From a virus (Duplodnaviria > Caudoviricetes): 55,815 bases of DNA. Shown here one piece after another: positions 1 through 55,815 of this stretch (its first letter is position 1; every line of letters begins with the position of its first letter). A program made the position numbers and the translations under genes. Under the pieces are notes generated by a model. That model was not told where the DNA came from. It made no database searches and was given only the letters and a program-made list of their open reading frames with translations. Location: the IMG/VR virus record IMGVR_UViG_3300013126_000040, positions 1 through 55,815 of that record, one strand, 5' to 3'.

Positions 1-123
1 ACTGGAGCAACTGGTGCAGTAGGTAATATTGGAGCGACTGGAGCAACTGGTGCAGTAGGTAATATTGGAGCGACTGGAGCAACTGGTGCAGTAGGTAATA
101 TTGGAGCGACTGGAGCAACTGGT
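1..123 (+). repeat. 36-bp tandem repeat (about 3.4 copies) encoding TGATGAVGNIGA
   Basis: actggagcaactggtgcagtaggtaatattggagcg is exact at 1-36, 37-72 and 73-108, and partial at 109-123. Confidence 0.95.
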
Positions 124-1629
124 TCTGGTGCAACTGGTGCGACAGGAGCAATGGGTTCAACAGGAACAGCTTTTAAATACGCTTCGAATGTAAACGATTC
201 TTATCCTGGAGGAGGATCAAATGATCCTGTAGGATATCTTAATTATTACTTCCCAACGACTCAGATCAACGCTACTGTGCTTGATGGTTTTACAGGAGAC
301 ATTTGGTATTATATTGGTGGAACTCCAGGTTTCGAGTGGACGTTAGGTTCTAATGTTAAGGGGGCTACTGGACTCAGAGGAGCTACAGGTGCTACTGGAC
401 CTAGAGGAGCTACTGGCGCAACAGGTGCTATAGGTCTTAGTGGATCAACAGGTGCCACAGGCGCTGGAGCAACTGGAGCTACTGGTGCTGTAGGAAACAC
501 TGGGTCTACAGGCGCGACTGGTCCTCAAGGAATTCCTAATACAGGAGAGTTAGATTTAAGGTACGTTCAGCTAACAGGTAATCAAATTATTTCTGGAAAT
601 AAAAATTTTATTAATAATGTAACAATACAAGGAACCGGAATATTTAATTCTTTAGATTTAAGTAACGCTGCTCAACTTGAATTTTCTGGAGTAGACATTA
701 GACTAATCAATTCTATTGTTAGCGGACTTATTATTACGGGATCTCGTCCTATAGTTAATGGCACTGGAGTATTACTTAGCGGAGAAGCTGGTATTCTTCC
801 TACGCTTACTCCAAATCAAGTACTTTTCACTAATAATTTAGGGAATATCACTGGATCTAATGATTTTAGATATTTAAATGCAGGATTATATGGTAGCGGA
901 ATATATATATCAGGAAATATATTTGCAAATCAAACAGGAATATTTAATGCTCTGGATATAAATAATATTGATACGCTTTCATTATCTGGATTAGAAAGTT
1001 TAAGTATAATTAATAGCACCGGTTTTTCAATAATAAATAGTGATCTTGTAATATCTGGATCAAATGTCAATTTAAATGTTAGACCAAGAGTAAATGGTTC
1101 TGGCGTGTTATTAATAGGCGAAGCGAATATACTACCTTCAACTATAGTATATACAACAGGAGTACAGACTATAACATCTAGTAAAAATTTTACTGTTAGA
1201 CCAACAGTTCAAGGAACAGGTGTTATACTTAGCGGAGAAATTGCAGCCCTTCCATCAACAGTAGTTTATACAACAGGCGATCAAAACATATTTGGTTTAA
1301 AAACATTTAATATTGATGATAAAAAAATAATATTAAATCCAACTGGCTCTCAAAATGTATTTTATTTAGCCGCAACCTCAGGCATTTCTATTTTTGATTT
1401 GATAGGTACTCAAAATGGTATAGATTATGAGCTTTATGCAGGGCAAAATACTCCATTAATTAGTGGTTCTCCTAAACTTGATATCGTCAGTAATATATTA
1501 ATAGCTAGTAATCCACCATCAACTACTGGGGATCTTGGCTTAAAAGGAAGTATTACTTGGGATACAGGATATTTATATATATGTATAGATTCTAATAGCT
1601 GGAAAAGGATCGCTTTAAATACATGGTAA
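1..1629 (+). CDS. Collagen-like tail fibre/virion appendage protein (5' truncated by window edge)
   Basis: Frame +1 is open from base 1, so the real start lies upstream of the window. Gly-X-Y repeats (GAT GAV GNI); repeated VYTTG.Q and RP.VNG[TS]GV.L.GE units; C-terminal PS...G..G.I.WD..YLYIC...N.WKR domain typical of phage fibre proteins. Confidence 0.8.
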   Translation, partial: TGATGAVGNIGATGATGAVGNIGATGATGAVGNIGATGATGSGATGATGAMGSTGTAFKYASNVNDSYPGGGSNDPVGYLNYYFPTTQINATVLDGFTGDIWYYIGGTPGFEWTLGSNVKGATGLRGATGATGPRGATGATGAIGLSGSTGATGAGATGATGAVGNTGSTGATGPQGIPNTGELDLRYVQLTGNQIISGNKNFINNVTIQGTGIFNSLDLSNAAQLEFSGVDIRLINSIVSGLIITGSRPIVNGTGVLLSGEAGILPTLTPNQVLFTNNLGNITGSNDFRYLNAGLYGSGIYISGNIFANQTGIFNALDINNIDTLSLSGLESLSIINSTGFSIINSDLVISGSNVNLNVRPRVNGSGVLLIGEANILPSTIVYTTGVQTITSSKNFTVRPTVQGTGVILSGEIAALPSTVVYTTGDQNIFGLKTFNIDDKKIILNPTGSQNVFYLAATSGISIFDLIGTQNGIDYELYAGQNTPLISGSPKLDIVSNILIASNPPSTTGDLGLKGSITWDTGYLYICIDSNSWKRIALNTW

Positions 1630-1631
1630 AG

Positions 1632-1646
1632 GTGTAATATATTTAT
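1632..1646 (+). promoter_or_regulatory. Putative late promoter motif GTGTAA(W)
   Basis: GTGTAATATATTTAT directly upstream of the ATG at 1647; the same motif precedes many structural genes. Confidence 0.65.
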
Positions 1647-2357
1647 ATGTCAACGCAAAATGTAAAAGATTTTAATACAGTTAGTCTTTTAAATCTACGA
1701 ACTGATTCTATATTATCAATACAAAATAATGAATTGATTCGTTTAAATGCAGATAATACGACTATTAGTGGTGTTGGTAATTTAAGTACAAATAATATTA
1801 ATATTACTGGTTCTTTTACATCTTTAAATCGTCCCGTTATTAATAATACTGGAGTAATGTTAAGTGGAGAAGCTCCTCCTCCTAATATAGAAGCTGCCTC
1901 TTTCTCTTGGAGCTCATCATATGCAAATTTAACAAATAATACAGATACCACTATGCCATTAAATTTAACTTTGTTTAATACAGATGCAAGCACGTATATT
2001 CTTAATAACAATAGAATTGGGATTAGATCTACAGGATGGTATGAATTTACTACAAACTTAAAATTTTATGATATGCATACAAATGTTGTATTTTTAACAA
2101 AACTAATGTATTCGCCCACTCCTATCTCTGCATTAACTATGGTTACATTAATGAGCAGACAAATCGGGAATGGAGTTGCTCCTATCGCAGGAGTTGCTCA
2201 ACCAAGTGCAGAAAGAGGTTGGTCAGATACAGTATTAGTCCAAGTAGCTTTAACTGGACATTATGCAATAGTTCTTAATCCAAACAGCAATTCTCCTTAT
2301 CCTTCAAATACGGACTCAAGTGAACCAAGAGTGACCGTGAAAAAAATACATTATTAA
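1647..2357 (+). CDS. Virion fibre-associated protein with C1q/BclA-like C-terminal beta domain
   Basis: Shares the RPVINNTGVMLSGEA repeat with the upstream fibre; IGIRSTGWYEF pattern resembles C1q-like domains. Confidence 0.55.
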   Translation: MSTQNVKDFNTVSLLNLRTDSILSIQNNELIRLNADNTTISGVGNLSTNNINITGSFTSLNRPVINNTGVMLSGEAPPPNIEAASFSWSSSYANLTNNTDTTMPLNLTLFNTDASTYILNNNRIGIRSTGWYEFTTNLKFYDMHTNVVFLTKLMYSPTPISALTMVTLMSRQIGNGVAPIAGVAQPSAERGWSDTVLVQVALTGHYAIVLNPNSNSPYPSNTDSSEPRVTVKKIHY

Positions 2358-2361
2358 TTTT

Positions 2362-2571
2362 ATGAAACTATACGGCATTTTTAATTTAAACGATAATAAT
2401 AAATTATTAAGATATTCAACAGATCTTCAAGCAGAAAGAACTTACATTTGGAATGATCCAGTCTCCAAGTCTGAATTAACAATACATGAGATCTGTCTCC
2501 CTGATATAGAATATTCAGAGCAATATATTGGTAAAAAATATAATATAGAAACTGGCATTTTTGAAGAGTAA
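2362..2571 (+). CDS. Small protein, possible fibre assembly/chaperone
   Basis: 69 aa, follows the fibre genes; C-terminal IG.KY..ETG.F pattern is common in small fibre-linked phage proteins. Confidence 0.5.
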   Translation: MKLYGIFNLNDNNKLLRYSTDLQAERTYIWNDPVSKSELTIHEICLPDIEYSEQYIGKKYNIETGIFEE

Positions 2572-2610
2572 ATTTATTCTCTGATAGTAATTATCTAATA
2601 TAATAATATA

Positions 2611-2627
2611 GTGTAATTTAATATACT
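2611..2627 (+). promoter_or_regulatory. Putative late promoter motif GTGTAA(W)
   Basis: GTGTAATTTAATATACT immediately before the ATG at 2628. Confidence 0.65.
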
Positions 2628-3140
2628 ATGACTAATAAAATTGTTGATATAGCAGACGAGCTTTTTCGTGAACTTGGCGAGCCAGATGATATAAGTGTTC
2701 CTTCTATAGCTTTTTGGCTAAGAACCAACATTGGCGCTTTAAATGTCGTTTTAAATAAACCTTATACTATTAATATTTCATCTCTTGAAGTAGAAGACAC
2801 ATCAACCGACCCATTTGGAATAAATGAAAAAGTAATATTTAAAAAATTATATACAATACATTATTATGACCGTCAATTAAGAAAAACTCTTGTTAGCGTT
2901 AATCTTGATAGTGTTGTTAGCATTTCTGATGAGGGTAGTTCTGTTACAAAAGTAAATAAAAATGAATTAAGCAAAACCTTTGCTAGTATTAAAAAGCAAG
3001 AGATGCTTGAACTATCTGATATGCTCAAATCTTATTCAACTAATGAGATTACTCCGTTGCAAGTTGTAGGAGACGATACAATTCCTGGATTATCAACTGG
3101 GGGAGATCAATCTGTTAATATCTATAATAGGTCAATATAA
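2628..3140 (+). CDS. Putative head-tail adaptor/neck protein
   Basis: 170 aa, first of four coupled genes before the tail tube; function inferred from synteny only. Confidence 0.5.
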   Translation: MTNKIVDIADELFRELGEPDDISVPSIAFWLRTNIGALNVVLNKPYTINISSLEVEDTSTDPFGINEKVIFKKLYTIHYYDRQLRKTLVSVNLDSVVSISDEGSSVTKVNKNELSKTFASIKKQEMLELSDMLKSYSTNEITPLQVVGDDTIPGLSTGGDQSVNIYNRSI

Positions 3141-3583
3141 TGCCAAGCCTTCTTTCAGATATAGAGATTACAAACGCAACAGGAGTAATGGGTGATCTTT
3201 TTGATACATTCTCTAGGCCAATCATAGTCTACAAAGAACCAAAAAAAATAATTAATCAAGTAGCTACAAATAGCCTTCCTGGATATGGAGAAGCAGCAAT
3301 TAAACAAAATATAACTTATATTCCTGTTAGTGGCGTTTTTGAAGCTAAAGTAAAATATAACCCAAAACAAGAGCTTGAACTCTTGCCAGAATTAAAAAGT
3401 AGAGTCAGCAAAGGTATAGTAAAAATCAGAGTTCAAAGAGAAGCTAGAGATTTTATTGTTAAAAATGGTAAAACAGAAAAAATCATGATTGATAATAAGC
3501 CATTTAATGTTGTAACAGATGATACTATGAAGCGTTTTCTTACATCTGAATATTTTGTTTTTTTCTTAGAGGCTGCATCATAA
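3140..3583 (+). CDS. Putative head closure/stopper protein
   Basis: 147 aa beta-rich protein, TAATG-coupled to its neighbours; inferred from synteny. Confidence 0.5.
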   Translation: MPSLLSDIEITNATGVMGDLFDTFSRPIIVYKEPKKIINQVATNSLPGYGEAAIKQNITYIPVSGVFEAKVKYNPKQELELLPELKSRVSKGIVKIRVQREARDFIVKNGKTEKIMIDNKPFNVVTDDTMKRFLTSEYFVFFLEAAS

Positions 3584-4200
3584 TGAAATTTAAATTAAAT
3601 AGAAATGCATTATCTAAATCAGTATCCACAAATTCAAGAGTTGTGAAAATTATTCGCGAACAAGTAAAACAATTAGTAGAAGAATATGTAGAAAAAAATA
3701 AACAACAAATGGTAGATGAATTTGACAATCATCCTGTTACAAAAGAGATTGATAATGGTCCAGATGCAACAAATATATCTAATACTCTTGGTGGAGAAGG
3801 AAATCTTTTCAGTTATATAGGATTTAATGAGGGGAGTAATCCAACAGAGATTATAAAAGATATTCTTACTAATGATGTAAGAGTAGAAAATAAACCCACA
3901 ATCCAAACCGCTGGTAAAGATTTAAAAATAAGTTTCCCCATATCTGGACCAACTTTAAATGAAATAGAATCTGTTACTCCTATGCCATTTGAAGGCGGCA
4001 GAAGTTGGGTTCGCGGAATTGAAAAGGGTATTTCTGGATTTAGTTACTATGTATTTAAAAAATATCTTAAAGGTAGTCGTTCTGGTACAGGACTTCAAGG
4101 GGAATATGAAATCCGCACAGGTTCATTTAAACCTACATCATATGTGTCAGCAATTTTAAAGAAATTTTATTCAAAGGTTAATGCTAAATTTAATGTATGA
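3583..4200 (+). CDS. Putative neck/tail completion protein (HK97 gp10-like position)
   Basis: 205 aa basic protein between the putative stopper and terminator; inferred from synteny. Confidence 0.45.
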   Translation: MKFKLNRNALSKSVSTNSRVVKIIREQVKQLVEEYVEKNKQQMVDEFDNHPVTKEIDNGPDATNISNTLGGEGNLFSYIGFNEGSNPTEIIKDILTNDVRVENKPTIQTAGKDLKISFPISGPTLNEIESVTPMPFEGGRSWVRGIEKGISGFSYYVFKKYLKGSRSGTGLQGEYEIRTGSFKPTSYVSAILKKFYSKVNAKFNV

Positions 4201-5048
4201 AAGCTCAATTTGAAAACATATTAATGAGTAGCATGATACTTTGGTTTGATCATACATTGGTCAAAAAGGGCGAAGCATTTTCTAATTATGATAGTGAATT
4301 TTATCCTATTACAAATATATTTAATGGATATTATAGTTATGGTGCTCCTTTTAGAAACTTAATTAGAGATGAATCTATAACTGGCGCTAATATTATTAGT
4401 GGTGTTTATATTAATAATACATTTATTACTACTGGTCAAAGTGGGCTAGTAGCTATTAATGCAGATCAAGGACAATTATATTTTGATACTGACCAATCCT
4501 CTGAGACTATAAGCGGAGCTTATGCTGTTAAAGATTATGGCATATATCTTACTAACGAAAATGAAGAAAAGATATTATTTGAAACAAAATTTAATTTAAA
4601 TCCAAAGACATTTGAAAGTCCTACTGGTTTACCTATTAATTCTCAAACATATCCAGCAATTTACCTCAAAAATAATGGCGGTAATAATGAGCCATTAGCT
4701 TTTGGTGGTTTAGATAGCACTAATATTAATGTACGAGCTATAGTGATATCAGACTCTATATTTAGTATGGACGCAGTTACTAGCATATTTAAAGATGTGG
4801 TTCGCACATATATTCCTCTTATTCAGCCAAATGAAATGCCTTTTAATAGCTTAAATGGTCTTAAATCTGGCTATAATTATGATCTTTTAACCACAGGTAG
4901 AGCAGGCACCTCTAATAGCGCATATATAAAAAACATATATATTAGCAAAAATGTAGTTAATAGAAGTCAATATCAAGATCTTAATCCAGATGCAATATCT
5001 TCATTTATTGATTTTGAGCTAGAAGTCTATAGATATCCAAGATTATAA
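4197..5048 (+). CDS. Putative tail terminator protein
   Basis: 283 aa immediately before the tail tube gene; YPAIY motif and C-terminal FELEV strand resemble terminator proteins. Confidence 0.45.
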   Translation: MKAQFENILMSSMILWFDHTLVKKGEAFSNYDSEFYPITNIFNGYYSYGAPFRNLIRDESITGANIISGVYINNTFITTGQSGLVAINADQGQLYFDTDQSSETISGAYAVKDYGIYLTNENEEKILFETKFNLNPKTFESPTGLPINSQTYPAIYLKNNGGNNEPLAFGGLDSTNINVRAIVISDSIFSMDAVTSIFKDVVRTYIPLIQPNEMPFNSLNGLKSGYNYDLLTTGRAGTSNSAYIKNIYISKNVVNRSQYQDLNPDAISSFIDFELEVYRYPRL

Positions 5049-5082
5049 GTATAAAAAAATAAGTTAAAATACAAGAAATTAA

Positions 5083-5098
5083 GTGTAAATAAAGTAAA
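5083..5098 (+). promoter_or_regulatory. Putative late promoter motif GTGTAA(W)
   Basis: GTGTAAATAAAG upstream of the AGGAG RBS of the tail tube gene. Confidence 0.65.
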
Positions 5099-5115
5099 TA
5101 TAGGAGAATTTTAAT

Positions 5116-6219
5116 ATGGCAAGAAATAGAATTATTTATCAATCTGAAGCCCTCTATGCAGGACCAAGTCCAGCAACGGGTAATCATTTTACAGACCAAC
5201 AATTAGAGTCTGGCACTTTAGTTAAACAATTACATCGTGTTCAAAGCGCTAATTACAGTTTCAATATAGCTCGTCAAGACGTTAACCAATTTGGTGAGCT
5301 TGCAGCTATTGACCGCGTTATTCTAGAGTCACCAACAGTTTCTTTAGACTTTAGTTATTTACTAAATAGTTTAGCTAACGAAGAAGAACTTGGTTTTGCA
5401 CCACTAGACGGCAGCTCTTCTTGTATTTCTGGAATCTTAAATAAAACTCAAGACGAAAGAAATTATTTTATTCGTACAGTAAGTGAGGGCACAGACGCTC
5501 TAGGAGTTGGTTCTGGCTTAGCTAATCAAAGCGTTATCGGTATTGGTAACGGATTTATTAGCTCTTATTCTACAGAAGGTTCTGTTGGTAATTTCCCAAC
5601 AGTAACAGTTAATGTAGAAGCTCTTAATATGGCTTTTGATGCAGGTGTCACAGGAAATCACATTCCAGCTGTTGATCCAACAAACGGAGCCAAACTTACT
5701 GGTATTAAATATGCTCTATCAAATGCTGTAAGTTCAATCGGCGCTGCAGGCGTTAGTGCTCTTCGTCCAGGAGATATTACTCTTGAGCTAGGAGAGTTTG
5801 AAAGCGATAATAATGCCGGAACAAAAATTAATGATGCTAAGATTCAAAGTTATACATTAAGCTTCGATCTTGCTCGTGAACCACTCCAAAAGTTAGGCAG
5901 CAAATTCGCATTTGCTCGTGAAATTACATTCCCAGTAACCGTAACATTATCTGTTGACGCATTGCTCGGTGATCTAACAACTGGAAATCTATCAGATATC
6001 GTTACTGCAGATAAAAATTATGATATGAGTGTTACCCTAAGAAATCCAACTGATTCTACAGTTGCAGCAAAGTACACACTCAAGCGCGCTAAACTAGATA
6101 GTCAAGAGTTTAGTAGTTCTATCGGTGATAACAAATCTGTAACATTAACATTCTCTTCTCAAATTGGCGGTCCAAATCAAACTGATCGTGGATTGTTCAT
6201 GAGCGGAGTTAAAGATTAA
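5116..6219 (+). CDS. Major tail tube protein
   Basis: Strong AGGAG RBS, its own terminator, located before chaperones and TMP. Two internal tube-like repeats (VQSANYSFNIARQDVNQFG / IQSYTLSFDLAREPLQKLG). Confidence 0.8.
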   Translation: MARNRIIYQSEALYAGPSPATGNHFTDQQLESGTLVKQLHRVQSANYSFNIARQDVNQFGELAAIDRVILESPTVSLDFSYLLNSLANEEELGFAPLDGSSSCISGILNKTQDERNYFIRTVSEGTDALGVGSGLANQSVIGIGNGFISSYSTEGSVGNFPTVTVNVEALNMAFDAGVTGNHIPAVDPTNGAKLTGIKYALSNAVSSIGAAGVSALRPGDITLELGEFESDNNAGTKINDAKIQSYTLSFDLAREPLQKLGSKFAFAREITFPVTVTLSVDALLGDLTTGNLSDIVTADKNYDMSVTLRNPTDSTVAAKYTLKRAKLDSQEFSSSIGDNKSVTLTFSSQIGGPNQTDRGLFMSGVKD

Positions 6220-6246
6220 TATATAGATAGATAAATAATTAAACTT

Positions 6247-6284
6247 AATACCCCGTCAAGATAAACTTGGCGGGGTATTTTTTT
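6247..6284 (+). terminator. Rho-independent terminator
   Basis: aataccccgtcaag-ataaa-cttggcggggtatt stem (one G-U pair) running into a T tract. Confidence 0.9.
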
Positions 6285-6285
6285 G

Positions 6286-6300
6286 GTGTAATCTATAGTA
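6286..6300 (+). promoter_or_regulatory. Putative late promoter motif GTGTAA(W)
   Basis: GTGTAATCTATAG directly after the terminator, where re-initiation would be needed. Confidence 0.7.
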
Positions 6301-6319
6301 AGGAAAAAGGTAAAATATT

Positions 6320-6550
6320 ATGGAAAAAGGTGACCCAAAATTAAGGGAATATGTATTATTCCAATTTCGTAGAAAAATTACTAATTTATATAAACATTGT
6401 CTTTTTATTCTTGAAGATGCTGTAAATTCTCAATATAATATGGATAATGAATCGTATCAAAAATATCGCAAAAGAATATTGGATCACGGAAATGATACTA
6501 TTCGAGAAATAGAAGAGGAACTGGAGAAATTTGATTTTAATCTAAAATGA
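6320..6550 (+). CDS. Hypothetical protein (helical)
   Basis: 76 aa ORF with AAGG RBS downstream of the promoter motif. Confidence 0.7.
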   Translation: MEKGDPKLREYVLFQFRRKITNLYKHCLFILEDAVNSQYNMDNESYQKYRKRILDHGNDTIREIEEELEKFDFNLK

Positions 6551-6822
6551 AGAAAATGTTCTTTAAATTTTCAGAAGAAGCAGTTATTCGTAATAATCTT
6601 GAATTGCAAACAATTCAAAGATCTCTTAAAGAATATGGGGTGCTAAAACCCACTTTTGAAGTGATAACAAATCCAAATTTTTTAAGTAAAAATTACGACA
6701 GATGGAATAAGGATAAACAAAATAAATTTATATCTCTACTAGGAGGTAGAGTGCAATTTAAAAAAATAAAAAAATATATAGAATCAATTGAAAGGAATAA
6801 GGAATATGAAAAAGCTATTTGA
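6547..6822 (+). CDS. Hypothetical protein
   Basis: 91 aa ORF overlapping the upstream stop region by 4 nt. Confidence 0.6.
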   Translation: MKKMFFKFSEEAVIRNNLELQTIQRSLKEYGVLKPTFEVITNPNFLSKNYDRWNKDKQNKFISLLGGRVQFKKIKKYIESIERNKEYEKAI

Positions 6823-7603
6823 ATTTATTGTACCAAAAGAGATCGAAGTCGAAGAGACCGAGATCACAAAAAATGAAAAAGGCGAAGAAATCAAAACGAC
6901 TAAAAAAATTAAAAAGAAAGAGCAAGTTAAGATTTTTCTTCGCAAACCAACTCGTGCACTTTTTGACGAAGCAGAGTTGTTTTATGGTGTTCGTTTATCA
7001 GAAGGTATTAAAGCTGGTCTTTTAACTAGAGCTTTATTGTCTAAAAGATTCACTAATGATGGCGGAGTTCTTAGCGAAGAGGAAAAGAATGTGTACGCAA
7101 CTTTGTACGTTGCTCTTTTTGAAAGACAAAACGAGTTCCAAAAACTTAGCATTAAAGATGAAAGCGAAAAAACAGAACAAGAAAAAGCTAGATACAAAGA
7201 AGTTGTTGCAGAGCTAACAGAATTACGAACTCAAATTCAAGATTTTGAAACAGCTCAAGCAAGTCTTTTTGATCAAACCGCAGAGAATAGAGCAAGGAAT
7301 AAAACTATCCTCTGGTGGGTATTACAATTAGCTTATGCTATTGATGATAAAGGTCAAGAATATCCTTTCTTTGGAGAAGGTGATTATTTTTCTAAAATAA
7401 GAATTTACGATACTATTGAGGAGAGTGGAAACGAATTTGAAGAATTAGTTTGTCGTAAATTAGCTTATTTCGTTAGTTTTTGGTATGTGGGTCGTGCGTC
7501 TTCTCAAGAAGAATTTGAAAGACTTGCGGCTGCTACATTAGAAGTAGATGAGTCTTCAATACAATCTAAAGGCGAAGCTAAAATTACAGACAAGAATGAA
7601 TGA
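6806..7603 (+). CDS. Putative tail assembly chaperone
   Basis: Charged coiled-coil protein between tube and TMP. ATG at 6806, preceded by AAGGA, is preferred to the TTG at 6788. Confidence 0.55.
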   Translation: MKKLFEFIVPKEIEVEETEITKNEKGEEIKTTKKIKKKEQVKIFLRKPTRALFDEAELFYGVRLSEGIKAGLLTRALLSKRFTNDGGVLSEEEKNVYATLYVALFERQNEFQKLSIKDESEKTEQEKARYKEVVAELTELRTQIQDFETAQASLFDQTAENRARNKTILWWVLQLAYAIDDKGQEYPFFGEGDYFSKIRIYDTIEESGNEFEELVCRKLAYFVSFWYVGRASSQEEFERLAAATLEVDESSIQSKGEAKITDKNE

Positions 7604-8610
7604 CCGATCCAAATCTAAAGATTATTTTTTCTGAAATAATCAAGGGATATTCTAAAAAGAATATCGAAGGGATTGGGACTTTATTTTTTAAGCATATAAA
7701 TAATCATGACTCTGCTGATATAGACATTTATAATCAGCAATTTTCTGATAAAGCTAAGGCAATGGGTTTGCCTACATCCAAAGAGCAAGAAGATTATTTG
7801 ATAAAAGAAGGTCTTTGGTCAGAAGATAAAAATAAAAGAATAATAGAATTACAAAAATTTATATCTAATCTAAAAACTACTAAAAGCAAGCTCTTTTTAA
7901 AAGCTCAAATAGATCAAATTAATAATGAAATAGATAAAAATGATGCAGAGTTAAAGGCTTTAAAATATGAAAAGAAAGATCTCATAGGATATACAGTAGA
8001 AGAATATACATTTAAAAAGATAAATGAATATTATATGTATGTTTCTTTATTTAAAGATGAGAAATTAAATCAAAGATTCTTTAAAGAAGAAGACTACGAA
8101 GAGTTAGATAACAAAGATATAGCTTTATTAATTAAAGGTTATAATGAAGTTAATGATAAATTTAATGATAGAAATCTAAAGAAGATAAGTTTGGCTGGAT
8201 ATTTTTCTAATGTATTTTATTTAAGCAATGATGATCCATATGTATTTTATGGAAGACCTCTCGTAGAATTAAGTTTTTATCAAATTGAGCTATTTAGCTA
8301 TGGTAAATATTTTAAAGCTATTATTTCAAATGCAAAAACAAAGCCTCCTCAATATTTAATGACTGATCCTGATGGATTAATAGAATGGTTTGAAGGAAGC
8401 AAAAATGTTGAAGATGTACTTAACAAGAACAGCAAGTTAACTCAAAAAGATAATGTTGCCTCTTCTATTGTAGGAGCTACAGAAGAAGATCTTAAGAGGT
8501 TAGGTATTAAAAATGATGATAAATCAACAGATATTGATCTAGCCAAGGAAGCAGCTAAAAAGGGCGGAAAATTAGACATGCAAGACCTCATAAAATTGCA
8601 TGGTTTATAA
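7600..8610 (+). CDS. Putative tail assembly chaperone 2
   Basis: 336 aa, ATGA-coupled to the previous gene and immediately before the TMP. Confidence 0.5.
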   Translation: MTDPNLKIIFSEIIKGYSKKNIEGIGTLFFKHINNHDSADIDIYNQQFSDKAKAMGLPTSKEQEDYLIKEGLWSEDKNKRIIELQKFISNLKTTKSKLFLKAQIDQINNEIDKNDAELKALKYEKKDLIGYTVEEYTFKKINEYYMYVSLFKDEKLNQRFFKEEDYEELDNKDIALLIKGYNEVNDKFNDRNLKKISLAGYFSNVFYLSNDDPYVFYGRPLVELSFYQIELFSYGKYFKAIISNAKTKPPQYLMTDPDGLIEWFEGSKNVEDVLNKNSKLTQKDNVASSIVGATEEDLKRLGIKNDDKSTDIDLAKEAAKKGGKLDMQDLIKLHGL

Positions 8611-8652
8611 GCAGAATATTATATATACTAGCCTAATATTTTTCCAATAAAT

Positions 8653-8667
8653 GTGTAATTTATGATA
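8653..8667 (+). promoter_or_regulatory. Putative late promoter motif GTGTAA(W)
   Basis: GTGTAATTTATGAT before the AGGA/AAGG RBS of the TMP gene. Confidence 0.65.
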
Positions 8668-8681
8668 GGAAAAAGGTTATT

Positions 8682-11600
8682 ATGGCTCAAAATATTGGCG
8701 AAGCGCAGATTAATCTATCAGTTAATACTTCCCAAATGGAAAGGGAAGTCTCAGCAGCTTTAAAAAGACTAGAAAGTAGAGGGTTTAATTTAGGACAAGG
8801 AATTAATTCTAGAGCTTTTACTCAACCTTTAGGTAGAATTACAGGGGCAGCAAATGAGTTTCAAAAATCGTTAGATGCATCTAATGCTCGTGTTATTGCA
8901 TTCGGTGCTTCTGCAGGAGCAATATATAGTGTTCAAAGAGCATTTACAGCTTTAATATCAAGTACGATAGAAGTACAAAAATCATTAACAGATATTAATG
9001 TTATATTAAATGCGGGCACAAAGACTTTAAGTCAATTTGGAGATCAATTATTTGAGATCGCGAAAAATAGTGGTCAAACATTTGCTACAGTCGCTACAGC
9101 AGCAGGAGAACTTGCTCGTCAAGGTTTAACCTTGGAGCAGACATTAAAAAGAACTAGTGATGCTTTAATTTTGGCGCGTCTTTCAGGTTTAGATGCAGCT
9201 TCGAGTGTAGAAGCTTTAACAGCTTCAATTAATTCTTTTAATCAATCTGCTTTAGATTCTACTCAGATTGTTAATAAATTGGCTAGTGTTGATGCGGCTT
9301 TCGCAGTCAGTTCTGCAGATCTTGCGGAAGCGTTAAAGCGAGTTGGTAGTTCAGCTCAAGACGTTGGTGTTAGTTTTGATGAGCTATTAGCTATTGTTGC
9401 AAGCGTTAATCAAACAACTGCAAGAGGTGGAGCAGTTATTGGAAATTCATTAAAAACAATTTTTACAAGAGTACAAAGAACAGATGTATTAGATCAATTA
9501 GAAGCTCTTGGAATAGCTGTTAGAGATTTAAATGGAAATACAGCTCCAGCAATTCAAATTTTAACAGGTCTTGCTCAAAAATTTGATCAACTTGGAGATG
9601 CTCAAAGATCTCAACTTGCAGAACTAGTTGGCGGTGTTTTTCAAATTAACGTTTTAAAAGCAGCTTTAGGAGACTTAAGCAAAGAATATTCTATATATGG
9701 AAATGCGCTAAAAACAGCTACAAATGCAAGTGATGAAGCTATTAGAAGAAATGAAGAATTAAATAAAACTTTAGCAGCTTTATTAAATAAAACTCTTGCA
9801 AATTTAACAAAAGTTGGAAGTGAGATTGGAGCTTTAAGTTTTCAACCAGCAATAGAAAAAGTTTTAGGAGGACTGAATACAGCTTTAGAATCATTTGATG
9901 TAAAAGGAGATAGTATTGGAAGCAAGATAGGCAAAGGCATTTTCGAAGGAATTGGTTCGTTTATCTCTGGTCCTGGACTTGCATTATTAATTGGAGTATT
10001 TGGAAAAATATTCTTAAATCTTGCAAAATTTACTACAGACGCAGTAAAAACAGTCTTAGGTTTAAATCGAGAAGCTCAAACTCAAGCGCAATTACAAGAA
10101 AGAATTAATTCTATACTAGCTCAAAATCCAGCTCTTGTTCAAAACATCTTAAACAAACAAGTATCTCTTTTACAAGTGGAAAAAGATATTCTTACGATCA
10201 TACAAGCTCAAACCCAAGCTCGTCAGCAATCTACTGCAATTGCTACTACTCTAACTCGTGGTTTAATTTCTAAAGGAGTAACATCTGAAAAAGGTGTTAT
10301 TAGATCTAAGAGTAGAGGTTTTATTCCTAATTTTAGTACAAATAAAGAAATTATGGGAGCAATATCTGGTGGTTATATGCCTGGACAAGTTAGATCAATG
10401 AATATTCCAAATTATGGTAGAGTTATATATAATGATGCAGAAACAGTAAAAAAATTCTCAGGATTAAAACAACCAGGTATTATGCCTCCAGAAGGTAGTG
10501 ATGCTGGCAAAAATTATAAACAAAAATTTAAAGATAAGTATGGCATTGATCCTTATGCAAGCAGCGGGTTTATTCCTAATTTTGCAGGTAGACCTGCAAC
10601 AAATTCTCAAATTGCCAGCATGATTGATCAAGGATATGTAAGAGTTACAGGCAATGAATTAAAAAGCTATTTAAAAGGTGCAGGTGGAGTGCTTGATCCA
10701 AAAAAAGCTATTCAATTTGGAGCAATAACAAGATATGATGAAACTTGGGTACCAGAAAGAAAATTTAATAAATTAGTTTATTCATCTAAAGCAGATTTAG
10801 AATCAATTGCAAAAAAGAAAGGGGGCGTTTTTGAAGATAAAGGAGGAGTACCTTTAGATTATGCTCTTGTATATCCTGGTTTCCAAGAAAGCAACAGATT
10901 TCCTACAAAAGGCAAAACAAGTAGAGGAAAAAATATAGGATTTTATGCTGTGCCATTTCCAGGACAATTAAAAAATAAGAAAAATGCTTTAGTTGGACCT
11001 GGAGTTTATGGTAATGCAATTAATGCTCTCGTAGATTCATCTGCTAGCTTTTTAACTGGTCTTGCTGGAGTTAGTCCAAGTGTTGTTAATTCTTCTAAAT
11101 TTAAAAGATATTTAAAAAGTAATATAACTCAAGATCAGCTTGGCACTCTCGTAGGAAATGTTTTTGAAGGAGGTATTCTTGCTGCGCTAGAAATCGCTCC
11201 ATCTGATCGTACAAGAGTGCTTGATCTAACAGCTGGAGAACTTCAAAAGGTAGGACAAACATTTAAGATTTCTTCTTTATCTGCTGGAGATTTTCTTGGT
11301 GGAGATTTTAAGAATTCTCTTTCAGTTGGAAATCGCAATAGTATGGCAGATAAAATTGTTAATAGTGGCATGAGAAAAGCTCTTGGTTTTATTCCTAATT
11401 TCTCTCCAATAGAAAAAGCTTTAAAAACAGAGAATAGGATGGGTGGTAAAGGAGTTTTAGATTATCAACAGGGAGTCGGATTATATGTAAGAGATGGTAA
11501 AACTCAACCAAATTTTGCAGCAGTAATGAAAGATCATCCAGAAGGCATTCAAAATGCAATTCAAAACTCTAGACAAATGCAGAAATTAGTTTCAAATGGT

Positions 11601-14600
11601 TTTATACCTAATTTTGCGCCAGCTGGGTTTGACCCAATGACATTATTTTTTACTATGCAAAGCTTTATGGGTATGGGGCAAAACGATATGAGCGAAGCCG
11701 TAATGAAAGAAGAGAGGAATAAGCTCGCTCAAATATTAAGAGAAAGAAGAGCTGCACAACAATTATTAGCTCAGGCAGAAAAAGCAGAGATTAAAGATCA
11801 AAAATTAATAACAACTCTCACAAATGAAAAAGCAGAATTTGAAGCGGCTGAAAGTAGGCAACGATCTTCTATGCAAAATCAAATGGGAGTTCTAGCAAGA
11901 AACCCAAGAGGCAGAATAGTTGGAGGTTTTGGAGGTGCAGCTGGTAGATTTGCTGGAAGATATGGCACAGGAATAGCATTAGCTGCTCCATTATTAACTG
12001 GAATAGCTAGTGAATTCGTTGGAGATGATGTTACTCGCGGTGGTAGAGCAACTAAAGCTGGAGTGACAGGCTTAGGTAGTATAGCTTCTTATGCTGGTAT
12101 TGGAGCAATGATAGGAAGCGCTATACCAGGTTTAGGTACAGGTGCAGGAGCTTTAATTGGAGGTGGATTAGGAGCAATTTCTGCAACGACTAATGCGATA
12201 AAAGAATTTAATGACATAATGCCAGAGTTGAAAGCCAAAGCAGAAAAAGCTCAAGAAGGTTTAAATAATGTAAATGCAGCTACTCAACTACTTTCTACGT
12301 CTTTAGAAACTCTTTCCAGTATTCAAAATAATACGTCTTTAAGTTCAGAACAAAGAGTAAGACTACAAGAAAAAGCAACTGAAGATCTTGCTAATAGTAT
12401 AGCTAAATTGAATGAAGCTCTTCCAGGATCAGCAGCTGAAATAGAAAATCTTTATAGAAAAGTCGGAGATACCGCAGAATTAAGGACTAAAATTTCAGAA
12501 CTTCAAGCAGAAGCTCAAAAATCTTCTCAAGCAATATTATCCGGTACAAGAGCTGTTGCAAGTTCGAAAAAATTTGAAGATTTAGTTGGGCCTGGATTTT
12601 TTGAAGGATTTTATGGTTTACTTGGAGAAACAGAGACTGTGCAAGAGAGGTATAAAGGATTAAAACCATCAGAAAGAGCCCAACTTAATCAAGATATAAC
12701 AAGTGGAGCAGAGAGTATATCTGGATTATTTAATAATTTAAGTAATACAGAAAGAAATATTCAAAGTTCAAAAATTCAGGAGTTAGTAACAACATTTAAT
12801 TCTAAAGGTCTTACAGGTCTAAAAGACCTTATATCTGGGCTTGTAAAAAATGGAGAAGATGCAGCGTATATAACAGAAATACTTAATGAAATTAATCCAG
12901 ACGCATTAGAGAGGTATTTTAATAAATGGCTAGAATTACAAAAATCTGCAGAAAGAACAGAAAAGTTAATAGCCGATACAAATGCAAAATTTGCTAGAGG
13001 TGAAGTACCTATAACTAGAATTGAAGATCTTCAAAGACAATTTGCTTTGCCTGGAGGAATTACTCCTGCTGCTTTAGGAAGAATTGATTTTAATAAAATG
13101 GAGCAAAATTTAAGTGGTCAAAAAAATCTAAACTTTGCTGAGCAATTTGCTACAGGATATAGAGAATTAAGTGATTCGTTAGGGTATGGAGCAGATAGAA
13201 TAAAATATTTAAGTGAATATACACAACAAGCCGCAGAGATACAAAAAGATTGGAATAATGGAGCAATTTCAACTACTCAAGCTTTTGAAAGATTAAAAAT
13301 AGCAATAGATAAAGTTAATTTCGAAAAAAATGCACCATTTATGTTTTCTGGGGAAAGAGCCCAAGCAAGACAAGGTATATTAGAGAGACAATTAAAGCAG
13401 GGTAAGTTTGCTGAAGGATTAGATCCATTAAATTCATTCTTTGATCGTTTTGGAGATAACGCAGCTACAACAGCAGATAAAATAAATAAATCTTTTGGTA
13501 ATTTAGCAGAAAACTTACAAACTGGATTTGAAGACGCATTTGGAGCATTTGTTGATGGAACAAAAACTGCCGACCAAGCATTCAAAGATATGCTATTAAG
13601 CATATCTCAACAGATTATTAAAGAACAATTTAGTATTGGCATGAGAAGTCTTCTTGGAGCATTTACTGGAGGTGGTGGTTTTGGTTCTACTGGTGGTGGA
13701 AACACAGGAGGATTTCTAGGTGGTATATTTAATAGTATATTTGGTGGTAAAGCAAAAGGTGGAATTATCAAGAAGTATAGTGGAGGAGGTTATGTAGATG
13801 GTGGAAGTGGAGTAAAAGATGATGTACCAGCTATGCTTACAGATGGAGAATATGTATTGAGAAAAAGTGCTGTTAATAAGTATGGGATTAATGCGCTAAA
13901 CATGTTAAATCAAGGAGGAATGATTAAAGGATATGCGGGGGGAGGTGGAATAGAAGGAAGAGGTTATCAACCTAGACCAGGAGAGAGAACTATGTCAGCA
14001 TATATTAACTCTATCTTTTCTCGTGGAAGGGATGTTTCCAGCTATTTAAATGATCGATTTTTACAAGCTAACAATAACATGGTATATAGAGGCGGTAAAG
14101 GTGGAGATATGTTAAGTAAACCTGTCCCTTTTGAAAGGAGATTATCGCAAGGGGACGCCGTGGGTCGCTTGGCAGGCTTAGAAGGCAAGATAATTAAAGG
14201 CGAAGCTTTACATAGTACTCCGATGTTTAAACAGGCCGCAGGTTATGCAGGAACTTCACTTAATATATCATTTAGGAATATAGCAGGAAAACAATTTAGT
14301 GTTAGTAGCTCAACAACTGATCTACCACTAGCATCAAGAGCAGATATGGTTCAAAGTTTTTATAATTTAGGAGATTCACTTGTGATGCGTCCTGGACCTG
14401 GAGGAGGTTCTGTATATACTCAAGCTATGGGCATGGATGTATTTGGAATAAAACTAAAAGATTATATAAATGCACAAGTTTCAGATACGGTTTTAAATAA
14501 TTTATCCCCAGAGGAAAGAAGACTTACTTCAATGACTTATACTGATGGATTAGAATTAGAGGCTAAAGGAGGGAGAAAAGGTCAAGCATTTTTAGTAAGA

Positions 14601-17600
14601 AGATATGGTGATGAAGCTGTACGATTGCCAGCACCTGCAAGAAAACGAATCAACCAAGAGATTAAAATGGGAAAAATATCTCAGCCAAGTTATATGCCCA
14701 AACCTCAAAGAGGCGCATATTTGGATAGTCAAATTCTCGCTAAATCTGCTAGAGGTTTAGGACCAACTTCAACGTTTTTTGATGATCTTGATATGGCAAG
14801 AAGTTATAGTGGCATAGGACAAACAACATTAGGTCCAAAACCTAATCTTGCTTCAACCATGGCGCCGTCATTAATGCAAACAGCAGCAAAACCTTCTTTA
14901 TTAAGCAGAGGATTAAGTTTAACAAAAGGTTTAGCAGGAGGATTATTTCAAGGTTTAGCTTATGGACCAGCAACAGAATTTTTAAATCCATCTTCTTTAG
15001 GCCCGATTCAGGGAACATTACCATATCAATTAGAAACAGGTCAAATATCAATGAAACAATTTGGATTATTATCTAATATTGAAAAATCTGATAGAGCTAT
15101 TTTTAATGCCATGAATAGACGATCTGCTGGCGGTAGAATTAAAGGATATGCAACAGGTGGAAGTATTAACGCTTTACTCGCAAATACTTATGATTTTTAC
15201 GGTGCAGCTGGAGAGAAATTAAATGAATATTATATGCCTGAAGCGTTTAAAACAACCGTAAATGCCCCAGGAGAATTATCTAATGTTCCGGCTTTAACTG
15301 GTAGATTTAATATATCAGATTTATTAAGCAGCAGAAGCTTAATGGATGAAAATAATCCAATGAATGCACTAAGAACTCAGAGATTTCTTGGAATGCAAAG
15401 TTATCAAGAGCAAGCAGCTAATTTCAAAACTGGATATAATGAACAATATCGTCAAGTTGAAGAACAAAGAAAAGAAGCTCAACGTTTAGCAGACGAAGAA
15501 AATGCAAGAAGAAGAGCAGCTTATAATCAACAAAGAATGGGAACACTTATAGGTGGATTACTGAGCGTAGGATTTTCAGCGATTTCACCATTTCTAGGAG
15601 GTATGGGCGGAGGTGGAGGAGGAATACTTGGAGGAATACAAAATATAGCTCAGAATGTTGTGTCAGGTATATTTAGTGGCGCTGGTCAAAGTGGCGGATC
15701 TCAAACTATGAGCGCTTATCAAAAAGAAATGATAGCTAAACAAAATGAACAAGCCATAACCTCGTACCAAAATTATGGATTTAATGATTTTAGAAAACAA
15801 GCGAACCTTTTTCCTCAATTTGGAAATCAAGGTGGATTTGGAGGCGGATTTGGTGGCGGAATGGGAGGATCAAATTTTGCACCAACTTCAAGCATTGGAG
15901 GTTTTCAATTTGGAGTTGGATTAGGAGCTCCAGCTGGTTTTCAAACTTATTTTCAAAATGCACAACAAGATTATCTTTTAAATTTTGCTTCTCCTGTGGC
16001 TCCAATTGCTCCTGGTCGCAGTAATCTTGTTTATGATTTTCTAAATCAAAATACAAACCCTTTTGGTTATAGCAGAGGATATGCAAAAGGCGGATTAATT
16101 AGAGGATATCAAGATGGAGGAATAGCGAATCAATATTTACCTTCAAATGCTCTAAATTTACTAGTCAAAGGATCAGATGGAAAAACTTATACATTGGCTC
16201 AAATGGGTCTTACAACAAATAATACTTATGCAGATTTAGAAAGAATGGGAGGTCAAGCTTTTGGTGGAGGTTATAATAATCCAGAGCTAATTTATTTATT
16301 AAATGAAATGCAGTCTGGATTAGGATCTCAATTTAATAGAGTAACAGGAATCAATGATTTATTTCATATGAAAAAGCGAGCTCCTGGCACATCTCACAGA
16401 ACAGGTTATAAAGCAGATTTTACTTTAAATGATTATAAAAATGGAAAAGAAAATATTATTAATTTCTTAAAAGGAAGAGGATTAAAACAAGGACAAGATT
16501 ATGCTTTAACATATGAAGGCCCAGGAACACCTGGTTCTACAGGAACACATTTTGATTTTAAATTAAATAAGACGGGAGTAGCTAAGGTTGCTGCAATGAT
16601 GAGTGGTATGCCTGTAGAAAATATAGCTATGATGCAAACTAACAGGCCAGTCATTGCGGGCGGTATACCATCAAGAACGGATTTACCTAATTATTTAGAT
16701 TTACCTCTTTCTCCTAGCGCATCTTTTCCTGGGGCAAGCACTAATAATATAGCAGGAACTAATATATCTACTATTGGTCCTCAAGCTAATCCTTTCACTA
16801 GAATAAATCCAATTACTCGCGCTTTAACTCCGGATGGTCCAAGTCGTTCTAATCGTCCATATATTGGAAGTAGAGGAAGCCCAGTGGGTTCATTAATGAA
16901 TCCAAATAAACCTACAGGTATACCTTCTCCTTTTTCATCTCGGGGAGTATTACCAAGTATGGGAAATCGAGGAGTTTTGCCAGCTAATCCAATTCAGCCT
17001 CAAACCGGAGATTTTCCTACTCGTGGAGTATTACCAAGCATGGGAAATCGAGGAGTTTTGCCAGCTACTCAGATTCCTGACATATCAAATCCTTATTTTG
17101 GCCCCACTAGAAGTCCTATTATGTATGATATGGGAGAAAATATTACAACAGCACCCAAAACAGTACAACCTTCACAGCCTCCTATGGGACCTAGCGCAAG
17201 AGCAACCACGCAGAACTTTGCTAAAAAAGTTAGTGAATATTTTCGTGATCCATTGGGTATACTTCCATCTGGTGGAGGATTAGGAAAAGGAGCGATTCCT
17301 ACTATTTTCCCAGGTAGGGGTAATATTCCTACGATTGAATCTCCAGCTAATCTTCCATCAGCGGCGCAAAAGAATGGATTACCTTCTTCTCAAGTCAATG
17401 TTCCAGGAGCAAATCAAACACCGCTTGATCTTAGCGATCCAATCATAGCCGAATATGTAAAAAGTCAATCTCAACTTTTTGAAGAAGCAGCTCAGAATTC
17501 TATGATGCAACTTCCATATTTTAGAGACTTAAGAAATATGGTAGATATGGCGACTGGAAATGCACCAACCCTTTATCAAAGCATAGGAAGTTTATATGAT

Positions 17601-18545
17601 GTAAAAAATAAAGGAGATTATGGTAAGTTAGCGGCAAGATTCTCTTCATTTTATGGTAATGATTTTAAAAATAGATACTCTTCATTTGGAGAAAGAGGAT
17701 TTAATAATTATTTAAATTATATTGGTGCAAGTCCATTTTCATCCTTATCACAATTTAATGCATTTAAGTTCCCAATGACACCAAATATGTATAGTCCATT
17801 TGCATTCGGTAGTAGATATTTTGGCGGCTTTGGTGGAACAGGATATCAATCTGGTTTTAATTCATTAGGAACGCCATTTAGTAATTGGTTTTCTACAGGT
17901 AGCCGATTAGGAATAACTCCAAGTTGGGCAAGTAGAGCAACTGGAGGTATGATATATGGTGGTACATCATATAAAGACGATGTTCCAGCTATGCTAATGG
18001 GTGGAGAATATGTGATCCGCAAAGATGTTGTAGATAGAATGGGAGAGCCTTTTTTTAATCGTCTAAATAGAGGACAAGCGCAAGGATTTGCAGAAGGAGG
18101 CCCAGTAGGAACGAACTTGCCATCCGTTGGTATGGGACAAAATACACAGCAAGATAATTCTAGGAACCAATTTGTAGAATCAATTACTAAATTAGTTAAG
18201 TCTTTAGAGCAATTAAATAAAGGAATAGAAGAGCAGAATAGAGAAGGCAAAAATCAAGCAGAAAAAACAGCGGACAGTTCAGAGGCTGCTGGAGGAGTTA
18301 CAAATAATATTAATATTAATGTTAATGTTGATCAAAACGGGAAAACAACAGATTCAACTACGCAACAAGATCAAAACTCTGGAACAGATCAAGAGACAGA
18401 TCAAGAGAAATTTAAGAAAACAATGGAAAGATCTAGAGTCCTCGCAGAACTACTAAGACAACAAATATTAAAAGTACTAGTCGAAGAACAACGTCCAGGT
18501 GGAGTATTGTATCAAGGTACTAAAGGAAGAGACTTAGGACGTTAA
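8682..18545 (+). CDS. Tape measure protein (TP901-type core) with multiple inserted domains
   Basis: 3287 aa. N-terminal TP901-type core (ELARQG, DLAEALKR.GS, G.VIGNSLKTIF); hydrophobic Gly/Ala segments; two lambda gpH-like DDVPAML..GEYV motifs. Confidence 0.92.
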   Translation: MAQNIGEAQINLSVNTSQMEREVSAALKRLESRGFNLGQGINSRAFTQPLGRITGAANEFQKSLDASNARVIAFGASAGAIYSVQRAFTALISSTIEVQKSLTDINVILNAGTKTLSQFGDQLFEIAKNSGQTFATVATAAGELARQGLTLEQTLKRTSDALILARLSGLDAASSVEALTASINSFNQSALDSTQIVNKLASVDAAFAVSSADLAEALKRVGSSAQDVGVSFDELLAIVASVNQTTARGGAVIGNSLKTIFTRVQRTDVLDQLEALGIAVRDLNGNTAPAIQILTGLAQKFDQLGDAQRSQLAELVGGVFQINVLKAALGDLSKEYSIYGNALKTATNASDEAIRRNEELNKTLAALLNKTLANLTKVGSEIGALSFQPAIEKVLGGLNTALESFDVKGDSIGSKIGKGIFEGIGSFISGPGLALLIGVFGKIFLNLAKFTTDAVKTVLGLNREAQTQAQLQERINSILAQNPALVQNILNKQVSLLQVEKDILTIIQAQTQARQQSTAIATTLTRGLISKGVTSEKGVIRSKSRGFIPNFSTNKEIMGAISGGYMPGQVRSMNIPNYGRVIYNDAETVKKFSGLKQPGIMPPEGSDAGKNYKQKFKDKYGIDPYASSGFIPNFAGRPATNSQIASMIDQGYVRVTGNELKSYLKGAGGVLDPKKAIQFGAITRYDETWVPERKFNKLVYSSKADLESIAKKKGGVFEDKGGVPLDYALVYPGFQESNRFPTKGKTSRGKNIGFYAVPFPGQLKNKKNALVGPGVYGNAINALVDSSASFLTGLAGVSPSVVNSSKFKRYLKSNITQDQLGTLVGNVFEGGILAALEIAPSDRTRVLDLTAGELQKVGQTFKISSLSAGDFLGGDFKNSLSVGNRNSMADKIVNSGMRKALGFIPNFSPIEKALKTENRMGGKGVLDYQQGVGLYVRDGKTQPNFAAVMKDHPEGIQNAIQNSRQMQKLVSNGFIPNFAPAGFDPMTLFFTMQSFMGMGQNDMSEAVMKEERNKLAQILRERRAAQQLLAQAEKAEIKDQKLITTLTNEKAEFEAAESRQRSSMQNQMGVLARNPRGRIVGGFGGAAGRFAGRYGTGIALAAPLLTGIASEFVGDDVTRGGRATKAGVTGLGSIASYAGIGAMIGSAIPGLGTGAGALIGGGLGAISATTNAIKEFNDIMPELKAKAEKAQEGLNNVNAATQLLSTSLETLSSIQNNTSLSSEQRVRLQEKATEDLANSIAKLNEALPGSAAEIENLYRKVGDTAELRTKISELQAEAQKSSQAILSGTRAVASSKKFEDLVGPGFFEGFYGLLGETETVQERYKGLKPSERAQLNQDITSGAESISGLFNNLSNTERNIQSSKIQELVTTFNSKGLTGLKDLISGLVKNGEDAAYITEILNEINPDALERYFNKWLELQKSAERTEKLIADTNAKFARGEVPITRIEDLQRQFALPGGITPAALGRIDFNKMEQNLSGQKNLNFAEQFATGYRELSDSLGYGADRIKYLSEYTQQAAEIQKDWNNGAISTTQAFERLKIAIDKVNFEKNAPFMFSGERAQARQGILERQLKQGKFAEGLDPLNSFFDRFGDNAATTADKINKSFGNLAENLQTGFEDAFGAFVDGTKTADQAFKDMLLSISQQIIKEQFSIGMRSLLGAFTGGGGFGSTGGGNTGGFLGGIFNSIFGGKAKGGIIKKYSGGGYVDGGSGVKDDVPAMLTDGEYVLRKSAVNKYGINALNMLNQGGMIKGYAGGGGIEGRGYQPRPGERTMSAYINSIFSRGRDVSSYLNDRFLQANNNMVYRGGKGGDMLSKPVPFERRLSQGDAVGRLAGLEGKIIKGEALHSTPMFKQAAGYAGTSLNISFRNIAGKQFSVSSSTTDLPLASRADMVQSFYNLGDSLVMRPGPGGGSVYTQAMGMDVFGIKLKDYINAQVSDTVLNNLSPEERRLTSMTYTDGLELEAKGGRKGQAFLVRRYGDEAVRLPAPARKRINQEIKMGKISQPSYMPKPQRGAYLDSQILAKSARGLGPTSTFFDDLDMARSYSGIGQTTLGPKPNLASTMAPSLMQTAAKPSLLSRGLSLTKGLAGGLFQGLAYGPATEFLNPSSLGPIQGTLPYQLETGQISMKQFGLLSNIEKSDRAIFNAMNRRSAGGRIKGYATGGSINALLANTYDFYGAAGEKLNEYYMPEAFKTTVNAPGELSNVPALTGRFNISDLLSSRSLMDENNPMNALRTQRFLGMQSYQEQAANFKTGYNEQYRQVEEQRKEAQRLADEENARRRAAYNQQRMGTLIGGLLSVGFSAISPFLGGMGGGGGGILGGIQNIAQNVVSGIFSGAGQSGGSQTMSAYQKEMIAKQNEQAITSYQNYGFNDFRKQANLFPQFGNQGGFGGGFGGGMGGSNFAPTSSIGGFQFGVGLGAPAGFQTYFQNAQQDYLLNFASPVAPIAPGRSNLVYDFLNQNTNPFGYSRGYAKGGLIRGYQDGGIANQYLPSNALNLLVKGSDGKTYTLAQMGLTTNNTYADLERMGGQAFGGGYNNPELIYLLNEMQSGLGSQFNRVTGINDLFHMKKRAPGTSHRTGYKADFTLNDYKNGKENIINFLKGRGLKQGQDYALTYEGPGTPGSTGTHFDFKLNKTGVAKVAAMMSGMPVENIAMMQTNRPVIAGGIPSRTDLPNYLDLPLSPSASFPGASTNNIAGTNISTIGPQANPFTRINPITRALTPDGPSRSNRPYIGSRGSPVGSLMNPNKPTGIPSPFSSRGVLPSMGNRGVLPANPIQPQTGDFPTRGVLPSMGNRGVLPATQIPDISNPYFGPTRSPIMYDMGENITTAPKTVQPSQPPMGPSARATTQNFAKKVSEYFRDPLGILPSGGGLGKGAIPTIFPGRGNIPTIESPANLPSAAQKNGLPSSQVNVPGANQTPLDLSDPIIAEYVKSQSQLFEEAAQNSMMQLPYFRDLRNMVDMATGNAPTLYQSIGSLYDVKNKGDYGKLAARFSSFYGNDFKNRYSSFGERGFNNYLNYIGASPFSSLSQFNAFKFPMTPNMYSPFAFGSRYFGGFGGTGYQSGFNSLGTPFSNWFSTGSRLGITPSWASRATGGMIYGGTSYKDDVPAMLMGGEYVIRKDVVDRMGEPFFNRLNRGQAQGFAEGGPVGTNLPSVGMGQNTQQDNSRNQFVESITKLVKSLEQLNKGIEEQNREGKNQAEKTADSSEAAGGVTNNININVNVDQNGKTTDSTTQQDQNSGTDQETDQEKFKKTMERSRVLAELLRQQILKVLVEEQRPGGVLYQGTKGRDLGR
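16939..17067 (+). repeat. 48-bp direct repeat (2 copies, 81-bp period) encoding RGVLPSMGNRGVLPA
   Basis: 16939-16986 and 17020-17067 differ at two synonymous positions. Confidence 0.9.
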
Positions 18546-21500
18546 ATATTTTGATCGTTAATAAATACAAAAGTTTGAGATAATATATCTCCACTCTTAT
18601 CAACTAAATGGATTTTAACAGCAAACATGTTACCATTCTTAATCCAAGAATCATAGTCTTTTGCAATCTTATCAAATAACTGAGTGCCTTTTTTAGAGAA
18701 CGAAAAATCTGGAACAGATAAGTAAATAGGATATGTTTTAACAATATCATCAAATATATATGAGTCAATTAAGTCTGATCCTTTCCATGTGATATTATTT
18801 ATATTATCTATATTCTTCATATATATTAATATCTTATCTAATCCTACATTATGCTCTGGATAGCAAACTATACCAAAATTAAGCGTATTATTTGAAATAG
18901 TTGGTTTCTTGTATTTTATTTGATGAATAGATTCGCTATAATCGAAAACTCTATATCTCCACGCTGCAGATCCAAAAACTCTATTTATAGTTCCATCTAT
19001 TTTGCCAAAAGGATAATTATTTCCTTTCTGATCACCTATAAATTGTGATAATATATAAAATTGTTTATATGGCGCTCTAAGAACTATAGGATCAAAATCT
19101 TGAACACAGCACCCCTTTATACAATCTGTATTATTATTTAATAATGTATAAGGGCATTCCTTTAATATACTAAATTGATTATTATTTAGACTTGTAGCTA
19201 GAAGATAGATATCACCAAAGAAAGGTACATCATCTGGATCTTCAATAACTTTAAATTTAGTTGGGTATACCAAGAATGATATCATTTTCTTTGAATCAAC
19301 TATGTTTTTTTGGTCTATAGATATTCCATCTAAAACAGGATCTGTATCTACCCCACAGGAAGATATAAATTTTGCTACAAAATAATGATAATTTGTTCCA
19401 TTTACTTCTTTGATGCCTTTTTCTAGAATAGTATCTGTGCCCGATATACCTTGAACTATAAAATCCTCTGCGTCTGGAATATCTAATATGAATTCTACTA
19501 TTGCATAAGCATCATCTTTTTGAATACCAGCACTAATAAATTTAACTGCTAGTATATTTTTTGCTTTAAAATAGTTTAAATCATAATTCACGCTTTTAAA
19601 ATCTGCAGTATTTGGAGATTCTAAATCTCCTATATTACCAGGGTCATAGACTCCTAGGTAACTTTCACTGCCATATATTCCTGTGGTAGGAACATCTTCT
19701 GGCGCAAGGAATTCGTATGTGGCATTACTGATATATTTATAAGAATCTAAACATCTATAAGTAGTTTTATATTTATCTCCTATTAAGAAATTGTTATTGT
19801 CTTGAGCGTTAGCTAATGGAAAATAATCATAGAATTCTGGTCCAGAAGCAATTCCGTCGTATTCAAAATCTAACATTCTTGCTCCGCCTTTTTTAAGATA
19901 AGAATCTCTATAATTTTGATTAGGCCAAGCAATATAAGGAAAACTTTCTGGCGTAAAGAAATAAACAATTCCTTGATAACTTGCGGCAATCGTAGAAGTA
20001 TAATTCTTTGTGTCTTTAATAAACTTATTTAAGGTTATATATTTATCAATTAGCTCTGTATTTTGAATATAATATTCTAAACCTTCATTTGTAAATCCAA
20101 TTTCACTTAAATAAGCGTATAAAGAATATGATTGTATAGCGTTCAAGTAGTATATTTTTGCAGAGAAAATATTATCTTTTAGTAAAACACTATCTGGATT
20201 TAAATATGTTGTGATTCGATATTTAGTTTCTGTTTGAGAATCTATTAACTCAACAGAATAGTTCTTCTCCGTATTATTTTCTATTTTATCTAAATTTTTT
20301 AAGAATATAAAATCGTCAGAATAACTCTTAGTTTGTTTGATGTTTATATTTTGTTCATATTTTTGAGGTATAATCACTATAGATTCTAAACCAATATCAA
20401 CAGGAAGCATATCTCCTTTGATTTCAAAAATAATCTTATTATCTTCTAATCTTTTATAATTCTTAAACATTTTTGTTACATTATTTCTAGAGATACTATT
20501 ATGTTGTATTTTTACTATCTTATATCCATCTTGATTTGTATATCTTTCTATATCATTAGCTCTATTAATATTCCCACCAGCAGAAGAGAAGCCGTCTTCA
20601 TCTATTGCTTCTGCAGTTATGTAATATGAATTATAATGACCTGGTTCACTTACTCTTATGTAATCGGTTGGTCTTTCTCCAGTCGTTCCGGTTAGATTAA
20701 GTCTCTTATGTAAGAAAGATTCGGGTGTATCCATCTCTGGATTAAACAATATCGTATTTTCCTCAGAAGAGCCTTTGATATATTTAGTATTAGAAGTTAG
20801 AAATGAGCTATAATTACTACTATAATCAAAAATAAAATATCTATTATTGTCCGAAGGTATCGAAGTGTATTCTGGGGAGCGAATAATATTCGTATCTGAA
20901 ATGGAAATACTCTCATTTACAGAGAAATCTTTATTTATCGAATTACCAGCGGATTGAAAAGCGTAGACATCATTTGATGTGTTTCTTAGTATAGTTTGAT
21001 CAAAAAGAATACCGCTGTTATTTTCTAAGGCTGGAATTACTCGATTATATATTCTAGTATATTTATTTTTAAAATAAGGAGAGAAGTCTTTGTAGAGAAA
21101 GCCTTCGACATTTGCATATTCTGGAGTTGTAGGAGAAGAATAATTTATTTGATATCCTAATAGAGCATAAGGCTCGTTTATAGTAACCACACTTGAATTG
21201 TTACATGATTTCATCGAGCCACTAGAATAATAATTTAAATTTTGTAGACTAACTTCTTTTATTAAATTTTGATAGGGAATCAGACCAGTAAATAAGACCC
21301 CAGAAGATTCTAATCCTAAATTATTCTTAGCAAAAACTGTCAAATAATGTAAACCTGTGTTTTTAGGTATATAATAGAAATATTGATCTGTTTCAGAAAA
21401 CGGTAGTTCTTTTATCAAAAAATTAGAAGGATTATTATTGGGCTCTAAATTGTAAGTATAGTCGCTAAGATATATATTATAACCTTCTCTATTTTCTTTG

Positions 21501-21985
21501 CTTTGTATTGGTTTAATTCTAATTTTAAAGCCTTGAGTATTTTTAGTAATATTAATTACATCAGCTTCTATGGATGGAATATCGGTATCTAAAACCTGAA
21601 ATTCTAAAACATAATTAGCGTCGGAACCTAGCTGCTGTACTCTCAATGTATAATTACCAGGATTATAAGGTGCTGCAACTGATAAAACTTCTTGATTTAT
21701 ATTTCCCGATCCAAAATGCTGTTGGGCCAACATTAAGCCAGGATTATCTCCTACAGTCCATGCGGAACCAGATTGAATGCCCAACCAAGCAACATTATCA
21801 GAAGAACTATAACCTCTAAGAAAAATTTTATCTAATATTTGATTATTCTTTACAAGGAAGGTAAAATAATCACTATTTCCAGCTACAAAACCAATGACAA
21901 AGTCATTACCGTTATTTAAAGTTACAACAGTTGGCGAATCCGTAGAATTAGAAAAAGGGCCGTCTATATTCTCATCCCATATCAT
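18542..21985 (-). CDS. Tail tip/fibre protein with N-terminal beta-sandwich and FN3-like domain (probable detached gpJ C-terminal part)
   Basis: 1147 aa, downstream of gpJ with an AAGGAG RBS. DYFTF...GNYTLRVQ PPC-like domain; GYNIY...YLTVFAKNNLGLES FN3-like domain. Confidence 0.55.
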   Translation of the reverse strand: MIWDENIDGPFSNSTDSPTVVTLNNGNDFVIGFVAGNSDYFTFLVKNNQILDKIFLRGYSSSDNVAWLGIQSGSAWTVGDNPGLMLAQQHFGSGNINQEVLSVAAPYNPGNYTLRVQQLGSDANYVLEFQVLDTDIPSIEADVINITKNTQGFKIRIKPIQSKENREGYNIYLSDYTYNLEPNNNPSNFLIKELPFSETDQYFYYIPKNTGLHYLTVFAKNNLGLESSGVLFTGLIPYQNLIKEVSLQNLNYYSSGSMKSCNNSSVVTINEPYALLGYQINYSSPTTPEYANVEGFLYKDFSPYFKNKYTRIYNRVIPALENNSGILFDQTILRNTSNDVYAFQSAGNSINKDFSVNESISISDTNIIRSPEYTSIPSDNNRYFIFDYSSNYSSFLTSNTKYIKGSSEENTILFNPEMDTPESFLHKRLNLTGTTGERPTDYIRVSEPGHYNSYYITAEAIDEDGFSSAGGNINRANDIERYTNQDGYKIVKIQHNSISRNNVTKMFKNYKRLEDNKIIFEIKGDMLPVDIGLESIVIIPQKYEQNINIKQTKSYSDDFIFLKNLDKIENNTEKNYSVELIDSQTETKYRITTYLNPDSVLLKDNIFSAKIYYLNAIQSYSLYAYLSEIGFTNEGLEYYIQNTELIDKYITLNKFIKDTKNYTSTIAASYQGIVYFFTPESFPYIAWPNQNYRDSYLKKGGARMLDFEYDGIASGPEFYDYFPLANAQDNNNFLIGDKYKTTYRCLDSYKYISNATYEFLAPEDVPTTGIYGSESYLGVYDPGNIGDLESPNTADFKSVNYDLNYFKAKNILAVKFISAGIQKDDAYAIVEFILDIPDAEDFIVQGISGTDTILEKGIKEVNGTNYHYFVAKFISSCGVDTDPVLDGISIDQKNIVDSKKMISFLVYPTKFKVIEDPDDVPFFGDIYLLATSLNNNQFSILKECPYTLLNNNTDCIKGCCVQDFDPIVLRAPYKQFYILSQFIGDQKGNNYPFGKIDGTINRVFGSAAWRYRVFDYSESIHQIKYKKPTISNNTLNFGIVCYPEHNVGLDKILIYMKNIDNINNITWKGSDLIDSYIFDDIVKTYPIYLSVPDFSFSKKGTQLFDKIAKDYDSWIKNGNMFAVKIHLVDKSGDILSQTFVFINDQNI

Positions 21986-22008
21986 CTTTTAACTCCTTTT
22001 CCTGTTCA

Positions 22009-25000
22009 TTAAATATTATCTCCTAAAGCGTATTTTGTTTCATCATATTGTAAAGCTGTTACTTTATATCTATATTCTTCTTGCTCTTCAATATCTAAAA
22101 TTCTAAATTTTTGGGTTTTATCTATATATGGCTCTAATGCTGCTCCTGGATATTTAACTCCAGGATCACTAAATCCAGAAACACTTGGGCTTTTATTGTA
22201 ATCATAACTATCTGGATCTATTTCTATTGTCCAGACTGTATTTTGCATTAAAGTATGTTCTGTGTCATCTAAAGATTGTCCACCAAAATAAATTTTTGTA
22301 TATCCTTGAAAATTACCTGTTGGTTCTATAGTTACATAATTTCCAAATACATTTGTTCCTACAGGATTCGAAATTGAATAATCTGTTTCATATTTTATTG
22401 TTTGAATTTGTTTTTTCCTTATAAGAGATGTATCTAAACCTGAAATTAAAGTTCTTTGTCCGTCAGATTTAGCTACAGTAAATGGTCTATTATTATCCGC
22501 TCCAAACTCTATGACTGCATTTCCAGTTTCTGTGCCTATTTCAACGTTTCCTGCGGGAGTTAATACATTAAAATTACATCCATTTATTGCTGGTAAAAAT
22601 CCAGAAATATCTTCGTATTTAATATCTAAGATAGCATAATTTTTCTCTAATAAATATGTTCTTCCTCCTAAAATTTTATTTTGTCTATTTTGGTCTTGTA
22701 CATACACAATGTCTCCAGGTTTTAAATACATCGCTGGCAAACTGGTCTCAAAAGTAACTAATTCTGACTCTAAATTTTCTGATAGTAATGTCCATTTTCC
22801 TAATCTTTCGGCTTGTCCTTCGCTTGTGCAACCAAAAGCGCTTACTTCTATTTCTTTTATACCAAACCTAATTAGACCTTCTCTACTTTCTACATATTTT
22901 ACTGCTGGCTTATAAAAATTTTCTTTATCATTATATCTAACTAGCGCGACATTTCTTCTTACTCTTTTACTTGTATTACTATATGTAAATTCGCCATCTT
23001 TTACATTACTATTATTAAATATATATAATGGCTCTTTAGGCTTGTCTTGAGAAGTAAATATTAATCCAGCATTATAGAAAACAATTGCTCTAAAAATACT
23101 AGCCATGTCATTAACTACTTTATAAGCATCTTCTCTTGTGCTAATTAATACGTTACAAGTAAATCTAGGCTCCATTCCATCTCCTGCTCCTCCAGAGCTG
23201 ACTAATTGATCACAATATTTTGAGATCTCATAAAGAGTCCATTTATCTGTTAAATCTGGATCTACATATTTACCCAGTCCATATCTTTTGTTTGTTATTA
23301 AATCATAGAAACACCAAGCTGGGTTGTCTGTCCATCCTAAATTAAAATTTCCATCCCAAATTCCGGTATAAGTTCTAGAATAAGGATTATAATTGCTAGG
23401 TATTTTTACTTTTAATAATCTTGTATCATAAGCTCTTTGTGGAATACTGGTAAAATATCTAGAATCAAAAGTCGTTATAACTCCTGCGGTATGTGGTAAG
23501 ACTAAGAAATCATCATATATTTCAGTTACAGAATCTATCGCACTTTTTACAACTATATTTGGGTCAACACTCTCATCATAAACTGGTTCAATTTCTATTT
23601 CCCATCCCACAGTTGTTGATCTTACATATCGATTTAAACCAGTCCATTCAAACGTTTCGATATATGGTCCTTGATTTAATTTACCCGCAATTGTTAATGT
23701 TGAATAATCTCTAGCTTCTCCGGCTAATAATCTTTGTCTTTTATTAATATAATCCTCTAAAGATGTACGAAAATCACGTTGTAATTTATTAACGTCATTT
23801 GCGTATGTTGTATATACTTTGCCGTCATGTCTATGAGAATAAGTAGTTCTTCCATTAATAAATTCTGTGAAATTAGCTGGTTGTCTTTTGTATCCATCGG
23901 GTCCTGGTCCACCTCCTGGAGAATCTGGAGGCCAGAATAAAGATAATACATCATTTTCTTTACTGTATACAGTATTGTAATATGTTTCTTCGCTTATTGT
24001 AAATGTACCTGATGAGGCTCCAGTATAATTTGGATTTGGTATAAGAGTTACTTGTTTACCAATGTTTGGTATATAATCTATTCTCTTTAAGTAAAGATAA
24101 AAAGTCATTTCCTGACGGTCTACTCTTCCACTTACAGAATTTTTTGAGGCTTGATCTGCGCTGTCCCAAATAGTTAAATCAATAATATTTTTAAACAAAC
24201 TCAAAGCTTTTATGTTAAGTCTTAGCCCATATAAATCTTTAGTTAAGATTGTTAATGATTTTTTATAAGTTCTATAACTTCCATCTTGGAATTTTCTTCT
24301 ACCAAATAATTTAGTACCTACGACTTTTGTATTTGTTAGTCTACGTGGCATCTTTATTTTTGATAGTAAGGTATTTGAATTTTGATCATATAAAGATACA
24401 GTATCTAAATATTGTCCATTATTAACTTTTCTTGCATAAAAAGGTTCTTCTAGTTTTATGTTTCTTAATTCGCTTAATCTCGTGTGTCTTGGAGCAGAAT
24501 CACCATAATCATAAGCTAATCGAATAAATTCAAAATTTAAACTACCTCTTTCTGGAAAGGTATTGTCTGCAATAGGTATTTCATTCCAGTATATTGATCT
24601 TAGCAAAGAGTCTGTTCCTTGATATTTGACTATTCGAACTCCATTTTTATATCCTATATCTCCTATTTGTGCTCCTACATTTGGTACTATTTCATAGTCT
24701 ACAATACCTTCAATAGGCCCTTCTCCAAGAACATCTAATAAGGATATATTTGTTAAAGAAGTGATACCTATATCTTTTGTATCTTTTAATTTATTTCCAT
24801 ACCTAAATGCATAGTTATTTATTTGCTGCTTATCTCCTGCTCTGCTTACTATAGTATGACAATTGGCTGGAACTTTAGAATTTGGCAATTTATAATTATC
24901 ATTCCAGTTTCTAGTGCCTTTTCTATTTGCTCCATAACGATTATGAACAAATATACCTTCTGCGATATAATTATGATATTTCTCTACTTCGAAATTATAT

Positions 25001-27375
25001 ACTTTTTCAAATCCATCGGGCTCTATTGTAATAATCTTTAATTTCTTTTTATTGAAAGTATATAAATAGTCTCCAACTTTTATATCTAAAAGTAATTTAT
25101 ATTCATTATCGTTTGTTAAAAATGGATGACATTTTGTGCATCTTATTTGTGATCCATCTTCTAATACTACTTTAGTAATTGGCTCCAAATCTTGACCTTC
25201 ATCGAAAATTTCAGATATTTTAGATATTTTTAAATCTTGAGTATAATCATCATAACCATAGACTTCATCATCTTTCTTTAATTCTTCTATATTTTTTAAT
25301 CCGCTTGGAGTATATACTTTAGTTCCAGCTGGAAAGCATCTGCTAGAATACGAACATGAATATACATCTCCTGCTTGTGTAGTATATGTACCTATATACA
25401 TAGTAAATCTAGTGAATACCTTGTTAAAAGCACAAGTATCAGCTATATGTACATAAAATGTATATGTACCATTTGCATTTGGTATGCCATTAGGATATCT
25501 TAAAAGATTACTTTTTGATAATCTTGAATTTGCTGTTGGAGAACTTCTTTCTAAAGAACCTCCATCAAATATTACTTGATGTTCTACTTGAGTTGGACTA
25601 ATTGTAATAGTCGGTACATTTTCTGCTTGATTTGCGCTAATGGAAGTTCTAATAGTATTCGTTGCAACTACTGATAAATCTTCTACAAATGGAGTAGATG
25701 CAGGTCCACTAGCATTTGCGTCTGGAGTATAACAAACATTCCCTAAACGATCTGCTTGATTTGTTAAAGCAAATTGAATAGCATAATTTCCTCTAACAGA
25801 AGTACTAAATTCTCCATTTCTTGCGTTTGCAGCCGTTGGATCATCTATTTGTAACCAAAAACAAGTTTCTGGGTCTACTCCTTGTCCAGGAGAAAAAGTG
25901 GTATTTGGAACAGTGGCGCCTATATTTGTAATACCACCAGGTTTTCCATCTTTTCTTATAGTTTCAAATTCATTTCTATTTATCTTTTTAAAGCTTAAAA
26001 TTTCGTCTCCGTTACTAGCTAAATTCAAAACAATTTTATTATTTTTTATAATATCAAAATTCCATGATGGTAATCCAATTCTGCTTGGATAACTATTCGC
26101 TGCTGTAGGTCTATTATTTACTGTATATGGATTAAAGTTGAATGTTAATGTAGCTGTTGAACTTGATCCTTTAGCATTAGAGCAACTAGCGTAAGCATAA
26201 AATGTACCTGCATGCCTTGGAGTTCCTGTGATATGTTTGCTTGTGGAATTAAATACTAATCCTTCTGGCAAAGAAGATACAGCGAGAATTGTATGTTTAT
26301 TATTTAATCCAGCTAAAGTTTGATTTCCAATCGCTGTTCCTACCGTGCCTGTAAAAGTTTTAGCTGATACAGTTGGTAAGGGGTCAGTAGTTTTTTGCAC
26401 GCCATATAGTATAGACAAATTAAAGTCTTTTCTATTACCTGCGTCTGAATTTGGTCCATAGACTTTAAAACTTAAAGTTGCAGTTTTAATATCTGCGCCA
26501 ATGCTTAAAGATACTGATCCACTAATAGTTTTAGTATTTGGATTCCATGTTAGCCCTAGATTTTGTAAAATATTTAAAGAATTTGAATCTAAACTGGCAC
26601 TATATTGATTGCTTGGTATATTTGTAGTTAAACTATAACTAAAGGCTTGACCTCTAAAAGCATGTGTAGTTGGGGCACTAGTTACATTAATTGGATCATT
26701 TCCATATTGATCTGTGCTTTTTATTGTTAAACTTTTAGAAGCTTTGAATGTTTCTAACTGCGATGTTTTATTTTTACCACTACCAACGCTAATAAATCTA
26801 TTACCATTTAATATAGATTCAATAATTCCAGTATAATATCCAACATAATTAATTCTATCTTTTACAAATGCTATATTCGTACTATTTCCATTTGCAAATC
26901 TTAATCTATCACTAGAATTTAAATCTGCTAATACTCCAAAATCTGTATAATTTAAATAAGATACTACTTGTTCCAATTGGACATTAAAAGAAAAAGCTGT
27001 GCCCACTCTTGATGTTGTTGTCGCTGAACTTAAAATAGCAGCAGCGGTTGGATTTACTCCTGGAGTACCATACATAACTAATCCATTCACAAAACTCCAA
27101 ACAAACCAAAATCCATTTCCTCTATCTACTCCTTCAATACTAACTTGATTAGTTGATGATTCAGGTAAAGGATTAGGATAAGTCGTGCTTGCTGAAAAGA
27201 TTGGATTATATGCGTCTACTAAATCATCTACATCTGCTAAAGTAATATCACTTGAACTAGGTTTTCCTACATCATTATATATTGCATATCCATCGTAAGA
27301 AACGCCATTTTTACCTCTCCAGGCTAGCCCTTCGATATATTTATTTGGATCACAATCTTTACATTTCTTTGCCAT
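22009..27375 (-). CDS. Central tail fibre/tip protein, lambda gpJ-like, with N-terminal Ig-like domains and a Hint domain
   Basis: gpJ motifs DVLGEGPIEG, VKIPSNYNP..RTYTG.WDG.F, WTDNPAWCFYDL.T..RYGLG, EPRFTCN, AFGCTSEGQA.RLG.W. He_PIG-like LPEGL.F......ITGTP in the N-terminal extension. Confidence 0.92.
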   Translation of the reverse strand: MAKKCKDCDPNKYIEGLAWRGKNGVSYDGYAIYNDVGKPSSSDITLADVDDLVDAYNPIFSASTTYPNPLPESSTNQVSIEGVDRGNGFWFVWSFVNGLVMYGTPGVNPTAAAILSSATTTSRVGTAFSFNVQLEQVVSYLNYTDFGVLADLNSSDRLRFANGNSTNIAFVKDRINYVGYYTGIIESILNGNRFISVGSGKNKTSQLETFKASKSLTIKSTDQYGNDPINVTSAPTTHAFRGQAFSYSLTTNIPSNQYSASLDSNSLNILQNLGLTWNPNTKTISGSVSLSIGADIKTATLSFKVYGPNSDAGNRKDFNLSILYGVQKTTDPLPTVSAKTFTGTVGTAIGNQTLAGLNNKHTILAVSSLPEGLVFNSTSKHITGTPRHAGTFYAYASCSNAKGSSSTATLTFNFNPYTVNNRPTAANSYPSRIGLPSWNFDIIKNNKIVLNLASNGDEILSFKKINRNEFETIRKDGKPGGITNIGATVPNTTFSPGQGVDPETCFWLQIDDPTAANARNGEFSTSVRGNYAIQFALTNQADRLGNVCYTPDANASGPASTPFVEDLSVVATNTIRTSISANQAENVPTITISPTQVEHQVIFDGGSLERSSPTANSRLSKSNLLRYPNGIPNANGTYTFYVHIADTCAFNKVFTRFTMYIGTYTTQAGDVYSCSYSSRCFPAGTKVYTPSGLKNIEELKKDDEVYGYDDYTQDLKISKISEIFDEGQDLEPITKVVLEDGSQIRCTKCHPFLTNDNEYKLLLDIKVGDYLYTFNKKKLKIITIEPDGFEKVYNFEVEKYHNYIAEGIFVHNRYGANRKGTRNWNDNYKLPNSKVPANCHTIVSRAGDKQQINNYAFRYGNKLKDTKDIGITSLTNISLLDVLGEGPIEGIVDYEIVPNVGAQIGDIGYKNGVRIVKYQGTDSLLRSIYWNEIPIADNTFPERGSLNFEFIRLAYDYGDSAPRHTRLSELRNIKLEEPFYARKVNNGQYLDTVSLYDQNSNTLLSKIKMPRRLTNTKVVGTKLFGRRKFQDGSYRTYKKSLTILTKDLYGLRLNIKALSLFKNIIDLTIWDSADQASKNSVSGRVDRQEMTFYLYLKRIDYIPNIGKQVTLIPNPNYTGASSGTFTISEETYYNTVYSKENDVLSLFWPPDSPGGGPGPDGYKRQPANFTEFINGRTTYSHRHDGKVYTTYANDVNKLQRDFRTSLEDYINKRQRLLAGEARDYSTLTIAGKLNQGPYIETFEWTGLNRYVRSTTVGWEIEIEPVYDESVDPNIVVKSAIDSVTEIYDDFLVLPHTAGVITTFDSRYFTSIPQRAYDTRLLKVKIPSNYNPYSRTYTGIWDGNFNLGWTDNPAWCFYDLITNKRYGLGKYVDPDLTDKWTLYEISKYCDQLVSSGGAGDGMEPRFTCNVLISTREDAYKVVNDMASIFRAIVFYNAGLIFTSQDKPKEPLYIFNNSNVKDGEFTYSNTSKRVRRNVALVRYNDKENFYKPAVKYVESREGLIRFGIKEIEVSAFGCTSEGQAERLGKWTLLSENLESELVTFETSLPAMYLKPGDIVYVQDQNRQNKILGGRTYLLEKNYAILDIKYEDISGFLPAINGCNFNVLTPAGNVEIGTETGNAVIEFGADNNRPFTVAKSDGQRTLISGLDTSLIRKKQIQTIKYETDYSISNPVGTNVFGNYVTIEPTGNFQGYTKIYFGGQSLDDTEHTLMQNTVWTIEIDPDSYDYNKSPSVSGFSDPGVKYPGAALEPYIDKTQKFRILDIEEQEEYRYKVTALQYDETKYALGDNI
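24940..25338 (-). other. Hint (BIL-type) autoprocessing domain in gpJ, 133 aa
   Basis: CFPAGTKV start, TKCH block B, KVYNFEV..YHNYIA.GIFVHN end. The +1 residue is Arg; no endonuclease domain. Confidence 0.9.
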
Positions 27376-27378
27376 AAA

Positions 27379-28698
27379 TTAAATTGATAATGAATTATCT
27401 CCTATTGAATTTCCTTGAATGTCTTGAATATTTATAGGATATCCTTGATGAGAAAAATAAAAGCTTTTTGTAGGATAATTTTTTTCTCCTGCGCCAACAC
27501 CAATCGGAGCTTTACCATCGCTTTCATATTTATTTGCTCTTGATTGAATTCTGTATAATTGATCGTAAGAACTAAAAATTTGTTGACTACCTATGATTAG
27601 TCTACCATAGCCAATTGGTACTGGACCTCCTTCTCCAATAGTATTAACTGGACCATTAAATGTATAAGATGGTTCTCCACCTCCTGTATCTGGAGATGCC
27701 TCAAAATCTGCTGAAGGATTTGCTATCTGTTGAGGACTAACCATAGGTGGCGGTTTCATCAACAACATAGAAACTCCAAGAGCTACTAAACCTAAAATAG
27801 CTGGCGCCAACAGTCCTAATATACCCAATGAACCTCCACCAGATACAGGAGCTAATAATATACTTAAAAATACAGCAAAAATACTTTTAAATCCACCTCC
27901 ACCACCTGCCCCCTTGCCTCCACCGCCACCTCCTTTTCCTCCTCCTCCATTATGCACCAAAATATTATTGGCTATGTAAGTATGATTTTTCATTACATGA
28001 AAATTATAAACTTTTTCATTTCCATCTTCTTCTATTCTTTCAATAGGCATTACATCTCCACTTTTATGAATTAGAACGTCTCCAACTTTAAAATTTTCAA
28101 GAGGACTAAATCTATTGTATTCATTAAAAAACCAATGATTTCCTGTGCTTCTAATAATTGATCCATCCCATAATGTAATTTTTAGAATTTTATTGTTCTC
28201 GTGCTCAAATACTTTTTCAATGATATCAATTTGTATATTTTTGTCTTTATCAAAAGATAAAATTTCGTCTCCTTCTTTTAAATCTTCTATATTTTTTTCT
28301 CCTTGAGGTGTTGAAACTTTAGTGCCAGCCGGAAAGCAACCTTGTGGTCCTCCGCCTCCTCCGCCACCTGCCCCTTCTACTATTGGTATAATATCTATAG
28401 TTTTTAACATAGATCCAAAGTTCATAAACATTTCTGATTCAGATAATTTTGCAAAATGTTTTTTATTAACGTCTTTATAATCTAGAGGCATTTCTTCTGC
28501 CTCTGGAACCCATAATGGACGATGATTAATTAATATTTCATATTTAGCGTTTTTCTCAGACTGATCGATGAAAAGCTTTGTTAGTTTGTTTGTGTTAGCT
28601 TCTATAGCTCTAAAAGCTTCTGCTACACTAGAGACATTTAGATCCCATTCCTCACCAATTTCTTGGCCCAAGTATCCATGTAGTTTGACCTTAACCAT
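27379..28698 (-). CDS. Tail assembly protein, lambda gpI-like (ubiquitin-like N-domain), with a Hint domain
   Basis: VKLHGYLG...V.SVAEA.RAI...IIPIVEGAG Ubl region; hydrophobic segment; SYTFNGPVNT..EG.PVPIGYGR..IGS gpI C-terminal motif. Confidence 0.92.
   Translation of the reverse strand: MVKVKLHGYLGQEIGEEWDLNVSSVAEAFRAIEANTNKLTKLFIDQSEKNAKYEILINHRPLWVPEAEEMPLDYKDVNKKHFAKLSESEMFMNFGSMLKTIDIIPIVEGAGGGGGGGPQGCFPAGTKVSTPQGEKNIEDLKEGDEILSFDKDKNIQIDIIEKVFEHENNKILKITLWDGSIIRSTGNHWFFNEYNRFSPLENFKVGDVLIHKSGDVMPIERIEEDGNEKVYNFHVMKNHTYIANNILVHNGGGGKGGGGGGKGAGGGGGFKSIFAVFLSILLAPVSGGGSLGILGLLAPAILGLVALGVSMLLMKPPPMVSPQQIANPSADFEASPDTGGGEPSYTFNGPVNTIGEGGPVPIGYGRLIIGSQQIFSSYDQLYRIQSRANKYESDGKAPIGVGAGEKNYPTKSFYFSHQGYPINIQDIQGNSIGDNSLSI
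27949..28338 (-). other. Hint (BIL-type) autoprocessing domain in gpI, 130 aa
   Basis: CFPAGTKV start, TGNH block B, KVYNFHV..NHTYIA..ILVHN end. The +1 residue is Gly; poly-Gly flanks on both sides. Confidence 0.9.
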
Positions 28699-29437
28699 TT
28701 GCGCGCTCCTTGTACCTCAGAACATAACTAGTATGCTTCTTGAAGAAGTTATCATATATATTTACACAAGAAAAAGAATTAAAAGGCTGGTGTAAAATTA
28801 ATCCATCACCAATATATACTGCCGCATGAGTAGGAAATTTATCAGAAACCCCAGGAAACATCATCATGATTCCATCTGATTTATTTAATTTAATACCTTT
28901 ATCTAACTTAATAAAACCTTGATTTTTAAAGTTTGTTTCATATAAATCTTTTATATCGTCTAAATGTCTTGGATATGTTAAATCTTTAGGGAATTTAATA
29001 TGAACTTTCTCTTCTTTTAAAGCATATTCTTGCATTAATGTAAAACAATCTGATTTACCTAAAACAAATGGTCTTCCTATATATGGATTATTCTCTTTAT
29101 TTGGAGAATAAAAATTAAATATATCATATTTTATATTATATAATATATAGTGAATATTATATGCATTACTATTACTTTTATCAATTTCACTAAACTCTAC
29201 GCTTTCATTTACATGAGAATGATAACAAGCCACAATCTTACCTAGACTAGAACAATTTAAATAATCTTGAGGAGATATAATAAAATTATTTATTTTATTT
29301 TCTGCTCTGTTTTTACATGGAAATATATCAAATTTATATTCTTTTTCTTTAAAGTAAATAAATCCGCAGATTTCTTCATTAGTCTTTTTAAGTGCAAGAT
29401 TTTTAATATAGATTTTAATTTGAGAATTAAATTCCAT
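28691..29437 (-). CDS. Tail assembly protein, lambda gpK-like (JAB/MPN + NlpC/P60)
   Basis: JAMM motif EEICG...YHSH...SEID; NlpC/P60 motif SDCF...THAAVYIG...LHQ. Confidence 0.92.
   Translation of the reverse strand: MEFNSQIKIYIKNLALKKTNEEICGFIYFKEKEYKFDIFPCKNRAENKINNFIISPQDYLNCSSLGKIVACYHSHVNESVEFSEIDKSNSNAYNIHYILYNIKYDIFNFYSPNKENNPYIGRPFVLGKSDCFTLMQEYALKEEKVHIKFPKDLTYPRHLDDIKDLYETNFKNQGFIKLDKGIKLNKSDGIMMMFPGVSDKFPTHAAVYIGDGLILHQPFNSFSCVNIYDNFFKKHTSYVLRYKERANG
28753..28767 (-). promoter_or_regulatory. Possible internal late promoter motif upstream of gpI
   Basis: GTGTAAATATATATG on the minus strand inside the 3' end of gpK, about 65 nt before the gpI start. Confidence 0.4.
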
Positions 29438-29441
29438 ATAT

Positions 29442-31751
29442 TTATGGTCCTTGCATGCTTTGTTGAGATTGAAATTTTCCTTCTACCGATGGGAACCCGC
29501 CAAAAGGTAATACTCCCATCAATTGAGTTCCGTCTGCTGCTAATGGAGCTCTAACTTCGAATTTTAATAAAGTATCAGCAATGTTTTCGTTTGGACCAAA
29601 CATATGATTTACTGCTAATGTTTTTACTGGAAAATTAATATTTTCTTTCCATCTTAATCTGCATCCAATTAAAGTCTTTGAACAAGCGTCTGACTCCCAA
29701 TATTCTGTATTAGGTGGAGAATTGATAAAATCTGCTGTATGCTCTGATTTGCAAACAAAATAATATTTTATATTATTTTTTTCTATATGAACATAATTTC
29801 CATAGCGATAGTTTACGCCTTGCTGCCAAGCGTTTCTATCTATCCATTCTCCTTGTCTATATTGAGAAAAAGTTGCATCAGATGCGTTTGCTACTGGTGG
29901 AGCACTTTGTAATCCTTTACAAGACTGAGATGTAGAGACGCTTACTCTTGACATTCCATCGGATCCAGCAGTACTATTTGCATTTATCACAGAATTTACA
30001 ACTCCAAACACTCCAGAATGCATTTCATTTAGTCTATCGTGTCTTTCATAAACGCATCCCTCTCCTCTATATGTAAATGGGCAATTTTTAGATAATAAAA
30101 TTCTCGCTGGCAGTTTAACTCCTTCTATATCCAATAGTGAGGCTAATTCATATACAACATTTTGAGAATCTTCTTGAACTTTTCTATCAATATAGTATAT
30201 ATCAGGCGTAAGCTCTACTTCGTAAATATCAATCTTTTTTTGATTTATTTGATCTAGATAATCTCTTGCCATATTTTGATATGATGTATATATTTGCGTT
30301 GAATTTGGACTTGTTAATTCTTCTGTTATATAATCTGTAGCAACTAAGTGAATATTTTGAGTTTGTAATTGAGCATTATTTCCTGTATGAGTTGCAACGA
30401 ATGTACAACCACTCGTACTAATGTTTTTTAAATATTGATTATATAAAAATCCTGCACTTCCCCAGCTATTAAATAATATCTTTGGTGTGGTAGAAAAAAC
30501 AGTAGGAAAAATAATATTATGTTCGCCTGACGTAGCTGATCCAAAATTAGGATTTAATTTCAAAGCTATAAATTTTGCATTTTCATTTGAATATGGATTA
30601 ACGCCTGTATAATTTCCGGTAGGAATAGTCAAATAATTTATATCAAAATTATTATTTAAAGGTTTAGAGAAAGCTGCAGTAAAACTTGTAGAAGTTTGTG
30701 TTGATATAGAATAATTAAAACTTTCAGCAATAGTTTCATTTGGTGCTCTCAAAGATAGAAAAGTAATTAGTTCTGAACCATTTTCAGAGAATGAAACTGG
30801 ATAGTTTATAGTTGAGGTCGAGCTATTGCTAAAAGATACTGAATTAAAGTAACATAAAACTTTTATTGGCGTATTTAAATCTTTTTTTCTAAACTCTTTC
30901 TCGGACATCGGAATAATGTTTGTGTATGTATTTTGTGCTGGTATTATAAAGACATCAGAAGAAAAAGCGTCAATTACATCAGAAGTCTCATTTACCTTTT
31001 CATTTACAAAAAGATTAAAAAAATCTAAAGAATTTAAATGATAAATTTGCCTTTGCAGGTTAATATCTAAAGTCTTTAATCTATCGTCTGTTCTTGAACA
31101 TGTAAATATTTTATTTGAAATCTGAATTGGTTTGACTCCATAAATTAACCATTTAGCAAATCCTATTGGAACTCTTTCTAAAGACCTAACAGTTAAAACC
31201 TCTCCGTCTCTCGATGCCCATGGCGTATCTGAGAAAGTATTAAATGGATTTACCGCTGCTGGGAAATTGTCTGGACTTAAATATCTTACAAAAGTTTTTC
31301 TTCTAGTAACTTTTGATCCAACAATATCTTTTAACTCTTGAATCTGCATTCTAATATATTTATAGAAAGAGTTAAATTCATCATCTAAAAATTGACTAGA
31401 AAATTTTACTTTTGGAGTTGGAATTGTACCATTAGAAGTTATATCAAACTGTTCTCCGTAGACTGGAAAAGGAAAATAAAGATTTCCTCGCCATTTTATA
31501 ATTCCTCGGTTAATATTAAAAAGATTAAAATCATTATGTATTCTTATAATTCCGTCTCTTACTGGACCATTTCGATTGGGATAAGTGATGGTAGCAGGTT
31601 TAATTTCATTTAAATCTATTTCATATAGAAAAATTGGGGTTGTAGGTTCGATCTCATGGATATGAGAATTAATCGATCTTTGAGCTTCTAAAGCTTGTAA
31701 GAAATATTCACTAGCTTGAACGACTTGATTAGGGCTCGATCCCATTCCCAT
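29442..31751 (-). CDS. Minor tail protein, lambda gpL-like, with inserted domains
   Basis: G.KVTRRKTFVRYL...NF, YYIDRK, ELAS.LD....LP.R, C...YRGEGC, DACSKTL.GC.LR and PFGGFP motifs (four conserved Cys). Confidence 0.9.
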   Translation of the reverse strand: MGMGSSPNQVVQASEYFLQALEAQRSINSHIHEIEPTTPIFLYEIDLNEIKPATITYPNRNGPVRDGIIRIHNDFNLFNINRGIIKWRGNLYFPFPVYGEQFDITSNGTIPTPKVKFSSQFLDDEFNSFYKYIRMQIQELKDIVGSKVTRRKTFVRYLSPDNFPAAVNPFNTFSDTPWASRDGEVLTVRSLERVPIGFAKWLIYGVKPIQISNKIFTCSRTDDRLKTLDINLQRQIYHLNSLDFFNLFVNEKVNETSDVIDAFSSDVFIIPAQNTYTNIIPMSEKEFRKKDLNTPIKVLCYFNSVSFSNSSTSTINYPVSFSENGSELITFLSLRAPNETIAESFNYSISTQTSTSFTAAFSKPLNNNFDINYLTIPTGNYTGVNPYSNENAKFIALKLNPNFGSATSGEHNIIFPTVFSTTPKILFNSWGSAGFLYNQYLKNISTSGCTFVATHTGNNAQLQTQNIHLVATDYITEELTSPNSTQIYTSYQNMARDYLDQINQKKIDIYEVELTPDIYYIDRKVQEDSQNVVYELASLLDIEGVKLPARILLSKNCPFTYRGEGCVYERHDRLNEMHSGVFGVVNSVINANSTAGSDGMSRVSVSTSQSCKGLQSAPPVANASDATFSQYRQGEWIDRNAWQQGVNYRYGNYVHIEKNNIKYYFVCKSEHTADFINSPPNTEYWESDACSKTLIGCRLRWKENINFPVKTLAVNHMFGPNENIADTLLKFEVRAPLAADGTQLMGVLPFGGFPSVEGKFQSQQSMQGP

Positions 31752-31775
31752 GTTATAAGTTCTCCAATCTCTTCA

Positions 31776-32366
31776 TTATGCAGAAACTTCTTCAAGTTTT
31801 GCTCGAACAGAATAATTTTCTTTAAATGTAAAATTTGTTTCCCATTCTCTACATACATATTTTGTTCTATACGTTTGTTCGGAATATATGTCTCCAGGAT
31901 TATAAGCAAAAGCATAAACACCAGACCTTTGCTTTAGAAAATGGACTATTGCTCGCGCTTCTCTAGATGTTCTTTGATCAAAATTTAATTGAAGAGTTTT
32001 TAAATCTGGATTAATACTTTTTGCTATTCTTTGTTCATATCCATTTCCGAATCTAATTGTAGTTACGCTAGGTTTATGTTGAATTGTAGAAGTATAAGAA
32101 GGAGTCCAAACAAATTTTGTAATTCTTATATTATTAGATAAAGTTATTACTCCTCCCCAATATGCGCCTCCAGAATTTGTATCTGGTTCACTTTCTACTG
32201 TTTTAAAATGATCCTTTAAACAATACCAAAAGTCACCTTTGTATTTCACAATATCATTCTTTAAAAAATTATGTCCTAGGGATTTATTGGCCCATTGAAC
32301 CATAGGGTCATTAATAGAGCCCGTATCCTCTTGTCTCAAATCAATTCTTGGTATGCCCATGCCCAT
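31776..32366 (-). CDS. Distal tail protein, lambda gpM-like
   Basis: FGNGYEQR....IN, AIVHFL....G..AF.Y, YVCREW motifs; N-terminal CBM5/12-like module. Confidence 0.88.
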   Translation of the reverse strand: MGMGIPRIDLRQEDTGSINDPMVQWANKSLGHNFLKNDIVKYKGDFWYCLKDHFKTVESEPDTNSGGAYWGGVITLSNNIRITKFVWTPSYTSTIQHKPSVTTIRFGNGYEQRIAKSINPDLKTLQLNFDQRTSREARAIVHFLKQRSGVYAFAYNPGDIYSEQTYRTKYVCREWETNFTFKENYSVRAKLEEVSA

Positions 32367-32381
32367 ATATTTTTTCCTTAA

Positions 32382-32876
32382 TTATGAAGTATAATTCAAA
32401 ATCTTATCAATTAATACGCTCATGTCTTTTAATGTGATTTTTACTTTATGGCCTTTTTTATAATATAAAAGTAAATCAGCTGGAGTTAATTCGTTTGTGC
32501 TAATATTAAATCTATTTTTAGCCCATTCAAATGCGAACTTCATATTTTCTATTTTTAAATCATCAATCTTCTCTATTTTATCTACAAGTAATTCACAGTA
32601 AAATATATTACCATCTGGCCTATGTAAATTATATTTTGTAATTTGATCTACATTAGGTATCTCTGGATGAAGATAATCTGGGAATTCGGCAATATCATTA
32701 GAATTTAGCTTCCTAATAAAAACGACTTTTTCTATGGCCCCATCTTGGTTTCTTTGAATATGATATAAATTATTCTCTATATACCATGTTAACCAATTTT
32801 TAAAGCAGTAAACCTTCGCCTCCTCTACATTCTCAGATAGTAAGAATGTGTATAATTCTTCGTATATTCCTTGCAT
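32382..32876 (-). CDS. Hypothetical protein, first gene of the tail-tip operon (possible GNAT/HlyC-like fold)
   Basis: 164 aa with AGGAG/AAGG RBS; the fold guess rests on a weak pattern only. Confidence 0.55.
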   Translation of the reverse strand: MQGIYEELYTFLLSENVEEAKVYCFKNWLTWYIENNLYHIQRNQDGAIEKVVFIRKLNSNDIAEFPDYLHPEIPNVDQITKYNLHRPDGNIFYCELLVDKIEKIDDLKIENMKFAFEWAKNRFNISTNELTPADLLLYYKKGHKVKITLKDMSVLIDKILNYTS

Positions 32877-32896
32877 AAACCTTGCTCCTTTTATAG

Positions 32897-32928
32897 TAAT
32901 AATTACACTTAAAGGGGTGTAATTATTA
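32897..32928. promoter_or_regulatory. Back-to-back divergent late promoter pair (12-bp perfect inverted repeat)
   Basis: taataattacac-N8-gtgtaattatta; each half carries GTGTAATTATTA pointing into one of the two divergent operons. Confidence 0.8.
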
Positions 32929-32941
32929 TCAGGTATAAGGT

Positions 32942-33748
32942 ATGTTATCTAGATTTACAAGAGAATTCAATAGGATTTATATTAATGATGTGCCTGTCAC
33001 AGGCGCTCAATCTATTGCTGCTAGTTATGATCTACCTATAGAAAATGTTAAATATTTAGGATGTAATAATAATCATCTAAATACTGTGCCTATTGGCATG
33101 TTTGTTGGGGCTTTGAATTTAGACTCTTTATTTATTAATTCTGATCAATTTATTGAATACACCGGAGAAAAAGCAGCAAATTTAAAGATACAATACGATA
33201 ATAATACATTCGTAATGAATAGTGGTTATATGGCTGAATATCAATTTTCGTGTGGAGTAGGTACAATACCAACTTTAGCTACAAAATGGAACTTTTACAG
33301 TGATTTTGGTAATGCAACCTCTTCAAAATTACCATTCATAATGGATGAAAGTAAATTAAATATCGTTAATCCAGGGGATATAGAAGTCAACTTTAACGAA
33401 TTAGATTCAGAAAAAATTAATAATCTAAGCATAACTATTAGATCTAGTAGATTGCCAATTTTTGATGCGACTGCTGTGAAACCAATAGATGTCAAATTAC
33501 AATATCCAATAATAATTAGTACTAGCTTTTCCATCTCTTTGCATGACTATAAAAATAAAAGCCTATTTGATTACCCTGCCAAAGAAAATGTATATAGCTT
33601 TGATATTAATCTAAAGAAAAATAATTCATCTACTGTAGTTAATTCTTTTAACATAGTAGATGCGCTGCTCGTAAAAGAAGACTACAATACAGATGTAGAT
33701 GGCAGCGCTTTAATGCAATTAACTTATGAAAGTACTATCTCAAGATAG
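32942..33748 (+). CDS. Minor tail tube-like protein 1
   Basis: Colinear motif similarity to the major tube protein (AQSIAASYD..IENVKYLG; GYMAEYQFSCGVGTIPT; LQYPIIISTS). Confidence 0.65.
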   Translation: MLSRFTREFNRIYINDVPVTGAQSIAASYDLPIENVKYLGCNNNHLNTVPIGMFVGALNLDSLFINSDQFIEYTGEKAANLKIQYDNNTFVMNSGYMAEYQFSCGVGTIPTLATKWNFYSDFGNATSSKLPFIMDESKLNIVNPGDIEVNFNELDSEKINNLSITIRSSRLPIFDATAVKPIDVKLQYPIIISTSFSISLHDYKNKSLFDYPAKENVYSFDINLKKNNSSTVVNSFNIVDALLVKEDYNTDVDGSALMQLTYESTISR

Positions 33749-33762
33749 TGTAATTTTAATAG
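33748..33762 (+). promoter_or_regulatory. Putative late promoter motif GTGTAA(W)
   Basis: GTGTAATTTTAATAG in the intergenic gap before AAGGA RBS sites. Confidence 0.6.
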
Positions 33763-33781
33763 GTAAAAAGGAATAAGGAAT

Positions 33782-34612
33782 ATGTCTAGAATATATTATG
33801 ATCAGTGCGAGGTTAGGATTAATAATACAGGAGTATTAGCTATATCTGCTAATTTTAATTCAGATATAACTATGGGCCCAGTTTATACTTTAGGTAAAAG
33901 AAAACCATTCAGAAGACAAATAACTACTGGACCAAGTTCAAGCACTTTTCAAATCTCATATTTAATAAATCCAACTGGTGATCCAGCTTTTAATACTGTG
34001 AAAGAAATTAAAAATTTCATTTCTGCTCCACAAAATTACAATGGCGTTAATATAGGTTTTGCAGGTATTACAGGTCAAAAATGTTATTTAAATAATTATA
34101 GTCTTAAAGTTGAACCTAATAATGTAATTACAGCGCAAGCAAGTTATATAACCTATGAACCAGTAATCACAAATGCATTGTTTCCTGTCCCAAGAAGTTT
34201 AGCAAATCCTAATAATGCTTCTGCAGATAGCATTGCTCATAGTTCAAAAACGAATTTAATATCTGGAAGAAATATATTCGCAAAAGGAACCGCGAGCGAA
34301 TTAACCGCCGATTTGTATAGTCTAAATTATACTTTTAGCTGCAATCTAACACCAATTTACGTTTTGGGACAACAAACCCCAGTAGAAGTTAAACCTATTA
34401 GAGCTCAAGAGACAGTAAATATGACAGAAAGTTTATTTACAAAACTTGTTTATACTGGTGAAAATATACCTCTGAGAATACAAATGTCAGGACTTTTAGA
34501 TTCAAATAATTTCACTATAGAAATGCCTGATGCATTCGTTAATAATTCTACAGTAGAATCAAATCTAGACGATATTGTGAGAGCAACAAAAACAATAGTA
34601 CAATACTACTAA
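33782..34612 (+). CDS. Minor tail tube-like protein 2
   Basis: Two tube-like repeats (AISANF...MGPVYTLG; SLNYTFSCNLTPIYVLG). Confidence 0.6.
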   Translation: MSRIYYDQCEVRINNTGVLAISANFNSDITMGPVYTLGKRKPFRRQITTGPSSSTFQISYLINPTGDPAFNTVKEIKNFISAPQNYNGVNIGFAGITGQKCYLNNYSLKVEPNNVITAQASYITYEPVITNALFPVPRSLANPNNASADSIAHSSKTNLISGRNIFAKGTASELTADLYSLNYTFSCNLTPIYVLGQQTPVEVKPIRAQETVNMTESLFTKLVYTGENIPLRIQMSGLLDSNNFTIEMPDAFVNNSTVESNLDDIVRATKTIVQYY

Positions 34613-34613
34613 T

Positions 34614-35585
34614 ATGTTTTATAACGGAAAAAATGTAAATTTAGAAATAAATAATCAATCGATTATTGCTACTGAGGCTCAAATGGCTTATGAAGCTCAA
34701 GTTTCTCCTTATATTGAAATTGGTCAAAGATATTCAGATGAAATTAGACCTAATAATCCAATACAAGGATCTTTAAATTTTAGTTATTATTATACTGGCT
34801 CAGATCCAATTAAAAATTTATTAAATCTTGATGATTCTGTTAACTTTAATTTCGGTGGTATTAAAGAAAAAGGTTATATTAAAAGCTTTAATGCTAGATT
34901 TGCTCCTCATAATCCAGTAGTTTGCACAACTGAAATTATTTTTTTTAAAGCTCCTACTGGAAATTTTATACCTATATATGATAATGTCAATGTTTTAGAT
35001 TCTGTAGTGCATGTTAATGAAATAAATATTACCAATTTTAATAATCAAAATTTAACTGGGACTTACTTAAATGCAAATTATAGTTATACCACAGATATAA
35101 GACCAGAGATATATATTGGAGATGTTTCTGAAAGAAGAGGAGTTTTTGGTCCAAAAGAAACTACATTAACAATAAGTTGCGATAATTTAAATCCTTTATT
35201 AGAGATATCTGGCTCAAAAGTGGGTGTTGTTTTGGGCACAGCGCCATTTGGAACTTCTCTAATCACGCAGGGGTATGGAGTAACAGGCTTTTTAACTAAA
35301 AAAGCTTTTCAAGTTAGAGCTGAAGAATTTTTAACAAATGAATTAACTATAAAACAATTTAATGTTATAGAAGAAGCTTCTATATCTGGCTTTTCTCCTA
35401 CTTCTGGACGTTATAAAGATAAAATTTTAATTTCTGGAAGTAATTTTAATTATGTTGCTCAAGTATTTTTTGGAGAATATGAGGCTGACGGTTTTACTGT
35501 TATCAACAATAACAATATATCTGCAATTGTTCCTCGTGTTAAAAATATCACTAATCAACAAATAAGGATGCTTACTTTAGCATAA
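34614..35585 (+). CDS. Minor tail tube-like protein 3 with C-terminal IPT/TIG domain
   Basis: Tube-like repeats (..PYIEIG; ..PEIYIG) plus ISGFSPTSG..KDKILISGSNF..V..V.FG...ISAIVP. Confidence 0.65.
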   Translation: MFYNGKNVNLEINNQSIIATEAQMAYEAQVSPYIEIGQRYSDEIRPNNPIQGSLNFSYYYTGSDPIKNLLNLDDSVNFNFGGIKEKGYIKSFNARFAPHNPVVCTTEIIFFKAPTGNFIPIYDNVNVLDSVVHVNEINITNFNNQNLTGTYLNANYSYTTDIRPEIYIGDVSERRGVFGPKETTLTISCDNLNPLLEISGSKVGVVLGTAPFGTSLITQGYGVTGFLTKKAFQVRAEEFLTNELTIKQFNVIEEASISGFSPTSGRYKDKILISGSNFNYVAQVFFGEYEADGFTVINNNNISAIVPRVKNITNQQIRMLTLA

Positions 35586-35591
35586 ATATAT

Positions 35592-37304
35592 ATGGGACTT
35601 ATCACATCTACAGGACTCTTTAGATATATACCTCCAAACCCAAAGATTACCTCTACGTCTAGTCCAACTGGAAACTTAGGACAAATTATATCTATATATG
35701 GAGAAGATCTAGATTATGTTGATACTCTTTCGTTTGCTGGAGAAAATTTAAATTTCGCATTAATAAATGGTACTCAAAGAATGGATTTTTTAGTTCCATC
35801 AAATCCAGATACTGGAAGATTAGCGATAGCTTCAAATACCTTTCAAATTACGGGTCAAAATAATTTACCATTTTTGCCTATATTTACTTTTGATAATTTT
35901 AATCCTAAAAACGGTTCAGAAAGTGATACGATTGAGGTTACTGGTAAGGTATTAACATCTATAATTACTGGATATATTTCTGCTTCTCCTATATTAGATG
36001 ATATAAATTATTATTTTAGTGGAGATAGAAATATTTTTAATGTTCCAATGTCTACAAAAAGTGGAGTCGCAGAAATTACTTTAACTCAAGATTTTAATTT
36101 AACCCCAGAAATTAATGATTTTAAATTACTTGCAATAAATAATTTTACTTATAGTAGTGGAAAATCAATCAATCTTAAATATGATATTCCTGGAAATTTA
36201 TCAAATAAATATTATCAAAATCATCTTTTATCTATGTCTGGTTTTATTTCTTCAGGTTTTCAAGCTTTTAGTACTGGCATAGCTTCTGGAGTTTCTAGTC
36301 AAACGATTAATTTTCCTTATAAATATAATGACACTAATTATGCAGTTTTTTATAATATAATACAAACTGGATTTGATCATGAAGATTCTTATATAAGCCA
36401 TAAAACTACAGGATCTTTTAATTTAAATACAAGCAATGCTCTTAATTATGCGACAAAAATTAATGTTTTACTAATGAAAAGTAGTGGGTTTATTTTTGAT
36501 TCTGGTTATTTTGAGAGAAATTATTTCGATGTGAACCAAAACTATTCTAGTCAAACAATATATTTTGATCGGTTAAGCGGTATAGATAGAGCAGATAATT
36601 TATATTCTCCGTTTTTATTCGCAAATATTGAAAAAATTGAAGGTACAGACATAGGATCAAGCTATGCTTCTGTAAATATATACGCTTTAGAAAAAAACTC
36701 TTTTCAAATTGCTATTCCAAATGCTTCAAATAACAAAGCTTTTAGATTAAATTATTTTACTATATCTAATACTGGCACAAATTTATCTACATTTACTTAT
36801 GATGGAAATTATTCTTATTATAAAAAAATTTATTTATTAACTGGCGATGCAAGTACATTTCAAGAATCTATACCTTTAAAAAATTTAGTTATAAATGATA
36901 AAAATAATTTATCTTTTCGAATACCATCAACAGAATATTATATTAATGGAAAAATTAGATTAATTAATAGCACTGGAATATCAAAAATTTCAGAAAATAA
37001 TTTTACAGAAACTCCTACGCCTTTAGCTGTATTACCTAATAGCGGATATAGAGGAAGCAATATTATGATACAAGGAGAAAGTTTTAAGAAACCAATCTTA
37101 ATCGATAATCCATATCAATATGATAGCTGCTTTGTGCGTTTTAAATATTCTGATAATATATATCAAGAAAATAAAAGCACATTTCAAACTGCTTTTAGAA
37201 TTATAAATAAAAAGTTATTAAGCGGTTCAATTCCATTAAGTAATATTCCTACAGGCAGATATACCATACAAATGATGTCTGAAGACGGAGGACTTTTCGA
37301 ATGA
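35592..37304 (+). CDS. IPT/TIG domain virion protein (fibre attachment)
   Basis: P.ITS.S...G..G..ISIYGEDL, FNP..G...DTIEVTG and P.SGYRGS.I.IQG.SF IPT-like units. Confidence 0.7.
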   Translation: MGLITSTGLFRYIPPNPKITSTSSPTGNLGQIISIYGEDLDYVDTLSFAGENLNFALINGTQRMDFLVPSNPDTGRLAIASNTFQITGQNNLPFLPIFTFDNFNPKNGSESDTIEVTGKVLTSIITGYISASPILDDINYYFSGDRNIFNVPMSTKSGVAEITLTQDFNLTPEINDFKLLAINNFTYSSGKSINLKYDIPGNLSNKYYQNHLLSMSGFISSGFQAFSTGIASGVSSQTINFPYKYNDTNYAVFYNIIQTGFDHEDSYISHKTTGSFNLNTSNALNYATKINVLLMKSSGFIFDSGYFERNYFDVNQNYSSQTIYFDRLSGIDRADNLYSPFLFANIEKIEGTDIGSSYASVNIYALEKNSFQIAIPNASNNKAFRLNYFTISNTGTNLSTFTYDGNYSYYKKIYLLTGDASTFQESIPLKNLVINDKNNLSFRIPSTEYYINGKIRLINSTGISKISENNFTETPTPLAVLPNSGYRGSNIMIQGESFKKPILIDNPYQYDSCFVRFKYSDNIYQENKSTFQTAFRIINKKLLSGSIPLSNIPTGRYTIQMMSEDGGLFE

Positions 37305-40300
37305 GCGTATTTTTTACAATACAATCTGCTCAACCAGTTATAACTTCTCCAACTGGATTAGTAGCTATCAATGGAGAAACAATTTTTATATCTGGAGAAC
37401 AATTTAAAAATAATATTATAAAAATATCTGGAGAAAATCTATACAAATCTACATTAAATTTTTCTATTAATGGACTTAATAATCGAAATATTTCTGGCGT
37501 AAATAATACATTAAGTGACAATGTTGTTGGATTTACTTTATCTGGAATTACTCCTTCAAAATATAAAATTTACGTTTATAATGACGCAAGTATTTCAAGT
37601 AATTATATTAATCTAAATGTTCTGAACGTGCCTTCTATAAGTGGTTTTGATGATGTGAATGTGTTACCTGGACAATACGTAAGAGTATCTGGTAGTGATT
37701 TTGTTCCAGGAGCAAATATAGCATTCATAGATAACAGTGGCAATAAAATAGTTCCGTCTTTCCAAGAGACAGGGTTATATAGAATAACAGGAGCCCAAAT
37801 TCAAAGTTATGGCTCTGGATATAATATCGGTAATACATTTCATTTACAAGGTCTTAAGAATTATACTCCAAATTCATATGGAGTACTAACAGTAACTACT
37901 ACTGGAATAAATGGATCTTTAGGTAGTTTTAACATAAATAATTCTGGTATTTTCACTGTACCAAATCAAAGCTCTGGTATTGAATTTATTCCTAATAATG
38001 GCGCAGGTAGAAATGCTTTAATCGATGTGTTTTATGAAAAATATGAAAATACCGGCTTAATACAATTCTTAGAATTTCAAGTCCCATACAACATTCGAAA
38101 ATATCAAAGCGGTATAGTAGAGAATCTAAAATATAGAGGAATTTCTAGTGGGGCAAAATTTAGTAGTTTTTATATAGCTGGATATCCAAATATATATGGA
38201 TTTTATCCTCAAACAGGACTAATAGAATCAACGCAAATATTATTGAGTGGAGATAATTTATCATTTGTACAAAATATCAAAATCGGAGAGAAATCAATAT
38301 TTCCTTATGATATAATAGGAGATACAGGAATATATTTTAATCTCCCTAATTATAGTTCGTCTGATTATATTGATTTGTCTGGTGTTTATGGTTCAGATAA
38401 AAGTAAAAATATTTTAAATGTTTTTTATCCTCCAGTTCTGGCTAGCGGATTTACCCCAAATGATGTGTTAGCTGGAACAGGAACTCTTGTCAATATAAGT
38501 GGAAAATATCTACAACGTATTAATTATATAAATCTAGGACAACCAAATGTCTTGAGAAAAGATATAACAGTAAACGCTAATGCAGATAGAGCTTCATTTG
38601 TATTACCTAACAACTATACTACAACATCTCTTCGTATATTTTCCGTAGACTTTCCAGATTCTGGGACATTAATAGCATCTCCTAGTTCAAATAATCTTTT
38701 AATTTCTACTGTTAGATTATCAGAAAATAATGTTAATATAAGATATTTGTCTGGAATACAAGGAGCAAAGTATTTAGATGAAATTGAAATTTATAGTTCT
38801 AGTGGAACATCTGGAGATTATGGCAATCTAACTAATTCAGATGTATTTTTCCTTGGAATTACTGGTCATTTAGACGCGCCAAATGATTATTTGATTAGTG
38901 GCATTAAAACTCATAATTCTGCAACTGGTATTAGGTTTAGAGTTCCACGAGAAGTAAGAAATCCTCAAGCAAGAATTAGAATTAAAAGAAATCGTTTTGG
39001 AGAGAGTTATATACTGCCCTCAAATAAATCAATTGATATTTTGCCAACAATTCATAGTTGTTCTTCTTCAAATACTTTATATAATAGTCTCGGATACATA
39101 ACGATTTCAGGAATTAACGCTTCAAATGCTAATTTAATATATTTTAGTGGTTATCCAGGAACTCAAAATCTTTTAGGTTACAAAGAGATAAAAAATTTTC
39201 CATTAGAGATTGTAAATAAAGATTTAACTCAAATCACAGGGGTTAATGGTGTTGGAGGAAATAATCTAGATGGATATTCAGTATTCGAAGCTAAATTAGG
39301 AGGCGATATTACTGGGTCAGGGGAACTATTTTTGTTTAATAATTATTATGACACTGGAATTGGATATGAAGATTTAATCATAACAAGAAATAGAAACGTA
39401 AGAGTATCAGCTATAAGTGGGTTTAGACCTCCTAATTCAGATATATTCACAAGTCCTGGTTATGTTTCCACTCCATTAGAAAATCCATTTTTTTATCAAA
39501 TACAAACAAATTCAAGAGCAACTAGATTTGAATTTTCTGCAACAACTATTTCAGGAGTTGGAGATGGAGATTATCCAACTGGTATAGAAACATATTTAAA
39601 TAGTGCAAATCAAATATTTGGTCAGCCTTTAGTTGGAGGAATTTTTTATCTAAAGATTCGGGCTTTAGATGGAGAAAGACCAAATGAAGGCATGATATTA
39701 AATCTTGCGGTTGGATATTCTGGTAGATCATTGAGCGGTCCAGGTATCACATTTAGAGGTCCATGGAAATATGGAGTAGGATATGTAGGCAGTAATTTAA
39801 GAAGAGATGTGGTAAAATACTCAAGAGAAGGAGTAAATCACTGGTATGCAGCTTATACAAATATAGATTCAGAGCCTCAAGCAGGAAATCCAAATTGGAT
39901 TCCATTCACTAACGAATTTGCAGCAACTGCTACTCAAATATTGCTTGCTGAAGAATCAAACATTACCAATGCATTAAATATAGGTCAAGAAGGAGTTCCA
40001 AGTGGATATATTAAAACTGTTAATGACAAAAATGTAGATGAGGGCAGCGGATTTTATTTAGGTTACGACAATAGATACAACTTTGGAAAACCAAAATTTA
40101 GAGTTGGAAACCAAGATGGATATATTAAATTTGATGGAGAAGGTTTAGATATTCTAGGTCCTTTATCTGGAGTTATTACAACTTCTAAAAATATTAAAAA
40201 TGCAAATAATATTGTTGAGGCAGATTCTTCCGTAGCTTTAGGAATTAATAATAAAATTGATAGGAAAACCGACAATGTATTTATATTTGGAACTTCTAAT

Positions 40301-42808
40301 ATTATAACAGGCTCCAGAAGATGTAGTATTGTAGCGGGTAAAGATAATAAGATATCTACAGTACAAAATTTTTATAGCGATAGTTCAACTATAGGTGGGG
40401 GTGAAAGTAATATTATATATGGTTCTTATTGCAATATTATGGGCGGTTATGGAAATATTGTTGATGCAACTTCAACAGGACTATCTGCTATTGCAAACGA
40501 ATCATTTATTACTAAGATTAGTGGTGGAAATGTATTTCTAATTGAATATATTGCTCAAATTTTCACAAATGATCTTTCATTTTTAATTAATTTAGAAAGC
40601 AATAAAGATATTTATCAGATTGAAAATGTCTCGGGCATCAAAACTACAGATTATACTTTAGATATATATCCAGCTTTAGAGCAAGACAATGTTCTCAAGG
40701 TTCATAATTGGATCAGTCTACTATCTGAAAATTTATATTCTGGATCTTTCGTAGCGGCAGATGGAACGAATAAAATATGTGAGTTTAAAACTGCAAGAAC
40801 AGGTTTAGACATAGGCGTAAAAAATCAAAGAGTAAAATTTAATAAAAATTATGTAAATTATACTGGAGGAAATGATTTAGTTCTATTAGATTATACAATA
40901 TCAAATGATGGAAATTATAAATTATCTACAATTAGCGGGATTGATCGTAGTGGATTTAATATAGAACTTGCAAATAGTTTAAATGCTCCTGGAAATATAA
41001 ATTATTTTGTTGGTCCCACAGGTTATTATACAGGCACAGATCAGAATATTGGTTCTTCTCTAGAAATTTCTTACAAATATCCTTTTGCAAATTTACTTAC
41101 AGGAAATAAAACTTATTTTGACTTAGATCTAAAGTCTAGATCCAGAATAAACTTCTTTAATTTATATGATCGAGGAACAGAATATTTTTATCTTGCTCAT
41201 TGCTCTGGCTCTGGAGATAACAGATTAAAATTTAATTTGGCGACAGAAATAAACCCTGCAAGCGACGGATATTTAGGCATTAATGTATTAGGCTATACAG
41301 GCAATGTTTTCAATAATAATATCCAAATTTATCAGACCGGCATAGCTCCTGGTTCTAATATTTATCAAATCAATTTAATATCTGGAATAACTGGATTAAA
41401 CCAAGACTATGCAACATTTATAAATATTATTCAAACAGGTTCTGCTTTAGAAAATTATTACAATCATTATACATCTGGATTACAAACTGGACGTTTTTCT
41501 TTAAATTATACAGAAAAAATAAAAGAAAATCACACATTAAATATTGGAGTATATAGAACTGGATATTACGCTTTTGATAATGCTAATTTTTATGTTAATA
41601 AAATTACATGCGCCGGTAATTATAATAATAATATTGTTCCTATTAATTTTAATAGGACTTTAACAAATGTGCCTACTGTATTTTTATCTGTAGAGAATAT
41701 AAATTCAGATAATAATTATTTATTAAATTTAGATCATATTTCTAAAACTGGTATGTTTGTAAAACTTTCTAATAAAATTAACCCTGGAGAATCTATAAAG
41801 ATAAATTATTTAGCTATAGATAGAACAGGAAGTAATTCGTTTAACGCTAGATCTTATAAAATTACAGATCAAAATATAAATTTTACAGGCAAAGCTTATA
41901 TCGATTTACCTGCAGAGTTCAATCATTCTGAATTGAGAATATTCGGCAAAGCCTATAGTGAAAACTTTGTATACTTGCATAATATATACGAAAAAGATAA
42001 TAATAGTTTTTCATTTACATTATCAGATAAGTTATCTTATAGTGCAATGACAGGTTTAAGATATGATTATATGGTCACAGATCTTGATAGAGATTTTAAT
42101 GTGGCGAAAGCAAATTTAAGTATATTTAATTATGCTCGTTTAGCGGCATTTGGATTTAATGATATAGGTAGTTCTACTATAGGCGGTGGAACAGGGAATT
42201 ACATTAAAGGGTTAGTATCAAGTATCGCAGGTGGGGTCAATAATACTATCGTAGGTGATTTCAATCTTATTCCTGGAGGAAGAAGCAATGGTATTATTGA
42301 CGCAGCGAATTTAAATTCTCAATATCCTAAGAGCGCATTTTGTACAGTCGTTGGAGGAAGCAATAATTTAATTACTGGTAATCTACAGTATACAAATATT
42401 GTTGGAGGTTCTGGAAATTTGATAGTTAATAATGATCAGATAGAAGAAAGGGGTTACTCTTCGATAATAGGAGGTACCGCAAATATATTATCTGGAATTT
42501 TTTCTAATATCTTAGGTGGATCAAATAATTTAGTAAGTGGAGCTTATAGTAATGCTTTAGGTAAAAACATTAATATTACAAGTTCGGGATCTACAGTTTT
42601 TAGTGATGCTTCTAGTGGAATTAAAAACATATCTCAAGCAAATACGATGGTACTAAATTTTGCTAATGGAGTTTATATCACTGGAAATAGAACAAATATG
42701 TCTCCAATTATTTTAGATGTAACTAAACTACCACAGCACACAAATACATCTTCTTTACCAGTAGGTGGAGTATATCGTAGCGGCAGCTTCTTAATGATTA
42801 AAAATTAA
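37301..42808 (+). CDS. Large tail fibre protein with IPT/TIG repeats and Gly-rich beta-helix-like repeats
   Basis: 1835 aa. IPT units (P.ISGF....V.PG..V.VSG; GFTP.....GT...V.ISG..L); (S/T)I.GG..N repeats; C-terminal LP.GGVY..G..L.I motif. Confidence 0.78.
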   Translation: MSVFFTIQSAQPVITSPTGLVAINGETIFISGEQFKNNIIKISGENLYKSTLNFSINGLNNRNISGVNNTLSDNVVGFTLSGITPSKYKIYVYNDASISSNYINLNVLNVPSISGFDDVNVLPGQYVRVSGSDFVPGANIAFIDNSGNKIVPSFQETGLYRITGAQIQSYGSGYNIGNTFHLQGLKNYTPNSYGVLTVTTTGINGSLGSFNINNSGIFTVPNQSSGIEFIPNNGAGRNALIDVFYEKYENTGLIQFLEFQVPYNIRKYQSGIVENLKYRGISSGAKFSSFYIAGYPNIYGFYPQTGLIESTQILLSGDNLSFVQNIKIGEKSIFPYDIIGDTGIYFNLPNYSSSDYIDLSGVYGSDKSKNILNVFYPPVLASGFTPNDVLAGTGTLVNISGKYLQRINYINLGQPNVLRKDITVNANADRASFVLPNNYTTTSLRIFSVDFPDSGTLIASPSSNNLLISTVRLSENNVNIRYLSGIQGAKYLDEIEIYSSSGTSGDYGNLTNSDVFFLGITGHLDAPNDYLISGIKTHNSATGIRFRVPREVRNPQARIRIKRNRFGESYILPSNKSIDILPTIHSCSSSNTLYNSLGYITISGINASNANLIYFSGYPGTQNLLGYKEIKNFPLEIVNKDLTQITGVNGVGGNNLDGYSVFEAKLGGDITGSGELFLFNNYYDTGIGYEDLIITRNRNVRVSAISGFRPPNSDIFTSPGYVSTPLENPFFYQIQTNSRATRFEFSATTISGVGDGDYPTGIETYLNSANQIFGQPLVGGIFYLKIRALDGERPNEGMILNLAVGYSGRSLSGPGITFRGPWKYGVGYVGSNLRRDVVKYSREGVNHWYAAYTNIDSEPQAGNPNWIPFTNEFAATATQILLAEESNITNALNIGQEGVPSGYIKTVNDKNVDEGSGFYLGYDNRYNFGKPKFRVGNQDGYIKFDGEGLDILGPLSGVITTSKNIKNANNIVEADSSVALGINNKIDRKTDNVFIFGTSNIITGSRRCSIVAGKDNKISTVQNFYSDSSTIGGGESNIIYGSYCNIMGGYGNIVDATSTGLSAIANESFITKISGGNVFLIEYIAQIFTNDLSFLINLESNKDIYQIENVSGIKTTDYTLDIYPALEQDNVLKVHNWISLLSENLYSGSFVAADGTNKICEFKTARTGLDIGVKNQRVKFNKNYVNYTGGNDLVLLDYTISNDGNYKLSTISGIDRSGFNIELANSLNAPGNINYFVGPTGYYTGTDQNIGSSLEISYKYPFANLLTGNKTYFDLDLKSRSRINFFNLYDRGTEYFYLAHCSGSGDNRLKFNLATEINPASDGYLGINVLGYTGNVFNNNIQIYQTGIAPGSNIYQINLISGITGLNQDYATFINIIQTGSALENYYNHYTSGLQTGRFSLNYTEKIKENHTLNIGVYRTGYYAFDNANFYVNKITCAGNYNNNIVPINFNRTLTNVPTVFLSVENINSDNNYLLNLDHISKTGMFVKLSNKINPGESIKINYLAIDRTGSNSFNARSYKITDQNINFTGKAYIDLPAEFNHSELRIFGKAYSENFVYLHNIYEKDNNSFSFTLSDKLSYSAMTGLRYDYMVTDLDRDFNVAKANLSIFNYARLAAFGFNDIGSSTIGGGTGNYIKGLVSSIAGGVNNTIVGDFNLIPGGRSNGIIDAANLNSQYPKSAFCTVVGGSNNLITGNLQYTNIVGGSGNLIVNNDQIEERGYSSIIGGTANILSGIFSNILGGSNNLVSGAYSNALGKNINITSSGSTVFSDASSGIKNISQANTMVLNFANGVYITGNRTNMSPIILDVTKLPQHTNTSSLPVGGVYRSGSFLMIKN

Positions 42809-43593
42809 ACTTTTTTAAGTCTTTCTATTAATTCAAATACTTTGCTTTTAGGAATATCTTTAATAGAATTTAAAGATTCTGCATTCTCAAATTTTTCTTT
42901 TACAAGTTTTTTCTTTAAAATTTCAAATGTAATATTTTTTTCTTGCATAATTTTTTCCAAAAGAACCGTGGGATTCATTGGATTTTCTTTTTCTACGTCT
43001 TCTTTCGCTACTAATCCGAGTTTTGCGTCTCCTAACTCTTCTTGAGACACGATATTAATTTTTAAAAAGTTACGAACACATCTTACAAACGCTCTATTCT
43101 CTGCGATTGCGGCGAGAAAATATCTGGCAAAATCTTTTGTATTAACAAGCGAAGCATCTGCAAGCGCTTCAAATACAACTGGACGATTTTCTGTTTCATA
43201 ATTTGGAATCCAAGTGATTCTACAAGAAGTAGCGAAATAGTTATCTGTAGCTGTTATCACTTTATATTCGACACTTGTAAAACCTCTTATTTGAGATAGC
43301 TCTTTAATTCCGCCTAAAAGTATCAGCAGATCTTTATCTTCTAATTTTGATACGTCTGTCTCTTGGGTCCTCTGTCTATTTGGCACAAGATATTGTTGTT
43401 TTACCATTGCTCTCCAGTTTATAGAACCATCATCATTAAATTGATAAGATATATTATCGTTCTCTAATAGACCATATTGATTTCTAATAAATAGTTTTGG
43501 AGGAGTTATTTTTGATTGAGCCATAGTAATCTCTGTTTTAATTGTGTTTAATTTGCTAAGTTCCGAACTGCCCAATGAAATTGTTTCTTGCAT
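42805..43593 (-). CDS. Rad52/Sak-like ssDNA annealing protein
   Basis: LAAIAENRAFVRCVRNFL.I..VS.EEL motif; short C-terminal helical domain. Confidence 0.6.
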   Translation of the reverse strand: MQETISLGSSELSKLNTIKTEITMAQSKITPPKLFIRNQYGLLENDNISYQFNDDGSINWRAMVKQQYLVPNRQRTQETDVSKLEDKDLLILLGGIKELSQIRGFTSVEYKVITATDNYFATSCRITWIPNYETENRPVVFEALADASLVNTKDFARYFLAAIAENRAFVRCVRNFLKINIVSQEELGDAKLGLVAKEDVEKENPMNPTVLLEKIMQEKNITFEILKKKLVKEKFENAESLNSIKDIPKSKVFELIERLKKV

Positions 43594-43599
43594 TTTTTA

Positions 43600-43628
43600 A
43601 TATTACTATATATTTAAATATTTGTCAA
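43600..43628 (-). promoter_or_regulatory. Sigma70-like promoter
   Basis: TTGACA-N17-TAATAT, 6 nt before the ATG. Confidence 0.75.
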
Positions 43629-44795
43629 CTCAAATATATATAAATATTTTGCTTCTTCCCAAAACTCTGGGGTATCAATTATTCTAATAGGTTTTCCTTC
43701 AAATGGCACTTTCTTTAAATATGCAGCTTTAGAATTATATATTTTACCTTCACTAATAGTTATTTTATTACATTTATAATATAGATTACTTATAAGATCT
43801 TTATTATCTTTCATTTTCTTAATGTCTTCTTTCGTGGTTTTATTTAATTTTAATACTTGGGCAGAATCAATATAATCTAATTTTATTGATTTAATAAAAT
43901 CTTCAGATAGAAAACTAGATAATACAAATGGTTTTCCAAGTTTTTTAAGATCTTTTGCAAAATTTGGACTGTGGTCTTCATTAAGATCACAGATAATCTG
44001 AGAAATATTATTTTTATATTTATTCAATAAATCATATCTTATAGGTTTTGAGGTAACTATAGAGCAGTTATTTCTTTTTAATTGCTCTTCTAGAACCTCT
44101 TCATTAAATTCATAATCCATTCTCATAATTAATGAGTTGACTCCTAATTTAGATATATCTGCTATGACAGAATTTGGTACGGATTCTATTAATTTCCTAT
44201 TGTAATCTTGGCCTAAATGTACAGTTTTAATATTGCATTTATCTAAATTCAAAAATTCCAATACAGCATTAGCTATCTCAATTGGATCTATCTCATTAAT
44301 TGTCTTGGGTGATTCTTCTGCTGAATAGCTTGGTTTTCTATTTTCTTTATCTATTTCTAAAATTTTAACGTTATTTTTAGAACTAAAATATGGCCCTGCA
44401 TTTTCTGGTCTACTATTAGAATATAATACAACTATAGGCTTATCATAATTACTAGCTATATGAACCCCAAAACTATCTGCACCAAAATGTAACAAACTTC
44501 TTTTAATTACATATGCTGCCTGATTAATTGTTGTCTTGCCTTGTAAATGATAACAATTTTCTATTGGTTTTTCATCTTTCCCACCGATTTGTATAATGTG
44601 AATATTTTTCTCGTTTAATTTTGGAATTAATTGGTTAATTACTTCTTGCCAAAAATCATAACTTTTTGAAGTATGTTTACTGCAGGGTTGAAAAGATATA
44701 TATTGATCAAAAGGGATTGGGCAATATTTTTCGTATATAAATGGTTTATCAATTTTTAAGCCACAATTAAGAGCGTATGTTTCAACTAGATGCAT
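43614..44795 (-). CDS. Glycosyltransferase family 9-like, C-terminal lobe only, plus an unknown domain
   Basis: K.Y..WQEVI..L, IIQIG, L.GKTTI.Q....I, GADSFGVHIA...KP.V.LY motifs; the N-terminal IGD lobe is absent. Confidence 0.75.
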   Translation of the reverse strand: MHLVETYALNCGLKIDKPFIYEKYCPIPFDQYISFQPCSKHTSKSYDFWQEVINQLIPKLNEKNIHIIQIGGKDEKPIENCYHLQGKTTINQAAYVIKRSLLHFGADSFGVHIASNYDKPIVVLYSNSRPENAGPYFSSKNNVKILEIDKENRKPSYSAEESPKTINEIDPIEIANAVLEFLNLDKCNIKTVHLGQDYNRKLIESVPNSVIADISKLGVNSLIMRMDYEFNEEVLEEQLKRNNCSIVTSKPIRYDLLNKYKNNISQIICDLNEDHSPNFAKDLKKLGKPFVLSSFLSEDFIKSIKLDYIDSAQVLKLNKTTKEDIKKMKDNKDLISNLYYKCNKITISEGKIYNSKAAYLKKVPFEGKPIRIIDTPEFWEEAKYLYIFELTNI

Positions 44796-46701
44796 ATTTG
44801 TAATCCTTGTAAGCTATGTTAGTCTTTCCATTATGAAGATAAGTTAAAACTCTTTGAGTCTGAGTATAGGGCAAAAATGCTATATCAAAATACCCTTTAT
44901 GAGGTCCAATTCCTTCAAGCCAAACTAAACTGTCCATTTGAGATATGTATTGAATCACCTTATGAATATAAGGATTCGCTTCTAGCACCTCAAAATATTC
45001 TGGTTTTGTCGCTACGTACAGATTGTATTCTGGATATTGTTCTTTAATAGATTTGAATAAGCTAGTAGATAAGAATACATCGCCTATACTTTCTGGCATC
45101 ACATAAAGTAGTCTTTTTCCTTCATCGTCTTTATCTAGAAGATCTTCAAAAGATATAGATTTATTTTTATTATTATCTTGCAAGGCGACTTGTCGAAAAT
45201 AGTTTTCTATGTCTACTCTTTTTGTACCCTTACTAATTTCATTCATCCAATATCTGTGTCCTTCATCACCCTCGTTAACATCTTTCATTTTTAAAATATT
45301 ATGATACATAAATTTTAACCAGTCTGAATCATTTTTTATATCTGGTATTTGGACATAGGGATCTTTTTCTTCTGTTTTGAAACTGATATCTTTATCTAAA
45401 AAAGAACAAGAATCAATAAAGTCTTCAATAAATTTACCTATAATTTCGACTGAATAATTATTTATTGTCCATTCTCTAGCTTGTTTTCCAAGCTCTCTTC
45501 TTTCTTGTAAACTCATCGAGTAGACTATCTTTAGATTTTCTGCTATAGAATTTGGATCGGTTGAAGCTTTAATAAATTCTGTTCCATGCTCTCTATATTC
45601 AAACCAATTCAGTGCTAAACTTCCTGCTTCTTTTTTGCACATTTCTTCTCCACAGCTATAGTTCGTGACTAGGGTGATCAACTCTGTTAATTTTGCTTCT
45701 TGAATAGGAATCTCTTGTCCTCCGCTAGTAAATGGATGACAGTAAACATCCATCAAATTATATATTTCATTTAATTCTTGTTCTGAGACCCCTAATCCTA
45801 CATTAGTTGTAGTTAAAGTTTTCTCTGCTCCGCAAATATCGCAATTCTGCTCTTGTCCTACGAAATTTTTAACTTTATATGATCCACATGATTTACATAT
45901 ATATGTTGTATAAATATCTTTTTCATCTATATGATACTCTTTTGCCAATTTCATTATATTCCAGCCTTCTCCAAAACTAGTATGTAAAAGTAGTCCAGAA
46001 TTTATTATATTATTTTCTTTCTTCCATTTTGCATATCCTTCTAATAGATTAGGAACGCTCTTTCTTAATTGATTTCTAAACACAAATCCAACAATAAATT
46101 TATCTTGATTGATTTCGAATTTTTTTCTAAGGCTTAACCTTTCTTGATCAGACAAGCGATAGAAATTCTCTGTATCTAAAGCTCCATGAACAGTTTTAAC
46201 ATGATTATGTCCTGCTTTATGTAATTCTTTTGTAGCAAAATCGCTCCAAATCCAATAATTTTTGACTTTAGGTGCACATTTTACTGCGGAGTCTAGTATA
46301 GGTAAAGAATCTAAAGTGGTCCAAATGACTGAATTAATTTTCCCAAACCATGGCTTATCAATAGCAAAGTCTACTCCCCATATATCTTGGACAGCTATAT
46401 ATACGTCCGGCTTTTCATCTTTTATAATTTCATCTAAAAGATACGCTCCATAGCTTGCTAGCCTAGCTAAATGTGGGTCCTTATTTAATTTTTCGACTTC
46501 TTGTTGGGTATTTGGTAATGCACCACAACTTTTCCAAGGAGTTCTTTCTAGTTGACCATTTCCTTTTTGCATACCGCAACAGTAATGAACTATATCATAT
46601 TTTCCAGTTTTATATAAATGTTTTAAAATTGCTTTAGCATTCCTGCCAAAGCCTGTTTTAGCTAATGAAAAATCCGACTGAAAAACAATCTTTTTTCGCA
46701 T
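44782..46701 (-). CDS. GT4-like glycosyltransferase with Zn ribbon, DUF4214-like domain and GT9 N-terminal lobe
   Basis: TGFGR, RNQLRK, YNLMDVYCHPFTSGGQEIPIQEA motifs; CxxC...CxxC; C-terminal ESIGDV...IK..YP....YV.T. ATG at 46701 is preferred to the TTG at 46713. Confidence 0.85.
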   Translation of the reverse strand: MRKKIVFQSDFSLAKTGFGRNAKAILKHLYKTGKYDIVHYCCGMQKGNGQLERTPWKSCGALPNTQQEVEKLNKDPHLARLASYGAYLLDEIIKDEKPDVYIAVQDIWGVDFAIDKPWFGKINSVIWTTLDSLPILDSAVKCAPKVKNYWIWSDFATKELHKAGHNHVKTVHGALDTENFYRLSDQERLSLRKKFEINQDKFIVGFVFRNQLRKSVPNLLEGYAKWKKENNIINSGLLLHTSFGEGWNIMKLAKEYHIDEKDIYTTYICKSCGSYKVKNFVGQEQNCDICGAEKTLTTTNVGLGVSEQELNEIYNLMDVYCHPFTSGGQEIPIQEAKLTELITLVTNYSCGEEMCKKEAGSLALNWFEYREHGTEFIKASTDPNSIAENLKIVYSMSLQERRELGKQAREWTINNYSVEIIGKFIEDFIDSCSFLDKDISFKTEEKDPYVQIPDIKNDSDWLKFMYHNILKMKDVNEGDEGHRYWMNEISKGTKRVDIENYFRQVALQDNNKNKSISFEDLLDKDDEGKRLLYVMPESIGDVFLSTSLFKSIKEQYPEYNLYVATKPEYFEVLEANPYIHKVIQYISQMDSLVWLEGIGPHKGYFDIAFLPYTQTQRVLTYLHNGKTNIAYKDYKYASS

Positions 46702-46706
46702 TCTTT

Positions 46707-47291
46707 TTACCAAAGATCATCTTCTTGTTCTGAAAGATTACCTTCTTCTGTTAGATCTTCCACATCGTCTTTTTGCTTTCTACTTTCTATAGCTTTTGAC
46801 TTTGCATTTTTAAGTTTTTTAATTTCTTCGCTGCGTTCCGTGGAAAATATATGACTCAATCCAAATTTAATATATTCCGCAACCATTCTAGCTTCTGCAA
46901 ATGTAAAGCCAATAAGAAAACTGATCGCTGGTTGTGTAGTCTGGGCTTTTGAATTTTTAATTACATTAAGGCTATACCCAACTTGCTTGTCTTCTCTAAT
47001 ATAAGGAGAGAATTTAATCCCTAGTTTTTGATTTTCTGAATTATGAAAAAAATCTGCTGTTCTATTATTATCTAGAGCATCTAAAATACCACAAACTTCG
47101 ATTTTTGATAATTTAACTACCACTTTCTTCTCTGGATTCTGAGCATTTTCTGAGAAACTACCAATTTTCTTTTGGTCATTCCAGGACGCTTGTTTAATTA
47201 AATTTAAATAAAAATTGCCATCTAAATTATTAAATGAAAAGCTGCAAGCTGTTCCGGTGTTGCGAGGAGTTGGTTTATAAATTTGTATCAT
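46707..47291 (-). CDS. Putative ssDNA-binding protein (PC4/Whirly-like)
   Basis: Twice-repeated beta-strands-plus-helix pattern, acidic tail ending EQEDDLW, located next to the polymerase. Confidence 0.45.
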   Translation of the reverse strand: MIQIYKPTPRNTGTACSFSFNNLDGNFYLNLIKQASWNDQKKIGSFSENAQNPEKKVVVKLSKIEVCGILDALDNNRTADFFHNSENQKLGIKFSPYIREDKQVGYSLNVIKNSKAQTTQPAISFLIGFTFAEARMVAEYIKFGLSHIFSTERSEEIKKLKNAKSKAIESRKQKDDVEDLTEEGNLSEQEDDLW

Positions 47292-47298
47292 ATATTAT

Positions 47299-47327
47299 AT
47301 ATTATCACATACTAAATAATAAATCAA
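47299..47327 (-). promoter_or_regulatory. Sigma70-like promoter
   Basis: TTGATT-N17-TAATAT, 7 nt before the ATG. Confidence 0.6.
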
Positions 47328-47328
47328 A

Positions 47329-49866
47329 TTATTTTTCTTTAATTTCTCCAAGTTTCATAAATATTTTATGATCTTGAACCGCTATTAAATCAGCAAATAC
47401 AGCGTCTTCGCTCTTTTTCTTTCCTTTTACAATTACTATATTATTCTCCGCTGGCATATGACTATTCATTTCTTTGCATTCTTCAATCTTATCATTAAAT
47501 ATTAAAGTATTAATCTTAGCATTTTCATCTTCTATATTGAGTCTTAAATACCTAGTCTTTTTAGCGTTATTAGAAACGCCTAGATAATCCTCTTTAATTA
47601 CTCCAATAAATAATACTGGCAGTCCTTGAGGAGCTTCATTTACCTCTCTAATGCTAAGAAGATCTGGCTTTTGATCGGAGAATATATCTTTTAATGTAGT
47701 ATTATATGTATAGCCTAATAACTTGTTTTCATAATACCAGTTTGCAAATCTTTCATTCTTGCTATTTTGTTCATATATTTTTTTGTAAGGCTCATATGAT
47801 TTTCTAATGGTTTCTAATCTGGTATCTTTAATTATAAATTTACCTTTTTCATCTTTAGTGGCATTTAGGAATTTAATGATTTTAAATAGATCATAATCAA
47901 ATTTTTCACCATACATAACCGCATATTTTTGTTCTGTTTGATTTAAAACATTCCAAAGTTGAGCCTCTAGAACGACTTTGCTTCTTGATTGTTTAAAATT
48001 CTCTAATGCTCCAGCTTGAATTAACGGAGACAATACTCTGATTGACAGCTTAGCCTGTTGAGCAGATTTGAAAACATCAAATTTGGTCGCATATTTATTT
48101 CTAAAATTATTTAGTCTTTCTATAGATTTATCTGATATCCCTTTAATTGATAAAAGACCAAATCTTATATTTTTACCTTCGACGCTGAAATCCATTTCTG
48201 ATTTGATAATATGTGGTGGTAATAATTGTATATCAAATAAATCCATTTCTTTATGAATCTTTGATATCTCTGTAATCGGATCTGGCTCAAATCTAGTCAT
48301 TTTCAATAAGGATAAAAAGAATTCTCTAGGATATTTAAATTTTAAATATATAGTAATCGCAGCTAATGCTGCATAGCTTTGACTATGACTTGCGTTGAAT
48401 GAATAGTTTGCAGAATCTTCTAAAATTTTCCATAGCACTTCGGCTACTTCTTTTGGAAGATTATTCTTAATACATTTCTTCTCAATCTTTTCTTTCCAAG
48501 ATTTGATTTCTTCTACCTTTTTCTTTCCCACGATTCTTCTAAGAATTTCTGCTTCATCCAATGTGAAACCTATTTTATTCGCCATTTGCATTAGCTGTTC
48601 TTGATACAAAGCTACTCCACCCGTACGCTTTAAGATATCGTCAAAGAAAGGATGAATTGATTGGAACTCTCCAGTTTCAATATATTTAGCATACTGGTCA
48701 ACAAATTGTAAGGCGCCAGGTCTAGCCAGTGCGAGAACAGCGCTTAATTCTTCGGAATTCCTAGGCTTAACTTTTCTACATACTTTAAAGTTTGTATCTG
48801 CTTCGATTTGAAATAAACCATGTGGACTTTTTAAGTCTTGTAGTTGTTGATATATAAAAACATCTTCTATATCAATATCTTCAATATTTTTATTGATCAT
48901 ACTGCAGACATCATAAACTACAGATACGCTTCTTAAGCCTAACAAATCCAGTTTTACATTAAATTGACTTATATCATTCATATCGAATGCGCTAACAGAT
49001 TCTTTATCCGAGGATAGTTCTAACGGACAGGTATCCGATAATGGACTATGAGATATTTGAATACCCGAAGGGTGTACGCCTTTATTTTTAATAAGATTTC
49101 TTAATTTTAAAGCTATATTATATATTTCTAGGTTTTCGTCACACCATACTTTAAATTTTTCTACTTCATTATATGCTTCTGAAATATCTTTTACTTGACC
49201 AAATATTTTTGGTATAAGCGCACTTACGCCAGTCATTTCGGTCTCGCTTTTCTCGTCAATTATCTTTCCACATTCCTTTATTAATAGTTTTCCACTGAGA
49301 GTATTAAAAGTTAAGATTTTACTAATTCTATTTGGGAAAATTTCATTAAGAAAATCAACGACTTTGTATCGATTATAATAACAAATATCAAGATCTACGT
49401 CACACATTAAACTGCCGTCCAAATAAGTTATTCCATCAACAACCTGCTTTTTAGCGCGAATCTTGGATATAAATCTTTCAAAATAAAGGTTATGTCTAAT
49501 TGGATCAATCTTTGTGACACTTATAACATAAAGAATTAGGCTTCCTGCTGCGCTGCCTCTGCCTAATCCAGTAGGTATTTTATTTTCTTTACAATAATTA
49601 ATTACAAGCCATACCAAAATGATATAATCAATAAACCCTAAATCTTCAATAATATCAAATTCGTGATCTAGTCTCTTTTTATATTCCTTGCCATTTGGTA
49701 GATTTGAGTAGGCGAGTTTTTTAAGAAAGTCCGTGTTCGATGCGTCTTCAGACAAACCTAAATTTCTTTTATATTCAGGTTTAACCTTAAACTCTGGTAA
49801 TCTTATACCATACAAAGGCAGATCAATTTTCTTAAATGAATTGGCAAAATCAATAGTCTTCGTCAT
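47329..49866 (-). CDS. dnaE: DNA polymerase III alpha subunit, catalytic part lacking the PHP domain
   Basis: GRGSAAGSL, FERF, DVDLD, GVHPSG, KLDLLGL, GLFQIE, LYQEQ, YSFNASHS..YA, IRFGL.SIKG motifs; C-terminal OB fold. Confidence 0.95.
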   Translation of the reverse strand: MTKTIDFANSFKKIDLPLYGIRLPEFKVKPEYKRNLGLSEDASNTDFLKKLAYSNLPNGKEYKKRLDHEFDIIEDLGFIDYIILVWLVINYCKENKIPTGLGRGSAAGSLILYVISVTKIDPIRHNLYFERFISKIRAKKQVVDGITYLDGSLMCDVDLDICYYNRYKVVDFLNEIFPNRISKILTFNTLSGKLLIKECGKIIDEKSETEMTGVSALIPKIFGQVKDISEAYNEVEKFKVWCDENLEIYNIALKLRNLIKNKGVHPSGIQISHSPLSDTCPLELSSDKESVSAFDMNDISQFNVKLDLLGLRSVSVVYDVCSMINKNIEDIDIEDVFIYQQLQDLKSPHGLFQIEADTNFKVCRKVKPRNSEELSAVLALARPGALQFVDQYAKYIETGEFQSIHPFFDDILKRTGGVALYQEQLMQMANKIGFTLDEAEILRRIVGKKKVEEIKSWKEKIEKKCIKNNLPKEVAEVLWKILEDSANYSFNASHSQSYAALAAITIYLKFKYPREFFLSLLKMTRFEPDPITEISKIHKEMDLFDIQLLPPHIIKSEMDFSVEGKNIRFGLLSIKGISDKSIERLNNFRNKYATKFDVFKSAQQAKLSIRVLSPLIQAGALENFKQSRSKVVLEAQLWNVLNQTEQKYAVMYGEKFDYDLFKIIKFLNATKDEKGKFIIKDTRLETIRKSYEPYKKIYEQNSKNERFANWYYENKLLGYTYNTTLKDIFSDQKPDLLSIREVNEAPQGLPVLFIGVIKEDYLGVSNNAKKTRYLRLNIEDENAKINTLIFNDKIEECKEMNSHMPAENNIVIVKGKKKSEDAVFADLIAVQDHKIFMKLGEIKEK

Positions 49867-50098
49867 CACTCTTTCTTTTTCTTCTCTTCTTATGTTTATT
49901 TATTGATTTATCTAAATTTTGTTGAAATTCTGTAAGACCTTGTTTTAGAGCAGCGAAAGATTTTTCTTCGTTATTCAATGAATAAAATACATCCGCTTTA
50001 CTATTGGTTTTTCCGTGTTGCAAAGTGATTAAAAGATAATCAATATTTTCTTTCTCGAATTTATTGAGAATGTCGTATATAAAATCCATTGATGCCAT
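49850..50098 (-). CDS. Hypothetical protein
   Basis: 82 aa with its own promoter; overlaps the dnaE start. Confidence 0.7.
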   Translation of the reverse strand: MASMDFIYDILNKFEKENIDYLLITLQHGKTNSKADVFYSLNNEEKSFAALKQGLTEFQQNLDKSINKHKKRRKRKSDDEDY

Positions 50099-50106
50099 AA
50101 TTAGTT

Positions 50107-50135
50107 ATTATAATCCTTTCTTATATAGAATGCAA
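50107..50135 (-). promoter_or_regulatory. Sigma70-like promoter
   Basis: TTGCAT-N17-TATAAT, 8 nt before the ATG. Confidence 0.72.
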
Positions 50136-50777
50136 TCAAATGTTGACCATATATTTAATTTTATTCCAAACTTTAAAATTAAGCTCAAGATCTGAGAGTG
50201 CATTATGCAATGAATCATAATCGTGATTAATATCTAAATCTTTTCCTGCAGTTGTTAAATTTGTCCTTACGTTTTTTACTTTCGTATGATATAATTTATA
50301 CATATATTCTGATAGATTTTCTTTTTTGGGATCATATGCTGAGGAAGTTTTAATTCCTTTATATAATAGATTAGTATCTATACTCTTAGCCAAAAAGTCA
50401 ATAGGCTTTTCTCCCATAAATTTATAATATTCGTTAAGAATATAAAGATCAAATCCTATAATATTATGCCCAACAATATAGTCTGATTTTTCAATCCAAT
50501 CCTTAAGAGTTGGGAAAAAAGCCTCTGGATCGATACCGTTTTTTTCAATATATTTGGGATCGAATCTTGTTATCCTTGCCGCATCTTTACTAATTTTTAA
50601 ATGAGTCTTCCACTTAATATAAGCGTTTTTGGAATCAATAATTCTATCTCCTTGACATTTTAACATTGCGATTTGCCAAGGTAAATTATGACAGAAATTT
50701 AAACAAAGATTAAATGTTTCGCAATCTATAAAAAGAAATGTTTTATCTTTATTAAATCTTAAAAGATGTTCATCCAT
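50136..50777 (-). CDS. dnaQ: DEDDh 3'-5' exonuclease (Pol III epsilon-like)
   Basis: ExoI FIDCET, ExoII GHNIIGFD, ExoIII HNALSD. Confidence 0.88.
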   Translation of the reverse strand: MDEHLLRFNKDKTFLFIDCETFNLCLNFCHNLPWQIAMLKCQGDRIIDSKNAYIKWKTHLKISKDAARITRFDPKYIEKNGIDPEAFFPTLKDWIEKSDYIVGHNIIGFDLYILNEYYKFMGEKPIDFLAKSIDTNLLYKGIKTSSAYDPKKENLSEYMYKLYHTKVKNVRTNLTTAGKDLDINHDYDSLHNALSDLELNFKVWNKIKYMVNI

Positions 50778-51531
50778 GATTTTGTTCTTTCCAGCTTTCT
50801 ACGCAGAATTCATTGCTCGACATATGCTCCATCTCTGGCTTGTTGAGACTAGTTCTGCTGTTAATGCATTTAAAAGTTAAATAACTTTTAAAATCTTTTC
50901 TATTTTTATAATAAATACTTTTAGTTTTAATAACCTCTAGTTTATTTGTTTCTGCAAATTTTAGCATTTTTGATTTTAAAAGCGGGTCAAATATTAAATT
51001 ATTTTCTTCGGTAAATACCACTGGCTTATAATTTTCTACAAACGGAAGACACTGATATCCTCTCAATGAATTGTTAAATATAAAATTATCATAGAATGGT
51101 ATTGCTAATCTAATATGCTCATTGAATACATCTTTTAATACTTGCATATCTAATCTTGGGGTATAATAAAATCCTTCTGTGCTTGCTTTAGTCCAAAGCT
51201 TGATTAAAGTCTTGTATCCTTCATTGCCATCAGCAAAGATAATTAGTTTATGATGCTTCTTAAGCTCTTCTTCATTTTTATTATTAATATTATCACAAAA
51301 TACAAATTTAACGCCAAATATAAGATCAATGTTGTTTTCTTTTAAATGTTTATATGCTTGAAGAAATCCACTAAAACAATCTTCTACAAGAAAAACTTTT
51401 TTAAGTTTATTGTCTTTTGCAATTTGTATAATAGAATCTGGTTCATTATCCTCATCATTCTTCTCTTCAAGAGTAAGAATACTCTTACCTATTGAAAAAT
51501 GGCTTTTAAATAATGGCAGGACTTTATACAT
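50770..51531 (-). CDS. Stand-alone PHP domain of DnaE
   Basis: SHFSIGKS, I.LIFG, L.I.A...EGYK.LIKL...A..EGFYY.PR.D motifs match the DnaE N-terminus; metal ligands look degenerate. Confidence 0.85.
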   Translation of the reverse strand: MYKVLPLFKSHFSIGKSILTLEEKNDEDNEPDSIIQIAKDNKLKKVFLVEDCFSGFLQAYKHLKENNIDLIFGVKFVFCDNINNKNEEELKKHHKLIIFADGNEGYKTLIKLWTKASTEGFYYTPRLDMQVLKDVFNEHIRLAIPFYDNFIFNNSLRGYQCLPFVENYKPVVFTEENNLIFDPLLKSKMLKFAETNKLEVIKTKSIYYKNRKDFKSYLTFKCINSRTSLNKPEMEHMSSNEFCVESWKEQNHG

Positions 51532-51537
51532 GATATA

Positions 51538-51566
51538 TTTATACTATATCTTAATTTAAGTGTCAA
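51538..51566 (-). promoter_or_regulatory. Sigma70-like promoter
   Basis: TTGACA-N17-TATAAA, 6 nt before the ATG. Confidence 0.8.
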
Positions 51567-52555
51567 GATAAATCATCAAAAACATCTTTGGTTTTTGATG
51601 ACATTTCCTCTAAAATATCGTCAGTAGATTGGTTTATAGATACATTGTTAAATCTTGGACATCCAGCGTATTTTCTTTTTTCTATTTTAAATCCTTTTAT
51701 TTCTTTAAATTTACCATCAAAATTTGATTCTACGATTTCATCCTTCTCATTTAATTTAACATAGTATTCAAATGAATCCTTATATGGACATTTCCAGTTT
51801 CCTACTCCGCACATCCATTTATTCTTTGGGTTATCAGATGCAAAATTAGATTCTGCGCTATTAATATTAAAATTATTAATATGGGCATTTACATACTCTA
51901 AATAATGCTCAAATCCTTTAATTTGATCATCATCAAATTGCAATTCTTGAACTGGCTGCTTTGGGAACCTCAAGAATAGAAATCTTACTATAGGCTTTAA
52001 TTTAGGCCATAATTTTTTACTAGCCAAGCTATACATCATAGCTTGAATATTGGCTTCTAGGTCATCACCCCTAAATTTAGCTTTCGAGCTTTTGTAGTCG
52101 ATTATAAGCATTTTATTTTTGGTCTTAATAGGCTTATCTATAAAGCCCTTAACATGGTATTTTGGGCTCTCGCTTTTAATTTCAAATGCATATTCTGGCG
52201 ATACGATTTTACCGTCTTCTCCGTAAAAATCATGTTTTAATCCTACTAATATCATTTCGTCAATAATTTGAAAATTACTCATGTCTAATGGAGCTTGATT
52301 AATAAGCTTTTTTGTTAGTCTTTCTATTGCTTTGCTGCCCTTAATTGAATTATTTTTTATAATTGATGTAAAATGTTTCTTATGCTTTTTATTTAATAAA
52401 ATTTCAAATATTTTATGGCAAACTGTTCCTCTTAGCGCTCCATCATTTTGAGTCTGTGGTATTTTAGTGTGATAGTTATTCCAATATACCCAAGAGCAGG
52501 TCTCTAAAGTTTTAATTCTAGATGCGGATAAAATTTTTAAAGGTTTGTTGTCCAT
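51563..52555 (-). CDS. PD-(D/E)xK exonuclease (RecB/AddB/Cas4-like)
   Basis: LSASRI....C, RGT..H, GFID, IIDYKS, Q...Y motifs and C-terminal Cys residues. Confidence 0.88.
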   Translation of the reverse strand: MDNKPLKILSASRIKTLETCSWVYWNNYHTKIPQTQNDGALRGTVCHKIFEILLNKKHKKHFTSIIKNNSIKGSKAIERLTKKLINQAPLDMSNFQIIDEMILVGLKHDFYGEDGKIVSPEYAFEIKSESPKYHVKGFIDKPIKTKNKMLIIDYKSSKAKFRGDDLEANIQAMMYSLASKKLWPKLKPIVRFLFLRFPKQPVQELQFDDDQIKGFEHYLEYVNAHINNFNINSAESNFASDNPKNKWMCGVGNWKCPYKDSFEYYVKLNEKDEIVESNFDGKFKEIKGFKIEKRKYAGCPRFNNVSINQSTDDILEEMSSKTKDVFDDLS

Positions 52556-53445
52556 TGTATGATTTCTTCTTTTGTCATCTCACCAAAATCTTTTTTTGTT
52601 GGAAGCGTTATTGATATTTGATGTTTATCAAAATGCTTTAATAGTTTTTCTTTCGTTTTTTCTGCTGCTAGGTTACCTGCATTGTTTTTTGAACTGTCAT
52701 TATTGAATGATATATAGATTTTATTTGGATTTAATATCAATAGTGTATTTAAAATTCCGGTACTTAAATTTAATCCAAAGGTCACTATTGTATTTTTTAT
52801 TCCAGCTTCCCATAAGGCAAGCATATCACCAATACTTTCAATAAGAATAACGTTTTTAGATTCCGATAAAATTTTTGAATTTATTTGAAGCGGATATTTC
52901 CAATTCGATTTATCACCTACTAATTTCCATTTTGGACACATTTTTTCATTTCTATTTAAAATATCTCTACCTGCAACCCCGATCAATTGTTTTTCTTTAT
53001 TAAAGATAGGAAATACATATCTGCCCTTCATTCTTCCTTCTTGTAAAATTCCTCCTTCAAATATATTTATAGTTTCATCAGATATATTTCTTTTATTCCA
53101 AAATGTATGATCTTTTACCAATTTAGACAGTACATCAGAGGGATAACATTTTACTTGTTTGATTTCTGGCTTCTTGTATACTGTAAATGTATTTGTATTT
53201 GGAGTTTTTTGATTAATCCATTCTTTAGCTTCAATATTGTTTGGCAAATTTAATGTCATTCTTACTAAATCTTGCAAAGTCCCTGTGGTATTTTCTTTGT
53301 AGTCTATCCATTTCCCGCTGTCCTTATAAATAACTAATACATTTTCGTTATCTGAATCTCTATATAAAGGTTTTGTTCTATACTCTTTCGAGTATTCTTT
53401 TAGATTATAACCAAGATTAGATAATATTTCTTTTACGTTTTCCAT
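52537..53445 (-). CDS. DNA primase (DnaG-like TOPRIM)
   Basis: R..FPI.....IGV.GR, PKW, ILIESIGD..AL, FNND, KDFGE motifs; the N-terminal Zn-finger cysteines are absent. Confidence 0.85.
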   Translation of the reverse strand: MENVKEILSNLGYNLKEYSKEYRTKPLYRDSDNENVLVIYKDSGKWIDYKENTTGTLQDLVRMTLNLPNNIEAKEWINQKTPNTNTFTVYKKPEIKQVKCYPSDVLSKLVKDHTFWNKRNISDETINIFEGGILQEGRMKGRYVFPIFNKEKQLIGVAGRDILNRNEKMCPKWKLVGDKSNWKYPLQINSKILSESKNVILIESIGDMLALWEAGIKNTIVTFGLNLSTGILNTLLILNPNKIYISFNNDSSKNNAGNLAAEKTKEKLLKHFDKHQISITLPTKKDFGEMTKEEIIQWTTNL

Positions 53446-54089
53446 TGTAAAGCTTCGCTAATTAAAGGAAATTCTTTAATAAATATTTTTTTACATCTAT
53501 CCGCAATGATTCTATGTTCTTTTTGAGTATTTTGTTCTGTCCTTAATTCAAGATAATGAATCCAGCTTCTTAAAGAACCTTTCATATACATGGTTGTTTC
53601 TGTTGTTAATGGCAAAATCATTCTTGCTACTTCTTTCGCTACTCCATTTTCAATCATAGTCTCGTAACAGTGATGAGATAATGATATTGACTCTGCAATA
53701 AGATTGCTAATATTTTCATATGCAGGATTTGTTACTGGCATAAGATTTTCCCCAACTTGTCTATTTTTATCTCCTTGTAATCTTAATTCAATATCTTCAA
53801 ATTCATTTGCAATACTATACCTTTGACTAAATTCTTGAAATGAAAATGATCTATGTCTTAGTATTTGCGCTGCGATAGCTCTGCTAGTTTTAATTTCTAG
53901 TGTCATGTCAACTAATTCAAATGGAGACCAATGCTTATGCTTAATTAAGAAGCCTAATAGTTTTGGCGCAGTTTCTGTGCTCATCTGGTTTGATGGATTA
54001 CTAACTCTGGCACAATAAGCCACTAAATCTTCTGCATTGTTAATGCCATCAATATATGGTTGAGTAATTGATATTAATTTAACATTCAT
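53433..54089 (-). CDS. thyX: FAD-dependent thymidylate synthase
   Basis: HWSPFE, QILRHRSFSFQEFSQRY, KEVARMILP, TQKEHR motifs. Confidence 0.97.
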   Translation of the reverse strand: MNVKLISITQPYIDGINNAEDLVAYCARVSNPSNQMSTETAPKLLGFLIKHKHWSPFELVDMTLEIKTSRAIAAQILRHRSFSFQEFSQRYSIANEFEDIELRLQGDKNRQVGENLMPVTNPAYENISNLIAESISLSHHCYETMIENGVAKEVARMILPLTTETTMYMKGSLRSWIHYLELRTEQNTQKEHRIIADRCKKIFIKEFPLISEALQWKT

Positions 54090-55576
54090 AATAATTCTCC
54101 GTCTTCATTTTGACCACCTTCATCAAAATCTAGTCTTTCATTTTCTGCATCTACAATCTCTCTTAAAGTGCCTCTTTCTTCTACATTAAAATTGTTTACT
54201 TCAAAATTAATATAATTATTAAAATATTTAAATTCATTTTCTCCAACTCTTCTACGAACAAGATCGTGATGACCTGCGCCGTCTCTGCCTTGGAATCTAG
54301 TTTTAATCGCTATTAACTTATGAGTTCCGAATTGCTCACCATCTACTTGTATTTCGTCTTGAGTTTTTCTTCTAAAAATTCCCACAAATGACGCAAACCA
54401 TTGCATACGATCAGATAAGGCGATAGCAGAGCTATCATCTGTAACTTGATTTGCGCTTCTATTAAAGTTTTCTCCAGTTCTATTTAATTGCATGGCAGTA
54501 ATAACTGGGCATTTAATTTCTTCTGAAATTCTTTTTAGTTTATCAATCTTATCTCCAATAGCTTGATGTTCTGCCCAATTTTGACTTACTTTTTCTCCGG
54601 TCAATTTAATATAATCATAAACTATAAGAGCTTGATTGCCTCTTCCTACTTTAGTATAATACCACCTTCTAATAATCGATGCAACTTCATCTACATTTTT
54701 ATTTGCTACATGATAATGATAATGAGTCATTCCTTTAACTTTAGGCCAAGCATCTCTTACCTTTTGAATCATTTCTGGATTTTTTCTCCAATTGCCAGTT
54801 TCAATGAACCAAAGTGGAACGCCAGATATGCTAGAAACGAGTCTCATTTGAGTGTCTAAAGTAGACATCTCTGTATCTAAAATTAAAGCTTTTGTGTTTT
54901 TATTATGAACATTTGCTGTTTTATAAGCAATATCATTAAGCCATGTGCTTTTGCCCTGTCCAGGTCTACTTACTATAGAATAAATATTCCCCTGTTTTAG
55001 ACCTCCATATAGATTATTAAAATTGTTATAAGGAGTTTTTAATCCAGTCTCTTCTCTTGGATTATTACCAATCTCTTCAATAATATTTTCCATTTCTTCA
55101 AACAAGTTGATTGGTTCGCCTTCAAGGTAATATTGACTTACTTTATTATTATAAATCTCATCTACTTTAGACACAATAGAGTCTATGCCATCCTCTGCAT
55201 TTTCTTTAACGAATTTTTTAACATTTTCTGCAGTTTCAAACAGCTCTCTACGAACTTTAATTTTACTTAATTCTTTGCAAGCATTAATGGTCCCTTGAGT
55301 ATTAATTTGAGTAAGAGCTAAAGCATCAATATATGAAAAAATATCAATTTCATCTTTAAATGATATTCCTAGATTTTTAATCTTTTGAGCAAGCAGCACT
55401 TTATCTATCTTATTATTCTTATTTAGTTCGTCTTTGATACAAGAAAAAATAGTACTGTGCACATCATTAAAAAAATCTTTTTCAGATATAAATTTTGAAA
55501 CATCAAAAAATACCTCTGGATTCCTAATGAGTCCGCCTAGAACATGTCTTTCGACCTGTACAGAATAAATGGGCAT
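54086..55576 (-). CDS. dnaB: Replicative DNA helicase
   Basis: E..VLG.L N-terminus, Walker A SRPGQGKS, DTEM, DYIK, QLNR motifs. Confidence 0.93.
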   Translation of the reverse strand: MPIYSVQVERHVLGGLIRNPEVFFDVSKFISEKDFFNDVHSTIFSCIKDELNKNNKIDKVLLAQKIKNLGISFKDEIDIFSYIDALALTQINTQGTINACKELSKIKVRRELFETAENVKKFVKENAEDGIDSIVSKVDEIYNNKVSQYYLEGEPINLFEEMENIIEEIGNNPREETGLKTPYNNFNNLYGGLKQGNIYSIVSRPGQGKSTWLNDIAYKTANVHNKNTKALILDTEMSTLDTQMRLVSSISGVPLWFIETGNWRKNPEMIQKVRDAWPKVKGMTHYHYHVANKNVDEVASIIRRWYYTKVGRGNQALIVYDYIKLTGEKVSQNWAEHQAIGDKIDKLKRISEEIKCPVITAMQLNRTGENFNRSANQVTDDSSAIALSDRMQWFASFVGIFRRKTQDEIQVDGEQFGTHKLIAIKTRFQGRDGAGHHDLVRRRVGENEFKYFNNYINFEVNNFNVEERGTLREIVDAENERLDFDEGGQNEDGELL

Positions 55577-55584
55577 AACATCTA

Positions 55585-55613
55585 ATTGTAGTATCTATTT
55601 AATTTTTAGTCAA
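55585..55613 (-). promoter_or_regulatory. Sigma70-like promoter
   Basis: TTGACT-N17-TACAAT, 8 nt before the dnaB ATG. Confidence 0.75.
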
Positions 55614-55814
55614 CTAATCTTTTTTCTTGCGTTTCTTTTTACCAATCTCCGCAATATTTTGTATTGTGCATTCAATATTTAGTGAATTCATTGCTTCTGC
55701 CCAATAATTTACATATTGCTGTAAAGCCATAGCATTTAATTGATTATCAAATTTTGTTGTGACTTGAGGATCGCCTTCGGAATTAAAATTAAATAAAATA
55801 AATCCTCCAAATGA
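55614..55814 (-). CDS. Hypothetical protein (start lies beyond the window edge)
   Basis: Open frame SFGGFILFNFNSEGDP...KKKRKKKD ending in TAG at 55614-55616. Confidence 0.7.
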   Translation of the reverse strand, partial: SFGGFILFNFNSEGDPQVTTKFDNQLNAMALQQYVNYWAEAMNSLNIECTIQNIAEIGKKKRKKKD

Positions 55815-55815
55815 G

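Follow-up and report, generated by a model that had tools for sequence, protein, structure and literature searches.

What does a Hint domain do in a phage tail-tip gene, and why do two neighbouring genes of one virus each carry one? The question is raised by the window, by which we mean the whole 55,815-nucleotide stretch of viral DNA analysed here, in which genes for gpL- and gpM-like minor tail proteins upstream of gpK, gpI and gpJ provide the context of a tail-tip operon:

22009-27375, minus strand: gpJ, 1788-aa ORF
27379-28698, minus strand: gpI, 439-aa ORF
28691-29437, minus strand: gpK, a TAPK-like tail assembly protein of 248 aa (phrog_30, E 2.9e-55)
29442-31751, minus strand: gpL-like minor tail protein, 769 aa, its PF05100 match split by a large insertion
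31776-32366, minus strand: gpM-like minor tail protein (phrog_14, E 6e-23)

The initial annotation had called a JAMM-bearing gpK, a gpI in which a ubiquitin-like domain (Ubl) is fused to a Hint, and a gpJ in which an Ig-like arm is; Pfam, PHROGs, motifs and structural models agree with these domain calls, and the 55.8-kb record holds two Hints only, one in gpI and one in gpJ. The operon shares its gene order with lambda TAPK-TAPI-TAPJ, as well as the succession of JAB plus NlpC/P60, Ubl, Gly linker, TAPI-C and J; it differs from lambda in its two Hints, in carrying an Ig-like arm of 679 aa ahead of J in one fused protein, and in a larger gpL of 769 aa. Searches of ORFs, Pfam and PHROGs found no E1 or E2 gene encoded in the operon.

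The operon proteins and the position of their Hints

gpK carries two domains, each above its Pfam cut-off (25 bits for Prok-JAB, 23 bits for NlpC/P60):

29126-29395, minus strand: JAB domain, residues 15-104 (Prok-JAB, PF14464, 29.9 bits)
28718-29077, minus strand: NlpC/P60 domain, residues 121-240 (PF00877, 25.3 bits)

The JAMM motif, HSHVNESVEFSEID, conforms to HxHx7Sx2D at residues 73-86 and is intact, and gpK thus shows the JAMM motif (E, HxHx7Sx2D) and the NlpC/P60 domain that together mark a TAPK. Of the gpK homologues with 200 aa or more, 89/89 have an intact motif, Hint present or absent, which rules out a gain or loss of JAB coupled to the Hints and contradicts the annotation's grouping of gpK, gpI and gpJ as one dedicated system. 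gpK is an ordinary JAB plus NlpC/P60 tail assembly protein, with no specific tie to the Hints.

gpI reads as a ubiquitin-like module and a plug held apart by linkers and a Hint:

28375-28698, minus strand: N-terminal ubiquitin-like domain, predicted MoaD/ThiS-type beta-grasp, residues 1-108 (phrog_32, AF2, Foldseek)
28339-28374, minus strand: poly-Gly linker before the Hint, GAGGGGGGGPQG, residues 109-120, residue -1 being Gly
27949-28338, minus strand: Hint, type A BIL-like, 130 aa, with Cys121, TGNH as block B, His249-Asn250 and +1 Gly251
27892-27948, minus strand: Gly/Lys-rich linker after the Hint, GGGGKGGGGGGKGAGGGGG, residues 251-269 (translation)
27379-27891, minus strand: C-terminal part, hydrophobic helices and TAPI-C, residues 270-439 (phrog_32, phrog_4554, PDB 9L9P and 25VF)

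PHROGs families of tail assembly proteins are matched over residues 1-114 and 300-374 (phrog_32, E 1e-24). The AlphaFold2 model of residues 1-115 (pLDDT 88) has MoaD/CysO/SAMP1-type beta-grasp proteins as its best six Foldseek matches in the PDB, with Urm1 at rank 11, at probabilities of 0.84-0.99 and E-values of only 0.026-0.15, none reaching 0.001; judged by this model, and weak as the E-values are, the N-terminal domain is a predicted ThiS/MoaD-like beta-grasp, and Gly 120, directly before the Hint, lies 14 residues past its last strand. A Gly-rich linker, a TAPI-C domain and K and J on either side identify gpI as a TAPI, a family that the accessible text of PMC1779556 describes as a Ubl domain with predicted JAB processing, the predicted cut region corresponding to the linker region of gpI; the annotation's background statement that lambda gpI is ubiquitin-like and gpK a JAB protein is in keeping with this. 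In lambda, residues 101/135-223 of gpI alone are visible, as a plug, the N-terminal domain being unseen (PMC11101478, PMC10721106), and the C-terminal part of the window's gpI is the counterpart of that plug in the tail-tip lumen. The Hint sits inside the Gly linker, which runs uninterrupted in Hint-less alleles (P0033-P0037), and is flanked by imperfect Gly-codon repeats.

gpJ follows a comparable plan, with its Hint between two large modules:

25339-27375, minus strand: N-terminal extension, a tandem Ig/cadherin-like beta-sandwich arm, residues 1-679 (AF2 and Foldseek)
24940-25338, minus strand: Hint, type A BIL-like, 133 aa, with Cys680, TKCH as block B, His811-Asn812 and +1 Arg813
22009-24939, minus strand: gpJ core, central tail fibre or tip attachment protein J, residues 813-1788 (phrog_31, PF13550)

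The protein matches central tail fiber J in PHROGs (phrog_31, E 1.7e-122) and Phage-tail_3 in Pfam (PF13550, 66.6 bits), has both the J hub and the Phage-tail_3 domains of a central tail fibre, and bears the canonical J N-terminal motif, EGPIEG, at residues 885-890. For the arm, He_PIG scores 21.9 bits, short of the 24 bits that Pfam requires, and the model of residues 1-679 (pLDDT 75.7) matches tandem beta-sandwich proteins of the cadherin, SraP and titin type at E about 1e-9; the arm's N-terminal CxxC is invariant.

The position of this Hint can be read against relatives in which the arm is a stand-alone gene. Stand-alone arm proteins (P0271-P0274) terminate 3-16 residues past the motif GDVYSCSY, the window's Hint begins 5 residues past it, and in two loci (L007 and L014) the place of the Hint is filled by a stop codon plus a new ATG start, making arm and J two genes. 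Hint-less gpJ occurs in 9/25 related loci, a count that leaves out L005 and L008, whose sequence stops short of the junction: seven are direct arm-J fusions and two are split into two genes at the Hint position. In one such fusion (L006) the junction is about as long as the joined flanks of the window's Hint. Among 129 candidates none was a longer protein with the Ubl of the window, for example an I-Hint-J fusion, an absence that is weak evidence.

Both Hints belong to the type A BIL class

The two Hints are 47% identical, align end to end with mini domains of 128-138 aa and, at 130 and 133 aa, are too short to hold a homing endonuclease. PT-HINT (PF07591) matches residues 128-250 of gpI at 42.9 bits, and gpJ is matched by Intein_splicing (PF14890) at 49.4 bits and by PT-HINT at 31.5 bits (cut-offs 27.7 bits for PT-HINT and 35.8 bits for Intein_splicing). 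Their best PDB sequence match is 2LWY, a "bacterial intein-like domain" (E 2e-11), which upholds the BIL-type classification proposed from the letters alone, and Cys1, TxxH and the terminal HN are intact in both, as had been read (C121/TGNH/HN250 and C680/TKCH/HN812). The window and its clade (loci L001-L027) keep the same residues in all their Hints, 27/27 in gpI and 17/17 in gpJ, as do 43/43 complete Hints at the N-terminus of gpJ in a wider set (L034-L113). The annotation had asked for a table of +1 residues: in the clade the residue is Gly in 27/27 gpI Hints and Arg, Gly or Met in gpJ Hints (8, 7 and 2, respectively), with Cys, Ser or Thr in 0/44, and in the N-terminal gpJ Hints it is Ala in 40, Gly in two and Thr in one, the single such residue among 43. 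The window's gpJ Hint has Arg, not Gly, on both sides (Arg679 at -1, Arg813 at +1).

Three known systems bear comparison. Type A BIL domains, said to go back to Amitai in 2003, Dassa in 2004 and Aranko in 2013, are alike in their length of ~130 aa, the lack of an endonuclease, Cys1, TxxH, terminal His-Asn and a +1 residue other than Cys/Ser/Thr (2LWY); they differ in their hosts, which here are gpI and gpJ of a phage tail tip, in the flanking poly-Gly and in the placement at a domain or gene boundary. Pretoxin HINT (PF07591) is the best Pfam family of the gpI Hint and scores above cut-off in gpI and gpJ alike; in polymorphic toxins, according to the accessible text of PMC3417536, this domain precedes a module presumed to be set free by autoproteolysis, whereas here the Hint is followed by the plug domain of gpI or the core of J and by no toxin module. 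Canonical mini-inteins (gp41-1, PDB 6QAZ, E 1.2e-9) share the fold family and the catalytic residues, yet these Hints lack the +1 nucleophile (44/44) and lie in linkers rather than in conserved catalytic motifs; that absence rules out canonical inteins.

Conservation, loss and replacement

For the gpI Hint, dN/dS against the window is 0.04-0.24 across 15 loci, and since the catalytic residues are all kept in relatives under this purifying selection, decaying or dead Hints are ruled out, in agreement with the annotation. Synonymous divergence of the type 1 gpI Hint is about that of the C-terminal flank (4/15 C-terminal pairs, from L007, L014, L018 and L026, are misaligned by indels, with pN about 0.5, and are to be disregarded), which suggests vertical descent and argues against a recent homing-like spread.

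This constraint coexists with turnover. Hint-less gpI alleles are nested within the Hint-bearing clade; the gpI flank tree needs three changes of Hint state, and the AU test rejects a single Hint-bearing clade (p 7e-5), while the J core tree needs at least two changes (AU p 0.043), the tested groups in both having been chosen after inspection of earlier FastTree trees. With Hint-less gpI and gpJ among close relatives, the view that the Hints are required parts of a K-I-J system does not stand. Between type 2 and type 1 gpI Hints identity is 39-45%, against 70-75% for the flanks of P0028/P0029, and one gpI Hint subtype has thus been swapped in. In a tree thinned by 5/6 of the "other" Hints and 2/3 of the L034-L113 Hints, the type 2 Hints group as one clade with the tandem Hints in gpJ of P0165 (support 0.95). 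For the annotation's reading of domesticated rather than selfish domains, restriction to tail-tip genes and strong conservation have to be set against gain, loss and replacement, and Hints so patchy and dispensable could be a useful cassette or, equally well, a parasitic or neutral one.

A wider family of Hint-bearing gpJ proteins

Beyond the window's clade, in many other uncultured phages, gpJ begins with poly-Gly, a Hint and poly-Gly again, and gpI has no Hint. An N-terminal gpJ Hint is present in 45/80 IMG/VR loci, which is not a frequency, because the locus search patterns derived partly from the Hint itself; in 43 loci of this wider group a Hint-bearing gpJ follows a gpI without one, and a Ubl thioester could therefore not form there. 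At least 27 further cluster representatives (50% identity) are Hint-carrying gpJ proteins, 25 with the Hint within the first 34 residues, the automatic "gpJ" class undercounting them by sorting P0131, P0141, P0176 and P0204 as "other". Most gpJ Hints have an upstream leader of only about 11-27 residues, some gpJ proteins hold tandem Hints, and Gly/Lys-rich tails follow Hints of both kinds and would stand at the start of many J cores once excision has occurred. Five records from related viruses, 56-96 kb long, contain exactly two Hints each, all in gpI or gpJ. Other representative matches were arrays of tandem Hints combined with Tim44-like or subtilase domains, set aside as unrelated host proteins.

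Neither the gpI-Hint form of the window nor a Hint-gpJ N-terminus occurs in 50,697 GenBank phage records, which would explain why the form went unnoticed. Against INPHARED phage records the operon DNA has no match, gpI three weak partial matches only, and a Hint-gpJ N-terminus four weak matches only, to helicase or hypothetical genes. A limited literature collection, searched in main texts, yielded no published description of a Hint, BIL or intein in gpI or gpJ; candidate papers concerned terminase, helicase or reductase inteins.

Self-excision as the probable role of the Hints

Both Hints are probably type A BIL (pretoxin-HINT-like) domains that are competent in catalysis and cut themselves out of tail-tip precursors; their identity, residues, conservation, distribution and site equivalence are observed, and the chemistry would follow from family membership. 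As in other BIL domains, Cys1 would undergo an N-S acyl shift, placing a thioester on the preceding residue, Gly120 in gpI and Arg679 in gpJ, and cyclisation of the terminal Asn would cut the C-terminal junction. Because +1 Cys/Ser/Thr is absent, a branched intermediate should be impossible and the thioester would thus mostly be hydrolysed, giving cleavage, while a fraction may be attacked by the freed alpha-amine and ligated by aminolysis. We infer the ratio of cleavage to ligation from the BIL family, in whose tested type A members cleavage products predominate according to the accessible text of PMC4031507; cleavage may be the main outcome here as well.

Cleavage would set a Gly-tailed MoaD-like Ubl apart from a Gly/Lys-tailed part of gpI comprising membrane helices and plug, and the Ig-like adhesin arm apart from a J core whose freed N-terminus would match the natural J start of two-gene relatives. 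Separating modules in both proteins, the Hint would act as a linker that removes itself where modules or genes meet, and in evolution it would be an exchangeable, poly-Gly-flanked cassette of tail-tip genes only, selected where present and dispensable. Given the direct fusions, the L006 junction and the continuous linker of Hint-less gpI, a ligated product would also resemble natural proteins.

Alternatively, parasitic or neutral intein-like cassettes would restore intact gpI and the arm-J fusion by efficient aminolysis splicing and persist only through clean excision and recombination between Gly-rich linkers. We regard such cassettes as possible but unlikely. Hint-less alleles of close relatives, whose linker is uninterrupted or whose fused junction is short, the patchy distribution, the type 2 replacement with its P0165 kinship, the tandem gpJ Hints and the Gly-codon repeats all fit them, as does a +1 residue that is nearly always Gly or Ala and would be a good amine nucleophile; type A BILs, with terminal HN and no +1 nucleophile, may splice through the freed amine, and ligation is possible without nucleophilic side chains, as the accessible text of PMC4031507 has it. 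They are harder to square with the lack of a homing endonuclease, the predominance of cleavage in tested type A BILs, the confinement of Hints to two tail-tip genes in 5/5 records searched and the apparent vertical descent of type 1. Two-gene relatives need no joining of arm and J, and with leaders of only ~11-27 residues in most gpJ proteins, ligation there would restore nothing evidently valuable.

We give little credence to a Hint that works as a removable pro-domain and times assembly, keeping the gpI plug or the N-terminus of J blocked until its own removal is set off by folding or docking, and perhaps shielding the Gly/Lys tail from host defences. A site that recurs across many divergent phages just ahead of the canonical start of J, strongly purifying selection, confinement to tail-tip genes and the need for the lambda-type gpI C-terminal part to enter the tip lumen speak for it; Hint-less relatives nevertheless assemble, tandem Hints are not obviously useful as a checkpoint, and timing and triggering are not addressed by sequence data. 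Peptidase_S74 chaperone domains of tail spikes and fibres are likewise self-cleaving and shed a module after folding, although their fold and chemistry are unrelated and they are C-terminal.

Very improbable, finally, is the mechanism the initial annotation had favoured, in which a thioester formed by the Hint primes either the gpI Ubl or the gpJ arm to pass onto another tip protein with no E1 or E2, and the gpK JAB domain trims or removes the adduct. Just as doubtful is a Hint that substitutes for E1, with oligo-Gly/Lys tails exposed by excision capturing Ubl or arm to give covalently cross-linked, JAB-edited tail tips. In the Hedgehog C-terminal autoprocessing domain the nucleophile that resolves the Hint thioester is not a +1 side chain, which lends the chemistry plausibility by analogy, and its cholesterol transfer is the only precedent we know of; the present Hints differ in having no sterol-recognition region and no known acceptor. 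The placement of the thioester Gly close behind the beta-grasp, the Gly/Lys-rich tails as possible amine acceptors and a bacterial defence system, Bil, that targets the central tail fibre and conjugates a Ubl to it, as the annotation had correctly stated (bioRxiv 10.1101/2023.09.04.556158, accessible text), would all suit transfer, and it would amount to virus-encoded ubiquitin-like ligation without an enzyme cascade. Against it, the K-I-J module is unchanged in close Hint-less relatives, the 43 loci with Hint-less gpI would form no Ubl thioester, the JAMM motif persists whatever the Hint status, Arg rather than Gly flanks the window's gpJ Hint, and we found neither a conserved acceptor residue peculiar to phages with Hints nor a sequence feature that requires transfer.

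BIL domains, known mainly from bacterial surface and toxin proteins, are here a recurrent and selected feature of lambda-type tail tips, at two defined places: the gpI Gly linker past the Ubl and the position immediately ahead of the canonical J N-terminus. To our knowledge, JAB cleavage of the gpI linker region was predicted in 2006 and has never been shown; the Hints offer a handle on whether and where gpI is processed and on the purpose of its Ubl, and a natural self-cleaving gpI variant would make the "cleaved" state testable. For gpJ, the arm-J region exists in three natural states, as two genes, as a direct fusion and as a Hint-joined fusion, which clearly exemplifies a Hint that acts where two genes meet.

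Results

The tail-tip operon occupies the minus strand of a record of 55,815 bp with a GC content of about 30%, which CheckV rates as 36% complete, and comprises counterparts of the lambda tail-tip genes followed by a large open reading frame:

31776-32366, minus strand: gpM
29442-31751, minus strand: gpL, 769 aa
28691-29437, minus strand: gpK
27379-28698, minus strand: gpI
22009-27375, minus strand: gpJ
18542-21985, minus strand: 1147-aa ORF directly downstream of gpJ, without a PHROG or Pfam match

The gpK protein carries Prok-JAB and NlpC/P60 domains, each above the Pfam cut-off, and its JAMM motif is intact (HSHVNESVEFSEID). In gpI, a beta-grasp domain (residues 1-108) is followed by GAGGGGGGGPQG, a Hint domain (C121 to HN250), GGGGKGGGGGGKGAGGGGG, hydrophobic helices and the TAPI-C domain of gpI-type tail assembly proteins, while gpJ consists of a 679-aa N-terminal extension (the arm), a second Hint (C680 to HN812) and the J core, with the canonical J motif EGPIEG 73 residues downstream of the Hint. 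The two Hints share 47% identity along their full length, and the whole 55.8-kb record contains no further Hint beyond this pair. The initial annotation, which had described a JAB peptidase and two Hint fusions in adjacent tail-tip genes, is borne out at these coordinates, and because the domain scores lie above curated thresholds, the arrangement is not a chance pattern.

Predicted structures agree with the labels that had been given to the two N-terminal regions, a ubiquitin-like domain (Ubl) in gpI and Ig domains in gpJ. A model of gpI residues 1-115 (35-row alignment, pLDDT 88) returned beta-grasp folds of the MoaD, CysO and SAMP1 type in all six top positions among PDB structures and placed Urm1 at rank 11; the match probabilities were 0.84-0.99 with E-values of only 0.026-0.15, and the result agrees with the assignment by profiles of TAPI to ThiS/MoaD-like Ubls (PMC1779556). 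The gpJ extension, modeled from a 13-row alignment (pLDDT 75.7, residues 1-68 disordered), matched cadherin, protocadherin, SraP and titin arrays at E about 1e-9, and on this model is an adhesin-like chain of Ig/cadherin-like beta-sandwiches; He_PIG falls below the Pfam cut-off there. The arm begins, at gpJ residues 1-24 (27304-27375, minus strand), with M(A/P)KKCKDCDPNK(Y/F)IEGLAWRGKNG, which includes a CxxC pair, is near-invariant in 13 relatives and is disordered in the model; this segment might bind a metal or serve as a docking peptide.

The nearest solved structure to the window Hints by sequence is 2LWY, a "bacterial intein-like domain" (E 2e-11), with the gp41-1 mini-intein as the next-ranked solved relative. 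Judged by sequence, both Hints show every feature of type A bacterial intein-like (BIL) domains, the class in which, according to a minireview, the terminal His-Asn is retained (PMC4031507). Across the window and its related loci (L001-L027), Cys1, TxxH and HN are present in 27/27 gpI Hints, with Gly at +1 in all 27 and Gly (24) or Ser (3) at -1, and in 17/17 gpJ Hints, where +1 is Arg (8), Gly (7) or Met (2) and -1 is Thr (15), Asn (1) or Arg (1). Among database representatives, +1 is Gly in 29 and Lys in one of 30 gpI-class Hints, and Gly (24), Ala (4), Arg (1) or Met (1) in the 30 of the gpJ class. Between the window and 15 related loci, dN/dS of the gpI Hint is 0.04-0.24, similar to that of the Ubl (0.01-0.14), with dS nearly saturated in several of the 15 pairs; in 11 cleanly aligned comparisons the Hint and the C-terminal flank show similar proportions of synonymous differences (0.42-0.67 in the Hint). 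Several gpI proteins are more strongly conserved in the Hint than anywhere else (in P0014, Ubl 79%, Hint 92% and C-terminal part 88%). These patterns of conservation indicate that the gpI Hints are working domains which, over short timescales, are passed on together with their gene.

All 26 IMG/VR loci covering gpI carry its Hint. A word-based search recovered 28 Hint-bearing gpI clusters (P0005-P0032, 50-92% identical) and five Hint-less clusters (P0033-P0037, 291-299 aa, 61-72% identical over the flanks), in which a single unbroken Gly/Lys linker aligns where the others show Gly-Hint-Gly. In a tree of the gpI flanks, built with the Hint removed and eight outgroups, Hint-less P0035-37 are sister to Hint-bearing P0032 (SH-aLRT 100) and Hint-less P0033/34 to 13 Hint-bearing rows (SH-aLRT 87), a topology that requires three changes of Hint state; a single Hint-bearing clade was rejected (AU test p 7e-5, a hypothesis set after the FastTree version had been seen). 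Two gpI Hint subtypes exist, type 2 (P0028, P0029, P0031 and P0032) being 39-45% identical to type 1, and P0028/29, despite their type 2 Hint, share 70-75% identity with the window over the flanks. The Hint tree places type 1 in a single clade (support 0.98) and type 2 with both tandem N-terminal Hints of the gpJ protein P0165 (support 0.95). From these divergent Hints within close flanks, and from the grouping with P0165, we infer that the Hint cassette has been replaced in gpI and has also passed between the two genes gpI and gpJ. The distant gpI P0137 (39% identical) holds an unrelated Hint in the same linker, with Lys at +1.

The gpJ junction is covered by 25 loci, of which 16 carry the gpJ Hint and 9 lack it. 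In seven of the nine, arm and core are directly fused, either at about the length of the window's two flanks joined (L006) or with a linker of variable length (L009-L013 and L016); in the other two, gpJ is split into two genes, by TAG, 12 nt and then ATG after an AAGG (L007) or by a TAA overlapping the following ATG (L014). Stand-alone arm proteins (P0271-P0274, 675-697 aa) terminate 3-16 residues past a GD[VI]Y.C motif, which in the window lies 5 residues before the gpJ Hint, and the two-gene J core begins MGYG.../MGYY..., aligning to the window's post-Hint RYGA.... The J core tree nests the window's Hint-bearing group (99) amid Hint-less rows and requires at least two changes of Hint state (AU test p 0.043), and the Hint tree unites the clade's gpJ Hints (support 0.955).

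Scanned in full with the gpI query, a set of 1.84 billion representatives gave 11,788 proteins with E-values of 0.001 or lower, and the best 150 of these include many large proteins with a Hint at the extreme N-terminus and the Pfam layout Hint, FNIII-A_GpJ and Phage-tail_3. Their sequence plan runs from the initial Met through 7 to about 33 residues, the last of which form a Gly run, then Cys...VHN, a Gly/Lys run and the canonical J N-terminus; the gpJ proteins P0126, P0131 and P0165 each have a tandem pair of Hints at the N-terminus with a Gly/Lys run between them. At least 27 Hint-gpJ representatives exist besides the window, 25 with the Hint in the first 34 residues. At least 310 of 596 IMG/VR pattern matches were confirmed relatives, and 45 of the 80 loci retained have an N-terminal gpJ Hint, proportions that are not frequencies since two search patterns were derived from the Hint and linker. 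All 43 complete Hints are intact, with Ala (40), Gly (2) or Thr (1) at +1, and most lie 11-27 codons from the upstream stop to Cys1; the upstream gpI, in all 43 N-terminal-Hint loci that cover it, is an ordinary Hint-less protein of about 200-240 aa. Neither the window's gpI-Hint form nor the Hint-gpJ N-terminus was found in 50,697 GenBank phage records.

Related to these tail-tip Hints are tandem BIL arrays in bacterial proteins: P0125, P0127, P0133 and others carry three to four tandem Hints with KGG(G) spacers and Lys at +1, followed by Tim44-like domains, and P0163 combines a subtilase, PKD domains and four Hints.

Discussion

Type A BIL domains here occupy a new, recurrent and well-defined structural context. 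The literature that we found on Hint/BIL domains and tail-tip proteins covers the TAPI/TAPK prediction, BIL mechanism, lambda structures and Bil work, and none of it describes a Hint domain in either gpI or gpJ. The finding is wider than the pair originally described, and it is open to experiment.

We propose that Cys1 would form a thioester with the preceding residue and that the terminal Asn would cleave the downstream junction; without a side-chain nucleophile at +1, the thioester would be hydrolyzed or attacked by the freed amine. According to the minireview, BILs have no such nucleophile and are unable to form the branched intermediate, those of type A can ligate their flanks when the amine freed by Asn cyclization attacks the N-terminal thioester, and cleavage products predominate (PMC4031507). 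Cleavage would split gpI into a Gly-tailed Ubl and a plug protein with a Gly/Lys tail, and gpJ into the two proteins that relatives encode as separate genes. As cleaved and ligated outcomes both have natural Hint-less counterparts, split and fused, sequence alone cannot fix their ratio; we favor cleavage as the main outcome, since tested BILs mostly cleave and most gpJ Hints have merely a short leader to ligate. In the lambda structural studies, gpI is visible over residues 101/135-223 alone, which form a trimeric plug within the lumen of the tip; its N-terminal domain is unseen and gpK is missing from virions (PMC11101478, PMC10721106). JAB cleavage of TAPI at the last Gly of the Ubl is a published prediction (PMC1779556), and the gpI Hint lies in that very linker.

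The most striking proposal of the initial annotation was that the Hint thioester transfers the gpI Ubl, or the gpJ arm, onto another tip protein, with gpK as part of the system. Such transfer is chemically possible, and two features would suit it, the Gly tail behind the MoaD-like fold and the Gly/Lys tails that Hint excision would expose; however, the JAMM motif is intact in gpK homologues from loci with a gpJ Hint only (36 homologues), no Hint (27), both (15) or a gpI Hint only (11), so that gpK is bound no more closely to Hints than to any lambda-type tip, and a Ubl thioester cannot be a general feature because gpI lacks a Hint in most Hint-gpJ phages. The transfer claim is so far without support, and we regard it as very improbable.

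A 3287-aa ORF (8682-18545, plus strand) contains a PhageMin_Tail domain at residues 127-314 and on that basis probably encodes a giant tape measure protein. This ORF and the tail-tip operon are convergent, with a 4-nt overlap between it and the end of the 1147-aa ORF on the minus strand, so the tip genes are inverted relative to the tape measure gene. Fibre or adhesin proteins are the probable products of both the 1147-aa ORF and an 1835-aa ORF (37301-42808, plus strand), in which the sole match is an H-type lectin domain (residues 1446-1506). In gpL (29442-31751, minus strand), the PF05100/phrog_18 match falls into two pieces, at about residues 24-165 and 517-570, interrupted by an insertion of roughly 350 aa. 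The phage, with an estimated size of about 150 kb, has a replicative polymerase of its own, an 846-aa DNA polymerase III alpha-like protein (47329-49869, minus strand) adjoining a glycosyltransferase-like ORF (44782-46713, minus strand).
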